From assembly GCA_039935655.1 (NCBI GenBank), contig JBDTJX010000081.1:1437-65436 (forward strand): a stretch of 64,000 bases of DNA, read 5' to 3'. The number at the start of each line of letters is the position of its first letter. Position 1 is the stretch's first letter. The position numbers and the translations under genes were made by a program. The notes under the pieces were generated by a model that saw only the letters and a list, made by a program, of their open reading frames with translations, searched no databases and was not told the DNA's origin. The stretch comes from Candidatus Dormibacter sp. (GTDB taxonomy: Bacteria; Chloroflexota; Dormibacteria; Aeolococcales; Aeolococcaceae). Positions 1 through 64,000 of this stretch are shown piece by piece.

Positions 1-1095
1 CTGAGCAACGATCCGCAGGCGACCGCTCGCAACGGTCAGGACCTTCAGCTGGGGCTGGATTCCGCCCTGCAGTACTGGGCCGAACAGGCGCTCGCCCAGG
101 GGGTGGCCACCGCCCAGGCAGAGTCCGGGACGCTGATGCTGATGGACACCAAGACGGGCGTGATCAAGGCGTGGGCGCAGGCGCCCACCTATGACGCCAA
201 CACCTATTGGAGCTCACCGCTCGCCAACCTGCGCGACCTCGCCATCTCCAACGTCTACGAACCCGGTTCGGTCGAGAAGGTGATCACCTTCGCCGGCGGC
301 CTCAACACCCGCGTCATCACCCCCGGATACACCTTCAACGAGGGCCCGACGACCATCGACGGTGCCACCATCCACGACTGGGACAACCGCGCGCACGGCA
401 CCATCAACATGCAGTATGTGCTCGACGAGTCGCTCAACAACGGTGCCATCAAGGTCGGCCGGCTGATGGGCCCCAGCGCTTTCTACAGCAACCTGCTGGC
501 ATTCGGCGTGGGCGCTCCGACCGGCGTCGACCTGTACGGGGAGCAGAACGTCCCGCTTGCTGCCCAGAGCACTCAGACCCCGCTCGACCTCGCTGAGGCG
601 GCGTTCGGCCAGCACATCCAGGTGACGCCGATCGAGATCCTGGCTGCGGTCAACGCCGTGGCCAACGGCGGTGTGTGGGTGCAGCCACACGCGGTGCAGG
701 CCGTCATCGACCCGAGCACCGGCGCATCGACCACGGTCAAAGCAACCAGCCGCCGGGTCATCTCGATCGCCGCCGCGGGCACCCTGGCGCAGATGATGAC
801 CGGGGTCGTCGAAGACCGCGGCGCCGAGGGCTCGCTCGCCAAGATCCCAGCTTTCAAAGGGGAGGTGGCCGGCAAAACGGGCACCGCCAGCGTCGCCCAG
901 AACGGGACGTACGGCAACAACCTGGTGGTGTCGTTCGCCGGCTTCCTCCCCGCCAAGAACCCCCAGTTCACCATGCTGGTGGTGCTCAACTACCCGCACG
1001 AGACGCATGTCGAGCGCTTCGGAGCGACGCTGGCGGCACCGGTCTGGAAGCAGGTCGCCCAGGTGGCGATCGACGAGTGGCGCATCCTTCCGTGA
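1..1095 (+). CDS. ftsI: Penicillin-binding protein transpeptidase (FtsI-like), C-terminal part; gene begins upstream of the window
   Basis: Reading frame open from position 1. KTGT motif (AGKTGTA) and transpeptidase-like sequence. Stop at 1093-1095 overlaps mraY start (GTGA). dcw cluster context. Confidence 0.85.
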   Translation: MSNDPQATARNGQDLQLGLDSALQYWAEQALAQGVATAQAESGTLMLMDTKTGVIKAWAQAPTYDANTYWSSPLANLRDLAISNVYEPGSVEKVITFAGGLNTRVITPGYTFNEGPTTIDGATIHDWDNRAHGTINMQYVLDESLNNGAIKVGRLMGPSAFYSNLLAFGVGAPTGVDLYGEQNVPLAAQSTQTPLDLAEAAFGQHIQVTPIEILAAVNAVANGGVWVQPHAVQAVIDPSTGASTTVKATSRRVISIAAAGTLAQMMTGVVEDRGAEGSLAKIPAFKGEVAGKTGTASVAQNGTYGNNLVVSFAGFLPAKNPQFTMLVVLNYPHETHVERFGATLAAPVWKQVAQVAIDEWRILP

Positions 1096-2054
1096 AGCAT
1101 GCAGCGCTGGTTCTCGTCCTGGCGCTGGTTGCCGGCGTTGCCCTCTACCCGTTGTTGATCACGCAGTTGGCACGCCATGGCGCGGGACAGCGGGTGCAGG
1201 CGTACAGCCCGACCACGCACGTCGTCAAAGAGGGAACGCCGACAATGGGGGGCGTCCTCTTCTGCGTCATTGTCGCTGCGGCCTGGCTGGGTTTTGATCG
1301 CAGCCGGCTGGGATTCGTTTTGGTGTTCGCTCTTGTCGCGGGGGCGCTGCTCGGCGTGCTCGATGACCGCGCCAACATCCACGGCCGCGGTGTGTTCGGC
1401 CTCGGTGTGCGCGAGAAGCTCGTGTTCCAGGCGTTCATCGGGCTGTTGGTCGGCATCGGGCTGGCCGTCGTCGGCGCCACCCGCCAGGCCTTCCCGGGGC
1501 TGGGTGCGCCCGACCTGCACGGCGCGGGCATCATCCTGGTGAGCATCGTCGCGGTGGTCGCGGTGAGCAACGCGGTCAACCTCACCGACGGCGTCGACGG
1601 GCTCGCGGCGAGCTGCGCAGCGGTCGTGTTCGCCGGCCTCCTCGCCATCGGTCTGCACCAGCATGCCCTGCCGGCCGTGGTCGTCAGCGCAGCCCTTGTC
1701 GGTGGCCTGCTGGCGTTCCTGGTCTTCAACTGGTTCCCGGCGCGCATCTTCATGGGCGACACCGGGTCGCTGGCTCTCGGCTGTGCGCTGGTTGCGGTCG
1801 CCGCCGAGCTCCACCTGCTCTGGCTGCTGCCGCTGATGGGCATCGTGTTCGTCGCCGAGACGCTCAGCGTGATCATCAACGTGACGGCGATCCGCCGTTT
1901 CCAGCGCAGGATCCTGCGGGCCAGTCCTCTGCACGGTCACTTCGAAGAGCTGGGGCTGCGTGAGCAGCGCCTGGTGGCGTGCTTTGCGGCAGTGGCCGCG
2001 GTGGGAACATTCCTCACCGTCCTGTATGCACGCTCGCGGGGGGCGGTGGCGTGA
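1092..2054 (+). CDS. mraY: Phospho-N-acetylmuramoyl-pentapeptide transferase
   Basis: Polytopic membrane protein with MraY-like N-terminus (VKHAALVLVLALVAG...) and the conserved NxxNLTDGxDGLA motif (VAVSNAVNLTDGVDGLAAS). GTG start overlaps ftsI stop; conserved position before murD. Confidence 0.9.
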   Translation: MKHAALVLVLALVAGVALYPLLITQLARHGAGQRVQAYSPTTHVVKEGTPTMGGVLFCVIVAAAWLGFDRSRLGFVLVFALVAGALLGVLDDRANIHGRGVFGLGVREKLVFQAFIGLLVGIGLAVVGATRQAFPGLGAPDLHGAGIILVSIVAVVAVSNAVNLTDGVDGLAASCAAVVFAGLLAIGLHQHALPAVVVSAALVGGLLAFLVFNWFPARIFMGDTGSLALGCALVAVAAELHLLWLLPLMGIVFVAETLSVIINVTAIRRFQRRILRASPLHGHFEELGLREQRLVACFAAVAAVGTFLTVLYARSRGAVA

Positions 2055-3406
2055 GTGGCCGAGCGGTGGTGATCGGTCTCGGCCGCAGCGGCGCGGCATG
2101 CGCGCGGGTGCTCGCCGCCGAGGGCTACGACGTGCTCGTCGTCGATCGTGGCGACGACCCCAGGTTGCGTGAGTTGGCGGCATCTCTGCCCGCTGGCGTG
2201 CGCGCGCAGCTTGGTGGCTACCAGCCCGATGCGGTGCGCGATGCCACGCTGGTGTGCCCGTCGCCGGGCGTGTCATGGGCGGCGCCCGAGCTGCAGCTGG
2301 CTCGGAGCCTTGGGATCCCGGTGCGCAGCGAGATGGCGCTCGTCTTTGAACGTTGCCGCGGACGCATTGTCGGGATCACCGGAACCAACGGCAAGACGAC
2401 CACCACGAGCCTCTGCGCCGCGGTGATCGGACGCGACGGTCGCCGCGTCCACCTCGGCGGCAACATCGGGGCGACGATGCTCGACCGCCTCGACGGCGTG
2501 CACGAGGGTGACTGGGTCGTCCTCGAGCTATCGTCATTTCAGCTCGAGTCCGTCGAGGCACCACGCTGTGAGATCGCGGCGGTGCTGAACATCAGCCCCG
2601 ACCACCTCGACAGGCACGGCAGCCTCGAGGCCTACACCGCCGCCAAGCGGCGCGTCATCGAACACGCCGCGGGGTTCGCGGTGCTTGGCTGGGACGACCC
2701 GGTGACGCGTTCGATGGCCACGAGCGCAGCGGCGCCGGTGCGATTCTTCGGCACCGGCGCGGGCATCGTGGATGGCGCATCGGTGGACGGGCCCGACGTG
2801 GTCATCGTCGAGTCCGGCCGGCGACGTCCGGTCATGCCCGTGGCCGACATACCACTGTTTGGTGCGCACAACGTTCTCAACGTGCTCGCCGCCACCACGG
2901 TGGGCCACGCAGCCGGGGTGAAGGCGCCCGACATCGCTGCTGCGGTTCGCGGGTTCACCGCGGTGCCGCACCGCCTCCAGGTCGTGGCCGATCGTGACGG
3001 CATTCTCTGGGTCAACGACAGCAAGGCAACCAACGTCGACTCCGCAACACGCGCCCTGGAGTCGTTCGACCGCCCCATCGTCTGGATCGGCGGAGGCCAG
3101 AGCAAGGGCGTCCCTGCCACCGAGCTCGCCGCCGCCGTGGCGGCCCACGCCCGCTTGGCGATCCTCAACGGCGATACCGCCGCAGAGCTCGACGTGGCCC
3201 TGGCCGCACAGGGATTCGCGTCGCGCGTCGTGGTCGCCGACCAGGCCGCCGCGGTCGCGGTTGCGGCCAACCGCGCCATCGCCGGCGACGTGGTGCTCCT
3301 CGCTCCCGGGTACGCCAGCTTCGACCAGTTCACCAATTTCGAGGAACGGGGCGCGGCCTTCGGCGCCGCGGTCCAGATGCTGCCGCGCAACCGGCAGCGG
3401 ACCTGA
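2051..3406 (+). CDS. murD: UDP-N-acetylmuramoylalanine--D-glutamate ligase
   Basis: Mur ligase P-loop GITGTNGKTTTT with a Rossmann-like N-terminus (VVIGLGRSG). GTG start at 2051 overlaps mraY stop. Confidence 0.9.
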   Translation: MSGRAVVIGLGRSGAACARVLAAEGYDVLVVDRGDDPRLRELAASLPAGVRAQLGGYQPDAVRDATLVCPSPGVSWAAPELQLARSLGIPVRSEMALVFERCRGRIVGITGTNGKTTTTSLCAAVIGRDGRRVHLGGNIGATMLDRLDGVHEGDWVVLELSSFQLESVEAPRCEIAAVLNISPDHLDRHGSLEAYTAAKRRVIEHAAGFAVLGWDDPVTRSMATSAAAPVRFFGTGAGIVDGASVDGPDVVIVESGRRRPVMPVADIPLFGAHNVLNVLAATTVGHAAGVKAPDIAAAVRGFTAVPHRLQVVADRDGILWVNDSKATNVDSATRALESFDRPIVWIGGGQSKGVPATELAAAVAAHARLAILNGDTAAELDVALAAQGFASRVVVADQAAAVAVAANRAIAGDVVLLAPGYASFDQFTNFEERGAAFGAAVQMLPRNRQRT

Positions 3407-4665
3407 TGGCGACGCGCGCCCGGCCGCTGGCCGTCCCGGCGCTGCGCCTGCGCCAGACGCTGACCGGCGGCCGTGCCCTCAGCCTTGGCGGCGTCGACGG
3501 CTGGTTGCTCACCGACATCGCCGCGCTGTGCGCTTTCGGCCTGGTGATGGTGTACAGCGCCAGTGAGGCGCTGGGCTACCTGTGGTTCGAAAACGCCAAC
3601 TACTTCTTCGAGCGGCAGGTTATCGGCATGGCGCTCGGCGTGACCATGCTGGTCATCCTTGCGCGCACCGATTACCACAGGTTCCGCCGCCTGACACCGG
3701 TGATGGGGCTGTGCATGATCGCGCTGCTTGTCCTTGTGCTTCTCCCGCATTTCGGGACGGAGGCCAACGGCGCCCGCCGCTGGTTCACCGTCGGGCCCCT
3801 GTCGGTGCAACCGTCGGCGATCGCGATCCTCGTGGCGGTGCTGTTCTTCTCCAAGTGGTTGTGCGACCGCGCCCCGGCGGTGCGCACCTTCCGAGGGGTG
3901 CGCGACTACGGGCTGCTCGTCGGCGTACTCCTCGGGCTCGTCCTGCTGGAGCGCGATCTCGGCAGCACCATCATCATCGCCGGCACCGCGATCGCCCTGC
4001 TCGCCCTTGGCGGAGTCCGCAAGCGCCACCTGCTGGTCACGCTCGGCGTGGTGACTGTCGGTGGCTACCTGCTGGTCACGCTGGTCGCGTACAGGTCGAG
4101 CCGCCTCACCAGCTTCACCCATCCCTGCGACAACCCCCTGACCACCGGTTTTCAGGCATGCCAGGCGCTGTACGCGCTGGGGAGCGGCGGATTCGCCGGG
4201 GTCGGGCTGGGCAACTCGGTGCAAAAATACCAGTGGTTGCCCGAAGCCCACACCGACTTCATCTTCGCCATCGTCGGCGAGGAGCTCGGCCTGCTGGGAA
4301 CCGTTACGGTGGTCCTGGCGTTCATGCTCTTGCTGTGGCGCGGTGTCCGCGCGTCGCTGCGCGCCCCCGACGCCTACGGGGCATTGCTCGCCGGAGGTAT
4401 CACCGCGTGGATCGGCATCCAGGCCTTTGTCAACATCGGTGCCGTCACCGGTGTGATCCCGACCACCGGCGTCCCGCTGCCGTTCATCAGCTACGGTGGT
4501 ACCTCACTGGCCGTGACGCTCGCGGGGGTCGGCATCCTCTGCAATGTGTCGGCTCAGGGCCGCAAACAGGGAGTGATGTTGCGTGCGCACGTTGATCGCC
4601 GGAGGCGGGACAGGTGGTCACCTGACGCCGGTGCTGGCCGTCGCCCAGGAGTTGCGCCGGACTGA
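3406..4665 (+). CDS. ftsW: SEDS-family cell division protein FtsW
   Basis: Polytopic membrane protein of FtsW/RodA type at the conserved dcw position. ATG overlaps murD stop (TGATG). The 3' end overlaps murG by ~80 nt, so the true C-terminus is uncertain. Confidence 0.8.
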   Translation: MATRARPLAVPALRLRQTLTGGRALSLGGVDGWLLTDIAALCAFGLVMVYSASEALGYLWFENANYFFERQVIGMALGVTMLVILARTDYHRFRRLTPVMGLCMIALLVLVLLPHFGTEANGARRWFTVGPLSVQPSAIAILVAVLFFSKWLCDRAPAVRTFRGVRDYGLLVGVLLGLVLLERDLGSTIIIAGTAIALLALGGVRKRHLLVTLGVVTVGGYLLVTLVAYRSSRLTSFTHPCDNPLTTGFQACQALYALGSGGFAGVGLGNSVQKYQWLPEAHTDFIFAIVGEELGLLGTVTVVLAFMLLLWRGVRASLRAPDAYGALLAGGITAWIGIQAFVNIGAVTGVIPTTGVPLPFISYGGTSLAVTLAGVGILCNVSAQGRKQGVMLRAHVDRRRRDRWSPDAGAGRRPGVAPD

Positions 4666-5686
4666 CCCGGAGGGCGAGGTGCTCGTCGTGGGGCGGCGCG
4701 GTGGCGTGGCTGAAGGGCTGGTCACGTCCGCCGGCTTCCGCCTCGAGACCCTGCGGATCTCCGGCCTTGACACGGGCAGCGCCGGCAGCCTCGCCCGTTT
4801 CACCGCTCAACTGCCAGCGGCGGTGGCGGCGGCGCGCCGCATCATCCGGGACTTCCGCGCCGACGTGGTCGTCGGCGGCGCCGGCTACGTGAGCGTGCCC
4901 GTGGTGATCGCTGCGCGAACGATGCATGTGCCGGTCGCGCTGCTCGAGCAGAACGCGCTCCCCGGGCGGGCCACCAGGATGCTGGCGCGGCGCGGTCGCC
5001 TGGTAGCGGCGTCGTTCGAGGAGACGGCGGCACACCTGCGTGGCGCGCGGGTTGTCAACACCGGTAACCCGATCCGCGCCGAGGTGCTCGCCACGCCGGC
5101 GCGCCCGTTCGGCGACCGTTGCGAGCAGGTTCTGGTCATGGGCGGCTCGCAGGGCGCGCGGCGGATCAATCGCGCGGTGGCCGGTTGCATCGCCGGTCTG
5201 CTCGAGACGTACCCGTGGTTGCGAGTGGTGCACCAGACGGGCATCCTCGACGTCGACGAGATGAGCGCCACGGCCGGGGGTCTCGCGCCCGAGGTGCGCG
5301 CCCGCTGGACACGCGGTGCGTTCATCGACGACATTGGTGCGGCGATCGCCGTGGCCGACCTGGTGCTGATGCGCGCGGGAGGCTCGTCGATCGCCGAATG
5401 CGCAGCCATGGGACGTCCGATGATCCTCGTGCCATATCCGCACGCCGGTGATCACCAGCGCTTCAACGCGGCCCCCTACGTCGACGCGGGTGCGGCGCGG
5501 CTGGTGCCCGACGCGGAGTGCGAACCCGCCAGGATCGAGAGCGAATTGAGCGCCTTGGTCGAGGACCCGGCGTCGTGGCGGCGAATGGCCGAGGCCAGCC
5601 GGCGATTGGGCCGGCGTGATGCCGCCACCAACGTGGTCGCCCTGCTGCGCGAGCTCAGTGGCGCTCCGGAGAGAATCCCAGCATGA
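4583..5686 (+). CDS. murG: UDP-GlcNAc:undecaprenyl-PP-MurNAc-pentapeptide GlcNAc transferase
   Basis: N-terminal glycine loop GGGTGGH. GT28-family C-terminal half. Confidence 0.9.
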   Translation: MRTLIAGGGTGGHLTPVLAVAQELRRTDPEGEVLVVGRRGGVAEGLVTSAGFRLETLRISGLDTGSAGSLARFTAQLPAAVAAARRIIRDFRADVVVGGAGYVSVPVVIAARTMHVPVALLEQNALPGRATRMLARRGRLVAASFEETAAHLRGARVVNTGNPIRAEVLATPARPFGDRCEQVLVMGGSQGARRINRAVAGCIAGLLETYPWLRVVHQTGILDVDEMSATAGGLAPEVRARWTRGAFIDDIGAAIAVADLVLMRAGGSSIAECAAMGRPMILVPYPHAGDHQRFNAAPYVDAGAARLVPDAECEPARIESELSALVEDPASWRRMAEASRRLGRRDAATNVVALLRELSGAPERIPA

Positions 5687-7083
5687 GCGGACACGTCCAC
5701 TTCCTCGGCATCTGCGGATACGCGGTGAGCGGCGCCGCGCTCGTCGCCCGCGAACAGGGCTGGCGCGTGTCGGGTTCCGATGACCAGGCGTACCCCCCGA
5801 CCACCGACATCCTCACCGCCGCCGGCGTGGAGTGGGTGGACGGCAGCGACGCCGCCAACCTGGAGCGGTGGGGTGTGCCCGACCTGGTCGTGGTCGGCAA
5901 CCAGACACGCGCCACCAACCCCGAGTGGCTGGCCGCCCGCGACCGTGGCCTGCCGGTCTGCAGCGAGATCGAGTTCTACCTGCGGCTGACCGCCGACCGT
6001 CACCGCATCGCCGTGTGCGGGACCCACGGCAAGACAACGACAGCATCGCTGCTCGCCCACATGCTCGATGCCAGCGGGATGAACCCCGGCTTTCGGCTCG
6101 GCTCGACCTCCCTCGACCTCGGCGGCAGCGCCCGGCTCGGCAGCGGTCCCTTCGTGTTTGAGGGCGACGAGTACACGACCGCGCCATGGGATGCGCGCCC
6201 GAAGTTCCTCCACATCAAGCCCGCCGCCGCGTGCGTGACCCGCCTCGAGCTCGACCATCCCGACATCTACCCCACACTGACGGAGTACCGTGCCCCGTTC
6301 ATCGAGCTGGCCCGCTCGATGCCCGCCAGCGGCCTGCTCGTGCTCTGTGCTGATGACCCGGAGTGCGCGGCGCTGGCAGCGCACGCCCACTGCCGTGTGC
6401 TCACCTACGGCACCGGCGCGGACCGTGACTGGCGGGTGCAGGTCGGCGACGACCACGACCGCCGACAGCACTTCGCGGTCACGCACAAGGGTGCGTCGAC
6501 CGCGGTGGCTCTCACGTTCCCCGGCGTGCACAACGCGCTCAACGCAACCGCCGCCCTGTTGCTCGCCACCGACGCGGGCGCGCCGTGGCAGGCGATCGTC
6601 GACGCGTGCGCCACCTTCAAGGGGCCCGCCCGACGGTTCGAGGTCCGGGGCGACGTCGACGGTGTCACCGTCGTCGATGACTACGCGCACCATCCGACGG
6701 AGGTGGAGGCCACCATCGCCGCGGCACGCCTGCGCTACCCGGGACGTCGCATCGTCGCCATCCACACACCGCACACCTACTCGCGTACACGCACTCTTCT
6801 CGAGGACTACGCGCACAGCTTCACAGGCGCGGACCTGGTGATCCTCGGTCCCATCGAGGCGGCTCGCGAGCGCGGCATGGCCGCGGGGATCAGCAGCCAC
6901 GACGTCGCCGCCCGCGCCGCCGCCAGCGCGCCGACGCACGTCGTGGACTCATCGGCGGAGGCGATCGCGCTCATCGAAGGCGTGGTACGCGACGACGACG
7001 TGCTCCTGGTGCTCTCTCTCGGTGGGTTCGACAAGATCGCCGGCCGACTGGTCAGCGCGCTGGAGGCCACACGTGTCCACTGA
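5683..7083 (+). CDS. murC: UDP-N-acetylmuramate--L-alanine ligase
   Basis: HFLGICG N-terminus and Mur ligase P-loop GTHGKTTT. Confidence 0.9.
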   Translation: MSGHVHFLGICGYAVSGAALVAREQGWRVSGSDDQAYPPTTDILTAAGVEWVDGSDAANLERWGVPDLVVVGNQTRATNPEWLAARDRGLPVCSEIEFYLRLTADRHRIAVCGTHGKTTTASLLAHMLDASGMNPGFRLGSTSLDLGGSARLGSGPFVFEGDEYTTAPWDARPKFLHIKPAAACVTRLELDHPDIYPTLTEYRAPFIELARSMPASGLLVLCADDPECAALAAHAHCRVLTYGTGADRDWRVQVGDDHDRRQHFAVTHKGASTAVALTFPGVHNALNATAALLLATDAGAPWQAIVDACATFKGPARRFEVRGDVDGVTVVDDYAHHPTEVEATIAAARLRYPGRRIVAIHTPHTYSRTRTLLEDYAHSFTGADLVILGPIEAARERGMAAGISSHDVAARAAASAPTHVVDSSAEAIALIEGVVRDDDVLLVLSLGGFDKIAGRLVSALEATRVH

Positions 7084-7999
7084 GTGGCTGCAGCACTGGC
7101 CCGGCGCACGGCGCAACGAGCCGCTGGCACGTCACAGTCAATACGGCATCGGCGGCCCCGCCGACTTCTTCGTGCGCATCGACGACCTCGGCACGCTTCC
7201 CGAGCTGGTGGCGCGGTGCACGGAGACAGGCGTGCCTCTGACTGTCGTCGGGGCGGGCAGCAACGCGCTCATCCTCGACGGCGGGGTGCGCGGGCTGGCG
7301 GTGCGGGCGATGAGCAAGGAGATGACGCTCGTCGACGCCGTGGTGACGCTCGCCGCCGGCGCGATGATGCCGCGGGTGGCGCTCGACCTCGCCCGAGTCG
7401 GCGTCGCCGGCATGGAGTGGGGCATCGGCGTACCGGGCACCTGTGGGGCCTCGGTGTGGGGTAACGCGGGCGCCTTCGGCGCCGACATCGCGAGCACGCT
7501 GGTCGACTGCGAGGTGGTCGCCCCGGACGGGGCGACCAGCTGGATCGGTGCGGCTGACTGCGGGTTTGCCTACCGCGACTCGAGGTTCAAGAACGACCTG
7601 TGCGGTCATATCGTGATGCGTGGCCGCTTCACGGTCACACGCGACGAGATCACCACGGTGCGCGCTCGCACCGACGCCGTGCAGGCGGAACGCAAGCGCA
7701 CCCAACCCTACGGAGTGCGCAGTCTCGGGAGCACGTTCAAGAACCCACCGGGCGATTTCGCCGGCCGGCTCATCGAGGAGGCCGGCCTCAAGGGTCGCAC
7801 CCACGGCGGTGCCCAGATCTCGCCAAAGCACGCCAACTTCGTCCTCAACATCGAACGCGCCACCGCCGCCGACGTGCTCGCGCTCATCGACCTGGCACGC
7901 GACGAGGTGGCCTCCCGCTTCGATGTGGTCCTCGAGCGCGAGATCGTGGTGGTCGGTGAGCCTCTGCTCGCGCAGGCCGCCGCGCGGGGAGCGTCGTGA
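7073..7999 (+). CDS. murB: UDP-N-acetylenolpyruvoylglucosamine reductase
   Basis: FAD-binding MurB-like sequence (GIGGPADFF, VVGAGSN). Start taken as GTG at 7073 (an alternative in-frame ATG lies at 7022); it overlaps the murC 3' end. Confidence 0.8.
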   Translation: MSTEWLQHWPGARRNEPLARHSQYGIGGPADFFVRIDDLGTLPELVARCTETGVPLTVVGAGSNALILDGGVRGLAVRAMSKEMTLVDAVVTLAAGAMMPRVALDLARVGVAGMEWGIGVPGTCGASVWGNAGAFGADIASTLVDCEVVAPDGATSWIGAADCGFAYRDSRFKNDLCGHIVMRGRFTVTRDEITTVRARTDAVQAERKRTQPYGVRSLGSTFKNPPGDFAGRLIEEAGLKGRTHGGAQISPKHANFVLNIERATAADVLALIDLARDEVASRFDVVLEREIVVVGEPLLAQAAARGAS

Positions 8000-9189
8000 C
8001 CACGATCGCGTGCATCTTCGGCAGCCGGTCGGTCGAGCATGAGGTGTCGGTGATCACCGCGCAGCAGGCGATGGCCGCGCTGGGGCCGCATCACCGCGCG
8101 GTCCCTGCGTACATCGCCAAGGATGGTCGCTGGTACACCGGCGACGCGCTCACCGACCTGGGCCGCTTCGGGGATGTCCAGGGCCTGCTTGCCGACTGCA
8201 CGGTGGTCACGCCGGTGATCGATCCGTCGCGTCCGGGTCTGAGCCTGCTGCCGGTGAGCGCGCCCCGGCGAGGCCGTTTCGGACGGGGATCGGACGACGC
8301 GGTCGCCCTCGAGGTCGACGTCGCCATGCCGCTGGTGCACGGCAACCTCGGCGAGGACGGCACGTTGCAGGGGTTGCTCGAGATGGCCGGCGTGCCCTAC
8401 ACCGGCAGTGGCGTGGCCGCCTCGGCCACGGCGATGGACAAACGCCTCGCCAAGACGGTGCTGCGCGCCGCCGGGCTGCCCGTCCTCGACGACGTCTGCA
8501 TCGACCGCGAGCAATGGCGCGTCGACCCGGGGTCGGTGCTCGAGCGCGCTGAGTCCTTTGCGCCGTACCCGCTCTACGTCAAGCCGGTCACCCTTGGGTC
8601 GAGCATCGGCGTGGCGCGCGCCACCGACCGTACCGAGATGCAGGTGGCCATCGAGGTGGCGCTGACGTACGACCAACGCTGCATCGTCGAGGCGGCCCAG
8701 GAGGACATCGTCGAGATCAACTGCGCGGTGCTGGGCGATGACAGCGGCGCGCGTGCGTCGCTGCTCGAGCAGCCCACCAAGCGCGGACTGCTGAGCTACA
8801 ACGACAAGTACCGGTCCAAGGGCGGCAAGCCTGCGAGCGCTCCGAGCGGCATGAAGAGCGCCCAGCGACTCATTCCCGCGCCGCTCGACGCCGAGCTGGC
8901 CGCACGCATCACACAGGCTGCGCTGGATTCGTTCGCGGCTGTCGGCGCGGCGGGTGTCGCGCGCGTCGACCTCATGGTCGACCCCGCGACAGGCTCGCTG
9001 ATCGTCAACGAGATCAACCCGATCCCGGGTTCCCTCTCCTTCTACCTGTTCGAGCCGGCGGGGATATCGTTCACCGCCCTGCTCGACGAGCTGATCGAGA
9101 TCGCGCAGCGCCGCCACGCGCGACGCGCGGCGAGCACTGCGGTGTTCGAACACTGGATGCTCGGCGGCGGCCCCAAATCGTCCGCGTGA
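7996..9189 (+). CDS. ddl: D-alanine--D-alanine ligase
   Basis: GSRSVEHEVS N-terminal motif and ATP-grasp C-terminus. GTG start overlaps murB stop (GTGA). Confidence 0.9.
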   Translation: MTTIACIFGSRSVEHEVSVITAQQAMAALGPHHRAVPAYIAKDGRWYTGDALTDLGRFGDVQGLLADCTVVTPVIDPSRPGLSLLPVSAPRRGRFGRGSDDAVALEVDVAMPLVHGNLGEDGTLQGLLEMAGVPYTGSGVAASATAMDKRLAKTVLRAAGLPVLDDVCIDREQWRVDPGSVLERAESFAPYPLYVKPVTLGSSIGVARATDRTEMQVAIEVALTYDQRCIVEAAQEDIVEINCAVLGDDSGARASLLEQPTKRGLLSYNDKYRSKGGKPASAPSGMKSAQRLIPAPLDAELAARITQAALDSFAAVGAAGVARVDLMVDPATGSLIVNEINPIPGSLSFYLFEPAGISFTALLDELIEIAQRRHARRAASTAVFEHWMLGGGPKSSA

Positions 9190-9950
9190 ATGGCGACGAG
9201 CAACCACGCGCGTCCCTGGCCGAAGCCGGGACGGGGCACCCGCTCCTGCTTCTGCACGGCTGGGGCGCCACCAAGGAGTTGATGCTTCCCATCGCCACGC
9301 GGTTGACCGGATATCGCGTCATCGTCCCCGATCTCCCCGGGTTCGGTGCCACCGAACCACCACCACGCGCCTGGGGCGTCGACGAGTACAGCGCGTGGGT
9401 GGTTGCCCTGCTGGACCGACTCGGCGTCGAACGCGCCCACGTGGTCGGCCACTCCAATGGGGGGCGGATCGCCATCACGCTCGCCGCCACCCGCCCGGAG
9501 CGTGTCGCCAAGCTGGTGCTGGCCGACAGCGCGGGCATCCGCCCACGCCATGGATTGCGTTACCACTGGCGGGTGCGCACCTTCAAGCTCCTGCGAGCGG
9601 TGGCGGCCTCTTCACTGGTGCCCGCCACCATTCGCCGCGCCGCCGCCGATCGCGCCGACCGCCGTGGCAGCGCCGACTACCGGGCAGCATCGGGAACCCT
9701 ACGGGCCAGCATGGTGCGGCTGGTCAACGCCGACCTGCGCCCGCAGCTGGCCTCGCTGCAGGCGCCGACACTTCTCATCTGGGGGGATCGCGACCGGGAG
9801 ACGCCGCCGGGCGACGGGCGGACCATGGAACAACTCATCCCCGACGCAGGGCTGGTCATGTTCGAGGGCGCCGGCCATTTCGCGTATGCCGAGCAGCCGG
9901 ACCGCTTCTGCCACATCGTCGACGTGTTCCTGCGCGGCGACGCAGGGTGA
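9186..9950 (+). CDS. Alpha/beta-fold hydrolase, embedded in the dcw cluster
   Basis: HGWGAT...GHSNGG nucleophile elbow (GxSxG) with a lipase/esterase-like fold signature. GTGA overlap with ddl stop at its 5' end and with the murF start at its 3' end. Confidence 0.7.
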   Translation: MNGDEQPRASLAEAGTGHPLLLLHGWGATKELMLPIATRLTGYRVIVPDLPGFGATEPPPRAWGVDEYSAWVVALLDRLGVERAHVVGHSNGGRIAITLAATRPERVAKLVLADSAGIRPRHGLRYHWRVRTFKLLRAVAASSLVPATIRRAAADRADRRGSADYRAASGTLRASMVRLVNADLRPQLASLQAPTLLIWGDRDRETPPGDGRTMEQLIPDAGLVMFEGAGHFAYAEQPDRFCHIVDVFLRGDAG

Positions 9951-11599
9951 CGGCGGTGCTCGCGGCGCTCCTCGTCGTGCTCGGGGCCGCCGCGTGGCTC
10001 TGGCTGCTCGCGCGGATCACGCTGGTGGCCGCGCGGATGTACCAGATCGAGGAATACGAGGCGGCGCGATTGTTGGCGTGGGGTGGCAGGCGCGCGTGGC
10101 TGCTGCATCGCGCCGTGCTCGTCGCGGCCGTCGCGCCCGCCGCGGTGACCGTCGCCGCGGTGATCGACCCATCGGCAGCGCCACCGCGCCCGCTTCTTGC
10201 CGGCATGTGGCTCGCCGGCGCGCTCGCCGCGCAGCCGGCGTGGGAGTGGCTCCCACCCAAGAAAGCGCTGGTGTTCACGCCGCGGCTGCGCCGCCTGCTC
10301 GCCACCACGGCGGTGCTCGCGCTGGTCGCGGCGGCCGGCGTCTGCGTGGCCGTGCTGCTGGCGCCGGTGTGGCTCGCCGGTTTGTTCGTGGTCGCCACCG
10401 ACGCCGGGGCCACGCTGCTGAGCATGGTGCTCCTGGTTGCGGCGAACGGGATCAACCGGCCGACCGAGGCACGCGTGCGTGGCGGCTTCCTGCGCGCGGC
10501 GCGCCGGCGCATCGAGCAGGTCGACCCACTTGTCATCGCCGTCGCGGGCAGCTACGGCAAGACCTCGACCAAGCACATCCTAGCCCACTTCCTCGAGCAG
10601 TACGGACCGACACTGGCCACACCGAAGAGCTTCAACACTCTCATGGGTGTCTCACGAACCATCAATGATGTGCTCGAGGATCGGCACCGCACGTTCATCG
10701 TCGAGATGGACGCCTACGCGCCCGGCGAGATCGCGTCCATCTGCGCGCTGGTGCGGCCGCGCCATGCCCTGCTGACCTCTGTCGGCCCGCAGCACCTGGA
10801 GAGGTTCGGCACCGTCGACCGCATCGCCGACGCTCTGTACGAGACCCTGGAGGACCTGCCCACGTCGGGCTTCGCCGTCGTCTACGGGGGCGACGCGGCC
10901 ACCGCGTCGCTGGGCACACGGGCCCGCACCGTGGGCCGGGAGGTCGTCACCTACGGCATCGAGGGCGAGTCAGTCGACCTCGATGTTGTTGCCGAAGATG
11001 TCCAGATCACCGGCGCCGGGTCGCGGTTCACCTGGACCTGGCCGGCAGCCGGGCTGCGCCACGAGCTGACAGTTCCGCTCCTCGGACGTCACCAGGTGCT
11101 CAACGTCAGCGCCGCGCTCGCCGCTGTCCACAGTCTGGGGCTGCCGCTGGAGCCGGCGCTGAGCGCCGTCGTCACGCTGGCGCCCGTCGACCATCGCCTG
11201 CAGCCTGTGCCCACGGGCAACGCGATCACGGTCATCGACGACTCGTACAACGCCAACCCGGTCGGGGTGCACAACGGGCTCGAGGTTCTCGGCGAGCTGG
11301 ACGCGCGCCAGCGCATTTTGGTGACCCCGGGGCTGGTCGAGCTCGGGGCGCTGGAGGACGACGAGAACCGACGTTACGGGGAACACGCTGCGCGTGTGTG
11401 CGACCACGTCATCGTCATGGACGCGCGTCCGGCACGGGCGCTGCGCGACGGGCTTCGCGCCGGGGGAATGCCGGACGACCACGTACACGTGGTGCGCTCA
11501 CTCGCCGAGGCCACGGCCGTCATCGGCCGGATCGCGACGGCCGGTGACGCAGTGTTGTTCGCCAATGACCTGCCCGACACATATCTCGGTGCCGCCTGA
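9947..11599 (+). CDS. murF: UDP-MurNAc-tripeptide--D-Ala-D-Ala ligase (MurF-like) with an Ala/Leu-rich N-terminal extension
   Basis: Mur ligase P-loop VAGSYGKTSTK followed by Mur ligase middle and C-terminal domains. The ORF track's upstream 184 aa (9395-9946) overlap the hydrolase in another frame, so the start is taken at GTG 9947 (coupled GTGA). The true start may be further downstream. Confidence 0.7.
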   Translation: MTAVLAALLVVLGAAAWLWLLARITLVAARMYQIEEYEAARLLAWGGRRAWLLHRAVLVAAVAPAAVTVAAVIDPSAAPPRPLLAGMWLAGALAAQPAWEWLPPKKALVFTPRLRRLLATTAVLALVAAAGVCVAVLLAPVWLAGLFVVATDAGATLLSMVLLVAANGINRPTEARVRGGFLRAARRRIEQVDPLVIAVAGSYGKTSTKHILAHFLEQYGPTLATPKSFNTLMGVSRTINDVLEDRHRTFIVEMDAYAPGEIASICALVRPRHALLTSVGPQHLERFGTVDRIADALYETLEDLPTSGFAVVYGGDAATASLGTRARTVGREVVTYGIEGESVDLDVVAEDVQITGAGSRFTWTWPAAGLRHELTVPLLGRHQVLNVSAALAAVHSLGLPLEPALSAVVTLAPVDHRLQPVPTGNAITVIDDSYNANPVGVHNGLEVLGELDARQRILVTPGLVELGALEDDENRRYGEHAARVCDHVIVMDARPARALRDGLRAGGMPDDHVHVVRSLAEATAVIGRIATAGDAVLFANDLPDTYLGAA

Positions 11600-11702
11600 C
11601 CCAGGTCCGATGCGCGCAAAGCGGTTGTGATGCTCGATTCCACCCCATAATGTTGCAACCGGCGCACAGGGCCGACACGTCCTCGCTCACGTCCTCACAT
11701 CG

Positions 11703-12818
11703 ATGCCCCAGCACCTCCACGAGCGCCTCTTGCGCGCGAGCCCGCCCCTCGACGACGTCGCCGCACGCCGTGCCCAGGTCCGCGCTGTCGCCGCCGGGCT
11801 TGTCGACGGTCCGCGCATGGGCCGGCGCTTCCACGTCCCGACCGGTGTCCGTCTGGAGGCGTCGCCCCGCCGACGTCGCCATGGGCCGCGCCGCGCCCTG
11901 CCGGTGGTGCGCAGCCATGGTGGTGCTACCGTACGGCGCCTCGCGGCTGCCGGCGTCCTGGTGGTGCAGGTGGGCATCCTCGCCGCGCTGCTGCTCTCGC
12001 CGGCATTCAAGGTCCACACCGTCGAGGTCAGCGGCGACCGGCTGCTGAGCCGCGATGCCGTCCTGGCAGCGGCGCGGGTGCCGCAGTCGAGCCTGTTCAC
12101 CGTCGACGGCGATGCGATCCGCTCGCGGTTGGCCGCGCTGCCGTGGGTGCGCACGGCAACGGTGACGACACAGCTGCCGTCGACGCTGAGGATCGGGGTG
12201 ACGGAATGGCAGCCGGACGTGCTCCTCCGCCACGGAGGGGACAGCACATTCGTGGCGGCCAACGGTGCGACGCTCGCCTACACGCAGGCGACGGCCGCAG
12301 CCCGACAGGGCATCCCGCTGCTGCTCGACTATCGAGCGGGGCCGCAACAGCCGTTCGTGAACGGCCTCGCCGACCTCCTGGCTGGGGCTGCGCAGCGCTG
12401 GAAGGCGACATTCGGCTGCACCCTGGACGCCTTCGTGATCAGCGACCACAACGTCTTCTCCGCGTGGTGCGGCAGCGGCTGGCAGGCGGTGTTCGGTGCG
12501 CTTGACAGCAGCCAGGCATTGGCCGCCATCCCCGCTCAGCTCGAGGTCCTGGCGGCGCTGAAGGGGAGGATCAGCTTCGTCAAGCCCAGCTTCAACTACG
12601 TCAACCTCGAGAACATCGGCGCGCCCGCCATCGGTGGCAAGCCCGGCGTTCCGGCGTCATTGTTGAGCGACATCGCGGGGACCGCGTTGCCCAGCACGGC
12701 GCCGCCCTCAGGCCCGGCCATCGCCGCGCCCCCACCCACGGCGTCCGCCTCGCCGACGCCAAAACCGACACCGACACCGTTCGTCTTCAACCTCGCCCCG
12801 CCCTCGGCGCAGCACTGA
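11703..12818 (+). CDS. ftsQ: Cell division protein FtsQ/DivIB (POTRA domain) with a Pro/Ala-rich C-terminal tail
   Basis: Single TM segment followed by a POTRA-like segment (VHTVEVSGDRLLSRDAVLAAARV...LRIGVTEWQP). Conserved position after the mur genes. Start not certain. Confidence 0.6.
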   Translation: MPQHLHERLLRASPPLDDVAARRAQVRAVAAGLVDGPRMGRRFHVPTGVRLEASPRRRRHGPRRALPVVRSHGGATVRRLAAAGVLVVQVGILAALLLSPAFKVHTVEVSGDRLLSRDAVLAAARVPQSSLFTVDGDAIRSRLAALPWVRTATVTTQLPSTLRIGVTEWQPDVLLRHGGDSTFVAANGATLAYTQATAAARQGIPLLLDYRAGPQQPFVNGLADLLAGAAQRWKATFGCTLDAFVISDHNVFSAWCGSGWQAVFGALDSSQALAAIPAQLEVLAALKGRISFVKPSFNYVNLENIGAPAIGGKPGVPASLLSDIAGTALPSTAPPSGPAIAAPPPTASASPTPKPTPTPFVFNLAPPSAQH

Positions 12819-12821
12819 CCC

Positions 12822-13709
12822 TCAGTCGCGCGCCCACGGACGGGCGATGCGCAGTGCGCTGAGGATCGCGCGCGTCGCCGGCGAGCGGTTCAGCGTGATG
12901 AAATGGATGCCGGGTGCGCCCGCACGCAGCAACTCGCTGCACTGCAGCGTGGCCCAGGCGACGCCCAGCTGCAGGACCGCGGCCGGGTCGTCCGCCCGCG
13001 ACTCGAGGGCGCGGCGCAACGGGGCGGGGATCGACGCGCCGATCTTGGCTGTGAAGCGGTACACCTGGTCGACGTTGGTGATGGGCATGATCCCTGGGAC
13101 GATGGGCACGTCGATGCCGGCGTCGCGAGCGCGCGCGAGGAAATTGAAGTACACGGAGTTGTCGAAGAAGAGCTGGGTGATCAGGAACCTCGCGCCCGCC
13201 TCCACCTTGTTCAGGGCGGCAGCGACGTCGTCTTCGAGGGTCGCTGACTCGACGTGCTTCTCCGGCGAACAGGCCGCTCCGACGCACAGGTCGGCGTTGT
13301 CGGTGAGCAGGCGAACCAGCTCGCTGCCGTAGCGCAGACCGCCCTCGCGCGGGATGAACGCGCCTTCTCCGTCGGGGGGATCGCCGCGGATGGCCAGCAC
13401 GTTGTCAATACCGACCGCCTCGTACTGGCGGACCTCCTCGAGCAGGTCGTCCACCGTCGAGTCGCGACACGTCAGGTGGGCCATCGGCAGCAGGCCCGTC
13501 TCCTTGTGGAGGCGCTCGACGAGGCGGACTGTGCGGTCGTCCCGGCTGCTGCCGCCGGCGCCATGGGTGACCGACACGAACGCCGGTTCGAGGTCGGCCA
13601 GGGCGGCGATGGTGGCGAAGAGCCTCTCTGCACCCTGGTCATCGCGGGGTGGGAAGAACTCGAACGAGAAGAGAGGATCGTGACGCGCAAACAGGCTGTC
13701 GATGCGCAT
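12822..13709 (-). CDS. metF: 5,10-methylenetetrahydrofolate reductase
   Basis: MRIDSLFARHDPLFSFEFFPP... is a canonical MetF N-terminus. Start placed at the ATG (13707-13709) where the homology begins; the ORF track's upstream 200 aa have no homology. Confidence 0.85.
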   Translation of the reverse strand: MRIDSLFARHDPLFSFEFFPPRDDQGAERLFATIAALADLEPAFVSVTHGAGGSSRDDRTVRLVERLHKETGLLPMAHLTCRDSTVDDLLEEVRQYEAVGIDNVLAIRGDPPDGEGAFIPREGGLRYGSELVRLLTDNADLCVGAACSPEKHVESATLEDDVAAALNKVEAGARFLITQLFFDNSVYFNFLARARDAGIDVPIVPGIMPITNVDQVYRFTAKIGASIPAPLRRALESRADDPAAVLQLGVAWATLQCSELLRAGAPGIHFITLNRSPATRAILSALRIARPWARD

Positions 13710-13769
13710 GTGCGTGATGGTGACGCACCGAGCTGGTTCGTCGCCACGTCTGCTGGTAGGGTTGCCGCC

Positions 13770-14816
13770 GTGTTGGCAGTACGTGCGGTCAGGTTCGGCG
13801 GTGAGGACCCCGTGGCCAACATCGACATCGGCGAGGTCCCCGATCCCCGCCCGGGACCCGGGGAGGTGCTGGTGGCTGTCGGCGCGGCGTCGCTCAACCA
13901 CCACGATCTCTGGACGCTGCGCGGGATCGGATCGCGCCCCCTTGTCGAGCCGCAGGTGCTCGGCTGTGACGCGGCCGGCACGGTTCTCGCCTACGGCGAC
14001 GGCGGCCCGCTCGACGGGGATCCGCCGGTCGGGGCTGCCGTGGTCGTCCACAGCGTGATGACCTGCGGCCACTGCCGGGCGTGCCGATCCGGAGACGAAC
14101 TCCACTGCCCGCGCATCGGCCTCCTCAGCGAGCCGCCGTACCCGGGGACCCTGGCCGAACGCCTGGTCGTCCCCGCCGCCAACATCCTGCCGCTCCCCGA
14201 GGGCGTCGACGTCGTCACCGCGGCATGCCTGCCGACCGCGTACCTCACGGCGTACCGGATGCTCTTCGTCCGCGCCGGGCTGCAGCCCGGTCAGCGGGTT
14301 CTCGTCCACGGGGCCACCGGCGGCGTCGCCAGCGCCGCCATCCTCATCGGCAAAGCCGCCGGTCTGACCGTGTACGCCACCTCCCGGGAGGATGCCAAGC
14401 GGGCGGCCGCTGTCGAGCTGGGTGCGGCCGCAACGTTCGCCACCGATCGCGACGGGGTCAAGCAGGTTCTCGCCGCCAGCGACGGCGGCGTCGACGCGGT
14501 GCTCGACACCGTGGGGGAGGCGACGTGGGATTTCTCCCTCCGGGTGACCCGCCCCGGCGGCACGGTGGTGGTCTCCGGTGCCACCTCAGGACCGAACCCA
14601 CCCGCTCAGCTGAACCGCATCTTCTGGCGCCATCTCACCATCGCTGGCAGCAGCATGGGGACACGCGATGAGCTCGCTCGCCTGGTCGAGCTGTGCGCCG
14701 GCGAGCGGCTGCACCCGCTGGTCGACTCGGTGCGCCCGCTCAACGAGGCGAGGGACGCGTTCATCGCCCTGGCCGGCGGCGAGCGTCGCGGCAAGCTGGT
14801 GCTCCGGCCCCGCTGA
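13770..14816 (+). CDS. Zinc-binding alcohol dehydrogenase / quinone oxidoreductase (MDR family)
   Basis: MDR-family hallmarks: GEVLVAV, the structural-zinc Cys cluster CGHCRACRSGDELHC, and Rossmann loop GATGGVASAA. GTG start at 13770 (alternative TTG at 13773) leaves a 60-bp divergent intergenic region with metF. Confidence 0.75.
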   Translation: MLAVRAVRFGGEDPVANIDIGEVPDPRPGPGEVLVAVGAASLNHHDLWTLRGIGSRPLVEPQVLGCDAAGTVLAYGDGGPLDGDPPVGAAVVVHSVMTCGHCRACRSGDELHCPRIGLLSEPPYPGTLAERLVVPAANILPLPEGVDVVTAACLPTAYLTAYRMLFVRAGLQPGQRVLVHGATGGVASAAILIGKAAGLTVYATSREDAKRAAAVELGAAATFATDRDGVKQVLAASDGGVDAVLDTVGEATWDFSLRVTRPGGTVVVSGATSGPNPPAQLNRIFWRHLTIAGSSMGTRDELARLVELCAGERLHPLVDSVRPLNEARDAFIALAGGERRGKLVLRPR

Positions 14817-14964
14817 GGGCCGTTTGCAGGGCTTTGCGGATGCCTCTCGACCACCCCCGGCCCTGTGTCCTCGCAGGCCACATCTTGTGGCATACTCCGG
14901 CGGCAAACTCAGCATCTTGCGGTTTTGCGCCTGATTACCCCTATCTAAAGGGCCACGCCCCGGC

Positions 14965-14970
14965 TATACT
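14965..14970 (+). promoter_or_regulatory. Putative -10 element (TATACT) in the AT-richer ftsA upstream region
   Basis: TATACT lies 12 nt upstream of the ftsA TTG start, inside a locally GC-poorer 165-bp intergenic region. An AGAGG Shine-Dalgarno sits at 14972-14976. Sequence inspection only. Confidence 0.2.
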
Positions 14971-14981
14971 CAGAGGCCAAG

Positions 14982-16220
14982 TTGACCCGTTCTCGCCGCG
15001 TCTTTGCACTCGATCTAGGAACGACGAAGGTCTGCTGCGCCATCGCTGAGTTGGACAGCACCGGGTTGCGTGTCATCGGTGTGGGTGAGGCCCCCTCGCG
15101 GGGGGTGAGGAAGGGGTCGATCATCGAGATCGATCGTGCCGCTGAGGCCGTGGCCGAGGCGGTCGACCTGGCCGAACAGATGAGCGGTGTCCCCGTCGAT
15201 TCCGCGGTGGTCGGCCTGGCGGGAACCAGCATCGCCTCTCAGAACTCGCGCGGCGTCGTCGCCGTGGCCGCCGGCCACCGAGAGGTGCGGGATGCCGACG
15301 TCACTCGCGCTGTCGAGGCCGCGCGGGCGGTCAGCGTGCCGTCGGATCGCAAGATCCTCCACGTCCTCCCTCAGCAGTTCACCATCGATGGCCAGGAGGG
15401 GGTGCGTGACGCCCTCGGCATGTCGGGCACGCGGCTCGAGGTGGACGCGCACATCATCACCGGCACCACGACTGCGATCCAGAACATGATCAAGGTGGTG
15501 CACAAGGCTGGGCTGGACGTCGAGGACCTGGTGCTCCAGGTGCTGGCATCGGCCGAGGCGGTCATCGGTGAAGACGAGCTCGATCGCGGCGTCGTCGTCG
15601 CCGACATCGGCGGCGGCACCACCGACGTCGCAGTTTTTGCCAAAGGCAGCATCATCCACACCGCGGTCATCCCCGTCGGTGGCAACCACGTCAGCGGTGA
15701 CATGGCCGTTGGCCTGCGTTGCGACCTGGAGACCGCCGAGGCCACCAAGCGCGCCTACGGACACTGCCTGCAGCTGACCCTCCCCGCCGACGCCGAGGTC
15801 AAGCTGTTGCCGATGGGGTACGACGAACCCGTCAACGTGCCGCAGCGTTTTCTCGCCGAGATCATCGGCCCGCGGGCGCGCGAGATGGCGCAGCTGATCG
15901 CCGCCGAGGTGGAGAAGGCGGGGCCGCCGAGCAGCTTTCCCGGCGGCATCGTGCTCACCGGTGGCGGCGCGCTCCTGCGCGGGTTTGCCGAGGTGATCCA
16001 GCAGGTGACCGACCTGCCCGCACGCGTTGCCGCACCACACGGCGTCACAGGTATGAACGATGAGATCAGCGGGCCGCACCATGCCACCGTCGTCGGCCTG
16101 CTGCGGTGGGGCGCGCGCGGCAGGATGGGGCGCGGCGTGCAGTTGACTGGGCGGGCGCAGAACGGCAACGGCCAGCATGTCAGCGATCGTTTTGGACGGT
16201 GGATTCGTGAACTTTTCTGA
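14982..16220 (+). CDS. ftsA: Cell division protein FtsA
   Basis: Actin-like ATPase N-terminus ([11 protein letters not shown]), conserved position before ftsZ. TTG start has an AGAGG RBS. Confidence 0.9.
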
Positions 16221-16353
16221 ACGGATGAAGTTGTACGGGCTGGACGGTGAGGCGCAGCCGTCGGGTCCCGACAGTCGTGGCAACAGTGATGAAACGACGC
16301 GTGCGGGGAAGTTTTCGCTGCGTCCGAAGAGCAGGCAGCGTGAGGAGTCACCC

Positions 16354-17451
16354 ATGAACGATCTCGACCGGACGCTGGAGGGAAATGCCCGCATCAAGGT
16401 TGTGGGTGTCGGTGGCGGCGGCAGCAACGCCGTCAACCGGATGATCCAGAGCCGCCTCAAGGGGGTCGAGTTCATCTCCGTGAACACCGACCACCAGGCG
16501 CTGCAGCTCAGCAATGCGCACAAGAAGGTGCGCATCGGATCCAAGCTGACGCGCGGACTGGGCGCGGGCGGTGACCCGCTGCGCGGCGCCGAGGCCGCCG
16601 AGGAATCCCGTGGCGAGATCACCAAGCTGCTCGAGGACTGCGACATGGTGTTCGTGACCGCCGGCATGGGGGGCGGCACCGGCACCGGCGCGGCCCCGAC
16701 CGTCGCGGAGATCGCTCGCGAGCAGGGGGCGCTGACCATCGGTGTGGTCACCAAGCCCTTCAAGTTCGAGGGCCTCAAGCGGCAGCGGTGCGCCGACGAT
16801 GGTATCGCCAACCTCCAGGGGCGCGTCGACACGCTCATCACCATCCCCAACGAGCGGCTCATGCAGGTGGTCGACAAGAAGACCCCGATCACCGAGGCGT
16901 TCAAGTTGGCCGACGACGTTCTCCGTCAGGGCGTGCAGGGCATCAGCGACCTCATCGTGTTCCCAGGCCTGATCAACCTCGACTTCGCCGACGTCAAGGC
17001 GATCATGTCGGGTCAGGGCGCGGCGCTCATGGGTATCGGGTTCGGCAACGGCGACACGCGCGCCGCCGACGCCGCCCGCGACGCGGTGGCCAGCCCTCTC
17101 CTCGAGACCACCATCGCCGGCGCCAAGGGCATCCTGCTCAACGTCACCGGTGGTCCGGACCTGACGCTCTACGAGGTCAACGAAGCCGCCCAGCTGGTGA
17201 GCGAGTCGGCCGACCCTGACGCGCAGATCATCTTCGGAACGGTCATCGACGAGCAGATGAAGGGCGAGGTGAAGATCACTGTGATCGCCACCGGCTTCAC
17301 CGGCCAGATCGATGTGCTGGGCACGCTCGCCTACGAGCCGGCGGCGCGGTCGGTGGCTGCGTCCCCGGCCTTCACCATCGGAGGTCGTTCCTCGAGCCCA
17401 CCCAACGCGGATGATCTCGACATCCCGGCCTTCCTCCGGGACCGTCGCTAG
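16354..17451 (+). CDS. ftsZ: Cell division GTPase FtsZ
   Basis: Tubulin signature GGGTGTG ([15 protein letters not shown]) and N-terminus [20 protein letters not shown] at 16354 has a GAGGAG RBS 6 nt upstream; the ORF track's upstream 59 aa are not FtsZ-like. Confidence 0.95.
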
Positions 17452-17469
17452 GGACTCCGTCCTCGGGCA

Positions 17470-17495
17470 GGGGGCCTCGCCTCGCCGAGGCCCCC
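17470..17495 (+). terminator. GC-rich perfect hairpin (10-bp stem, 6-nt loop) between ftsZ and nrdR; no U-tract
   Basis: GGGGGCCTCG-cctcgc-CGAGGCCCCC begins 19 nt after the ftsZ stop. A poly-T tail is absent, which could reflect high-GC terminator style, or the hairpin may be an attenuator or stability element. Confidence 0.35.
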
Positions 17496-17505
17496 TGTTG
17501 ATGCC

Positions 17506-18045
17506 ATGAAGTGCCCATACTGTTCGCAGCCGGAATCGAAGGTCGTCGACTCGCGCGACTCCGAGACCGGCGAGGCGATCCGCCGACGCCGGGAATGCCT
17601 TGTCTGCCACAAGCGTTTCACCACCTATGAGCGGGTCGAGGCGGTGCCGCTCTGGGTGGTCAAGAAGGACGGCCGGCGTGAGGAGTTCCGTCGCAGCAAG
17701 CTCCTCGGTGGCCTGGTCAACGCGTCCACCAAGCGGGAGCTCGCTTCGGCCCAGCTCGAGACCGTCGTCGACGGCGTCGAGAACGCGCTGCGCGCACGCA
17801 ACGTGACCGAGGTCCGCAGCCGCGAGGTCGGCGAGATGGTGATGCAGCACCTGCGCGCCCTCGACGAGATCGCGTACGTGCGTTTCGCGTCGGTGTACCG
17901 GTCATTCCAGGACGTCGAGCAGATGCGCGCCACCATCGAGGACGTGCTTGCCAATCCTCCGGGGACTCGTCCGCCGGATGCACCGCGTCGCCGCCGCAAG
18001 CGTGCCGACGAGGGCAGCGAGCCGGCTCTCGACATCGGCAAGTGA
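17506..18045 (+). CDS. nrdR: Transcriptional repressor NrdR
   Basis: MKCPYCS...CLVCHKRFTTYE zinc ribbon plus ATP-cone; near full-length match to the NrdR family. Confidence 0.9.
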   Translation: MKCPYCSQPESKVVDSRDSETGEAIRRRRECLVCHKRFTTYERVEAVPLWVVKKDGRREEFRRSKLLGGLVNASTKRELASAQLETVVDGVENALRARNVTEVRSREVGEMVMQHLRALDEIAYVRFASVYRSFQDVEQMRATIEDVLANPPGTRPPDAPRRRRKRADEGSEPALDIGK

Positions 18046-18746
18046 GCGACGCACAGCTGTTGGCCGCTCGGCTGCAGGGCGTACGCGAGCGGGTGCGGCA
18101 GGTCGCCGAGCACGCCGGCCGCGACCCCGCGACCGTGCGCATTGTCGCGGTCACCAAGGGACACCCGGCCAGCACCGTCGATGCCGCTCTCGAAGCTGGC
18201 GTCCCCGACATCGCTGAGAACCGTGTGCAGGAGGCGGAGGCCAAGCGAGCCGAGCTGGGCGACCGCGCCGTGACGTGGCACATGGTGGGGCACGTCCAGC
18301 GCAACAAGGCACGCTCGGCCGCAGCGACCTTCGACGTTGTGCACTCCATCGACTCTGCGCGGCTCGCCACCGCTCTCGATCGCCATCGTGGCGCCGCCGC
18401 CGCGCGCATGCGCGTTCTCATCGAGGTTGACCTGACGGGAATCCCGGGTCGCAGCGGGGTGGGGACCGACGCCGCCTCCGCACTGCTGACGGCGCTCAAC
18501 GAACTGCCTGCGCTCGAGCCGATCGGGTTGATGACCATCGCGCCGCCGGGGTCGCCCGACACGGCCCGCGACTGCTTTGCACGCCTGCGAGGGCTGCGCG
18601 ACAGGCTGCATGGCGAGCAGGGATTCCCGCTCCCCGAGCTGAGCATGGGGATGAGCGACGACTTCGAGATCGCCATTGCCGAGGGGTCAACCATGGTGCG
18701 GCTTGGCCGGGTGCTGTTCGGTGACCGCGGCGGCCCGCAACCGTGA
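18042..18746 (+). CDS. yggS: PLP-homeostasis protein YggS/YlmE
   Basis: Alanine-racemase N-terminal-like fold (VAVTKGHP...WHMVGHVQRNK). Typical neighbour of ftsZ. Confidence 0.85.
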   Translation: MSDAQLLAARLQGVRERVRQVAEHAGRDPATVRIVAVTKGHPASTVDAALEAGVPDIAENRVQEAEAKRAELGDRAVTWHMVGHVQRNKARSAAATFDVVHSIDSARLATALDRHRGAAAARMRVLIEVDLTGIPGRSGVGTDAASALLTALNELPALEPIGLMTIAPPGSPDTARDCFARLRGLRDRLHGEQGFPLPELSMGMSDDFEIAIAEGSTMVRLGRVLFGDRGGPQP

Positions 18747-19309
18747 CGAGGGCCGCCGCTATCCTGACCGCGATGAGCGAGGACCACCCGAACGTGCCCG
18801 CCGCTGCCACCGACCGGGTGAGCGACGACGCGCTGCCGAGCCGGCGCCGCCAGCTGAGCGTGATGCTCGGCACCGCCATCATCGTCTTCGCCGTCGACCA
18901 CCTCAGCAAGTGGCTGGTCACGCAGCACGTCGTCCTGGGCAGCCAGGTGCCGGCCAGCGGACCGGTCACCATCCACCACATCCAGAACCGCGGTGCTGCA
19001 TTCGGTCTCTTCCCTCAGTTGCAGGTCGTCTTCCTGGTGGTGGCCGCAGCCGTGGCTCTCTACATCCTGGTGGCCGGCCGACGCTTCGGTCCGGGCGTGT
19101 TCCCGCAGGTGCTGCTCGGCATGGTGCTCGGAGGCGCGATCGCCAACGCTCTCGACCGATTCGTGCAGGGGTATGTCGTCGACTTCATCGACCTGCAGAG
19201 GTGGCCGGTGTTCAACGTCGCCGACATGGCGATCGTCCTCGGCATCCTCCTCGGCGTGCTGACCCTGCGCACGTCGCCGCCAACAACTGGTCGCGACCGC
19301 GTTGCATGA
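18743..19309 (+). CDS. lspA: Lipoprotein signal peptidase II
   Basis: Conserved NRGAAFG and FNVAD motifs and four TM segments. Start could instead be the ATG at 18773. Confidence 0.85.
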   Translation: MTRAAAILTAMSEDHPNVPAAATDRVSDDALPSRRRQLSVMLGTAIIVFAVDHLSKWLVTQHVVLGSQVPASGPVTIHHIQNRGAAFGLFPQLQVVFLVVAAAVALYILVAGRRFGPGVFPQVLLGMVLGGAIANALDRFVQGYVVDFIDLQRWPVFNVADMAIVLGILLGVLTLRTSPPTTGRDRVA

Positions 19310-20211
19310 ACGACGTGGCTGAGCGCGGCGGGCAGGTCAGCCGTCTCGACCTGCGCGTGGCCAGGCAGTCGGGTGTCAGCCGGACCGCCGCGCAGTTGCT
19401 CATCGCGGGCGGCCACGTGCGAGTCAACGAGCGTCCCGCCAAGTCCGGTCAGCGCGTGGGTGACGCCGACGACGTGGTGGTGGTCATCCCGCCGGTGGCC
19501 GAGCCGCGCGCCGACGTCGCCGGCCCGCAGGTGCCGCTGACCGTCGTGTACGAGGATGACGCGCTGGCGGTGATCGACAAACCGGCGGGGTTGGTGGTGC
19601 ACCCCGCGCCCGGGCACCCCGCGGGCACGCTGGCGGACGGACTCCGGCAGCGGGGCACAACCTGGTCGCAGCTGGGCGGTGAACAACGGCCGGGCATCGT
19701 CCACCGGCTCGACCGCGATACCAGCGGGTTGCTGGTGGTCGCCAAGACGCAGGCGGCACACCACTCCCTGTCGTTGCAACTGCAGCGCCGCACTCTCGGC
19801 CGTGTCTACTGGGCGCTGGTGCACGGCGTGTTCCGGGAGTCGACCGGCCGCGTCGATGCGCCCATCGGGCGAGATCCCAGCCATCGTCAGCGCATGGCCG
19901 TCGTCGATGGCGGACGGCCGGCAGTGACGGACTTCGCGGTGGTCGAGCGCATGCGGAAGTTCACGCGGCTCGAGGTTCGCCTCCTGAGCGGGCGCACCCA
20001 CCAGATCCGCGTGCACCTCGCGTCGATCAGCCACCCGATCGCCGGAGACCCGGTCTACGGACGGCGGGGCGACGAGATCAGCGCGCGGCCCGCGCTGCAC
20101 GCGCAGCGCCTCACCTTCCTCCACCCCGATGACGGCCGTCGCTGCGACTTCACGTCGCCCCTGCCCGCCGACCTCGAGGCAGCCCTGATCGCCGCCGCAG
20201 AGGTTTCCTGA
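19306..20211 (+). CDS. rluD: RluA-family 23S rRNA pseudouridine synthase (RluD-like)
   Basis: S4 domain followed by the catalytic HRLDRDTSG motif. ATG overlaps lspA stop (ATGA); the upstream 210 aa of the ORF-track entry are in-frame read-through lacking homology. Confidence 0.85.
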   Translation: MNDVAERGGQVSRLDLRVARQSGVSRTAAQLLIAGGHVRVNERPAKSGQRVGDADDVVVVIPPVAEPRADVAGPQVPLTVVYEDDALAVIDKPAGLVVHPAPGHPAGTLADGLRQRGTTWSQLGGEQRPGIVHRLDRDTSGLLVVAKTQAAHHSLSLQLQRRTLGRVYWALVHGVFRESTGRVDAPIGRDPSHRQRMAVVDGGRPAVTDFAVVERMRKFTRLEVRLLSGRTHQIRVHLASISHPIAGDPVYGRRGDEISARPALHAQRLTFLHPDDGRRCDFTSPLPADLEAALIAAAEVS

Positions 20212-20807
20212 TGGGGCGCGCGCCCCGCCTGACGACCCAGCCAGGCCGGCTGATTGTTCTGTCCGGCCCCAGCGGGGTCGGCAAGGACACAGTCCTGCAC
20301 GAGCTGCGCCGCCTCGAACCGAGGTTGCGCTACAGCGTGTCGTACACCACGCGCTCCCCCCGGTCAGGAGAGACCGACGGCGTGTCCTATTCGTTCATCG
20401 ACGAGCCGACGTTCCGCACGATGGCGGAACGCGGCGAGTTCCTCGAGTGGGCCGAGGTGCACGGCCACCTCTACGGCACCGCCGAGGCGCGCGTCAAAGA
20501 GGCGCTGGCTCGCGGCGAGGACATCGTCCTCAAGATCGACGTCCAGGGAGCCGCGTGGATCCGCCCCCGGGTCGACGGCGCGCTCTTCATCTTCCTGATG
20601 CCGCCGTCTGAGGACGAGCTGCGCCGCCGCCTGCGAGCCCGCGACACCGAGGACGACGAGTCCGTCGAGCTGCGGGTGGGCAACGCCGTGGCCGAAATGG
20701 CCGAGGGGGCGGCGTACGATCACCGGGTTGTGAACGACCACGTCAACCGCGCCGCGCGTGAGATCCTCGACATGGTGCGCCGTCGCCGGTCGGAGACGGG
20801 TCGGTGA
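20211..20807 (+). CDS. gmk: Guanylate kinase
   Basis: P-loop GPSGVGK and characteristic SVSYTTRSPR...GVSY motif. ATG overlaps rluD stop. Confidence 0.9.
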   Translation: MGRAPRLTTQPGRLIVLSGPSGVGKDTVLHELRRLEPRLRYSVSYTTRSPRSGETDGVSYSFIDEPTFRTMAERGEFLEWAEVHGHLYGTAEARVKEALARGEDIVLKIDVQGAAWIRPRVDGALFIFLMPPSEDELRRRLRARDTEDDESVELRVGNAVAEMAEGAAYDHRVVNDHVNRAAREILDMVRRRRSETGR

Positions 20808-21373
20808 GCGCGGCGCAGAACCGCGCCGGGCAGGTCGCGGTGCACGTGTCCGGGAGCGTGGCGGCGTACAAGGCGTGTGAGGTGGTCACCGCGTTGCGCA
20901 AGGAGGGCTGCGAGGTTCGCGTGGCCATGACCCCGGGCGCACACCGCTTCATCACGGCGATCACCCTGCAGAGCCTGAGCGGACACCCTGTTCTCAGCGA
21001 CGTCTGGGAGGAGGTGGGCGCCCCCCACGGTATGGGCCACATCGAGCTGGGTTCGTGGGCCGACGTGCACGTCGCCGTCGCCGCGTCCGCAAACCTGATC
21101 GCGCGGCTGGCGCAGGGGCTGGCCGACGACGCGGTGACCACGACTGTGCTGGCCAGCCGCGCGCCGCTGCTTGTCGCGCCCGCCATGGAGACTGCGATGT
21201 GGGACCACCCGGCGACGCGGGCCAACGTTGACGTTCTCCGCGCCCGAGGGGTCAGTGTCATCGGGCCGGTGAGCGGCCGTCTTGCCAGCGGCGCCGACGG
21301 CGCGGGACGCATGGCCGACGTCGGTGCTGTCGTGGAGGCAACTCTCGCGCAGTTGAAAGCCGGCGGACGCTGA
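20804..21373 (+). CDS. coaC: Phosphopantothenoylcysteine decarboxylase (flavoprotein, CoaC domain) as a separate ORF
   Basis: VSGSVAAYKA flavin-binding N-terminus. Stop at 21371-21373. Confidence 0.8.
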   Translation: MSAAQNRAGQVAVHVSGSVAAYKACEVVTALRKEGCEVRVAMTPGAHRFITAITLQSLSGHPVLSDVWEEVGAPHGMGHIELGSWADVHVAVAASANLIARLAQGLADDAVTTTVLASRAPLLVAPAMETAMWDHPATRANVDVLRARGVSVIGPVSGRLASGADGAGRMADVGAVVEATLAQLKAGGR

Positions 21374-21383
21374 CCCGGCGGCA

Positions 21384-22067
21384 GTGCCTCGATCGGCGCC
21401 GTCGTTCGCCAACCGCCGCGTCGTTGTCACCGCCGGCGGCACCCGCGAGCCCATCGACGTGGTGCGATACATCGGCAACCGCAGCAGCGGGCGGATGGGC
21501 AACGCCATCGCACTTGCCGCCGTCGACCGCGGCGCCGCCGTGACGCTGATCACCACCGTCGCCCCAGCACACGATGAGCGTGTCACCGTGGTTCGCGTGG
21601 ACACGGCCGACGAGATGGATGCGGCGGTGAGACGTGCGTTGCCGGGGGCTGACGTGCTGCTGATGGCGGCGGCGGTCGCCGATTACCGGGTGGCTGACGT
21701 CGCCCGACGCAAGTTGAAGAAACAAGCCTCGCTGACGCTCGACCTGGTGCCCACCGTCGACATCCTTGGCGGCCTTGCCGGCGACCCGGCGCGCCACGGC
21801 GTGCTCGTCGTCGGTTTCGCCGCCGAGACCGACGATATCGAAGCCAACGCGCGCCGCAAGCTCACGGGCAAGCAACTCGACCTGGTCGTCCTCAACGACA
21901 TCGCGCGCTCGGGGATCGGCATGGGCACCGAGGACAACGAGGTGAGCGTCTTCGACTCCGCCGGTCTTGTCGCGCACATCTCACGGCGGCCCAAGCCGCT
22001 GGTGGCCGGCGCTCTGCTCGACATCGTCGCCGGCCGCCTTGGCGCCGCGGCGCGGGTGCGACGATGA
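21384..22067 (+). CDS. coaB: Phosphopantothenate--cysteine ligase (CoaB domain) as a separate ORF
   Basis: CoaB CTP-binding region (VVVTAGGTREPIDVVRYIGNRSSGRMG). Begins 11 nt after the coaC stop, in a different frame. Confidence 0.8.
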   Translation: MPRSAPSFANRRVVVTAGGTREPIDVVRYIGNRSSGRMGNAIALAAVDRGAAVTLITTVAPAHDERVTVVRVDTADEMDAAVRRALPGADVLLMAAAVADYRVADVARRKLKKQASLTLDLVPTVDILGGLAGDPARHGVLVVGFAAETDDIEANARRKLTGKQLDLVVLNDIARSGIGMGTEDNEVSVFDSAGLVAHISRRPKPLVAGALLDIVAGRLGAAARVRR

Positions 22068-24127
22068 CGGCGCCGGCGCCGGTCACGCCGGAAGTCACCA
22101 CGGCCCTGGTCGAGGAGGAAACCGTCACCTACGTCGCCGTCGTACCCGACACGGGAGCGATCCTTCCCCAGGACCACTTCACCTACGCGGTGCCCCCCGG
22201 CCTCGCCGCCGCCGCGGTGCCCGGCGCTCGCGTCGAGGTTCCGTTCGGCCGCCGCGACGTCCTCGGGTACGTCGTCGGCCAAGAGCGGGAGACGAGCAGG
22301 GGTGATGCCAGGCTGATTGCCGCGGTCCTCGACGAGCCGCCGATCCTCGACCCGGCTGCGCTGGCACTGGCGCGGTGGATCGCCGAGCGCTACTGCTCGC
22401 CGCTGGGCGAGGTGATCAGGGCGATGCTCCCCAGGGGGGTTCGAGCGGCGCGACCGGGGGGACGCAAGCGCGGGCCGCGTACCACGTCCGCGGCGATGCA
22501 CGCGGCCGGCGCCGGAGAGGCCGAGCCTGCCGAGACCCCGCCCGCGCTCACGGAGCCGCAACGAGCCGCCGCCGCGCCGTTGCTCGAGGCGATCGCCTCC
22601 GGCACCCATCGCCGCGTGCTGCTTCACGGCGTGACCGGGGCGGGCAAGACCGAGGTGTACCTCGTCGCCATCGCCGCAGCGCTGGCCGCCGGCCGCCAGG
22701 CGATCGTGATGGTGCCCGAGATCGCGCTCACCCCGCAGACCATTCGCCGGTTCGCGGCGCGTTTCCCGGGTCGGGTGGCGGTGCTGCATTCGGGGCTCAC
22801 CGAGTCCGAGCGCGCCCGCGAGTGGCGCCGTATCCGCGACGGCAGCCTCGACGTCGTGGTGGGCTCGCGGAGCGCCGTCTTCGCCCCCCTGCCCCGCCTC
22901 GGCGTCATCGTGGTCGACGAGGAGGACGCCGGCGCCTACAAACAGGACCGTATCCCGCGCTACCACGCCGTGGACACGGCTCTCGAGCGCGGCCGCCTTG
23001 AACAGGTGCCGGTCGTGGTGGGCAGCGCCACCCCGAGGGTCGAGACGTACTACGCGGCCCACACCGGTGGTTTCGAGCTGGTCAGGCTCGACGAGCGCAT
23101 CAGCGGACGCCCGCTGCCACCGATCGAGGTGGTCGACCTGCGTGAAGAGTTGCATGCGGGGAACCGCAGTCCGCTGTCACTCGAGCTTGTCCGCGCGTTC
23201 CGCGAATGCCACGACGCCGGCGGTCAGTCGATCCTCTTCCTCAACCGCCGCGGCAGCGCGACCGTGGTGGTGTGTCGCAACTGTGGCGAGGCGTTGAACT
23301 GCGACAGCTGCAGCGTGTCGCTCGTGTATCACGCGCAGCGGCGGCGCTGTGACTGCCATTACTGTGGCAGCTCGCGGCCCCTCCCGGAGACCTGTCCCAG
23401 CTGCCGGTCAACGGCGATCCGCGGATTGGGGACGGGCACCGAGCGGCTGGAGGCCGAGGTGCATGAACGCTTTCCCGACGTGCGCCTGCTGCGCATGGAC
23501 CGCGACACCACAGCCACGCGGGATGCCTACTTCACGATCTACGACCAGTTCGCCCGCCACGAGGCCGACTGCCTGATCGGCACGCAGATGGTCGCCAAGG
23601 GCTGGGACCTCGGCAACGTGCGCCTGGTCGGGATCGTCAACGCTGATGTCTCATTACACTTTCCCGATTACCGCAGCGGCGAGTCGACGTTCTCTCTGCT
23701 CACTCAGGTGGCGGGACGGGCGGGCCGCGGCGACGAGCCCGCGCGGGTCATCCTCCAAACCTACAGCCCGCAACACTACGCGGTGCGGCACGCGACGACG
23801 CACGACTACCTCTCCTTCGCACGCGAGGAGATCCGCGTCCGCAAGGCACTTCGCTTCCCGCCCTACACGCGCTTGGTGGTGTGCACCGTCGCCAATCGCG
23901 AGGATGCGCGCGCCGAACTCGATGCTCGGCGGGCGCTTGCGGAGGTGTCTGATAAACTCGGAGCGGGGTCGGGCCTTGACGTCCTCGGGCCGACTCCGGC
24001 CTTCCTGCACCGGCTTCGGGGTGAGTACCGTTGGCAGATCACGGTGCGGGGCGAGGCGATCGAGAGGGCATTCCCGCACCTGCCGCGTGGCCGCGGCTGG
24101 AGCATCGACGTCGACCCAGGACCCTGA
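22064..24127 (+). CDS. priA: Primosomal protein N' (PriA helicase)
   Basis: Walker A GVTGAGKTEVY, DEAD-like VVDEE, and Cys-rich zinc-binding insert (CRNCG...CDSC...CDCHYCG...CPSC). Confidence 0.9.
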   Translation: MTAPAPVTPEVTTALVEEETVTYVAVVPDTGAILPQDHFTYAVPPGLAAAAVPGARVEVPFGRRDVLGYVVGQERETSRGDARLIAAVLDEPPILDPAALALARWIAERYCSPLGEVIRAMLPRGVRAARPGGRKRGPRTTSAAMHAAGAGEAEPAETPPALTEPQRAAAAPLLEAIASGTHRRVLLHGVTGAGKTEVYLVAIAAALAAGRQAIVMVPEIALTPQTIRRFAARFPGRVAVLHSGLTESERAREWRRIRDGSLDVVVGSRSAVFAPLPRLGVIVVDEEDAGAYKQDRIPRYHAVDTALERGRLEQVPVVVGSATPRVETYYAAHTGGFELVRLDERISGRPLPPIEVVDLREELHAGNRSPLSLELVRAFRECHDAGGQSILFLNRRGSATVVVCRNCGEALNCDSCSVSLVYHAQRRRCDCHYCGSSRPLPETCPSCRSTAIRGLGTGTERLEAEVHERFPDVRLLRMDRDTTATRDAYFTIYDQFARHEADCLIGTQMVAKGWDLGNVRLVGIVNADVSLHFPDYRSGESTFSLLTQVAGRAGRGDEPARVILQTYSPQHYAVRHATTHDYLSFAREEIRVRKALRFPPYTRLVVCTVANREDARAELDARRALAEVSDKLGAGSGLDVLGPTPAFLHRLRGEYRWQITVRGEAIERAFPHLPRGRGWSIDVDPGP

Positions 24128-24135
24128 GGTGACCC

Positions 24136-24651
24136 GTGGCACTGCTTCCCATCATCCTCTCCACTGACGAGGATCCCGTCCTCACCACCAAGGCGACCCG
24201 GGTGCCGCGCGTCGACGACGCCATCCGCAAGCTCATGGACGACATGGTCGAGACCATGATCGATGCGCACGGCGCAGGCCTTGCAGCGCCGCAGGTGGGC
24301 GTGTCACACCGGGTGATCGTGCTGCGCGTCGACAATCAGCTGTACCAGCTCGCCAACCCGGAGATGGTCCGCTGCGAGGGTGAGCAGACCGGGATCGAAG
24401 GCTGCCTGTCTGTGCCCGGCCTGATCGGCGAGGTGACCCGCTGCGAGCGCGTCGTCGCCAAGGGCCTCAATCGCCACGGCAAGGAGATCCGGGTCAAGGG
24501 TGATGGTTTGCTGGCCCGGGCTATCCAGCACGAGATCGATCACCTCGACGGAATCCTGTTCACCACCAAGGTGATCGAGGGCACCCTGCGCAGCTGGGAC
24601 CAGTTCGACGAGGAGAAGGCCGGGGCGCTCGAGGGCGAGCTGGTCGGCTGA
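24136..24651 (+). CDS. def: Peptide deformylase
   Basis: Three catalytic motifs: GLAAPQVG, EGCLS and HEIDHL. Confidence 0.9.
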   Translation: MALLPIILSTDEDPVLTTKATRVPRVDDAIRKLMDDMVETMIDAHGAGLAAPQVGVSHRVIVLRVDNQLYQLANPEMVRCEGEQTGIEGCLSVPGLIGEVTRCERVVAKGLNRHGKEIRVKGDGLLARAIQHEIDHLDGILFTTKVIEGTLRSWDQFDEEKAGALEGELVG

Positions 24652-24673
24652 TCGCCGCCGTGCGCGAGGACTC

Positions 24674-25594
24674 GTGATGCGCATCGTGTTCTGCGGGACG
24701 GCCGAGTTTGCGGTGCCCGCACTGCACGCGCTCGCGGAGACACACGATGTGCTGGCTGTGGTCACCCAACCCGACCGGGCGGGGTCGCGAGGGCGCCCCG
24801 CCGCGCGCCCAGTCGGCGACGCCGCCTCGCTGCTCGGCCTGCCGGTGCTGCGACCGGAGCGCATCCGCGCCCCGCAGAGTGTCGCCGAGATCACCGACCT
24901 CGCTCCCGACGCGCTGGTTGTTGCCGCCTATGGCCAGATCATTCCGACGGCCCTGCTCGAGGCTCCGAGGTACGGCGGCGTCAACGTGCACGGCTCCCTG
25001 TTGCCGCGCTGGCGGGGCGCGGCGCCGGTCGCCGCGGCGATCCTTTGCGGAGACTCGCGCACCGGCGTGTCCATCATGCGCATGGACGCGGGACTCGACA
25101 CCGGCGCGGTGTACGCGATGCGTGAGATCCCCGTCGCGGCGACCGACACCACCCCGTTGCTCACCGAGCGCCTCGCCGCCCACGGCGCGGGGCTGCTGCT
25201 CGAGGTGCTCGAGGGCCTCGCCGCCGGCACGGCTGCGGCGACAGCGCAGGACGATGCGCTCGCGACCCATGCGCCGCGACTCTCCCGCGACGACGGTCGC
25301 ATCGAGTGGGCCGCCGCCTCGGCTGTCGACATCGACCGGCATGTCCGTGCGCTGCTGCCCTGGCCTGGCACCACGGCGCCGCTGGGCGGTCAGCGCGTGC
25401 GCCTTCTCGCCGGCGAGGTCAGCGGCCACGTTGCTTCGCCGGCGAGGCCTCCGGGCGAGGTTGTCGCCATCGTCGGCGACTCGGTGTCTGTCGCCAGCGC
25501 GGCGGGTGTCTATCGCGTCGATTTCGTGCACCCGCCCGCGGGACGCCCGATGAGCGCCGCGGCATATCTCCGCGGTCGCCGGACAGCGCAGTAA
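24674..25594 (+). CDS. fmt: Methionyl-tRNA formyltransferase
   Basis: MRIVFCGT N-terminus and the formyltransferase SLLPRWRG motif; def-fmt synteny. Confidence 0.9.
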   Translation: MMRIVFCGTAEFAVPALHALAETHDVLAVVTQPDRAGSRGRPAARPVGDAASLLGLPVLRPERIRAPQSVAEITDLAPDALVVAAYGQIIPTALLEAPRYGGVNVHGSLLPRWRGAAPVAAAILCGDSRTGVSIMRMDAGLDTGAVYAMREIPVAATDTTPLLTERLAAHGAGLLLEVLEGLAAGTAAATAQDDALATHAPRLSRDDGRIEWAAASAVDIDRHVRALLPWPGTTAPLGGQRVRLLAGEVSGHVASPARPPGEVVAIVGDSVSVASAAGVYRVDFVHPPAGRPMSAAAYLRGRRTAQ

Positions 25595-25598
25595 CGCC

Positions 25599-26084
25599 AT
25601 GGCCAGGGCCACAGCCGAGAAGCAGACCGATCCCACGCTGGCTCGGAATCGCCATGCCACTCATGAGTACGAGATCCTGGAAAGGTTCGAGGCGGGCATC
25701 GAGCTCGCCGGCACCGAGGTGAAGGCGTTGCGCGGCGGGCGTACCAACCTGCGCGAAGGCTATGTGCGCGTCGAGGGCGGCGAGGCATGGCTGCTCGGTG
25801 TCAACATCGCCGAGTACACGCAGGGACACCGTCGCAACCATGAGCCGCAGCGCCGGCGCCGCCTCCTGCTTCACAAGCGGGAGATCGAGTACCTCGGAGC
25901 GAAGGTCGCTCAGCAGGGTCTGACCTTGGTCCCGCTGCGCATCTACCTGAAGCGCAACCGCATCAAGCTGGAGGTCGGGCTGGCACGCGGCAAGAAGCTG
26001 TGGGACAAGCGCCACGCGATCGCCGAGCGCGACGCCCGCCGTGACGTCGAACGCGCTACAGCGCGGGCGCAGCGGCTCGGCTGA
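25599..26084 (+). CDS. smpB: SsrA-binding protein SmpB
   Basis: Full-length SmpB-like sequence (NRHATHEYEILERFEAGIELAGTEVKALR...) with a basic C-terminal tail. Confidence 0.9.
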   Translation: MARATAEKQTDPTLARNRHATHEYEILERFEAGIELAGTEVKALRGGRTNLREGYVRVEGGEAWLLGVNIAEYTQGHRRNHEPQRRRRLLLHKREIEYLGAKVAQQGLTLVPLRIYLKRNRIKLEVGLARGKKLWDKRHAIAERDARRDVERATARAQRLG

Positions 26085-27357
26085 CGGCGCCGGTGCGCAA
26101 CGCGCGCACGATGGTGAAGAGCAGCCCCGCAGCGAGCAACGCCGGCAGCGAGCAGGCCTGCAGGAAGAACCACCACAGTGGCCCCGAGGAGATGTTGACG
26201 ATGGTCTGCATGGTGATCGCCGCGATGACGCCACCCCCGACCGCTCCGATGCCGACCAGGGCGGCGATCGTCCAGGCGCTCAGCGCGCGGCGGTGCAGGC
26301 CGCGCTCGTAGGCGAGCCCCGCGCCGGCGGCGATGGCGATGAGCAGGTGGACGTATACGGGGTACCACGCGATCGACCCGACGAGCAGCATGGCGATGAT
26401 CCCGCAGGCGAACTCTGCGCCGCGTTCAGCGCGCGTGCGACGACCCTGCCTGACAGCAAGCCAGACTGCGGCCACAGTGGCCACCGAGAGGGCGGTTGCG
26501 ATGGCGTGCAGCCAGAGGGATGCGCCAGCGGCGGCGAGAACAGAGTGCTGGCCGAGCCTGCTGACCACGCCATTCCACGTCTGGTTGTAGATCCAGCCGT
26601 TATCGCGGTTGAGAACGGGGAGCACGGACGTGATGTACTGATGTGTGACCGTCCAACCCAACGTGGCAACGGCGAGAGCTGCGCACGCTGCGACCGCAGC
26701 GACGCTCGCGGCGACGGCATGCCACCAGCCGCGACGGGCGAGCACCACCAGCAGCACGATCGGGGCAAGCTTGATGCTCGCTGCGACACCGAGGACGACC
26801 CCACAGCGCGTGCGGTGCCCCGACAGGTAGTCCGAGAGTGCCACTGCCAGGAGCAGGAAGATGAACAGGTTGATCTGCCCGTGCCAGAGGTTGTAGGTGG
26901 CCGGCGGGAACGTGAGCGCGACGATGATGGCGATGCGCGCACGTGGCCACGACGCGGGCAGCGCGGTCCGGGCGACGATCACAGCACCGCCGACCAGCGC
27001 GCCGAGCGAGAGCCACAGCCACACGATCTCCTGCCAACGCGACGACAGGAAGTCGAGTGGCCGGAGCAGCAGGGCGGCGAACGGCGGGTAGTCGAACCCC
27101 GACATCACGATCGTGCCGCTGCCGAAATTGGCGTATGGGCTGGTACCTCCTGCCACCGCGTGAGCGGCCTGGGTGTACGCAGCGAAGTCCTCGAACTCTC
27201 CTGCGAAGTGGCCGAAGATCGGCACCAGCACGAAGTTGTAGGCAGCGGCGGCCGTCGCAGCGATGGCGGCAGCCGTGATCACCCGCGACAGGCTCCGCCG
27301 GCTCCGCGCCGCCCGGTTGGCTCGCGGGGCGGCTTTCCGACTCGTCATCACCGACAC
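26056..27357 (-). CDS. Polytopic membrane glycosyltransferase, GT87/DUF2029-like (mannosyltransferase-like)
   Basis: About 12 TM segments with DUF2029-like conserved pieces (FxDFxxYxxAA, YPPF). Its 3' end overlaps smpB by 29 nt (convergent). Confidence 0.55.
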   Translation of the reverse strand: MSVMTSRKAAPRANRAARSRRSLSRVITAAAIAATAAAAYNFVLVPIFGHFAGEFEDFAAYTQAAHAVAGGTSPYANFGSGTIVMSGFDYPPFAALLLRPLDFLSSRWQEIVWLWLSLGALVGGAVIVARTALPASWPRARIAIIVALTFPPATYNLWHGQINLFIFLLLAVALSDYLSGHRTRCGVVLGVAASIKLAPIVLLVVLARRGWWHAVAASVAAVAACAALAVATLGWTVTHQYITSVLPVLNRDNGWIYNQTWNGVVSRLGQHSVLAAAGASLWLHAIATALSVATVAAVWLAVRQGRRTRAERGAEFACGIIAMLLVGSIAWYPVYVHLLIAIAAGAGLAYERGLHRRALSAWTIAALVGIGAVGGGVIAAITMQTIVNISSGPLWWFFLQACSLPALLAAGLLFTIVRALRTGAVSRAAAPAL

Positions 27358-27431
27358 GCTGAGAGTGTCGCGCCCGCCGCTTCCGTCCGTCCCTGCGTGC
27401 GCGCGACCGTTACCCAGGCGTGACCGCCCGG

Positions 27432-28691
27432 TTAGGAGGCGGCGCGGTGCGTCTGCTCGGAATCCGAGCCCAGGTCAGGTTCGAGCGGGAGGTCGAACGT
27501 CGTCCCGGCGGCCATGATGGGCCGGTTGGCGCGGGTGTCGGGAACGGCGGCGGCTGCCAGCGCGTCCACGGCAGCGCGGAGGTCACGCAGGCCGGTGCCC
27601 TTGGTCGCGGAGACCAGCACCGGCGCGAGACCGGCGATCTCGCCGAGCCGTTGCGCGATCTCGGTGGCCTCGGCCGGGGAGAGACGGTCGACCTTGTTGA
27701 CGACGAGCACCGCCGGCTGATCGCAGCCCATATCCTCGAGTGTCTCGAGGACAGTGGCCAGTTGTGCCTCGGCGTCACGATGGGACGCGTCGACGACGAT
27801 GGCCAGCAGGTGGGCCTCGCGCACCTCCTCGAGCGTGGCCGCGAACGCCTCCACCAGCTCGTGAGGCAGAGACTGGATGAACCCGACCGTGTCGGTCACG
27901 ATGATCCGCCGCCCGCTGGCCAGGCCGAGAAGACGCGAGGTGGGGTCGAGGGTGGCGAACAGCAGGTCGTCGGCGAGCACGGTTGAATTGGTGAGCTTGT
28001 TGAGCAGCGTCGACTTGCCCGCGTTGGTGTAGCCGACGAGTGCGCACGACGCCAGCGGGACCGCCGTGCGCGCGGTGCGCCGGGTGGCCCGCTGCCGCTC
28101 GATCGCGCGTAGGCGCTGGCGCAGCCGGCGCAGCTTCTGGTTGATCAGGCGGCGGTCCACCTCGATCTGCTTCTCACCCATGCCGCCGCGCATACCCCCG
28201 GTGCCAACGCGGCCGCGCTGCCGTTCGAGGTGGGCCCAGCCGCCGGCCAGGCGGGGCAGCTGGTGCTCGAGCTGCGCCATCTCCACCTGTACGCGGCCCT
28301 CGGCGCTGCGGGCCCGGCGAGCGAAGATCGACAGGATCACCTCGGTGCGATCGAGAACCGGCACACCCCACCTCTCCTCGAGGTTGCGCTGCTGGCGCGG
28401 CGACAGCTCGTCGTTGATCAACGCTGCCGGACCGCCCAGCTCCTGGATACGCGCGCCCAGCGCGTCCACCGTGCCCGATCCGAAGAACGTGGCTGGGTGG
28501 ATCTCGCGCAACGGCACCGGTGCGCGCTCGACGACCTTGGTCTTCAGCGTGCGTGCCAACTCTTCGAGCTCGTCGAGCTCGATCTCCGTTTGCTCGCGGT
28601 TCGACCGCCCCAGGAACGCACCCACGATCAGCACGTTGTCGATCGTCGCGGCGACGTCCGGGTCAGCGCCGCTTCGTCTCTGTCGGGCCAT
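27432..28691 (-). CDS. hflX: GTPase HflX
   Basis: HflX N-terminal domain followed by G-domain motifs: G1 GYTNAGKST, G3 DTVGF and G4 NKVD. Confidence 0.9.
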   Translation of the reverse strand: MARQRRSGADPDVAATIDNVLIVGAFLGRSNREQTEIELDELEELARTLKTKVVERAPVPLREIHPATFFGSGTVDALGARIQELGGPAALINDELSPRQQRNLEERWGVPVLDRTEVILSIFARRARSAEGRVQVEMAQLEHQLPRLAGGWAHLERQRGRVGTGGMRGGMGEKQIEVDRRLINQKLRRLRQRLRAIERQRATRRTARTAVPLASCALVGYTNAGKSTLLNKLTNSTVLADDLLFATLDPTSRLLGLASGRRIIVTDTVGFIQSLPHELVEAFAATLEEVREAHLLAIVVDASHRDAEAQLATVLETLEDMGCDQPAVLVVNKVDRLSPAEATEIAQRLGEIAGLAPVLVSATKGTGLRDLRAAVDALAAAAVPDTRANRPIMAAGTTFDLPLEPDLGSDSEQTHRAAS

Positions 28692-28725
28692 GTGAGCCCT
28701 AGCCTATTGCATCCTCACTGGCGGC

Positions 28726-29442
28726 GTGACAGCAGACGAGGCAGCGTCCAGCAGCTGTGCCATGCTGCCGTCCGTGAGGGCACGAACGGGCAGCGGACCG
28801 ACGTTGCCGGTCTGCGTCGAAGTCGGTCGCAACCGCGCCTTCGCCAGCGCGCTCGACTGGCCGGGGTGGTGTCGTTCGGGCCGGGACGAGCTGGCCGCGC
28901 TCGACGCACTGGCGGATCATGCGCATCGATATCGCGCGGTCGCCGACGAGGCGCACCTGCCGTTTGCGGTCGGCGAGTTCACCGTGATCGAGCGAATTCC
29001 CGGAACGGCAACGACGGACTTCGGCGCCCCCGATCGGGCCGCGTCGGCGGAGGCCCAACCGCTGACTGCGGCTGATATACGGCGCCTGAATTCCCTGGTG
29101 GCGTCGGCCTGGACGGTGTTCGACCGAGTGATCGAGGCGACGCCGGCGTCGTTGCGCAAGGGTCCGCGCGGCGGCGGGCGCGACCGCGACGCGATGGTCG
29201 ACCACGTGCTCGCCGCCGAGCATGCCTATGCGCGCAAGCTCGGCGTCCGGGTGCCGCAACCGCACACCGATGAGTCGGCGGAGATCGCCAGCCTGCGGCA
29301 GGCGATCCTCGGGGCCCTCGCCGCCGCGACCGCAGGCGAGCCTCTGGTGGAGCGGGGCTGGCTGCCGCGGTACGCCGCACGCCGGATCGCGTGGCACGTC
29401 CTCGACCACGCGTGGGAGATGGAGGACCGCCGCGAGCCGTGA
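28726..29442 (+). CDS. Hypothetical protein, possibly DinB/YfiT-like helical-bundle metalloprotein
   Basis: Conserved-looking His positions (DHVLAAEH..., WHVLDHAWE) but no firm family assignment. Start uncertain. Confidence 0.35.
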   Translation: MTADEAASSSCAMLPSVRARTGSGPTLPVCVEVGRNRAFASALDWPGWCRSGRDELAALDALADHAHRYRAVADEAHLPFAVGEFTVIERIPGTATTDFGAPDRAASAEAQPLTAADIRRLNSLVASAWTVFDRVIEATPASLRKGPRGGGRDRDAMVDHVLAAEHAYARKLGVRVPQPHTDESAEIASLRQAILGALAAATAGEPLVERGWLPRYAARRIAWHVLDHAWEMEDRREP

Positions 29443-29443
29443 G

Positions 29444-29926
29444 TCAGCTGCGCTTGCGCGGCGCGCGAGGAGGTGCGAGCGTCGCCACCGGCCGCACCCG
29501 CGGCGGGGGCAGGTCGGCGATCCGGCACGGGATGTCTGCGTCCTCGTTGAGGTGGTAGCTGATGCAGATGCGGTGGTAGCCGTCCGCGACGGTGAGGAGC
29601 CGGTCATGGTCGAGGCCACCGCGCACCAGCAGGACGGGTGAGAGCCGCTCTCCCTTCTTCACCTTCTTGAGGTCCTTGGCCACCTCGGGATCCGTGACGG
29701 GCAACAGCGCCAGGCCACTGGCACGCAGGAGGTCTTTTGCCTTCCTGGTCGTCACAGTCGCCGTCTGCAGGCCGCGCACCAGCGCTCGCACGGTGGACAG
29801 GTCGAAGAGGAGGCTGAGGTAGTCGGAGGCCGCCGGGTAGTCGTGCGCGGCCGGCGAGCTGGTCCACCGTTCCTTCGGCGTCACCACGGTCGATCGACCG
29901 CTGCTGGACCTGTTTCGGGGTGTCAA
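29444..29926 (-). CDS. Small ParB/Srx-fold (ParB N-terminal nuclease domain-like) protein
   Basis: PVLLVRGG...LTVADGYHRICISY...ADIPCRI aligns to the ParB/sulfiredoxin core (PIVVR...GxRRxxA...IP). Convergent with the upstream gene, 1-bp gap. Confidence 0.4.
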   Translation of the reverse strand: MTPRNRSSSGRSTVVTPKERWTSSPAAHDYPAASDYLSLLFDLSTVRALVRGLQTATVTTRKAKDLLRASGLALLPVTDPEVAKDLKKVKKGERLSPVLLVRGGLDHDRLLTVADGYHRICISYHLNEDADIPCRIADLPPPRVRPVATLAPPRAPRKRS

Positions 29927-30657
29927 TGTGGGCCGCTCGAGGACGCGCCCTGGGCTGCAGCCATGGCGGCCGGGTCACCGCCGGGTCCTCGCAGGATGAA
30001 CGCGAACGCAACCGCGAGCAGCGCGCCGATCAGCGGCCCGACGATGTAGAGCCACGTGTGGGTGAGGTCTCCGCGGACCAGGTCCGGCGCCAATGTGCGC
30101 ACAGGGTTCATCGATGCGCCGCTGATCGGGCTCGACCACAGCCCGGCCAGCGCGATGTAGCCGCCGACGGCGAGAGCCGAGAGACCTCCCACGTTCTGCG
30201 CACTCGAGGCGGTGCCGAGGATGACGCTGACCAGGCCCATGGTCAGCACGACCTCGATGAGCATCGCCTGCACGTCGGTGACTGTTGCTGCGGGAACCGT
30301 GGCGCCGAACATGCCCGGGCGGCCGAGGACGGCCCACAGGAACAGGCAGCCGAGCAGGCCTCCGGTCACCTGGCTTGCGATGTACCCGGGCACGCGCACC
30401 CACGGAAACTCCCTGCGCAGGGCGAAAGCAATGCTCACCACCGGGTTGAGATGCGCCCCGCCGATCTTGCCCATGAACAGGATCACGGCCATGACGGTCA
30501 GGCCCGGGACCGTCACTGCGGCCGCCCTCGAGATGGGAACCCCGCTCACCGACATGACCACGCTGCTACCGACGCCGCCGAGGACGAGGAGGAACGTACC
30601 GAGGATCTCCGAGAAGACGCGCCGCCACCAGTGTCTGACGTCGTGGAAGTCGCGCAT
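29923..30657 (-). CDS. aqpZ: Aquaporin (MIP family)
   Basis: Two NPx boxes (HLNPVVS and SMNPVRT) and six TM helices. Start taken at the internal ATG (30655-30657), giving a 245-aa protein; the ORF track starts 56 codons upstream. Confidence 0.8.
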   Translation of the reverse strand: MRDFHDVRHWWRRVFSEILGTFLLVLGGVGSSVVMSVSGVPISRAAAVTVPGLTVMAVILFMGKIGGAHLNPVVSIAFALRREFPWVRVPGYIASQVTGGLLGCLFLWAVLGRPGMFGATVPAATVTDVQAMLIEVVLTMGLVSVILGTASSAQNVGGLSALAVGGYIALAGLWSSPISGASMNPVRTLAPDLVRGDLTHTWLYIVGPLIGALLAVAFAFILRGPGGDPAAMAAAQGASSSGPH

Positions 30658-30818
30658 CCACTCCGGGCTGCCCAGGTATCCGCCCAGCGCGTCGGGGACG
30701 GTGTCCGCTCCGACCCGCGCGGTGTGGCTCACAACCGCGGAGTATGCGCGCGGTTCGCTGGATGCGCAGCGCATCTGCCGCGCCTGGTCACGTAGTCTCC
30801 AAGCAGGAGGCACTTTCA

Positions 30819-31298
30819 ATGGCACTGCTGACCACCGGGGAACCGGCGCCCGACATCAGCGCACGGCGTCGCGATGGAACCACGCTGACTCTGTCATCGC
30901 TGCGGGGCAGATTTGTCCTTGTGTACTTCTATCCCAAGGACGACACACCCGGGTGCACGGCCGAGGCCTGCGCGCTCAACGACAGCCTGGCGGCGCTGAC
31001 CGAGACCGGCGCCGACGTCATCGGTGTCAGCACCGACAGCTGGGAGTCGCACCAGCGCTTCTCGGAGAAGTACGGGCTTGAGTTCGCGCTCGCGTCCGAC
31101 AGCGACCAGCAGATTCGCAGGTCGTACGGCGTCGGCAAGATGTTGGGCGTGCTGCCGATTGTGCAGCGGGTGTCTTTCCTGGTCGGGCCGGATGGACGGA
31201 TCGCCCACGTCTGGGCGCACGTCACGCCCGCGCGGCATGCTGCCGAGGTGCTCGCCGAGGTGCGCCGGCGCACCGAACAAGGCGCCCCGACCAGCTAG
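30819..31298 (+). CDS. bcp: Thiol peroxidase / peroxiredoxin Bcp (1-Cys/atypical 2-Cys Prx)
   Basis: FYPKDDTPGCTAEAC active-site motif. ATG at 30819 with an AGGAGG RBS 7 nt upstream. Divergent from the aquaporin gene. Confidence 0.85.
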   Translation: MALLTTGEPAPDISARRRDGTTLTLSSLRGRFVLVYFYPKDDTPGCTAEACALNDSLAALTETGADVIGVSTDSWESHQRFSEKYGLEFALASDSDQQIRRSYGVGKMLGVLPIVQRVSFLVGPDGRIAHVWAHVTPARHAAEVLAEVRRRTEQGAPTS

Positions 31299-32062
31299 CG
31301 CTTGCGGGCGATCCAGGCTTCCTCGGAGGGCCAGCGCCGTGCCCAGGAGATGTCCACGTAGGGATGCCGCGTTGTTGCACCCTCCGGCGGGCGTATCTCG
31401 ACCAGGTTCTCGACTTCGAACCCATTGGCACGGAGCAGGCGGATCCAGTCTCCGTACCCGAGGTGGAATTCGACGACATTCTCCTCCGTCCATTCGGTGC
31501 GGTGCAGGCCGAAATAGTCGCGATGGAGCACAGTGTCGACGGGCACGTCCTCGTCGTCCTTCTCACACAGTGTCAGGATGGTTCCGTTGGTGTAGAAGAT
31601 CAGCCGGCCGCCGGGGCGAAGCAGACGCGCCGCTTCGGGAATCCACCTGTAGGGATCACACCAGAGCGCGGCGCCGTACTCGCTGATCGCCAGGTCGAAG
31701 CTCGCGTCAGGGAGTGGGACCGTCTCCGCGTTGCCGAGGAGCAGCGGGAAGTCGATGCCGTGCTCGCGCTGTAGCTCGCGCGCGGTGTCCAGCTGCTTGG
31801 GCGAGTTGTCGATGCCGACCGGGCGCGCTCCGCGGCGCGCCAGCCAGGCCGAAACGTACGCAGTGCCGCACCCCAGCTCGATGGTGTCGAGCCCGTCGAC
31901 GTCGGGGAGAAGCTGGAGGTCGGCCTCCGGCACATGCCAGATGCCCCACCACGGCTCGGCGGCTGCCCATGCCCTGCGTCCCGGCTCGATGTACTCGACC
32001 GACTTGACGTCCCACGCCGCCCGGTTGAGCGCGACGTGGTCGCCGGGCGGCTCGTTGTTCAC
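31295..32062 (-). CDS. Class I SAM-dependent methyltransferase
   Basis: Motif I ELGCGTAYVSAWLA and a post-I acidic residue (PVGIDNS). Confidence 0.75.
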   Translation of the reverse strand: MNNEPPGDHVALNRAAWDVKSVEYIEPGRRAWAAAEPWWGIWHVPEADLQLLPDVDGLDTIELGCGTAYVSAWLARRGARPVGIDNSPKQLDTARELQREHGIDFPLLLGNAETVPLPDASFDLAISEYGAALWCDPYRWIPEAARLLRPGGRLIFYTNGTILTLCEKDDEDVPVDTVLHRDYFGLHRTEWTEENVVEFHLGYGDWIRLLRANGFEVENLVEIRPPEGATTRHPYVDISWARRWPSEEAWIARKR

Positions 32063-32085
32063 ATGGCCGACTGTAATGTCGCGTC

Positions 32086-32586
32086 ATGGAACCGCGCACG
32101 CGTGGCAGACGTGGTCGAGCGCAAACGGTATCGAGCTGGTGGGGCTCGCTGGACGCGCAGGACAACCGGACGCTGCGTGCGACGCACCTGCTGCCGACAA
32201 TGCTTCTCCTGGCTGCGGGTGTCATTGCAATGGCGATGCCGCTGCCCTGGCACCACCTTGTCGTGCCGGCAGACGTGGATTCGGGGCCCCCCACGACCCA
32301 GGTGCTCAACGGTCTCACAACCGGCAGTTGGCTGCTCGTGGTTGCTGGCGTCGACCTTGCGCTGTCGATCCGGACGTACGTGGTCGCGTCCACTGCCGGC
32401 GTCAAATGGACGCTCACAGCTCTCGGCTTCGTCAGCGTGATGGCGATGTTCGGCGACTACATCGACTGGAGCCTGCGCGGCTCGCTCACCGTGAAGCCCT
32501 ACTACGGGCCGGGATTCTTCCTCGGGCTCGGCGCCGCCGTGCTGACGGCGGGGGCGGCCGCCCTCGCCTGGCGCGTCCCGGACTGA
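32086..32586 (+). CDS. Hypothetical integral membrane protein
   Basis: Four predicted TM segments; no recognised family. Confidence 0.4.
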   Translation: MEPRTRGRRGRAQTVSSWWGSLDAQDNRTLRATHLLPTMLLLAAGVIAMAMPLPWHHLVVPADVDSGPPTTQVLNGLTTGSWLLVVAGVDLALSIRTYVVASTAGVKWTLTALGFVSVMAMFGDYIDWSLRGSLTVKPYYGPGFFLGLGAAVLTAGAAALAWRVPD

Positions 32587-32782
32587 ACCCCGGCGGCGCC
32601 TAATCGCGGCGATTGAAACGTTTCGCCGACGCGCGGAACAGGTCTGGGCCATGGGTGTCACAGGACGGCGGCCCCTGGACAGCACCCGGTCCGGAGCCGA
32701 TTAAAGTCGGCCCCTGCCGGGAGAGCGACGGTCGGACCCATGGAGAACTGACATGGCACGGAAGCAGCACGCGCGATCCTGG

Positions 32783-33334
32783 ATGCGCGCGACGAGGCAC
32801 GCGCAGACCCAGAAGCTCGTCGTCATCGCAGCGGTCCTGGCCGCCACTGTGGGCGCCGGCACCGACGTCATGGTCGCTTCGGCCGCCGGTCAGGCGGCGT
32901 CGGTCCGGGGCGCGCAGTCCGCTACCTCGAATACGGCTGCAGCGGCTGCCGCCAGCGTCTTTGCCGCCATCAACCACAGCCGCGCCGTCGCCCACCTGCC
33001 CGCTGTGTGGTTGGGCGGGAGACTCGTCAACGACGCCCATGCGCACAACCTCGCCATGGCAGCGGCCAACCAGCTGTCACATCAGTTGCCTGGAGAGCCG
33101 TCGCTGGGCGCACGCGCCAGCCGACTGGGCGTGACGTGGTCCTGGCTGGGCGAGAACGTCGGGGAGTCGCCCTCCCTGTCCTCGGCCGGCGCTCTCTACC
33201 TGGAGGGGATGATGATGAACAGCGCAGGGCATCGAGCCAACATCCTGTCGACTCGCTTCAGCCGCGTCGGTGTCGACGTGGTCTACGACAGCGTCCATCA
33301 CACGCTCTGGCTGACCGAGGACTTCGCCAACTGA
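32783..33334 (+). CDS. Secreted/membrane-anchored CAP (SCP/PR-1, YkwD-like) domain protein, paralog 1
   Basis: N-terminal anchor (MRATRHAQTQKLVVIAAVLAA) followed by CAP signatures (GHRANIL, WLGENVGES). Start chosen by N-terminal alignment with paralog 2. Confidence 0.65.
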   Translation: MRATRHAQTQKLVVIAAVLAATVGAGTDVMVASAAGQAASVRGAQSATSNTAAAAAASVFAAINHSRAVAHLPAVWLGGRLVNDAHAHNLAMAAANQLSHQLPGEPSLGARASRLGVTWSWLGENVGESPSLSSAGALYLEGMMMNSAGHRANILSTRFSRVGVDVVYDSVHHTLWLTEDFAN

Positions 33335-33439
33335 GCCGGATCGGGGCCGCTAGGATCTCCCCCTGGCGCGTTGCAGGGGGACGGCTTGAGGCGTTGTAAG
33401 CCGCGGATGCGGCCAGCTGGCGGAGGGGCCCGGGCCCGG

Positions 33440-34153
33440 ATGCGGGCGAAGGCGCCCACTGACGCGCAGACCCTCGTCATCATCGCGATCCTCGCGAGTG
33501 TTGGGGTCGGTAGCGTCGTCACAGCCATATCGCCGCCTCCGCTCCCCGGGGCCCTGGTATCGACCATGGCCCCCGAACCGGTGGGGGCGACGTGGCGGCA
33601 CCTGCGGGTCCCGGCGCTCCCGTCGCCGTCCCTCACGGCGCCAGCGGCCGCAGCAGCGCCCCGACGCCCGGCGCCTCCCGCGCCGCCAGTCCCGCGGCGG
33701 GTCGTCGGGCCGTCACCGACCCACGCGCCGCCACCCCCGCCGCCGCCCATTGACTCGTCGTCAGCCGCCGGCGCGGTGTTTGCGGCAATCAACCAGAGCC
33801 GGGCGGCGGTCGGTCTCCCCGCTCTGCGATGGAGTGGGGGACTCAGCCGCAGCGCTCACCTGCACAACCTGGCGATGGCGGCGGCGGACCATCTGTCGCA
33901 CCAGCTGCCCGGCGAGACGTCACTCGGCACCCGTGTCAGTCAGCAGGGCGTGTCCTGGTCTTGGGTGGCGGAGAACATCGGGGAATCGCCCTCACTGTCG
34001 ATAGGGGGCACACTCGGCCTGGAGCAGCTGATGATGGGAGACGCCGGCCATCGGGACAACATCCTGGCGCCTTCCGCGTCCATCGTCGGCGTCGACGTCG
34101 TCTACGACGCCGTCCACCAGTGGCTCTGGCTCACCCAGGACTTCGCCAACTAG
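33440..34153 (+). CDS. CAP (SCP/PR-1-like) domain protein with Pro-rich linker, paralog 2
   Basis: N-terminal anchor (MRAKAPTDAQTLVIIAILAS), Pro-rich linker (PAPPAPPVPRR...PPPPPPP), CAP signatures (GHRDNIL, WVAENIGES). Same C-terminal ...TEDFAN/...TQDFAN ending as paralog 1. Confidence 0.65.
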   Translation: MRAKAPTDAQTLVIIAILASVGVGSVVTAISPPPLPGALVSTMAPEPVGATWRHLRVPALPSPSLTAPAAAAAPRRPAPPAPPVPRRVVGPSPTHAPPPPPPPIDSSSAAGAVFAAINQSRAAVGLPALRWSGGLSRSAHLHNLAMAAADHLSHQLPGETSLGTRVSQQGVSWSWVAENIGESPSLSIGGTLGLEQLMMGDAGHRDNILAPSASIVGVDVVYDAVHQWLWLTQDFAN

Positions 34154-34171
34154 GCTCGGCTCGAAGCCGAC

Positions 34172-34513
34172 CTACGGCCGAGGCCCATCCACGGCTCGCT
34201 TTTCGTGGATCTCGCTGCGTTCGGCGCGCTCGATACCGATTAGGTCGTTGCGCGTGGGACTGACCGCGCGGATGAGCTCGTCGAGCTTCGCCTGCATGGC
34301 CTCGTCGTCTTTGCTCTGCGTGTGTTGGACGCAGAAAATCATGAGGAACGTGACCAGCGCCGTCGCAGTCTGCATCGATGTCTGCCATCGATCGGCAAAG
34401 TGGACGAAGGGACCCACAATCGCCCAGACCAACACGCTTGATGCTGCGATCACCACGGCCAGGGGGTGGCCCAGGACATCGTTGATGCGATCGATTCGTG
34501 CGCTCACGGGCAT
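34172..34513 (-). CDS. Low-affinity iron permease family (PF04120-like) small membrane protein
   Basis: Matches the conserved ...TFLMIFCVQHTQSKDDEAMQAKLDELIRAV... core of the family. Confidence 0.55.
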   Translation of the reverse strand: MPVSARIDRINDVLGHPLAVVIAASSVLVWAIVGPFVHFADRWQTSMQTATALVTFLMIFCVQHTQSKDDEAMQAKLDELIRAVSPTRNDLIGIERAERSEIHEKRAVDGPRP

Positions 34514-34573
34514 GCCCTCTGTTGGAGTGTGGGTGCTTGCGGCTCCGGCGATAGGCCGCTAGAATCGCGGCCG

Positions 34574-34816
34574 ATGTTGACTGGGGTGGTCTGTCCTGGG
34601 TGCCGCAACGGTCGTGTCATCCCCCTCACGGCAGGTGCCCCACCGCGCCTGGCGGCTCCTCAGGGCTGGTTCGGGGCTGCGCGGAGGTATCCAGCGTACA
34701 AGTGCGTGACATGTGGACACAGGTTCCCACCGACCAGCGCGGCGTCCCACGCCGAGCTGCCGACGGCGCGAGCCGCAGCGCTGCGGTCGCTGCTCAGCCT
34801 GCGCCTGCCGGGCTGA
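34574..34816 (+). CDS. Small zinc-ribbon protein (80 aa)
   Basis: CPGC...(37 aa)...CVTCGH is a four-Cys ribbon. Start taken at ATG 34574 to avoid overlap with the convergent gene. Confidence 0.3.
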   Translation: MLTGVVCPGCRNGRVIPLTAGAPPRLAAPQGWFGAARRYPAYKCVTCGHRFPPTSAASHAELPTARAAALRSLLSLRLPG

Positions 34817-34934
34817 GCAGCGGAGCTTCCAACAAGTAGGGTACTGAGAGTGGCCGACACCTCTGGGGGCAGCGACTCCACGCCGACCCACAACGATGCC
34901 GTCGACCCTCACTCTGTGGCTCCCTTGGGAAACG

Positions 34935-35168
34935 TCATCGATCGTGTGTAGGTGTGGCCGCCTCCGAGGCGCGCTGCGGTGCGCAGTCCGATGCCGGTTG
35001 CTCCCCACTGGACGGAAAAGCTGTCGGCCGGCGGTGGCGGGCCGCTGATGGTGAGCCGGAGCGTGATCGTGAATAGCTTCGGGTCTGCGCGCCGACCGTC
35101 GAAGCTGTCAGCGCCAGAGCCACGAGGACCAAACTGCAGGCGATGCCAAGACTGGCGAGCCGTTTCAT
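34935..35168 (-). CDS. Small secreted/lipoprotein-like peptide (77 aa) abutting attR
   Basis: ATG with GAGGT RBS 6 nt upstream and a signal-peptide-like N-terminus (MKRLASLGIACSLVLVALALTAS). Confidence 0.3.
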   Translation of the reverse strand: MKRLASLGIACSLVLVALALTASTVGAQTRSYSRSRSGSPSAARHRRPTAFPSSGEQPASDCAPQRASEAATPTHDR

Positions 35169-35220
35169 GGTCGTACCTCAGCCGCCGGACGCCTGACAGG
35201 GGCGCGTCGCGGTGGCACGC

Positions 35221-35259
<39 letters not shown>

Positions 35260-35862
35260 TCTCCTGCTCAGCGTAGCCGTTTTGTATTCGGGAAGCGCGC
35301 ACCACAACAGGCAGGGGTCAGGGTCAGCGTTTTCAGGGCCTCCTGGGCGCTCTCAGTGGCACGCGTTCGGTCTATGCGGCGTGGTCGGCGCGGTTCCATG
35401 GCTTTGCCTGACGCCGGCGGGGAGCACTTGGCGCAGAGGACCCCGTCCCTGGCGCAGGTGAGCAGCGTCGCGATCCCGTCGCACCGAGGACACCGTGAGC
35501 GCCGCAGCCCGGCGGGCAGAGCCGGGACGGACGACACGCGGTGATGGCTCGCTGTACCGCGTGCCGATTCTGTCGTCCAAGCAGTCGGAAAGGCGGTGCG
35601 CTGGCCACCCGCGGACGTGACGAACGCCCCTTTTTCTTCCAGCGCAACCGCCATCCGCGATTGACATCCTGCGATGCTCAGCGCCTGGCCGCCCAGCACG
35701 CCAGCGCCGCATTTGGCTAGTGGTGGCGCACCCACTGGCTTCGGCGCCCGCAACGTGGGGGTCGGCTCTGACGCACGGATAGCAAATCTGCTAGCGTCGC
35801 GGGCCTCTCGTGGCTCGCTGCTTGGCGAGCACGACCAGGTGCTTTGATACGGGAGGAGCAGC

Positions 35863-37344
35863 GTGCGCCGGCAGACAATCCTCGCAACAGGGGCGTTCGC
35901 GATCCTCGTCGGCTTGGCCCTGCCCAGCCGGAGTGCTGTTGCGGCGAACCATCCCACCTCGGCGGCCAGCAGCTCCTTCGGAGCTCCAACGAAGTGGTCG
36001 TCGACCCCGTTCCTCGGCAGCCAGGCGACCCTAGGGGGCGACGTCAACCACGACGGCAGCGCGGACCTGGTCGCGGTGAACAACAGCAGCACCTTGGTGA
36101 TGCTGTCCAACGGTTCGTCCTTCGGAGCTCCGACGCGGTGGTCGTCGACTCCCTTCTTCGGCAACGTGGCGACCCTGCTGGCCGACGTCAACCACGACGG
36201 CAACGCGGACCTGGTCGCCGTGAATAACGACGGCACCTGGGTGATGACGTCCAACGGTTCGTCCTTCGGATCTCCGAGGGAGTGGTCGTCGAGCCCCTTC
36301 TTCGGCAGCAAGACGACCCTGCTGGGCGACGTCAACCACGACGGCAACGCGGACCTGGTCGCGGTGAACGGCGACAGCACCTGGGTGATGCTGTCCAACG
36401 GCTCGTCCTTCGGCGCGCCGACGAAGTGGTCCTCGACCCCCTTCCTCGGCAACGTGGCGACCCTGCTTGCCGACGTCAACAACGACGGCAACGCAGACCT
36501 GGTCGCCGTGAACCACGACAGCACCTGGGTGATGACGTCCAACGGTTCGTCATTCGCAGCTCCAGCGGTGTGGTCGTCCAACCCCTTCTTCGGCTCCAAG
36601 GCGACGCTGCTCGACGACGTCAATAGCGACGGCAACGCGGACCTGGTCGCCGTGAACAACGACAGCACCTGGGTGATGCTGTCCACAGGGGCAGCAGCGG
36701 CACTCGCCGTACAACAGACCGACGCGGCCGCAAACGCCAGCGCCGGCACAAGCTTCACTCTCGGTGGGATCACCGCGACAGCAGCCCACCAGTTGCTCGT
36801 TGCCGACATCATCATGAGGACGGCCGCGCCTCCCTCGACTGCGGTCGCCACCTTCACCGACAACGCGGGCAACACTTGGCACAAGGCGGTCGCGGACAAC
36901 CCCGCCGGCGTGGCGATGTCGGGGGAGATCTGGTACGCGTTCAACGCAACGGGCGGAGTCACCTCTGTCACCGCAACCACTGCGGCCAGCAGCGGAATCA
37001 TCATCCGTTTCTACGAGATCAACGGCGCGACCACGACGGATCCTCTGGACAAGGTCGTGACCGCTACCGGCGCGTCAACGGCGCCGAACAGCGGTGCGAC
37101 GGCGGCGACGTCGCAGGCGAGTGAGGTCGCCATCGGCTCCATTGGCTGGGCGACTTCGGTGACCACGATCTCCGCTCTGACGGGGGGCTTTACGACGGAC
37201 GCGACCGTCGTCAACACCTCGGCGGGCGTCGACAGCAACGAGCAGGACGGGCACCAGGTCACGAGCGCGACGGGCACGCTCGACTTCGCCGGGACCCTGA
37301 GCGCATCCCATGCATGGGTGGCGTCGATCGCCACGTTCAAGTGA
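35863..37344 (+). CDS. Secreted FG-GAP/beta-propeller repeat protein with an Ala/Thr/Ser-rich C-terminal domain of unknown function
   Basis: GTG start with a GGAGG RBS and signal peptide (MRRQTILATGAFAILVGLALPSRSAVAA). Five 48-aa repeats (FGAPTxWSSTPFxG..TLLxDVNxDGNADLVAVN...) then a ~200-aa Thr/Ala/Ser-rich segment. Confidence 0.7.
   Translation: MRRQTILATGAFAILVGLALPSRSAVAANHPTSAASSSFGAPTKWSSTPFLGSQATLGGDVNHDGSADLVAVNNSSTLVMLSNGSSFGAPTRWSSTPFFGNVATLLADVNHDGNADLVAVNNDGTWVMTSNGSSFGSPREWSSSPFFGSKTTLLGDVNHDGNADLVAVNGDSTWVMLSNGSSFGAPTKWSSTPFLGNVATLLADVNNDGNADLVAVNHDSTWVMTSNGSSFAAPAVWSSNPFFGSKATLLDDVNSDGNADLVAVNNDSTWVMLSTGAAAALAVQQTDAAANASAGTSFTLGGITATAAHQLLVADIIMRTAAPPSTAVATFTDNAGNTWHKAVADNPAGVAMSGEIWYAFNATGGVTSVTATTAASSGIIIRFYEINGATTTDPLDKVVTATGASTAPNSGATAATSQASEVAIGSIGWATSVTTISALTGGFTTDATVVNTSAGVDSNEQDGHQVTSATGTLDFAGTLSASHAWVASIATFK
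35977..36696 (+). repeat. Five tandem 144-bp near-identical coding repeats (FG-GAP units)
   Basis: Repeat units begin at 35977, 36121, 36265, 36409 and 36553 with high nucleotide identity, e.g. recurring gacgtcaaccacgacggcaacgcggacctggtcgc. Confidence 0.8.
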
Positions 37345-37346
37345 GG

Positions 37347-37369
37347 GACCGGCAACCATAAAGCCGGTC
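37347..37369 (+). terminator. Possible hairpin (7-bp stem GACCGGC/GCCGGTC, 9-nt loop) 3 nt after the FG-GAP gene stop
   Basis: Inverted repeat seen directly; no U-tract. Confidence 0.25.
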
Positions 37370-37517
37370 AGGCCATCCCGTCCCGCGTGGGCCGGGGTGG
37401 CCTGGCACCCGCCAGGTAGGCTGCGGAGCCAGCCCTACGCCCTCCCCGTCGCCGGCTTCGACCGGCGCTTCCAGACGCCACCACTCTGTACGCACGGCAC
37501 GCGATGGTGGCCTCCAG

Positions 37518-38423
37518 GTGGCGCCGGCGCGTGAGAGGGTCGACAAGTACTTGCTGGCCGGCGTCGAGGCCACACTGCGTCCGCGCACGGCAGACAGCTA
37601 CGCGCAGATCGTCCGTACACACCTGGCACCGGCCTTCGCCCGCGTGCCACTGACGCGCCTGACGCCTCAGCTCATTCAGCAGACGTACCGCGCCTGCTCA
37701 CCGCCGGACTGTCCGCGAAGACTGTCGCCCAACGTCCACGGCGTGCTGCACCTTGGCCTTCGGGCAGGTGTTCAGGTGGCGCCTCGTGCCCGCCAACATC
37801 GCGGACCTCGTGGACCTGCCACGCGTGGCAGGACGCGAGATGCACGCGCTATCACCGGAGCAGGCGCGCAAGGTGCTGGCGGTGCGGAAGGCGACCCGCT
37901 CGAACCCCTCTACCGACTCGCCATTACCGCCGGCCTGCGCCTCGGCGAGCTTTTGGCGTTGCGCTGGCCCGACGTGGACCTCGAGCAACGCACACTCAGC
38001 GTCGTCGCCACCCTAGAGCACAGCCATGGTCACGAGCCAGTCGTCGCCGCGCCGAAGACCTCCCGGTCGCGACGTCAGGTGGTACTCGGCGGCGCCATCG
38101 TCGATGCACTCCGCGCGCATCGTCAGGCGCAGCCGGGCATCGGCTTTGTGTTCACCCGCGGCGACGGTCGCCCGCTCAGTCGCTCCATCGTCGACAAGGC
38201 GTGGACCCGGCTCAACGCGCGCGCCGACGTCCCGCGGGTGCGCTTTCACGACCTCCGGCAGACGTCGGCCACCCTGCTACTCGGGCGTGGTGTGCATCCC
38301 AAGATCGTGAGCGAGATGCTCGGCCACGCAACGGTGGCAATCACGCTCGATCTCTACTCGCACGTCACGCCGACGATGCAGCGCGAGGCGGTCGTCGTGA
38401 TGGACGACCTTCTGAGCCAGTAG
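37518..38423 (+). pseudogene. Tyrosine-type phage integrase/recombinase, probably inactivated by frameshifts in the N-terminal core-binding region
   Basis: C-terminal catalytic domain is intact in frame: box I LRLGELLALRWPDVD, box II RFHDLRQTSATLLL and nucleophile LGHATVAITLDLYSHV. The expected core-binding segment (AFGQVFRWRLVPANIADLVDLPRVAGREMHALSPEQARKVLAV) is encoded in a different frame (37753-38016), and the in-frame text there is non-homologous. Confidence 0.55.
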
Positions 38424-38470
38424 GGGGCACGGTAGGGGGCAAAAGCCTACTGCAGGCGACCTTTCGTATT

Positions 38471-38846
<376 letters not shown>

Positions 38847-39183
38847 ACGAGGCGACAGCGTTCAGGGGAACGCGCTGTGCACCGTCAATGGTACCGCGCT
38901 CGCGTCACCGCCAATCGGCCCGGCGAACATTCCCTCGACGCCGCCGAGATCAGTCCGGATCGCCGAGGAGATCCGCGACACCCGCCCCACCAGGCCGCAT
39001 TGGCCAGCCCCGCCCGCCGCGACGCGCTGCTCTGGGCAGCTGGCCCGGCCTTGTTGCTTCAGCGAACCCCACCTGATCGGCGGCCCAGGCATGCTCCTGT
39101 GGAGACGCAGCGGTCGGATGGCCCGACATCCGTCGTCGGTCGATGTCACCCGCGCGACGGCAGTCCCGCCTACTCTGTAGACC

Positions 39184-39729
39184 ATGCCAATTTGGGCCCA
39201 GCGTGAGCGGTTCGACGCACCCCGCCAGCACGGCCTCGGTGCGGGCATGCGGCGCTGGACGATCCCCGCCATCGGTGCGCTGACGCCGATAGGCCTCATC
39301 GTCGTCAACATCGCGGCGTTCATCGTCCACAACCTGGCGCAGTTCCGCCTCGGCATCAGCGTGCTGGCGTTCGTCAGCGGGGTGCTGCTCAACGCGTGGA
39401 CGGGGCTGAACATCTACCGTGTTGCCAAGGCGCGGTTTCCTCACTTCGGAGTGCTCCACGAGAGCAACCAGGAGATCGTGCTCGTCATCGGCCTGCTGGT
39501 CGTCATCGCCATCTCGGCTGCTGAGGGCCTGTTCTGCTACAACGGCCTCAGCAACGAGAAAAACCTGCCGAACGCGGCCACCTTCTATCTTGGTGTGGTG
39601 GCTATCGCAATCCCGATCCTGCTGCAGGTGATCTTCGCCCGCCTCGGTCGCGGTGGCGCCTCCGACCGCCAGAGGGTCGACGGCTATCCCAGCCCGCCGC
39701 CGGCGCCGGACCGCTGGGAGAACCAGTGA
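39184..39729 (+). CDS. Hypothetical membrane protein (4 TM)
   Basis: Hydrophobic segments throughout; stop overlaps the start of the next gene (GTGA). Start may be the internal ATG (MRRWTIPAIG...). Confidence 0.4.
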   Translation: MPIWAQRERFDAPRQHGLGAGMRRWTIPAIGALTPIGLIVVNIAAFIVHNLAQFRLGISVLAFVSGVLLNAWTGLNIYRVAKARFPHFGVLHESNQEIVLVIGLLVVIAISAAEGLFCYNGLSNEKNLPNAATFYLGVVAIAIPILLQVIFARLGRGGASDRQRVDGYPSPPPAPDRWENQ

Positions 39730-40661
39730 TCACCGCGCAACTGCTCATCCATCACGCCCTCCTGGCGCGGGCCGGCGGCGGCTCGAGCTTCGGTGGGGGA
39801 GGCGGCGGGGGCTTCGGCGGCGGGGGCTTCGGCGGTGGCGGCTACTACGGCGGCGGCGGCTACTACGGCGGCGGCGGCGGGTTCGGATCGCTCGGGCTGC
39901 TTTCGGTGCTCTTCTTCGGCGGCGGCCCGTTCATCTTCATCTTCCTGCTGCTGATGGCGTTCAACGCGTGGCGGCGTGTGTCGGGTGGCGGGATGCGCAT
40001 CCCGGGGCCGTCGGGGTGGGCGCCGCGCTACGGCGACAGCGGGCCGATGGGCGTCCCCTCCGGCTTCGGCGTCGGCCAGCAGACCGTCGCGCCGGACACC
40101 GTGTCCGAAGGCCTGGCCGCCATCAAGGCACATGACCCGGACTTCGACGAGACGGAGTTCATCAACCAGGCACAGCGCGAGTTCTTCATCATCCAGAAGG
40201 CGTGGAGCGATTGCAAACCCGAGGAGAGCCGACGGGTGATGTCCGACACGCTGTGGGACCAGCACCGCGCCCAGATCGAACAGTACGTGGCCAAGGGCCA
40301 GCACAACGTGCTCGACAACCTCGCCCTCGCCGATGCCACCATCGTCAACGCCAGCAGCGACAGCCATCACGATCGCATCCAGCTGCGCATGCATGCCGCC
40401 TGCGCCGACTACGACGTGGACAACGCCACCAACAAGATCACGCGTGGCAACCGGACGGTCGGCGAGTGGTACGAGGACTGGCTATTCGAGCGCTCATCGT
40501 CGGCGACGACGCGTCCCGACGGCGGCACCATGGCGCAGCATTGCCCCAACTGCGGCGCCCCGTTGAGCGTCGACCTCAATGGTGTGTGCTCGTACTGCAA
40601 AGCACCGGTGATGAGCGGCGACTACGACTGGGTGCTCACCCGCATCGACCAGGTCCGGTAG
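39726..40661 (+). CDS. Tim44-like domain membrane protein with Gly-rich N-terminus and C-terminal zinc ribbon
   Basis: (GGGGFGGGG)n low-complexity region, TM segment (FIFIFLLLMAF), Tim44-like alpha+beta region (EFINQAQREFFIIQKAW...), and C-terminal CPNCGAP...CSYCKAP. Confidence 0.6.
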   Translation: MITAQLLIHHALLARAGGGSSFGGGGGGGFGGGGFGGGGYYGGGGYYGGGGGFGSLGLLSVLFFGGGPFIFIFLLLMAFNAWRRVSGGGMRIPGPSGWAPRYGDSGPMGVPSGFGVGQQTVAPDTVSEGLAAIKAHDPDFDETEFINQAQREFFIIQKAWSDCKPEESRRVMSDTLWDQHRAQIEQYVAKGQHNVLDNLALADATIVNASSDSHHDRIQLRMHAACADYDVDNATNKITRGNRTVGEWYEDWLFERSSSATTRPDGGTMAQHCPNCGAPLSVDLNGVCSYCKAPVMSGDYDWVLTRIDQVR

Positions 40662-42632
<1,971 letters not shown>

Positions 42633-42690
42633 CGGGTGGTCTCCTCCAAAGCCTTGCGCGACGCTGGTCCGTCGTTATGGGTTGCCTACG

Positions 42691-43320
42691 TCAGGTGGGC
42701 AGCACCTTCCGCTTGAAGTTGGCGTTGGTGACGTCGGCGAAGGACGCGTAGATCGCCGCCGCCGCGGTGGCAAGGCCGACGTAGCCGCCAACCTGGATGA
42801 TCCCGCTGCTCTGGCCGAAGTGCCCGATGGCCAGCACCACGAAGGTGATGGTCAGGAGCACGAACACCAGCTGGACGGCACGGGCGCCCGCCATCGAGGC
42901 GATGGTCATGTACGCGGTGAAGATGCCCCATGCCAGCAGGTACCAGCCGATGAAGTTCTCCACGTCCGGGGTGGTGGCTTTCGTCGCGGTCGGCAGGAAC
43001 ACGACGACCAGCAGGTAGAAGCTGAGCCAGAACGCACCGTACGAGGTGAACGCTGTGGCCGCGAAGGTGTTGCCCCGCTTGAACGCCCACATCCCCGCAA
43101 GCAGCTGCGCCAGCCCGCCGAACGTGAGCGCCATCGACAAGACCAGCACGGTGAGGGTCGCCGGAAGGATCTTCGCGTTGACCAGTGACAGCAGCAGCGT
43201 GGTGAACCCGAAGCCTGCCAGGCCCAGCGGAGCCGGGTCCGCCACGAGCGGCGCCGCCTGCTCGGGCGTCCTCAGCGCCGTGTCTTCGAATGCTCGCGCC
43301 ATATGCGTTGCCTCCTCCAT
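42691..43320 (-). CDS. satP: GPR1/FUN34/YaaH family acetate transporter
   Basis: Family signature NPAPLGL-GF (ADPAPLGLAGFGFTT) and six TM segments; sits immediately upstream of acs on the same strand. Confidence 0.75.
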   Translation of the reverse strand: MEEATHMARAFEDTALRTPEQAAPLVADPAPLGLAGFGFTTLLLSLVNAKILPATLTVLVLSMALTFGGLAQLLAGMWAFKRGNTFAATAFTSYGAFWLSFYLLVVVFLPTATKATTPDVENFIGWYLLAWGIFTAYMTIASMAGARAVQLVFVLLTITFVVLAIGHFGQSSGIIQVGGYVGLATAAAAIYASFADVTNANFKRKVLPT

Positions 43321-43432
43321 GTGACGCCGCCAAGGGCGTCAAGCAGCCCGATTCTGCTCTTAGTGCGAGGGTTAGGGCAACGGGGTGTTGGTCGGTGCCG
43401 CAACCATTTTCGCCTGCGGCCGCCACGCTCCC

Positions 43433-43474
43433 ACGAAAAGAACCCGGCGCCGTCGCGATCACGGAGCCGGGTTC
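43433..43474 (-). terminator. Putative intrinsic terminator downstream of dnaK
   Basis: On the minus strand, 19 nt after the dnaK stop: GAACCCGGC...GCCGGGUUC forms a 9-bp stem with an inner 4-bp extension, followed by UCUUUUC. Confidence 0.45.
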
Positions 43475-43492
43475 CAGATTCCTTGTCGGGGA

Positions 43493-45397
<1,905 letters not shown>

Positions 45398-45533
45398 TGG
45401 ATGAGTCCCTCCGGGGATGCGAACAAGGGGATTTGGAATAGTGGCGTTTTCAGCAACGCCGTCGGTGCAGTGGTACCGCGGAGCAGCCCCATGCTAAACG
45501 TGTGGAGCGCCCCGATGGCGCTACGCTGAGGCG

Positions 45534-45881
45534 GTGGCAGACGCGCACGGCGGCGGGATGGCTGCGCAGCTCAAGGGGCTGCGTGAACGCGCCGACGAGG
45601 ACTTCAGCAGCCCTCCAGGAGTCAAGGTGTCAGGGCGCCACCAGCTCGACATCGCCGAGCTCGGCGTGCGGGTGGCCATCACCCGGTCGCGCTACCCCAA
45701 CACCGACGAGGGCGTCGACCAGTACGCCGTGACCCTGACCCGCACCCGGCTCGACCAGGCCGCCGCCGACAGCGAGGTGCGCATGGTCCTCGAGACGGCC
45801 TTCGGTGGCGCCGCCGGGGAAGCCGTCGAGCGCACCGGTGGCGGCCCGCTGGTGCGGATGTTCCGGGTCCCCGCCGCCTGA
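45534..45881 (+). CDS. Hypothetical small protein
   Basis: Open frame between dnaK (divergent) and pcm (convergent); no recognised domain. Confidence 0.3.
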   Translation: MADAHGGGMAAQLKGLRERADEDFSSPPGVKVSGRHQLDIAELGVRVAITRSRYPNTDEGVDQYAVTLTRTRLDQAAADSEVRMVLETAFGGAAGEAVERTGGGPLVRMFRVPAA

Positions 45882-45882
45882 A

Positions 45883-46548
45883 TCAGCCACGCGAATAGGC
45901 GTCGTCACCGATCAGGGGGACGAACCGGCAGGGGCCGAGGCTGTCGGTGACCCAGCGACCGTCGACCACGCGCAGGCGCACCAGCTCATCCATCTCCTCG
46001 CCGTTGCGGTGCAGCGGGATGACCAGCCGTCCGCCCTCGCGGAGCTGGCGGGGCAGCGCGACAGGCATGCGTGGGGCGGTCGCGGCGACCGCGATGGCGT
46101 CGAAGGGAGCCTGGTCGGGCAGCCCGCGGCTGCCGTCACCAACGTGGACGACGACGTCGGCACCGGCGGCCGCGAGGCGACGACGCGCCGCCTCGGCCAG
46201 CTCGGGGACGCGCTCGATGCCGACGACCTGGGCTCCGCAGGCGGCGAGCACGGCCGCCTGGTAACCGGAGCCGGTGCCCACGTCGAGCACGCACTCACCC
46301 TCGCGGACGTGCAACGCCTCCACCATGGCGGCAACCATCAGCGGCTGGGAGATGCTCTGGCCACACTCGATGGCCAGCGCCTTGTCGGCATACGCCTGGC
46401 CGACCAACGAGCTGGGCACGAACAGCTCCCGAGGCACCGCTGCCATCGCCTCGAGCACACGCTCGTCGCGAATGCCGCCGCGACGCAGCGTGTCGAGCAT
46501 CTCGCCGACCCCCACTCGCATCGTCGTGGTGTAGCAGATACGGGGCAA
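45883..46548 (-). CDS. pcm: Protein-L-isoaspartate O-methyltransferase
   Basis: GQSISQP and VLDVGTGSGY motifs. The true start may be an internal ATG (MLDTLRRGGIRDERVLEAM...). Confidence 0.85.
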   Translation of the reverse strand: MPRICYTTTMRVGVGEMLDTLRRGGIRDERVLEAMAAVPRELFVPSSLVGQAYADKALAIECGQSISQPLMVAAMVEALHVREGECVLDVGTGSGYQAAVLAACGAQVVGIERVPELAEAARRRLAAAGADVVVHVGDGSRGLPDQAPFDAIAVAATAPRMPVALPRQLREGGRLVIPLHRNGEEMDELVRLRVVDGRWVTDSLGPCRFVPLIGDDAYSRG

Positions 46549-46611
46549 CCAGCCGTCCCGTTGGCGACGATCTCGCTCATCGTCTGACCCCTCTCCGAGG
46601 AATCGAACCGC

Positions 46612-47034
46612 CTACACCTGCGGCTCGAGCACCAGGTCCTCAGGTGGCTGCTGGGGCACCTTCCACACGAGGAAACCCTTGTTCCAGCGTCGGTGGTATT
46701 CGTTGGCCGCCTCCACCGCATCGTGGTACGCCCGCTCGAACGCCGCCAGGTCGCCCGCGTCGCACGCCGCGAAGAGCGGGCCGAGGTCCTCGTGGACAAA
46801 CGCCTCGACATCGTGCTCGTACTTGGGGCGGGTGACGTTGCCGAGACGGAAGAGCTTGCGCATCTCCTTGAGCTGCCAGGTGGCCAGTGGCCAGTTCTGC
46901 GCCCGGCCGGCGTGGTATGCCTTCCACATCCGAGCCCCGATCTCGGGCATGAGGCGGGCAAAGCCTGGCTGAAGGGCTGTGAGGGCCTCCAGCCCCAGGC
47001 GCTCGGGGTTCTTTGGCTGAGTCGCTTCGTTCAA
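46612..47034 (-). CDS. Hypothetical protein (140 aa), apparently co-transcribed with pcm
   Basis: Open frame ending 64 bp upstream of pcm on the same strand; no recognised domain. Confidence 0.4.
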   Translation of the reverse strand: MNEATQPKNPERLGLEALTALQPGFARLMPEIGARMWKAYHAGRAQNWPLATWQLKEMRKLFRLGNVTRPKYEHDVEAFVHEDLGPLFAACDAGDLAAFERAYHDAVEAANEYHRRWNKGFLVWKVPQQPPEDLVLEPQV

Positions 47035-47120
47035 ACGCGTGGCTCCTTGCGTGGCTCAGGGCAGTGTAGCGACGGCCGTCGTGGCCCTCGGCTTGTGACG
47101 GATCGCACGCAGCGGCGTTT

Positions 47121-47660
47121 GTGCAGTCGATGATCGCCGCCATGACCAGAGCGGTGCAGAGGGCGGTGACACCCTTCGAGGAGGTGTATGGAGAGCATGC
47201 CGACGCCGTCTTCCGTTTCTGCGTCTCTCAGCTGCGTGACCCGGCGACTGCGGAGGATGTCACGGGCGATGTCTTCGCTGCGGCTTTCGCAGCCTACGAG
47301 CGGGTCCGGCCCGAGCCCGACGGCGTGCGCACCTGGCTCTTCCGGATCGCCCGCAACGCCGTGATCGACCAGTACCGGCGCGAGGGGCGCCGCCGTTCGC
47401 TCCTCAGCCGCATCGGCCACAACCGCGAGTTTCCCTCGACCGTCGAGGACACCGCTGAGCAGCGCAGCGACCTGCGCTCGGTCTGCGCGGCGATCGAATC
47501 GCTCCACGAACGCGACCGTCAATTGGTGGGGCTGCGCGTGGCCGCCGGGCTGAGCTACGCCGAGGTGGCAGCGGTCGTGAATATGCGTGAGGGCGCAGCG
47601 CGCATGGCGACCCATCGCGCGCTCGAGCACGTGCGCGCCACCTTGAGGGCACACCAGTGA
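47121..47660 (+). CDS. ECF-type RNA polymerase sigma-70 family factor
   Basis: Region 2 (FRFCVS...RTWLFRIARNAVIDQYRR) and region 4 helix-turn-helix (LSYAEVAAVVNMREGAARMATHRAL). Confidence 0.8.
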   Translation: MQSMIAAMTRAVQRAVTPFEEVYGEHADAVFRFCVSQLRDPATAEDVTGDVFAAAFAAYERVRPEPDGVRTWLFRIARNAVIDQYRREGRRRSLLSRIGHNREFPSTVEDTAEQRSDLRSVCAAIESLHERDRQLVGLRVAAGLSYAEVAAVVNMREGAARMATHRALEHVRATLRAHQ

Positions 47661-49366
47661 GCGACCAGGACGACGGCGACCTTTCCGCCGCCTTCGAGGG
47701 GTTGCGCGCGCCCCGCTCCACCGCCAACTACGCAGACCGAGTCCCCAGCGTCGAGGCTGTGGAGACCGTGTACGCGCGCCGCTGGCCCCAGGCGCTTGCC
47801 ACCGTGCTGGCGGTGCTTGTCGCCCTCGGCGGCGCGGGCACGTTCCTGGCGCTGCGCAACGCGCGGCAGGGCGGGGTGGGTTCCAGCGCCGGGTATCCCA
47901 GCGCACGGACCAACGCGGCGATGGCGTTCGACTCGTCCAGTGGGCTCACCGTGATGTATGGCGGGCTGTCGGCGTCGGGATCATCGCTGGCCGACACCTG
48001 GACCTGGAATGGCTCCTCGTGGGCGACGTCGACGGGTTCGTCGCCGGGCAAGCTGCTCAATGCGCACATGAGTGACGATCCGCCGGACGGTGGGGTGCTT
48101 CTCACTGGCGTACCGCCGCCGGCCAACAAAGGCAGCGGCATCGCCTGTGCCGTCGGCGGCTCGGGGAGCGGCGGCGTCACGGGAACGGCGACCGGCTCGA
48201 CCGGCTCCCTGTCGCCGAGCACGCCCGGTGCCGCCGGGGGAGCGCCCCCGCTGAACCAGCCGCCGACCAAGAGCGGCGTACCGGCGGCTGCGACCCCGCC
48301 GCCGGTGGCATCGACCAGCCCCATCACCGCCTGTCCCGCCGTGGTTCCATATCCCACCCTGCAGACTTGGCTCTTCACGGCGAGGGGGTGGACCCACGTG
48401 GCCGGCTCCACGTCCGCGGCGGTGAACGCCGACACTCCATCCGCTGCCTCGCAGCTCGCCTACGACTCCAGCAGCGGACAGGTGATCGCTGTGAGCAGCA
48501 GCCCGTTTGCGTACTGCGGACTGCCGCTACGGGCGGGCGCAGCCGTCCAGCCCGACCTGATGTGCCCGATGACGAAAAGCGGACAGAACGGCGCACCCTG
48601 CAGCCCGTCGGCGTGCGCCTCCATGCCGTGCCGGTTGGGCGCCGCGGTGAACAGCTGCCTGCCCTTTGCGGGGAGCATCTCGACCTGGACGTGGTCGCAC
48701 GGACAGTGGACGCAGCGCAAGGGGGCGATCATCCCCGGCGCCGCCACAGGCGTGGCCTTCGGGGACGCCGCCGGCGCCCACACGACGCTGGTGACGGAGA
48801 CCGCGAGCGTGCCGTTCTGCGGCCAGCCGGAGACGTGCGCGACGGCGCTGACGACGACCTCGGTGTACACGTGGGCCGGCTCGGCCTGGAGCCAGGCGGC
48901 AACTGCCGGCAGCGTCCCGTCGGGGCTCTCGCTCGGCGGCGCCAGCGCCGCATCGATCGGCAGCCGCGCCATCGTGTTGACGGCGTCCGGCGAGCTGTAC
49001 TCGTTCTCGGCGGCCGATGCGCACTGGGTGCGCCAGGCTACCGCCTCGCCCGACGGGCGCACCGGGGCGGCGATGGCCGACGGCCCGGGCGGCTCGATCG
49101 TGCTCTTCGGTGGCACCAGCATCGGCAAGGTGGGCTCGGCGCTGATCGGCATTCGCGGGTCGGTTGCCTCCGATACATGGACCTGGAACGGCTCGACCTG
49201 GAGACACGTAGCGGGCCCGTCACCGGCGCCGGTGACGACGCCGCCACCGTGCTCTGATGTGACCGGTCTGGGCAGCAACGCGTGTGCTTCGCCACCGGCT
49301 CGCCTGCCCCAGGTCAGCGCACCCTCGAGCGCCCCAGCGGGCTCGCCGGTTCCCGTCGTCCCCTGA
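47657..49366 (+). CDS. Putative anti-sigma factor: short cytoplasmic N-terminus, one TM, extracytoplasmic Kelch/beta-propeller-like repeats
   Basis: ATGA overlap with the sigma gene. TM segment (ALATVLAVLVALGGAGTFLAL). Repeated DTWTWNGSxW / TWTWSHGQW / DTWTWNGSTW motifs typical of Kelch blades, plus Ser/Gly/Pro/Thr-rich linkers. Confidence 0.5.
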   Translation: MSDQDDGDLSAAFEGLRAPRSTANYADRVPSVEAVETVYARRWPQALATVLAVLVALGGAGTFLALRNARQGGVGSSAGYPSARTNAAMAFDSSSGLTVMYGGLSASGSSLADTWTWNGSSWATSTGSSPGKLLNAHMSDDPPDGGVLLTGVPPPANKGSGIACAVGGSGSGGVTGTATGSTGSLSPSTPGAAGGAPPLNQPPTKSGVPAAATPPPVASTSPITACPAVVPYPTLQTWLFTARGWTHVAGSTSAAVNADTPSAASQLAYDSSSGQVIAVSSSPFAYCGLPLRAGAAVQPDLMCPMTKSGQNGAPCSPSACASMPCRLGAAVNSCLPFAGSISTWTWSHGQWTQRKGAIIPGAATGVAFGDAAGAHTTLVTETASVPFCGQPETCATALTTTSVYTWAGSAWSQAATAGSVPSGLSLGGASAASIGSRAIVLTASGELYSFSAADAHWVRQATASPDGRTGAAMADGPGGSIVLFGGTSIGKVGSALIGIRGSVASDTWTWNGSTWRHVAGPSPAPVTTPPPCSDVTGLGSNACASPPARLPQVSAPSSAPAGSPVPVVP

Positions 49367-49410
49367 CGCGTCGCCCGCGCCGCGCGGCCCGCGCACGCAC
49401 AATTCCCGCC

Positions 49411-49911
49411 GTGGCTGACGAGATCCGCGTCGAGGAGCTGGCCGGGGACGACCCGGACGTGCTCGCCATGCTGGTCGACCTCACCCTGGACGAGCAGGAG
49501 CACTACGACCACCCGCTGGAGAGTCGCGACCAGGTCGAACGGCGCCTGCACGTCGCCCCCGGCTTCACCGGTGAGAACCGCGTCCTGGTCGCACGCGGCC
49601 CCCACGGAATGGCGCTGGGGGTGTGCTGGGTGGTGCTCTTCGACCCGGGGACCGGGCTGGAGGCGGAGCTGGCCGAGCTGTACGTTCGCCCCGAGGCACG
49701 CGGCGGCGGAGTGGCCCGGGCGCTCGTCGCCAAGGCGATGGAGCTGCTCGCGGAGCGCCACGTCATGTTCGCGTGCGTATGGACCCGCGACGACAACCCC
49801 GCCGCGCTGGCGGCCTACCGCGCCGCCGGGTTCGCGCCGACCAGGCAGGCGGTGCTCACCTGGCTTCCCACCCCCGACGCCGGGACCGGCGGCGAGGCGC
49901 GTCACGAATAA
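49411..49911 (+). CDS. GNAT family N-acetyltransferase
   Basis: Acetyl-CoA binding motif A region (ELYVRPEARGGGVARALV). GTG start chosen after the anti-sigma stop. Confidence 0.6.
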   Translation: MADEIRVEELAGDDPDVLAMLVDLTLDEQEHYDHPLESRDQVERRLHVAPGFTGENRVLVARGPHGMALGVCWVVLFDPGTGLEAELAELYVRPEARGGGVARALVAKAMELLAERHVMFACVWTRDDNPAALAAYRAAGFAPTRQAVLTWLPTPDAGTGGEARHE

Positions 49912-49918
49912 TGTGCCG

Positions 49919-50206
49919 ATGCCGCTGAGCCCCGAGGAGGTCGCCCACGTCGCCGTGCTCGCCCGGCTCGGGCTGAGCGATGAAGAAAGGCGCCGGATCG
50001 GCGCCGAGCTCGACCTCATCCTCGAGCACATCTCGAGGCTGCAACGCGCCGACGTCTCTGAGGTGCCCGAGACCGCCCAGGTGGGCAACCTCGTCAACGT
50101 CTGGCGCGACGACGAGCCGGGGCCGTCGCTCGGCCAGGAGCAGGCCCTGGCCGCGGCACCCAACACAGATGGCCGGTACTTCAGGGTGGGGGCGATCCAG
50201 GAGTGA
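49919..50206 (+). CDS. gatC: Asp-tRNA(Asn)/Glu-tRNA(Gln) amidotransferase subunit C
   Basis: MPLSPEEVAHVAVLARLGLSDEE... matches GatC over its full length. Confidence 0.85.
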   Translation: MPLSPEEVAHVAVLARLGLSDEERRRIGAELDLILEHISRLQRADVSEVPETAQVGNLVNVWRDDEPGPSLGQEQALAAAPNTDGRYFRVGAIQE

Positions 50207-51669
50207 CCACCGCCGGTCTCACCGCGGCCGAGATGGCCAGAGCCCTGAGACGGGGCGATGTGACCCCGCGCGAGCTGCTCGACGACGCACGCGCCCAGGT
50301 CAGCCGGCTCGACGGCAGCCTCAACGCGTTCCTTGCCCGCACCGACGAGCTCGCCGACCGGCAGGCGCTCCGCGCCGCGGAGATGCTGAGCGCCGACGCG
50401 GAGTCGGCGGGGCCGTTGTGCGGCATCCCGGTGGCGCTCAAAGACGTGCTCTGCGTCGACGGCTACCCGACCACCGCCGGGTCTCGGATCCTGGAGGGCT
50501 TCCGCCCGCCGTACACGGCCACCGCGGTGCAGCGGTTGCTCGACGCCGGGGCGCTGCCGGTCGGCAAGACCAACTGCGACGAGTTCGCCATGGGATCCTC
50601 GACCGAGAACTCCGCGTTCGGCCCGGTCGGCAACCCGTGGGACATCGAACGCGTGCCTGGTGGCAGCAGCGGTGGCAGCGCAGCGGCAGTGGGGGCGGGC
50701 ATGGTGCCGATCAGCTACGGTAGCGACACCGGTGGGTCGATTCGCCAGCCGGCGTCGTTGTGTGGGGTTGTCGGGTTCAAGCCCACCTACGGGCGGGTGT
50801 CGCGGTACGGCTTGATCGCCTTCGCGTCATCGCTCGACCAGGTGGGGCCGTTCGCATTGTCGGTCGAGGACGCCGCCAATGGGTACGTTGCCGTGGCGGG
50901 CCATGACCCGAGCGACAGCACCTCGCTGCCCGACCACGTCGACGACCCTGTGTCGGTCCTGCGGCACGGCGTGAACGGCCTACGCCTGGGCGTTCCGCGT
51001 GAATACATGGGGGAGGGGCTCGACCCGGGCGTCCGAGAGCGGGTCACCGAGGCGATCGCGGTGCTCGAGGGGCTGGGCGCCGTGGTGCAGGAGGTGTCGC
51101 TGCCGAGCACCGACCTCGGGCTGTCGACCTACTACATCATCGCTCCCGCGGAGTGCTCGTCGAACCTGGCGCGGTATGACGGCATCCGTTTTGGCCGTCG
51201 TGTGGAGCGACCCACGGTGACCGACACGATGATGAGCACCCGCGAAGAGGGCTTCGGCCACGAGGTCAAGCGGCGCGTGATGCTGGGCACGTACGCGCTG
51301 AGCAGCGGGTACTACGACGCCTATTACCGCCGTGCGCAGAAGGTGCGCACACTGATCGCGCGCGAGTTCGACGCGGTGTTCGAGACCGTCGATGCGCTGG
51401 TGTGCCCAACCTCCCCGAAGGTGGCGTTCACCATGGGAGCGATCCAAAACCCGATCGAGATGTACCTCAACGACGCGCTGACCATCCCGGTCAACCTTGC
51501 CGGTCTGCCAGGGATCTCGGTGCCGTGCGGGTTCAGTGACGGACTTCCGGTGGGTCTGCAGGTGATCGCTCCGCGCCTCGGCGACGCCCGGGTCTTCCAG
51601 GTCGCCGCGGCGTACGAACAGGCCACGGACTGGCATTCCCGTCGCGCTCCGATCGTGGCGGCGGCATGA
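50203..51669 (+). CDS. gatA: Asp-tRNA(Asn)/Glu-tRNA(Gln) amidotransferase subunit A
   Basis: Amidase signature [11 protein letters not shown]; overlaps the gatC stop. Confidence 0.9.
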
Positions 51670-53144
51670 CCACGCAGGCGGCGGCCAACCGCGTCGCCGC
51701 CGGGTACGAGGCGGTCATCGGCCTCGAGGTGCATGCGCAGCTGCTCACCCGCAGCAAGATGTTCTGCCCATGCAGCGCGGCCTACACACAGGCCTCGCCC
51801 AACGGCAACACCTGCCCGGTGTGCCTGGGAATGCCCGGGGTGCTGCCGGTGATCAACCGCCAGGCTGTGGCGATGACGGTTCGCACCGCGCTGGCGCTCA
51901 ACTGCGAGATCCCCGCGTACACCAAGTTCGATCGCAAGAACTATTTCTACCCGGACCTCCCCAAGGGCTACCAGATCACGCAGTACGACCTGCCCCTGTC
52001 GCTCAACGGCAACCTCGAGTTCGTCGTTGACGGGGAGCGCACCCGCTGCGGCATCACCCGAGTGCACCTCGAAGAGGACACCGGCACCATGCAGCACGCC
52101 GGCCACGTGCTCCAGGAGGCGACGTCGTCGCTGGTTGACCTCAACCGCGCAGGTGTTCCGCTGATGGAGATCGTCGGCGAGCCGGACCTGCGCAGCGCCG
52201 ACGCCGCCCGCGAGTACCTGGTGCGCCTGCGCCAGATCCTCATGTACATCGGCGTCAACGACGGCAACCTCGAGCAGGGCTCGTTGCGTTGCGACGCCAA
52301 CGTCTCGGTGCGCAGGCTCGGTGCGACCGAGCTCGGCACCAAGGTCGAGGTGAAGAACATGAACTCGTTCCGCGCGGTGCACCGCGCCATCGGCTTCGAG
52401 CTGGAGCGACAGGTTGGCGTCCTCGAACAGGGTGGCACCCTGGTCCAGGAGACGCGCGGCTGGGTGGAGACACGCGGCGCCACCTTGTCGCAGCGCAGCA
52501 AGGAGATGGCCCACGACTACCGCTACTTCCCCGAACCCGACCTGCCGCCCCTGCAGCTGGGTCGTGATCTGGTGGATGAGATCCGAGCCGCGATCCCCGA
52601 GCTGCCGCAGGCCCGGGCTGCTCGCTTCAGCGAGCAGTACGGCCTTTCCGCCTACGACGCGTCGGTGCTGACCGCGACGCGCCCGGACGCCGACGCCTAC
52701 GAGGCACTGGTGAGCGCAGGTGTTACCGCCAAGATTGCCGCCAACTGGCAGATGGGCGACGTCGCCGCCCTCGCCAACGAGCACCGGCTTGCGCTCGCCG
52801 ACAGCGGTCTGGGCGTCACCGGGCTCGCCGCGCTGTTGATGCTGCTCGAGACCGGCGCCATCAACGGCCCGACCGCCAAGGAGTTGCTCGCCGAGCTGTA
52901 CGTCAACGGCGGCGATGCCGCGGCAGTGGTGAGCGAACGGGGGCTGCGCAGGCTCAGCGACGAGTCCGCGCTGGCGGCGGTCGTCGACGAGGTCATCACC
53001 GCCAACCAGAAGGCATGCGACGACTTCCGGGCCGGCAAGACCCAGGCGCTGCGCAGCCTCGTCGGCCAGGTGATGAAGGCGACGGGCGGACGCGCCGACG
53101 CTGCGCTGGTCAACACCCTGCTGCGTGAGCGACTCTCCGGCTGA
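51666..53144 (+). CDS. gatB: Asp-tRNA(Asn)/Glu-tRNA(Gln) amidotransferase subunit B
   Basis: GatB N-terminus ([13 protein letters not shown]) and C-terminal YqeY-like domain. Confidence 0.9.
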
Positions 53145-54429
53145 CGCGACGGCGCCTGGTGCGGAGGGCCGTCCACACGTCCGCGGCGAGCGCTTCACCG
53201 TCACCGCCGCCGCCATGGTGCACGGTGGCTCCTGCCTGAGCCGGCTTGACGACGGCACCGCACTCTTCGTGGACGGCGCGCTCCCCGGGGAGACGGTCGA
53301 GGTCGAGTTGCACCATCGCAAGGGGCGGGTGTGGTTTGCGCGCACGGTCGATGTCGTGGTTGCGTCGGAGCATCGCGTCACCGCGCCGTGCCCGTACTAC
53401 GGGGAGTGCGGCGGGTGCCAGATGCAGCACATCGCCTACACACATCAGCTCGAGCTGAAAAGGGAGATCGTGCATGACGCGATGCGACGCCAGCACGTGG
53501 CTCTGCCCGGCGAGCTCCGCGTGCACGGTATGGCCGACCCCTGGCGTTACCGCTGGCGTGGCGAGTTCCACGTCGTGCCCGGGGAGCGCGGCATTGGCAA
53601 CGCGCGGCTTGGTTTCAACCGGATGCGCAGCTGGCGACCCGTGGCGATCGATGACTGCCTCATCCACCACCCGCGTATCACCGGGTCACTCCCCGCGCTC
53701 CGCGACCTGGCGCGCAGCGCGGACCCGGACCTGACCGCGTTGCACCTCACCGCCGGCGAGAACGGTGACGAATTGCTACTGCGCCCGCGGCCGCAACGCG
53801 CGCTGCGGTCGTCAACAGTCGACGACCATGCCCGCGCAGCTGACCAGCGCTGGAGCACCACGCTGACAACGCTGCACTGGCGCGGCCAGTCGTTCCGGGT
53901 GTCACCGGACACGTTCATCCAGGTGAACTGGGGCGCGCTGGACGAGCTGTACGGCGCCGTGCTGCGCGGCCTCGGCCCGGTTGACGGCCGTGCCGTCGTC
54001 GATGCGTACGCGGGGATCGGCGTGCTCGCCTGCGAGCTGGCCCGCGGCGGAGCGGCGGTGGTGTGCATCGAGAACAACCGCGACTCGGCTCGGCTCGGCG
54101 TGCTCAATGCGGCGATGAACGGTCGCACCGAGGGTGTCCGGTACATCCATGCGGCGGTCGAGGACGCGCTCCCCAACGCGGCAGCCGAAGCGGGCGCCAC
54201 GGTTCTCGATCCGCCCCGGGCGGGGTGTCACCCACGTGTCACCGGCTGGCTGGCGCTGGCCGGCCCGCCCGACATCGTGTACGTGTCGTGCGACCCCGCC
54301 ACGCTGGCCCGCGATCTCCGCGTGCTCACCGTCTCGGGGCCATATCGCATCGAGGCGTTCGAGGTCGTCGACATGTTCCCCCAGACCCATCACATCGAGA
54401 GCGTGGTGACGCTGCGTCGCGCTCCCTAG
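53125..54429 (+). CDS. rlmD: 23S rRNA (uracil-C5)-methyltransferase, RumA/RlmD family
   Basis: TRAM domain, Fe-S Cys cluster ([14 protein letters not shown]) and SAM-dependent methyltransferase C-terminus. Confidence 0.75.
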
Positions 54430-55379
54430 GCCGGGTCGTCGGTCTCCAGCTCGTCGTCATCTTCGTCCGGCTCAGGCAGGACGGGAGCCCGATGCGGGTG
54501 CACGTAGCTGATGTCGAAGAGTCGCTCGCCGGCGGTCTCGCCGGTGGAGCTGCGTCTGCTCACCACGATGTAGGCGAGCGCGATGCCGAGGATGATGACG
54601 CCGACGTCGTACCGGCCTTCCGGAAGAAGCTGGTACTTGAGGTTGAGGATGGCGCGGGTGATCCTGTCGAACCCGGCGACGATGGCCGCGATGATGCCCA
54701 CGTCAACGGCTGCGGCCAGCCAGTAGCGGTCGCGGTTGGCGATGCCGAAGAAGGGACCGGCGACGGAGGTCCGCCGCGGCACGTACGCGCGCCGGGCGGA
54801 CCGATAGCCGCCCACACCGAGTGCCACCAGGAGGCCGCCGCTCAGCGCAAAGTTGAACAGCTGGGCCTCGACGGCTGTGAGAAAGTGCTCTGCGGGCACG
54901 CCGGCAACGAAACCGATCCCGGTCATCAGCGCGGTCCACGCCAGGATGGCCGGGATGTTGCCCTCCATGAACGTGCGCAGCGGGGTCTGCGCGGCGCCGG
55001 CGGTGAGGGTCACGTAAGCGCGGATGCCGGGGATGAGACGGGCGATCGCGATGTGCCTGGCGTCGGCCCGGGCGATGCGTCGGGCGGCCCGGTCGTAGGT
55101 CTTGGCGGCCCTCAGCCTCACAGCGATCCTGCGCAGCCGGGCTGGTCCCACCTGTTTGGCCCAGGTGTACCCGGTCAGCGAGCCGCCGATCAGCGCCAAG
55201 CAGGCGATCGGGTAGAAGACGAACGGGTTGAGGCTGCCGGCTGCGATGAGCAGCCCGGCGACGATCAGCAGCACCTCGTTGGGGATGAAGGGGAGCGGGA
55301 CCCCGGCCTCGTCGATGAACAGAAGGACGCAGATGAGGATGGTGGCGACGGCGCCGTGCAGGCCGGTGAGAAAGTCCAC
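54426..55379 (-). CDS. DedA/SNARE-associated family membrane protein
   Basis: DedA core (VLLFIDEAGVPLPFIPNEVLLIVAGLL). Start placed at GTG 55379; the ORF track's upstream 281 aa are antisense to dnaE and not DedA-like. Confidence 0.65.
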   Translation of the reverse strand: MDFLTGLHGAVATILICVLLFIDEAGVPLPFIPNEVLLIVAGLLIAAGSLNPFVFYPIACLALIGGSLTGYTWAKQVGPARLRRIAVRLRAAKTYDRAARRIARADARHIAIARLIPGIRAYVTLTAGAAQTPLRTFMEGNIPAILAWTALMTGIGFVAGVPAEHFLTAVEAQLFNFALSGGLLVALGVGGYRSARRAYVPRRTSVAGPFFGIANRDRYWLAAAVDVGIIAAIVAGFDRITRAILNLKYQLLPEGRYDVGVIILGIALAYIVVSRRSSTGETAGERLFDISYVHPHRAPVLPEPDEDDDELETDDPA

Positions 55380-55457
55380 TCGCGGGGAGGATAGCTCGGG
55401 CTGACCGCCCGCCCTGAGTGATAACGTACGTTTGTTCGGCGGTTGCGCGAGGAGAGC

Positions 55458-58400
55458 ATGGACGGCGAGGCAGTGAGCGTGGGCGTCGACGTCGACAACG
55501 AGCCGTTCGTTCACCTGCACACGCACACCGAGTACTCGCTGCTCGACGGTGCCGCGCGCATCGGCGACCTGGTCGCCAGGGCGAAGCGATACGGCCAGCC
55601 GGCGCTGGCCATCACCGACCACGGTGCGCTCTATGGCGCCGTCAAGTTCTACACGTCGGCGAAGGCGGCCGGGGTCAAGCCGATCATCGGCTGTGAGATG
55701 TACATGGCGCCGCGCTCGCGGCTCGACAAGGAAGGTCGCACCGACCGCGATCCAAACCACCTCATCCTGCTGGCGCGCAACGAGACCGGGTATCGCAACC
55801 TCATCCAACTGGTCAGCAAATCGCACCTCGAGGGCTACTACTACAAACCCCGCATCGACAAGGAGCTGCTTGCTGCGCATGCCGCCGGCCTGATCTGCCT
55901 GTCGGCGTGCATCGGCGGCGAGCTTCCCCAGGCGATCCTCAGCGGCAATATTGACGCCGCCGAGAGTGTCGCCCGCGAGCACATGGAGATGTTCGGCAGC
56001 GACGGCTACTTCCTCGAGCTCATGGACCATGGCATCGCCGAGGAGGAGGCGATCCGCAGCGGTATGCTCGAGGTGGCGCGGCGCACCGGGCTGCCGCTGG
56101 TGGCCACCAACGACGCGCACTACGTCGACGTCGACGATGCCGAGGCCCACGACATCCTGCTCTGCATCCAGACCCAGGCACGGCGCGAGGACGAGAAGCG
56201 TTTTCGCTTCGCCGGGCCGCACTTCTCATTGACGCCGGGTGGCGAGATGCGCCACAAGTTCGCGGCCTACGGCGAGGCGGTTCGCAACACGCTGGCCGTT
56301 GCAGACATGTGCGACCTCCAGCTCAAGCTCGGCGGCAACCTGCTCCCCACGTACTCGCCGATTCCCCCCGGTCACACAGCGGAGACGTACCTGCGCGAGC
56401 TGTGCGAAGTGGGCCTGCGCGAGCGCTACGGCGACGGCATCACGGCGGAGGCGAGGGAGCGGCTCGCCATGGAGCTCGGCGTCATCGAGACCACCGGCTT
56501 TGCCCCGTACTTCCTGATCGTCTGGGACCTGATCCGCGCGGCGCGTTGCGACGGCGTCGTGGTCGGTCCCGGTCGCGGCAGCTCGGCGGGCTCGCTGGTG
56601 GCGTATGTGCTGCGCATCACCAACATCTGCCCGTTGCGCTACGGGCTGATTTTCGAGCGATTCCTCAACAGCGAGCGTGTCGAGATGCCGGACATCGACA
56701 TCGACTTCGACGACCGTCGCAGGGACCGCGTGCTCCAGTACGTGCAGGGCAAGTACGGCGAGGACCACGTTGCCCAGATCATCACGTTCGGCACCATGGC
56801 CGCGCGGGCGGTGATCCGCGACGTCGGGCGCGCGCTCAACGTACCGCTTCCCGACGTCGACCGACTGGCCAAGTTGGTGCCGCTCAGCGTGAAGATCACG
56901 CTGGAGAAGGCACTCGCCGGCAGCCGGGAGTTGCGCGACCTCTACGAGGGTGAGGGATGGGCGCGGCAGATCCTCGACATCGCCAAGCGATTGGAGGGGA
57001 TCTGCCGCAACGCGTCGACACATGCGGCCGGTGTGGTCATCGGCACCGAGCCGCTCACCAACATCGTGCCGCTGCAGCGGTCGACCACCGGCGATCGCGC
57101 CAGCGCCGTGACCATGTTCGACATGAACAGCGTCGCGCAGATCGGCCTGCTCAAGATCGACTTCCTCGGCCTCTCCAACCTCACTGTCATCGACGAGGCG
57201 GTCGGCATGGTCGAGAAGACCACCGGGCGCCGCATCGACATCGACGAGATCCCGCTCGACGATCCCGCGACGTACGCGCTGTTGTGCAAGGCCGATAGCC
57301 ATGGCGTCTTCCAAATGGAGGCGACGTTCGCCAAGCGGATCCTGCTCGACATGCAGCCGCGCTCGCTGGAGGATCTCGGCGTCGCGAACGCCCTCAACCG
57401 ACCCGGTCCGATCGAGGGTGGCGCGACCGACCTATACATCAAGCGCAAGCGCGGCGAGCTGCCCGTCGAGTATCCCGCAGGCGTCGAGTCACTCCTCCGG
57501 CCGGTGCTCGCCGAGACCCACGGCACCATGGTGTACCAGGACCAGGTGATGAAGATCGCGCAGGCCGTTGCCGGCTTCACGCTCGGTGAGGCGGATCTGC
57601 TCCGCGGCGCCATGGGCAAGAAGGACAAGACGAAGATGGCCAAACAGCGCGAGCAGTTTCTCGCCGGCGCCAGTGGGAACGGGGTTGCTGAGGGACCAGC
57701 CATCGAGCTGTTCAACCTCATGGCCCATTTCGCGGGGTACGGCTTCAACAAGGCACATGCCATGGCCTATGGGTTGATCTCGTACCAGACCGCGTATCTC
57801 AAGGCCAATCATCCGCTCGCGTACATGGCGGCACTGCTCAACAGTCGCGGCGGTGACTTCGACAAGCTCAAGCAGACCATCCTGGATGCCCACGCACACG
57901 GACTGGTGGTCCACAAGCCCGACATCAACCGCAGCGGGACGGGCTTCAGCGTCGGCGATGTCGACGGGGGCGAGATTCTCTTCGGCCTGCAGCACGTCAA
58001 GAACGTCGGCGAGAGCGTCACCGAGGCACTCGTCGCTGCCCGAGAAGAGGGCGGTCCGTTCACCAGCCTTCTCGACCTCTGCCTGCGGGTGGAGAGCCGT
58101 GACCTCAACCGCCGCGTGCTTGAGTCGCTGATCCAGTGCGGCGCGCTCGACCCTCTGGGCGATCGGCACGCGCTGCTGCGGCAGCTCGACTCGGCGATGG
58201 ACCACGCCGCTGCGGTCAAGCGCGAGCGTGACGTCGGACAGGGTTCGCTCTTCGGTGATGAGGTCGACATCATCGGCACGCTGGTGCCACACGTCGCATC
58301 GGCGGACGCAACGTCGGATCCCGGCCGCGGCGACGAGTCGTGGCTGGCCTGGGAGCGCGACCTGCTCGGCATGTACCTCAGCGACCATCCGCTGCGGCGC

Positions 58401-59084
58401 ATCGCCGCAACGCTGCAGGAGCGCGTCGACACCTCGATCAATGAGCTGGGGCCCCACCTCGACGGCCTGGTGGTGCAGGTGGGCGGCTGCATCCGTGACG
58501 TGCGCGCGTTCGTGCCGCGCAAGAGCACCACCGGTCAGCGCATGGCGTTCCTGCAGATCGAGGACCTCACCGGTGCGTGCGAGGTGGTCGTCTTCAACCG
58601 CGTCTTCGAGGAGGTCGCCGAGCTGCTGCGGCCAGACGCCGTCGTGGTCATCCGCGGCAAGGTGGAGGTGGGGCGGCAGGGGGCCAACGGCGCCACCCCG
58701 GCCGGCGCCGGAGACGACGAGGAGCGCGATGCCGAGCCCGCCAAGATCCGCGCCGATGCCATCTTCGCGCTCGACGACGCACGCCTGGTTGCCTGGCGGC
58801 GCAACAGCACCGTGCACGTCCGCATGGCGCTTGACCAGCACCACCACGTCGGCCCCCTGCACCACTCGATCGCCGAGCACCCCGGTGACTCGCCGGTGGT
58901 GGTCCACGTCGAGAGCGCTGAGTCGATCGAGGACATCGCGCTCGATGCTGCGTTCTCGGTCGAACCCGGGCCGGGCCTCGAGCGCGCCGTCGAGGCACTG
59001 CTCGGACCCGGCACCTACCGGGTGGAGACGCGCCGTGATCGCGCGCCCGAGCGCGAGACGTGGGCTTCCGGGCGCCGCGGCTGA
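55458..59084 (+). CDS. dnaE: DNA polymerase III alpha subunit
   Basis: PHP domain start (FVHLHTHTEYSLLDGA) and polymerase core, about 1208 aa. ATG at 55458 has a GAGGAG RBS; an alternative TTG lies at 55443. Confidence 0.9.
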   Translation: MDGEAVSVGVDVDNEPFVHLHTHTEYSLLDGAARIGDLVARAKRYGQPALAITDHGALYGAVKFYTSAKAAGVKPIIGCEMYMAPRSRLDKEGRTDRDPNHLILLARNETGYRNLIQLVSKSHLEGYYYKPRIDKELLAAHAAGLICLSACIGGELPQAILSGNIDAAESVAREHMEMFGSDGYFLELMDHGIAEEEAIRSGMLEVARRTGLPLVATNDAHYVDVDDAEAHDILLCIQTQARREDEKRFRFAGPHFSLTPGGEMRHKFAAYGEAVRNTLAVADMCDLQLKLGGNLLPTYSPIPPGHTAETYLRELCEVGLRERYGDGITAEARERLAMELGVIETTGFAPYFLIVWDLIRAARCDGVVVGPGRGSSAGSLVAYVLRITNICPLRYGLIFERFLNSERVEMPDIDIDFDDRRRDRVLQYVQGKYGEDHVAQIITFGTMAARAVIRDVGRALNVPLPDVDRLAKLVPLSVKITLEKALAGSRELRDLYEGEGWARQILDIAKRLEGICRNASTHAAGVVIGTEPLTNIVPLQRSTTGDRASAVTMFDMNSVAQIGLLKIDFLGLSNLTVIDEAVGMVEKTTGRRIDIDEIPLDDPATYALLCKADSHGVFQMEATFAKRILLDMQPRSLEDLGVANALNRPGPIEGGATDLYIKRKRGELPVEYPAGVESLLRPVLAETHGTMVYQDQVMKIAQAVAGFTLGEADLLRGAMGKKDKTKMAKQREQFLAGASGNGVAEGPAIELFNLMAHFAGYGFNKAHAMAYGLISYQTAYLKANHPLAYMAALLNSRGGDFDKLKQTILDAHAHGLVVHKPDINRSGTGFSVGDVDGGEILFGLQHVKNVGESVTEALVAAREEGGPFTSLLDLCLRVESRDLNRRVLESLIQCGALDPLGDRHALLRQLDSAMDHAAAVKRERDVGQGSLFGDEVDIIGTLVPHVASADATSDPGRGDESWLAWERDLLGMYLSDHPLRRIAATLQERVDTSINELGPHLDGLVVQVGGCIRDVRAFVPRKSTTGQRMAFLQIEDLTGACEVVVFNRVFEEVAELLRPDAVVVIRGKVEVGRQGANGATPAGAGDDEERDAEPAKIRADAIFALDDARLVAWRRNSTVHVRMALDQHHHVGPLHHSIAEHPGDSPVVVHVESAESIEDIALDAAFSVEPGPGLERAVEALLGPGTYRVETRRDRAPERETWASGRRG

Positions 59085-59096
59085 ACCGCCCGCGGT

Positions 59097-59654
59097 CTAG
59101 AAGACGCCGATGGCGTTGAAGAACGCGGAGCCGGCGAAGTACAGCACCAGGAACACGAGGAAGGCGGCCGCGGCGGCCCCGTCGATGGCAACGCTGCGCG
59201 GCACCACGCCTGCGAACGGCCGCACCAGTGGATCAGTGAGCCGGCGCACGCCCATCACCAGCGGGTGCCAGGGGTCGGCGTGGAAGAACGAGAAGACGAG
59301 CCGGATGAACACGACGATGCAGAAGATGACGATGATCGTGAGCGTCAACTGACGCACCACGCTGAGGATGGCGGTCGCCGGTGAGATCCCGGCACCAATG
59401 AGCAGCGAGTCGATCACCCGGTTGACCACGTACAGCACCAGCAGCGCAAGCAGTGGTGAGAAGTCCATGCCGCTGAAGGTCGGGAGGATGCGTCGGAAGG
59501 GACGCAGGATGGGGTCGACGATGATGCGCAGCCAGCGTGCGATCGGGTTCCACGGGCTGATCGGCAGCCAGGTGAGCAGGATCCGCGCGAAGATGAGCAG
59601 CTGAAGGATGGTGAAGACCGCATCGACGAGCCGGAGCGCGCTGTCTGTGCTCAT
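59097..59654 (-). CDS. yggT: YggT/YlmG family membrane protein (duplicated YGGT domain)
   Basis: Two YGGT-like halves (ILLTWLP...DPILRP..., ...DPLVRPF...). Start placed at the ATG where homology begins; the ORF track's upstream 250 aa are non-homologous and rich in arginine, proline and histidine. Confidence 0.7.
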   Translation of the reverse strand: MSTDSALRLVDAVFTILQLLIFARILLTWLPISPWNPIARWLRIIVDPILRPFRRILPTFSGMDFSPLLALLVLYVVNRVIDSLLIGAGISPATAILSVVRQLTLTIIVIFCIVVFIRLVFSFFHADPWHPLVMGVRRLTDPLVRPFAGVVPRSVAIDGAAAAAFLVFLVLYFAGSAFFNAIGVF

Positions 59655-60601
59655 GTGCTCCCGTGCGGCTCCGGCCCGTTCGCGGCGGTCGTCGCGGGCT
59701 GCGCGTTCGGCGACGCTTCCGCCTCGGGCTGTGGCTCGGCAGCAGCGCCACCGCTCGACGCGCCTGAAGTGCGCCGCCACACGGCGTAGACGGTCGGCGA
59801 CACAACCAGCAGGATCACCAGCGCTGTCCACTGCGCCTGGTGCAGTCCCAGTGCGAGCGTCGGTTCGCTTGAACGAAACTGAAAGAGGATGAGCTGGCTG
59901 ATCGCGTACAGCGGGAGATAGGCCACGGCGAGTGCGCCCACAGGCACGCGCCTGCGGAGCATGGCGAACAGGATCAGGCCGATGACGATGGTGCCGAGCG
60001 CCTCGTACACCGCGGCCGGTTGGTAGAACCAAGGGCCGCCCGGGTCGTTGACGAGGTGAAATCCCTGCTGCAGGACCGCGTGGGGGTTCGCGTAGCCGGT
60101 CGCCCATGGCAGGTTGCTCGCGGGTCCGAGGATGTCGCCGTTGATGACGTTGCCGATCCTGCCGATCGGCTGTCCGATCACAGCGAAGATCACGGCCGCG
60201 TCCCAGAGCAGCCACGATGAGAACCGGTAGCGTCGCGCCAGGACGGTCACGGTGGCGAGGCCGGCGATGATGGCGCCGAAGAAGGCCATGCCGCCCTCCC
60301 ACACCGCGATGATGCGGATCGGGTCGTGCAGGTAGTCGCCGAGGTTGGGCTGCTGGATGACGTAGTACAGCCGGCCGCCGAGCAGGCCGAAGATGATCGT
60401 CCACACCAGCGCGCGCTCAGCGGTCTGGCGGTTGACGCCGCGCGGCTCGAGGTAGGGGACCACGCCGAACCGGAACGCCACCAGGAAGGCCAGCGCGTAC
60501 ATCACTCCGTACCAGTGCACGGGGATGCTGCCGATGTGGATCACCGGGTCGAGGTTGATGGTGATGGTGCCGAGGGCAAGGTGCAATGCAGGAACGGCCA
60601 T
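59651..60601 (-). CDS. lgt: Prolipoprotein diacylglyceryl transferase
   Basis: Lgt signatures (HWYGVMYALAF, GGRLYYV, GNVINGDILG). C-terminal Ala/Pro-rich tail. Confidence 0.85.
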   Translation of the reverse strand: MAVPALHLALGTITINLDPVIHIGSIPVHWYGVMYALAFLVAFRFGVVPYLEPRGVNRQTAERALVWTIIFGLLGGRLYYVIQQPNLGDYLHDPIRIIAVWEGGMAFFGAIIAGLATVTVLARRYRFSSWLLWDAAVIFAVIGQPIGRIGNVINGDILGPASNLPWATGYANPHAVLQQGFHLVNDPGGPWFYQPAAVYEALGTIVIGLILFAMLRRRVPVGALAVAYLPLYAISQLILFQFRSSEPTLALGLHQAQWTALVILLVVSPTVYAVWRRTSGASSGGAAAEPQPEAEASPNAQPATTAANGPEPHGST

Positions 60602-61237
60602 TCAGCGATCATCCCCCACCGCGGCGCGCGGCTGCACTCGCAGGATCCTGTACCCGTCGTGCGACGCCAGTCGCGCGCATGCGAAACCCTCCGCGGCCAG
60701 CCAGCGCGCCAGCGAGTCCGACCCCAGGTGGCGGTGCACCACGAGGTGGGCGACGCCGTCCGGGGCGAGGCGATCCAGCCAGCCGGTCAACAGCGGATGC
60801 AGCTGCGCCAGGCCGATCCGCACCGGCGGGTTGGAATAGATCGCCGCGAACCGCACGCCGGCGGGAACCTCCTCAGGCGCAACAGCCAGCACGTTGGTGG
60901 CGCCGGCGGCGTGAGCGTTGCCGGCGGCGAGCGCGAGCGCACGGCGGTTGACGTCCACAGCCCAGACCCGCGCCTGCGGCGAGCGCAGCCCGAGCGTCAC
61001 GGCGATCGGCCCGTACCCGGTGCCGAGGTCGAGGACCTCGCCGGCCGGTGGCGGCGCCGGCCCTCGCCGGAGCAGGAAGAGCGTGCCAGGGTCGACACCG
61101 CCGCGGCCGAAGACGCCGGTGTCCGTGGTCAGCGGCAGCTCCAGGTCAGGGAGCCGAAGGGTGACCGGCTGCGGTCGCGACACCGCCTGCGGCTCCGCGT
61201 CGAAGTAGTGGGGCACAGCCACTGATTGTCGGCGCAA
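60602..61237 (-). CDS. SAM-dependent methyltransferase, small-domain (RsmC/RsmD-like, N-methylating NPP motif)
   Basis: Motif I VLDLGTGYGPIAV and substrate motif IYSNPPV, typical of rRNA guanine-N2/adenine-N6 methyltransferases. Confidence 0.6.
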   Translation of the reverse strand: MRRQSVAVPHYFDAEPQAVSRPQPVTLRLPDLELPLTTDTGVFGRGGVDPGTLFLLRRGPAPPPAGEVLDLGTGYGPIAVTLGLRSPQARVWAVDVNRRALALAAGNAHAAGATNVLAVAPEEVPAGVRFAAIYSNPPVRIGLAQLHPLLTGWLDRLAPDGVAHLVVHRHLGSDSLARWLAAEGFACARLASHDGYRILRVQPRAAVGDDR

Positions 61238-61334
61238 GCCGGCGCGGATCGCCCCGCCGGGGTGCAGTCAACAGTCGTAAAGGAATGGAAACGTTTGGAC
61301 AGCCCGCTGCGCGTCGGTCGTCATACTCGCGGGC

Positions 61335-63968
61335 GTGACCCAGGCACTCACCGGGCTCCAGTGGGCGGTCGCGGCGGCACTGGTCCTGCTCGGGGTCGTG
61401 ACCCTCCATGACTGGAACCGCCACCGCGACAGCAGTCGCATGTGGCTCGCCGTGGCAGTGGGCGCGCTCGCTGTGGACGGTGTGTTGGGCCGGCTCCCTG
61501 GGCTGACCGGCACGGTCGCGGTCGTCCTCGCCGGCATCGAGATCGCCCTCTTCATGGCGGCTGCCTTCGCGTTCGTGCTGTTCCGTGACAGCCTGATCCC
61601 GTCCAAACCGTACATCGTGGCGACCCTTGCGGCGCTCACCACGGCCGTCTCCGTAGCCACCTTCGGGGTGAGTATCGACACCACGTACGCCGGTCGGCAG
61701 AACGTCGCGGTGACGGGCGTCGCGCTGGTCGTGTTCGTCGCACTCCTGCTGACCTGGTCGGCGCTGGTGGGCACCTCCATCCTGATGCTGGCCCGCGCAT
61801 CGGGTTCGCTCCCGAGCGTGCAGCGGGCACGGCTGCGCGCCCTGACCGCCGGCTTCGCCGGCATCGTGCTCGCCGTCGTTGCCCTCGCGCTCGCCGCCGG
61901 TGCCGGGCCGAACACGGGGCAGGAGCTCGGCATCGAGGCACTCGTGCTGCTCTCCATGCCGCTGCTTGTTGCGGCGTTCTCGCCGCCCGGCTGGCTGCGA
62001 CGGGTGTGGCGCGAACGCGAGGAGACGGAGTTCCGTGCCGCCGTCCACGACCTGCTGCTGTTCTCGCCGGACGCGGCCACGCTGGCGCGACGGGGGGTCG
62101 AATGGGCGTCGCGGCTGCTCGGCGGCGGCGGTGCTGTGATCACGCTCGACTCGCGCCTGATGGGCTCGGAGGGCCTCGATGACGCAGAAGCAGGCCAGCT
62201 CAGCAGCGAGGTCGCTGACGTCATCCATCTCAACAAGCGCGCATTCACGAGCTCGCAGGGCCCGACCGCCGTGGTACCGCTGAAGTCGCGTGCCGGCGTC
62301 GGGTACATCGCAGTGGTGGCCGGTCCCTTCACGCCGCTCTTCGGCGATGAGGAGCTATCGCGGCTCGGTCAGTACGGCGTTGCGCTCACGGTGGCGCTGG
62401 ATCGCGTTCACCTCGTCGAGGGAATGCGGCGCAGCGCCGAGTTGCTCGACCTCGCCTACGACGCAGTGTTCAGCTGGGATTTCAAGACGCGTAGCATCCA
62501 GTACTGGAACAAGGCGGCGACCCAGCTGTACGGGTACACCGCGGCGGAGGCTGCCGGCAAGGATCCACAGATCCTGCTCCACGGCGTTTTCCCGGTACCG
62601 CTTGATGGAATCATCGCCTCGCTGTCCGAATACGACCACTGGGAGGGCGAGCTGGTTCTGCAGACCAGCGATGGACGCACCCTCCCGATCAGCGCCCGCT
62701 GGGCACTGCAGCGCGACGCTGCGGGAGAGCCGCTGTCGGTGCTCGAGATCAATCGCGACATCAGTGCCGAGAAGCGCGCCGCCGACGACCTGCGCCATGC
62801 CCGTGACGTCGCCGAGCAGGCCAGCAACGCCAAGAGCGAATACCTCTCGCGCATGAGCCACGAGCTACGCACTCCCCTGGCGGCGATGCTCGGTTTCAGT
62901 GACCTGCTGGAGATGCGCGAGCCACGAGCCGACCAGATGCAGGCGATCGACGCCATCCAGCGCGCCGGCTCGCACCTGCTCAGTCTCGTCAATGACGTCC
63001 TCGACATCGCTCGCATCGAGTCCGGCCGCGAGAGCCTGTCGCTTCAGCCGGTCGACGTGCATGCGGCGCTCCTGGAGTGCGCCGGGCTGGTCGCCCCGGC
63101 GGCCGCGGAGCGCGGCATCGAAATCTCCGTCCGCGGCGACGCCGGCGACGGCGTGTTCGTCAGCGCCGACCGGCAGCGGCTCAACCAGGTACTGCTCAAC
63201 CTCCTCAGCAATGCGATCAAGTACGGGGACGCGGAGGGCCATGTCTCCCTCGGCGCCGCAGCCTCAGAACGGGACGTGATGATCGATGTGACTGACGACG
63301 GACCCGGCCTGACCGAAGCGGAGCAGCGGTTGCTGTTCCAGCCGTTCGAGCGCCTCGGCGCGGAGCGCAGCCACGTCCAGGGGACAGGCCTGGGACTGGC
63401 CCTCTGTCGCCAGCTCACCACGGCGATGGGGGGCACCTTGACGCTGCGCAGCGAAAAAGGGGAGGGTGCAACGTTCACCGTTCGTCTTAACCGCGCGTCC
63501 AGCACCGACGCGGCCGCCCTGGTCCGGGCTTCCCCGCCGGCTGTGCTCAGGCATGTCGTGGCCGAGTGCACCGTCCTCTATGTCGAGGACAACCTCGCCA
63601 CCGTCGCACTCGTCGAATCGATCTTCGCGCTGCGCCCCAACGTGCGGCTGCTCACCGCGATGCAGGGGGGCATGGCTGTGGAGCTGGCCCGCGAGTACCA
63701 CCTCGACCTCGTGATCCTCGACCTCCACCTGCCCGACATCAACGGCGAGGAGGTGATCAAGCGTCTTCGCCACGAACCCCGCACCGCCGAGGTCCCCGTC
63801 GTGATCTACAGCGCGGACGCCACCGAACGGCAGGTGGATCGGCTCCTCGCCGCCGGCGCTGAGGCGTACCTCACCAAGCCGGCGCGGGTCACCGAGTTTC
63901 TCGGCCTCCTCGACCGCATCCTCGGTCGGTCGGCACAGGCGGCGACGGAGGCGCAGCTCCGGCGCTGA
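61335..63968 (+). CDS. Hybrid sensor histidine kinase / response regulator (multi-TM sensor, PAS, HisKA, HATPase_c, REC)
   Basis: About 6 N-terminal TM segments; PAS-like (LDLAYDAVFSWDFKTRSIQYWNKAATQLYGYTAAEA); H-box SHELRTPL; N, G1 and G2 boxes (LLSNAIKYG, DDGPG, GTGLGLALC); C-terminal receiver with phospho-acceptor Asp (LVILDLHLPDING). Confidence 0.8.
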   Translation: MTQALTGLQWAVAAALVLLGVVTLHDWNRHRDSSRMWLAVAVGALAVDGVLGRLPGLTGTVAVVLAGIEIALFMAAAFAFVLFRDSLIPSKPYIVATLAALTTAVSVATFGVSIDTTYAGRQNVAVTGVALVVFVALLLTWSALVGTSILMLARASGSLPSVQRARLRALTAGFAGIVLAVVALALAAGAGPNTGQELGIEALVLLSMPLLVAAFSPPGWLRRVWREREETEFRAAVHDLLLFSPDAATLARRGVEWASRLLGGGGAVITLDSRLMGSEGLDDAEAGQLSSEVADVIHLNKRAFTSSQGPTAVVPLKSRAGVGYIAVVAGPFTPLFGDEELSRLGQYGVALTVALDRVHLVEGMRRSAELLDLAYDAVFSWDFKTRSIQYWNKAATQLYGYTAAEAAGKDPQILLHGVFPVPLDGIIASLSEYDHWEGELVLQTSDGRTLPISARWALQRDAAGEPLSVLEINRDISAEKRAADDLRHARDVAEQASNAKSEYLSRMSHELRTPLAAMLGFSDLLEMREPRADQMQAIDAIQRAGSHLLSLVNDVLDIARIESGRESLSLQPVDVHAALLECAGLVAPAAAERGIEISVRGDAGDGVFVSADRQRLNQVLLNLLSNAIKYGDAEGHVSLGAAASERDVMIDVTDDGPGLTEAEQRLLFQPFERLGAERSHVQGTGLGLALCRQLTTAMGGTLTLRSEKGEGATFTVRLNRASSTDAAALVRASPPAVLRHVVAECTVLYVEDNLATVALVESIFALRPNVRLLTAMQGGMAVELAREYHLDLVILDLHLPDINGEEVIKRLRHEPRTAEVPVVIYSADATERQVDRLLAAGAEAYLTKPARVTEFLGLLDRILGRSAQAATEAQLRR

Positions 63969-64000
63969 CATCGGGATGAGGGATCAGCGGCTCGGCTCGC

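Follow-up and report, generated by a model that had tools for sequence, protein, structure and literature searches.

An islet gene of Candidatus Dormibacter predicted to encode an exported protein that joins a five-unit FG-GAP array to a phage-type beta-sandwich domain

A gene carried on a small, decayed integrase islet of the soil bacterium Candidatus Dormibacter encodes what is probably an exported, envelope-associated protein made of two binding-type modules, a function that we predict from the features described below. The gene lies in the 64,000-nucleotide stretch of DNA analysed here, which we call the window. We propose that the protein would leave the cell by Sec export and that its calcium-loaded FG-GAP propeller would then anchor it on an envelope polymer that contains GlcNAc, for instance peptidoglycan, while the C-terminal domain would offer a further binding surface, of the phage-tail type. 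Such a protein would be a surface-tethered binding or adhesin-like factor that was horizontally acquired.

Results

An intact gene with a predicted export signal

The open reading frame at 35863-37344 (+ strand) is intact, begins with GTG and encodes 493 aa. A ribosome-binding site (GGGAGGAG, 35851-35858) is placed 4 nt before the start codon and GC3 in the frame of the ORF is 0.84-1.00, as befits a genuine gene, which this is. Its product matches, at 100% identity, a protein of a Candidatus Dormibacter MAG that NCBI lists as 'VCBS repeat-containing protein'.

The first-pass annotation, made from the DNA letters, had described the product as secreted, and the N-terminus agrees with that description. 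Residues 1-27 (35863-35943, + strand), MRRQTILATGAFAILVGLALPSRSAVA followed by A, form a predicted Sec-type signal peptide, called by hydropathy only, in which an RR pair precedes a 15-aa hydrophobic core (hydropathy 2.0-2.5 at residues 5-12) that leads to an AxA site (AVA/A). The same layout was found in the orthologues P0002 and L002. A Tat signal was considered too, but RQK stands in place of the RR pair in the orthologues, and this reading was rejected for that lack of conservation.

The C-terminal domain belongs to a very large family with phage members

Residues 279-493 (36697-37341, + strand) constitute an all-beta domain, as supported by profile search, domain mapping, an AF2 model and BFVD matches; at 215 aa it is longer than the roughly 200 aa first assigned to it. 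The domain had zero matches in Pfam, NCBIfam, PHROGs and PADLOC, and zero in the PDB by sequence, whether searched with the single sequence or with a profile. The PADLOC defence models likewise gave no match to the whole protein or to two phage members of the family. The initial statement that the segment has no recognisable family therefore stands for Pfam, NCBIfam and the PDB, but the domain is a member of a very large uncurated family, for which a profile search gave 19,531 representative clusters under a limit of E<=1e-3 and still 7,212 under one of E<=1e-10. The window protein aligned to the family profile at positions 2-210 with 202 bits, among the top matches of the library-wide search.

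An AF2 model of the domain built from 37 sequences reached a pLDDT of 93.1 and a pTM of 0.91, showing a confidently modelled beta-sandwich. An earlier model built from 7 sequences (pLDDT 65) was discarded, its Foldseek matches being meaningless. Across 363 domain instances E384 (92%) and D395 (95%) make up an almost invariant acidic pair, and D332, N336, Y357, N360 and W484 are conserved as well. As estimated from dN/dS (0.37-0.61), purifying selection acts on the domain, although values of 0.4-0.6 are rather relaxed.

A structure search of BFVD with the model gave 64 matches at E<=1e-3, with the best superposition on A0A6J5RXD4 (TM 0.85, rmsd 2.8 A). Several of the matched proteins, including actinophage ones, are annotated 'minor tail protein', a label that in phage records is mostly a positional annotation. 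Stand-alone family members of 225-240 aa are encoded in phage structural regions, beside very large proteins and portal, capsid and terminase genes. At the sequence level, tblastn against GenBank phages found no match, either for the window domain or for two family members of the phage type; the modelled structure and the more distant family members are what connect the window's domain to phages. The window gene itself is outside any phage tail or structural module, the islet consisting of this gene and an integrase remnant only. The window protein has a phage-type domain, yet it is not a virion protein.

Domain architectures, mapped in 204 proteins, include secreted giant proteins with one to seven copies of the domain. 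Of 25 giant proteins, 20 have a signal peptide immediately before the domain, and the partners of the domain in such proteins, which are rich in Ig-like domains, include TIG and He_PIG. The earlier proposal of a new ligand-binding or adhesin module survives in part: a binding role fits the partner domains, but a domain from so large an uncurated family is not private to the islet.

We also considered that the C-terminal domain might be an enzyme, for instance a phage-tail-type glycan-cleaving depolymerase, which the propeller would deliver to its substrate. The acidic pair and the other conserved residues would suit such a role, although acidic residues are equally compatible with metal or sugar binding. 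The FG-GAP module is joined to hydrolases in most Dormibacterota relatives, and among the BFVD matches there is one phage protein that carries the annotation glycerophosphodiester phosphodiesterase. Foldseek of the good model against the PDB returned nothing at E<=1e-3, and its best structures, GH172 jelly-roll glycosidases, were not significant matches (E 2.6e-3, TM 0.27). The domain is usually accompanied by Ig-like stalk domains and not by substrate-binding modules, and up to seven copies occur per protein, a pattern typical of binding and not of catalytic domains. We consider an enzymatic role unlikely and prefer a binding-type domain. In either case the family deserves to be flagged, as it connects proteins of phage tail regions with giant proteins that bacteria secrete but has neither a Pfam or NCBIfam model nor a solved structure. 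The confident model and the conserved E/D/N/Y/W signature make it directly testable.

Five FG-GAP units of a kind common in Dormibacterota exported proteins

Five tandem in-frame units of 144 bp (48 aa) occupy residues 39-278 (35977-36696, + strand) and begin at 35977, 36121, 36265, 36409 and 36553, exactly as claimed in the first-pass annotation. TRF reported a period of 144, 4.9 copies, 84% matches and zero indels. Both FG-GAP_3 (PF13517, E 1.9e-25, 89.7 bits against a cut-off of 26.9) and FG-GAP (PF01839, E 3.1e-12, 46.5 bits against a cut-off of 22.1) matched the units, in five stretches each. The integrin-type DxNxDGxxD calcium-loop motif, in the form DVNxDGxAD, is found in 5/5 units (residues 60, 108, 156, 204 and 252). 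With the family HMM thresholds passed and the calcium loop present, the window protein is by sequence an FG-GAP/VCBS repeat protein.

The canonical FG-GAP propeller has seven blades, as in integrin alpha and PVL. The window array has five units only, with no space for further ones between the signal peptide and the C-terminal domain. A five-blade ring could form by velcro closure, as the array begins with the strand 'FGAPxxW' and finishes with 'TWVMLS'. Arrays of this size are the rule among 120 relatives, with five units in 85, six in 33 and seven in none, and the array is C-terminal in 109/120. Its partners in Dormibacterota are GH18, GH25, CHAP, M23, L,D-transpeptidase, C39-like peptidase and CAP. 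These comparisons of sequence show that a five- or six-unit FG-GAP module is a standard component of exported proteins in Dormibacterota, in most cases on the C-terminal side of a wall-active or secreted enzyme. Dockerin (PF00404) matches in the relatives were put down to the common calcium-loop motif, which would account for them.

By sequence the best PDB match of the array was a secreted esterase (8w20, E 3e-9). The fungal GlcNAc-specific lectins AAL-2 (4tqj), 5mb4 and PVL (2bwm) also matched (E 3e-8 to 3e-6), a weak similarity that comes mostly from the repeat consensus. Taken with the fusion partners, this similarity suggests that the FG-GAP module may bind the cell wall. A literature search found no paper connecting Dormibacterota with FG-GAP.

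The window array diverged long ago, and relatives have homogenised theirs

The five window units had been described as nearly identical at the nucleotide level. Pairwise identities are in fact 78-90% (69-90% for amino acids), and the longest exact match between any two units is 36 nt. Synonymous divergence between the units is 0.12-0.42, and the last rearrangement is therefore probably old. Units 1-2 resemble units 3-4, and the array may have been built partly by a two-unit (288-bp) duplication that is by now old. An assembly collapse of the repeats was considered and rejected because the units are too dissimilar to be confused.

Orthologues of the gene are rare. A search of genomes with the single protein found none, a search with a three-orthologue alignment found only L006 (of the L001 lineage) and one distant match, and metagenomes gave distant matches only. 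Across the orthologue set within-array identity is 75%, 83% and 97%, and repeat units cluster by genome rather than by position in the array. The orthologues have six units against five in the window, and those of L002 are 97-99% identical to each other. The L002 copy is frameshifted within its array by an apparent 2-bp deletion, where an assembly error is likely because the site is in a 98%-identical repeat. The suggestion of recent expansion or homogenisation thus fails for the window array, whose units are 10-22% diverged, but holds for the family: given the near-identity of the units in one orthologue, homogenisation and copy-number change occur in the family, though not recently in the window. 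The three stages offer a small natural example of propeller growth and homogenisation.

The array could in principle be a contingency locus, in which units would frequently be gained and lost by strand slippage or recombination, and the length of the protein would vary between strains. A 144-bp unit keeps the frame, and the genome-wise clustering, the differing unit numbers and the L002 array all speak for such turnover. Against it stand the divergence of the window units, synonymous sites included, and the shortness of their exact matches. L001 and L006, the only two loci that are nearly identical to each other, come from different samples, and both arrays have six units. We judge variation of this kind to be rather improbable; in the window's genome, as far as the repeat sequences tell, the array is not a fast contingency repeat.

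A compact cassette within a decayed tmRNA-targeted islet

The gene had also been interpreted as cargo of an integrase islet, and the flanking DNA confirms this. A perfect 39-bp direct repeat bounds the islet on the left (35221-35259), where it forms an att-like duplicate of the tmRNA 3' end at a displaced position, and on the right (38471-38509), where it overlaps the intact tmRNA 3' end. The copies are 3,250 bp apart and delimit a 3.25-kb islet; their 32-nt core occurs at just two sites in 64 kb, against 0 expected. The integration target is the tmRNA gene (ssrA) at 38478-38846 (- strand), with the tag AKNAQPLALAA, detected by ARAGORN and by Rfam (RF00023, 174 bits, full length). The repeats and the intact tmRNA identify a tmRNA-targeted island.

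Downstream of the cargo gene, a tyrosine integrase (37518-38423, + strand) matches Pfam Phage_integrase (7.8e-24) and a SAM-like domain (5.2e-06). Its reading frame shifts at least 3 times from about 37690 to about 37910, its sequence is split over three frames with switches of GC3 phase, and it has no N-terminal arm-binding region. It is apparently a pseudogene, or else reflects an assembly error in the MAG. Because the integrase is broken, mobility of the islet is probably historical. On the other side, 35260-35767 holds no recognisable gene, shows no clear GC3 phase and is unshared with the orthologous loci; an ORF in this DNA (35353-35712, - strand) had no Pfam match.

All that three Dormibacterota contexts have in common is the gene with some 95 bp before it and some 70 bp after it. 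By blastn, similarity to the L001 and L002 loci begins only at 35768 and 35789 and stops at 37393-37415. The conserved 5' leader or promoter region of this cassette (35768-35862, + strand), defined by alignment with L001 and L002 and by the blastn boundaries, includes the ribosome-binding site and a conserved block, TTGGCGAGCAC; a scan of it for sigma-70-type promoters gave no match. A palindrome reported upstream of the start, TAGCAAATCTGCTA, is present at 35780-35793. It is absent from the otherwise alignable upstream regions of L001 and L002, and for this lack of conservation an operator role was rejected. The stop codon is immediately followed by two GC-rich, terminator-like hairpins without a U tract (37347-37403, + strand; RNA fold -46 kcal/mol, z -3.4), which are kept in L001 and partly in L002. 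In two of the three contexts the gene sits on a small islet whose integrase is broken, in one case at the tmRNA gene and in the other at tRNA-Thr; the third (L001/L006) has no integrase or tRNA within 7-8 kb.

A more speculative and, in our estimate, improbable version of envelope tethering is that the cargo is a domesticated phage receptor-binding-type domain, held on the cell's own envelope by the wall-targeting FG-GAP propeller that is standard in the lineage, so that it masks or occupies the glycan serving related phages as receptor. If true, the protein would be a superinfection-exclusion or receptor-masking factor made from a phage tail part, which would explain why, at two different RNA genes, the gene has lasted on integrase islets that are themselves decaying. 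It is very improbable that the gene is a former tail gene left in a degraded prophage without a present function in the cell: the broken integrase, the roughly 500 bp of non-coding DNA, the phage-like C-terminal domain and the L002 frameshift are in keeping with decay, but the islet has no phage structural gene, the frameshift is a likely assembly error, a virion protein would not be expected to have a signal peptide or a host-lineage FG-GAP module, the reading frame is unbroken, GC3 is very high and dN/dS is <1, and gene, leader and hairpin are kept in three contexts where the flanks are not.

Comparison with known systems

We favor a surface-tethered protein with two binding-type modules, each of which resembles known proteins in part. 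The predicted fold of the C-terminal domain is like that of phage minor-tail-type beta-sandwich proteins over all 216 residues (TM 0.6-0.85, probability 1.00), the proteins compared being uncharacterised ones of uncultured Caudovirales and minor tail proteins of Mycobacterium phages PP, Shauna1, Tonenili and DroogsArmy and of Gordonia phages. Identity to the window domain is only about 15-35%, however, and in the window protein a signal peptide and a propeller precede the domain, which is encoded in an islet without a virion gene.

The islet resembles tRNA- and tmRNA-targeted integrative islands in general, in that the tmRNA is intact, an exact copy of its 3' end marks the far boundary, and the integrase gene adjoins the tmRNA gene in convergent orientation. 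It differs in being tiny, with a single cargo gene, and in having a frameshifted, N-terminally incomplete integrase, so that it is probably immobile now. Measured against contingency loci, near-identity of units is confined to the relative L002, and L001 and L006 do not differ in unit number.

The array shares with the fungal lectins PVL, AAL-2 and 5mb4 the FG..P strand, the DxNxDGxxD calcium loop and secretion. Those lectins and integrin alpha have seven blades of about 55 aa, whereas the window protein has five 48-aa units, and the window module, unlike the lectins, belongs to a Dormibacterota-specific expansion that is appended to many enzymes. In this last respect a parallel, as a functional analogy only, is offered by LysM, SH3b, SLH and choline-binding repeats: their fold and sequence are unrelated and wall binding by the Dormibacterota module is a prediction, but they too are repeat modules added to peptidoglycan hydrolases and exported enzymes across one lineage. 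To our knowledge Dormibacterota is a phylum without a cultured isolate or a cell-surface study, and a five- or six-unit FG-GAP propeller that is generally attached to exported enzymes, many of them wall-active, would provide a lead to the biology of its cell surface.

We favour the view, moderately probable when taken as a whole, that the gene at 35863-37344 (+) encodes an exported, envelope-associated protein of two binding-type modules which was horizontally acquired.

Coding evidence and predicted export

The ORF specifies 493 aa from a GTG start codon, with a ribosome-binding site (GGGAGGAG) ending 4 nt upstream, and the protein is identical to the NCBI entry 'MAG: VCBS repeat-containing protein [Candidatus Dormibacter sp.]'. 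An antisense ORF of 578 aa (35268-37004, -), itself repetitive, crosses the repeat array; it was rejected as non-coding by GC3 phase, as a high-GC by-product, because GC3 in the sense frame is 0.84-1.00 along the full length of the gene. This artefact is a trap for gene callers; in L002, one of the loci carrying an orthologue, its counterpart (7192-7935) was taken for a gene. The N-terminus consists of an RR pair, a 15-residue hydrophobic core and AVA-A. Because orthologues keep this signal-peptide layout and not the RR pair, a Tat signal was ruled out and the segment is read as a putative Sec signal, judged by hydropathy alone; the secretion proposed in the first-pass annotation is borne out to that extent. 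Two GC-rich hairpins directly after the stop codon (37347-37403; -46 kcal/mol, z -3.4 by RNA folding), kept in the orthologous loci and without a U tract, may be a terminator type of this high-GC lineage.

An FG-GAP module shared across Dormibacterota

Translation confirmed five in-frame 48-aa units at the positions read by eye, and Pfam recognized five stretches each for FG-GAP_3 (E 1.9e-25) and FG-GAP (E 3.1e-12). The DVNxDGxAD motif, present in 5/5 units, is the DxNxDGxxD calcium loop of the repeat class. The array opens with an 'FGAPxxW' strand and closes after 'TWVMLS', as velcro closure of a ring would require, making a five-blade ring the candidate structure; of the 120 best relatives, five units were counted in 85, six in 33 and seven in none.

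The module is 50-60% identical to hundreds of Dormibacterota proteins, and is C-terminal in 109/120 of the best relatives and N-terminal in nine proteins, the window protein among them. Its partner domains, counted approximately from the precomputed Pfam column of the relatives list, are PQQ-like propellers (~28), GH18 (~15), CAP (~10), Peptidase_C39_2 (~8), CHAP (~5), M23 (~3), Phosphoesterase (~3), Peptidase_A4 (~3), GH25 (~2) and YkuD L,D-transpeptidase (~1). CAP, one of the domains fused to this module elsewhere in Dormibacterota, also occurs left of the islet, where adjacent genes at 32753-33334 and 33371-34153 encode CAP/SCP-domain proteins, the second with a Pro/Ala-rich linker. In the orthologous locus L001 and its near-identical copy L006, a gene on the opposite strand ~2.6 kb upstream of the orthologue (3782-5398 and 1717-3333, respectively) joins Peptidase_C39_2 to its own five-unit FG-GAP array, a same-genome example of the module as an enzyme appendage. 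The nearest solved structures by sequence are the secreted esterase 8w20 (E 3e-9) and three GlcNAc-specific lectin propellers of fungi, AAL-2 (4tqj), 5mb4 and PVL (2bwm). From the fusion partners and these structures we infer that the module would be a calcium-dependent propeller for targeting or anchoring to a GlcNAc-containing envelope polymer.

A C-terminal domain family found in phages

The 215-residue C-terminal domain (aa 279-493) had no match in Pfam, NCBIfam, PHROGs, PADLOC or, by phmmer and profile, PDB sequences, so the early impression that it lacks a curated family was correct; no Pfam or NCBIfam match fell on the domain in any of ten members scanned. It is not unique to the islet, as had been suggested. 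A word-indexed search returned only a handful of relatives, and a profile built from them matched, among 1.84 billion cluster representatives, 19,531 at E<=1e-3, 7,212 at E<=1e-10 and 332 at E<=1e-30. Mapped on the best matches, the profile defines a discrete unit of ~215 residues. Stand-alone members (219-263 aa) start 'MAIALVQT...', and multi-copy proteins of up to ~3,000 aa carry two to seven domains, often ending exactly in '...ATFK', as here, with the first copy directly after the signal peptide in 20/25 giant proteins checked. The family domain is accompanied by TIG (15 copies in one protein), He_PIG, fn3 and GO-like E-set domains.

Members encoded on their own are phage genes, lying with SU10-type portal, capsid and adaptor genes (L003), with an HK97-type capsid and tail tube (L004), with a Mu-type portal and three tandem paralogues (L005), and on IMG/VR viral contigs (L010, and L011 with terminase and portal genes). 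In L003, L004, L005 and L011 the gene adjoins a large ORF of 567 to 1,345 aa. The L005 paralogues (~237-240 aa each) are followed by one 245-aa gene and a 1,173-aa ORF (9288-11436), a tandem diversification similar in kind to host-range cassettes. Many phage-type members (alignment A2, e.g. P0183, P0261, P0203, P0215) extend beyond '...ATFK' in short conserved tails, of which two types recur, '...RQAVNRASTY' and '...LLGIGK / MGVG'; these could be assembly or attachment peptides.

An AlphaFold2 model from a 37-sequence alignment (pLDDT 93.1, pTM 0.91) is all-beta with 13 strands. No PDB entry reached E<=1e-3 in Foldseek (best GH172 8ic8, E 2.6e-3, TM 0.27), and BFVD gave 64 matches. The top BFVD matches are uncultured Caudovirales proteins (TM 0.81-0.85, rmsd 2.5-2.8 A, 23-24% identity), and 'minor tail proteins' of Mycobacterium phages PP, Shauna1, Tonenili and DroogsArmy and of Gordonia phages are also among them. 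Conservation over 363 domain instances is highest at D332, N336, Y357, N360, E384, G387, D395, W484 and F491 (window numbering). The acidic pair, E384 in 92% and D395 in 95% of instances, is what speaks for an enzyme in place of a binding domain, a possibility to which we give a small but real chance. Between the three orthologues dN/dS of the domain is 0.37-0.61, and it is constrained yet evolves fast, a behaviour common among exposed binding domains.

Repeat divergence and homogenization

Tandem Repeats Finder reported a single array (35974-36685; period 144, 4.9 copies, 84% matches, 0 indels). Its units had been described as nearly identical in nucleotide sequence, which overstates the case: any two units agree at 78-90% of nucleotides and 69-90% of amino acids, the longest identical run in any pair is 36 bases, and synonymous divergence is 0.12-0.42. 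Divergence of this size excludes assembly collapse as the origin of the array. Mean within-array nucleotide identity is 83% in the window (5 units), 75% in L001 (6 units) and 97% in L002 (6 units), where units are 97-99% identical and one 142-bp unit breaks the reading frame, which may be an assembly error in 98%-identical repeats. The closest match of a unit is another unit of its own genome except for the last, adjoining the C-terminal domain, which retains positional orthology (W5 to unit 6 of the orthologous array, A6, 84%; W5 to W1-W4, 78-81%). Because W2-W4 (90%) and W1-W3 (87%) pair and the repeat finder also lists a 288-nt unit, the window array points to an old two-unit duplication. 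Copy-number change and homogenization thus do take place in the gene family, very recently in L002 but not recently in the window, so that the suggested recent expansion stands for the family and fails for this array. That the array serves as a fast contingency repeat, as the L002 units might suggest, is unlikely given the diverged window units.

A cassette in unlike genomic contexts

The last 32 nt of a full-length tmRNA gene (38478-38846, -; ARAGORN, Rfam), plus 7 more, recur exactly 3,250 bp away at 35221-35259; no third copy exists in the 64-kb window with three mismatches allowed. Between the repeats lie ~500 bp without a recognizable gene, the FG-GAP gene, and an integrase ORF (37518-38423; Pfam Phage_integrase E 7.8e-24, SAM-like E 5.2e-06), an arrangement that upholds the earlier view of the FG-GAP gene as islet cargo. 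The integrase ORF has no visible N-terminal arm-binding domain, contains two GC3 phase switches with integrase-like sequence in all three frames from ~37690 to 37910; it is a pseudogene unless the MAG was misassembled here. The islet is a small, tmRNA-targeted element with a single cargo gene, probably immobilized now. Beyond the tmRNA gene, 39726-40661 encodes a Tim44-like domain protein with a C-terminal zinc ribbon and an N-terminal GGGGF/GGGGYY run mirrored by DNA direct repeats at 39774-39881.

The same whole-gene architecture was found in three lineages only among billions of proteins searched. The L001 protein P0002 is 60% identical at 100% query coverage, L006 comes from a Dormiibacterota MAG, and the L002 gene was called as a fragment (P0041) owing to its frameshift. 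By blastn, similarity to the window is limited to 35768-37415 (L001) and 35789-37393 (L002), i.e. the gene with ~95 bp of leader and ~70 bp of trailer, and identity among the three contexts is about 78-79% in the longest alignments. The leader retains the ribosome-binding site and a TTGGCGAGCAC block. An upstream palindrome, TAGCA-N4-TGCTA, remarked on in the first-pass annotation, is degenerate in L001 and absent from L002, and was for that reason treated as chance. L002 has a small islet of its own (6532-12104). An imperfect direct repeat of 52 bp (6532-6583, 12053-12104), which covers the 5' half of tRNA-Thr, marks its two ends, and inside lie the orthologue, an AAA_14/DUF4143 ATPase, an HTH protein and an integrase that is frameshifted and has no similarity to the window region detectable by tblastn. 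L001 and L006 lack any integrase or tRNA up to 7-8 kb from the gene. Since only the gene and short flanks are shared between two unlike islets and a locus with neither integrase nor tRNA, the gene is a discrete cassette that has been carried by different integrative elements or has survived them.

The phage membership of the C-terminal domain family also bears on the idea that a domesticated phage tail domain masks receptors here, which we consider improbable; PADLOC has no model for the protein, a neutral result in this respect. A functionless prophage leftover is less credible still, the domain being constrained in sequence. Our preferred reading remains an envelope-associated protein with two binding-type modules.

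Set against known systems, the FG-GAP part and the tmRNA islet each belong to a known kind and are typical of it. The C-terminal domain is already present in sequence space, uncurated and without a solved structure; what is rare is to see it joined to a signal peptide and a five-unit FG-GAP propeller.
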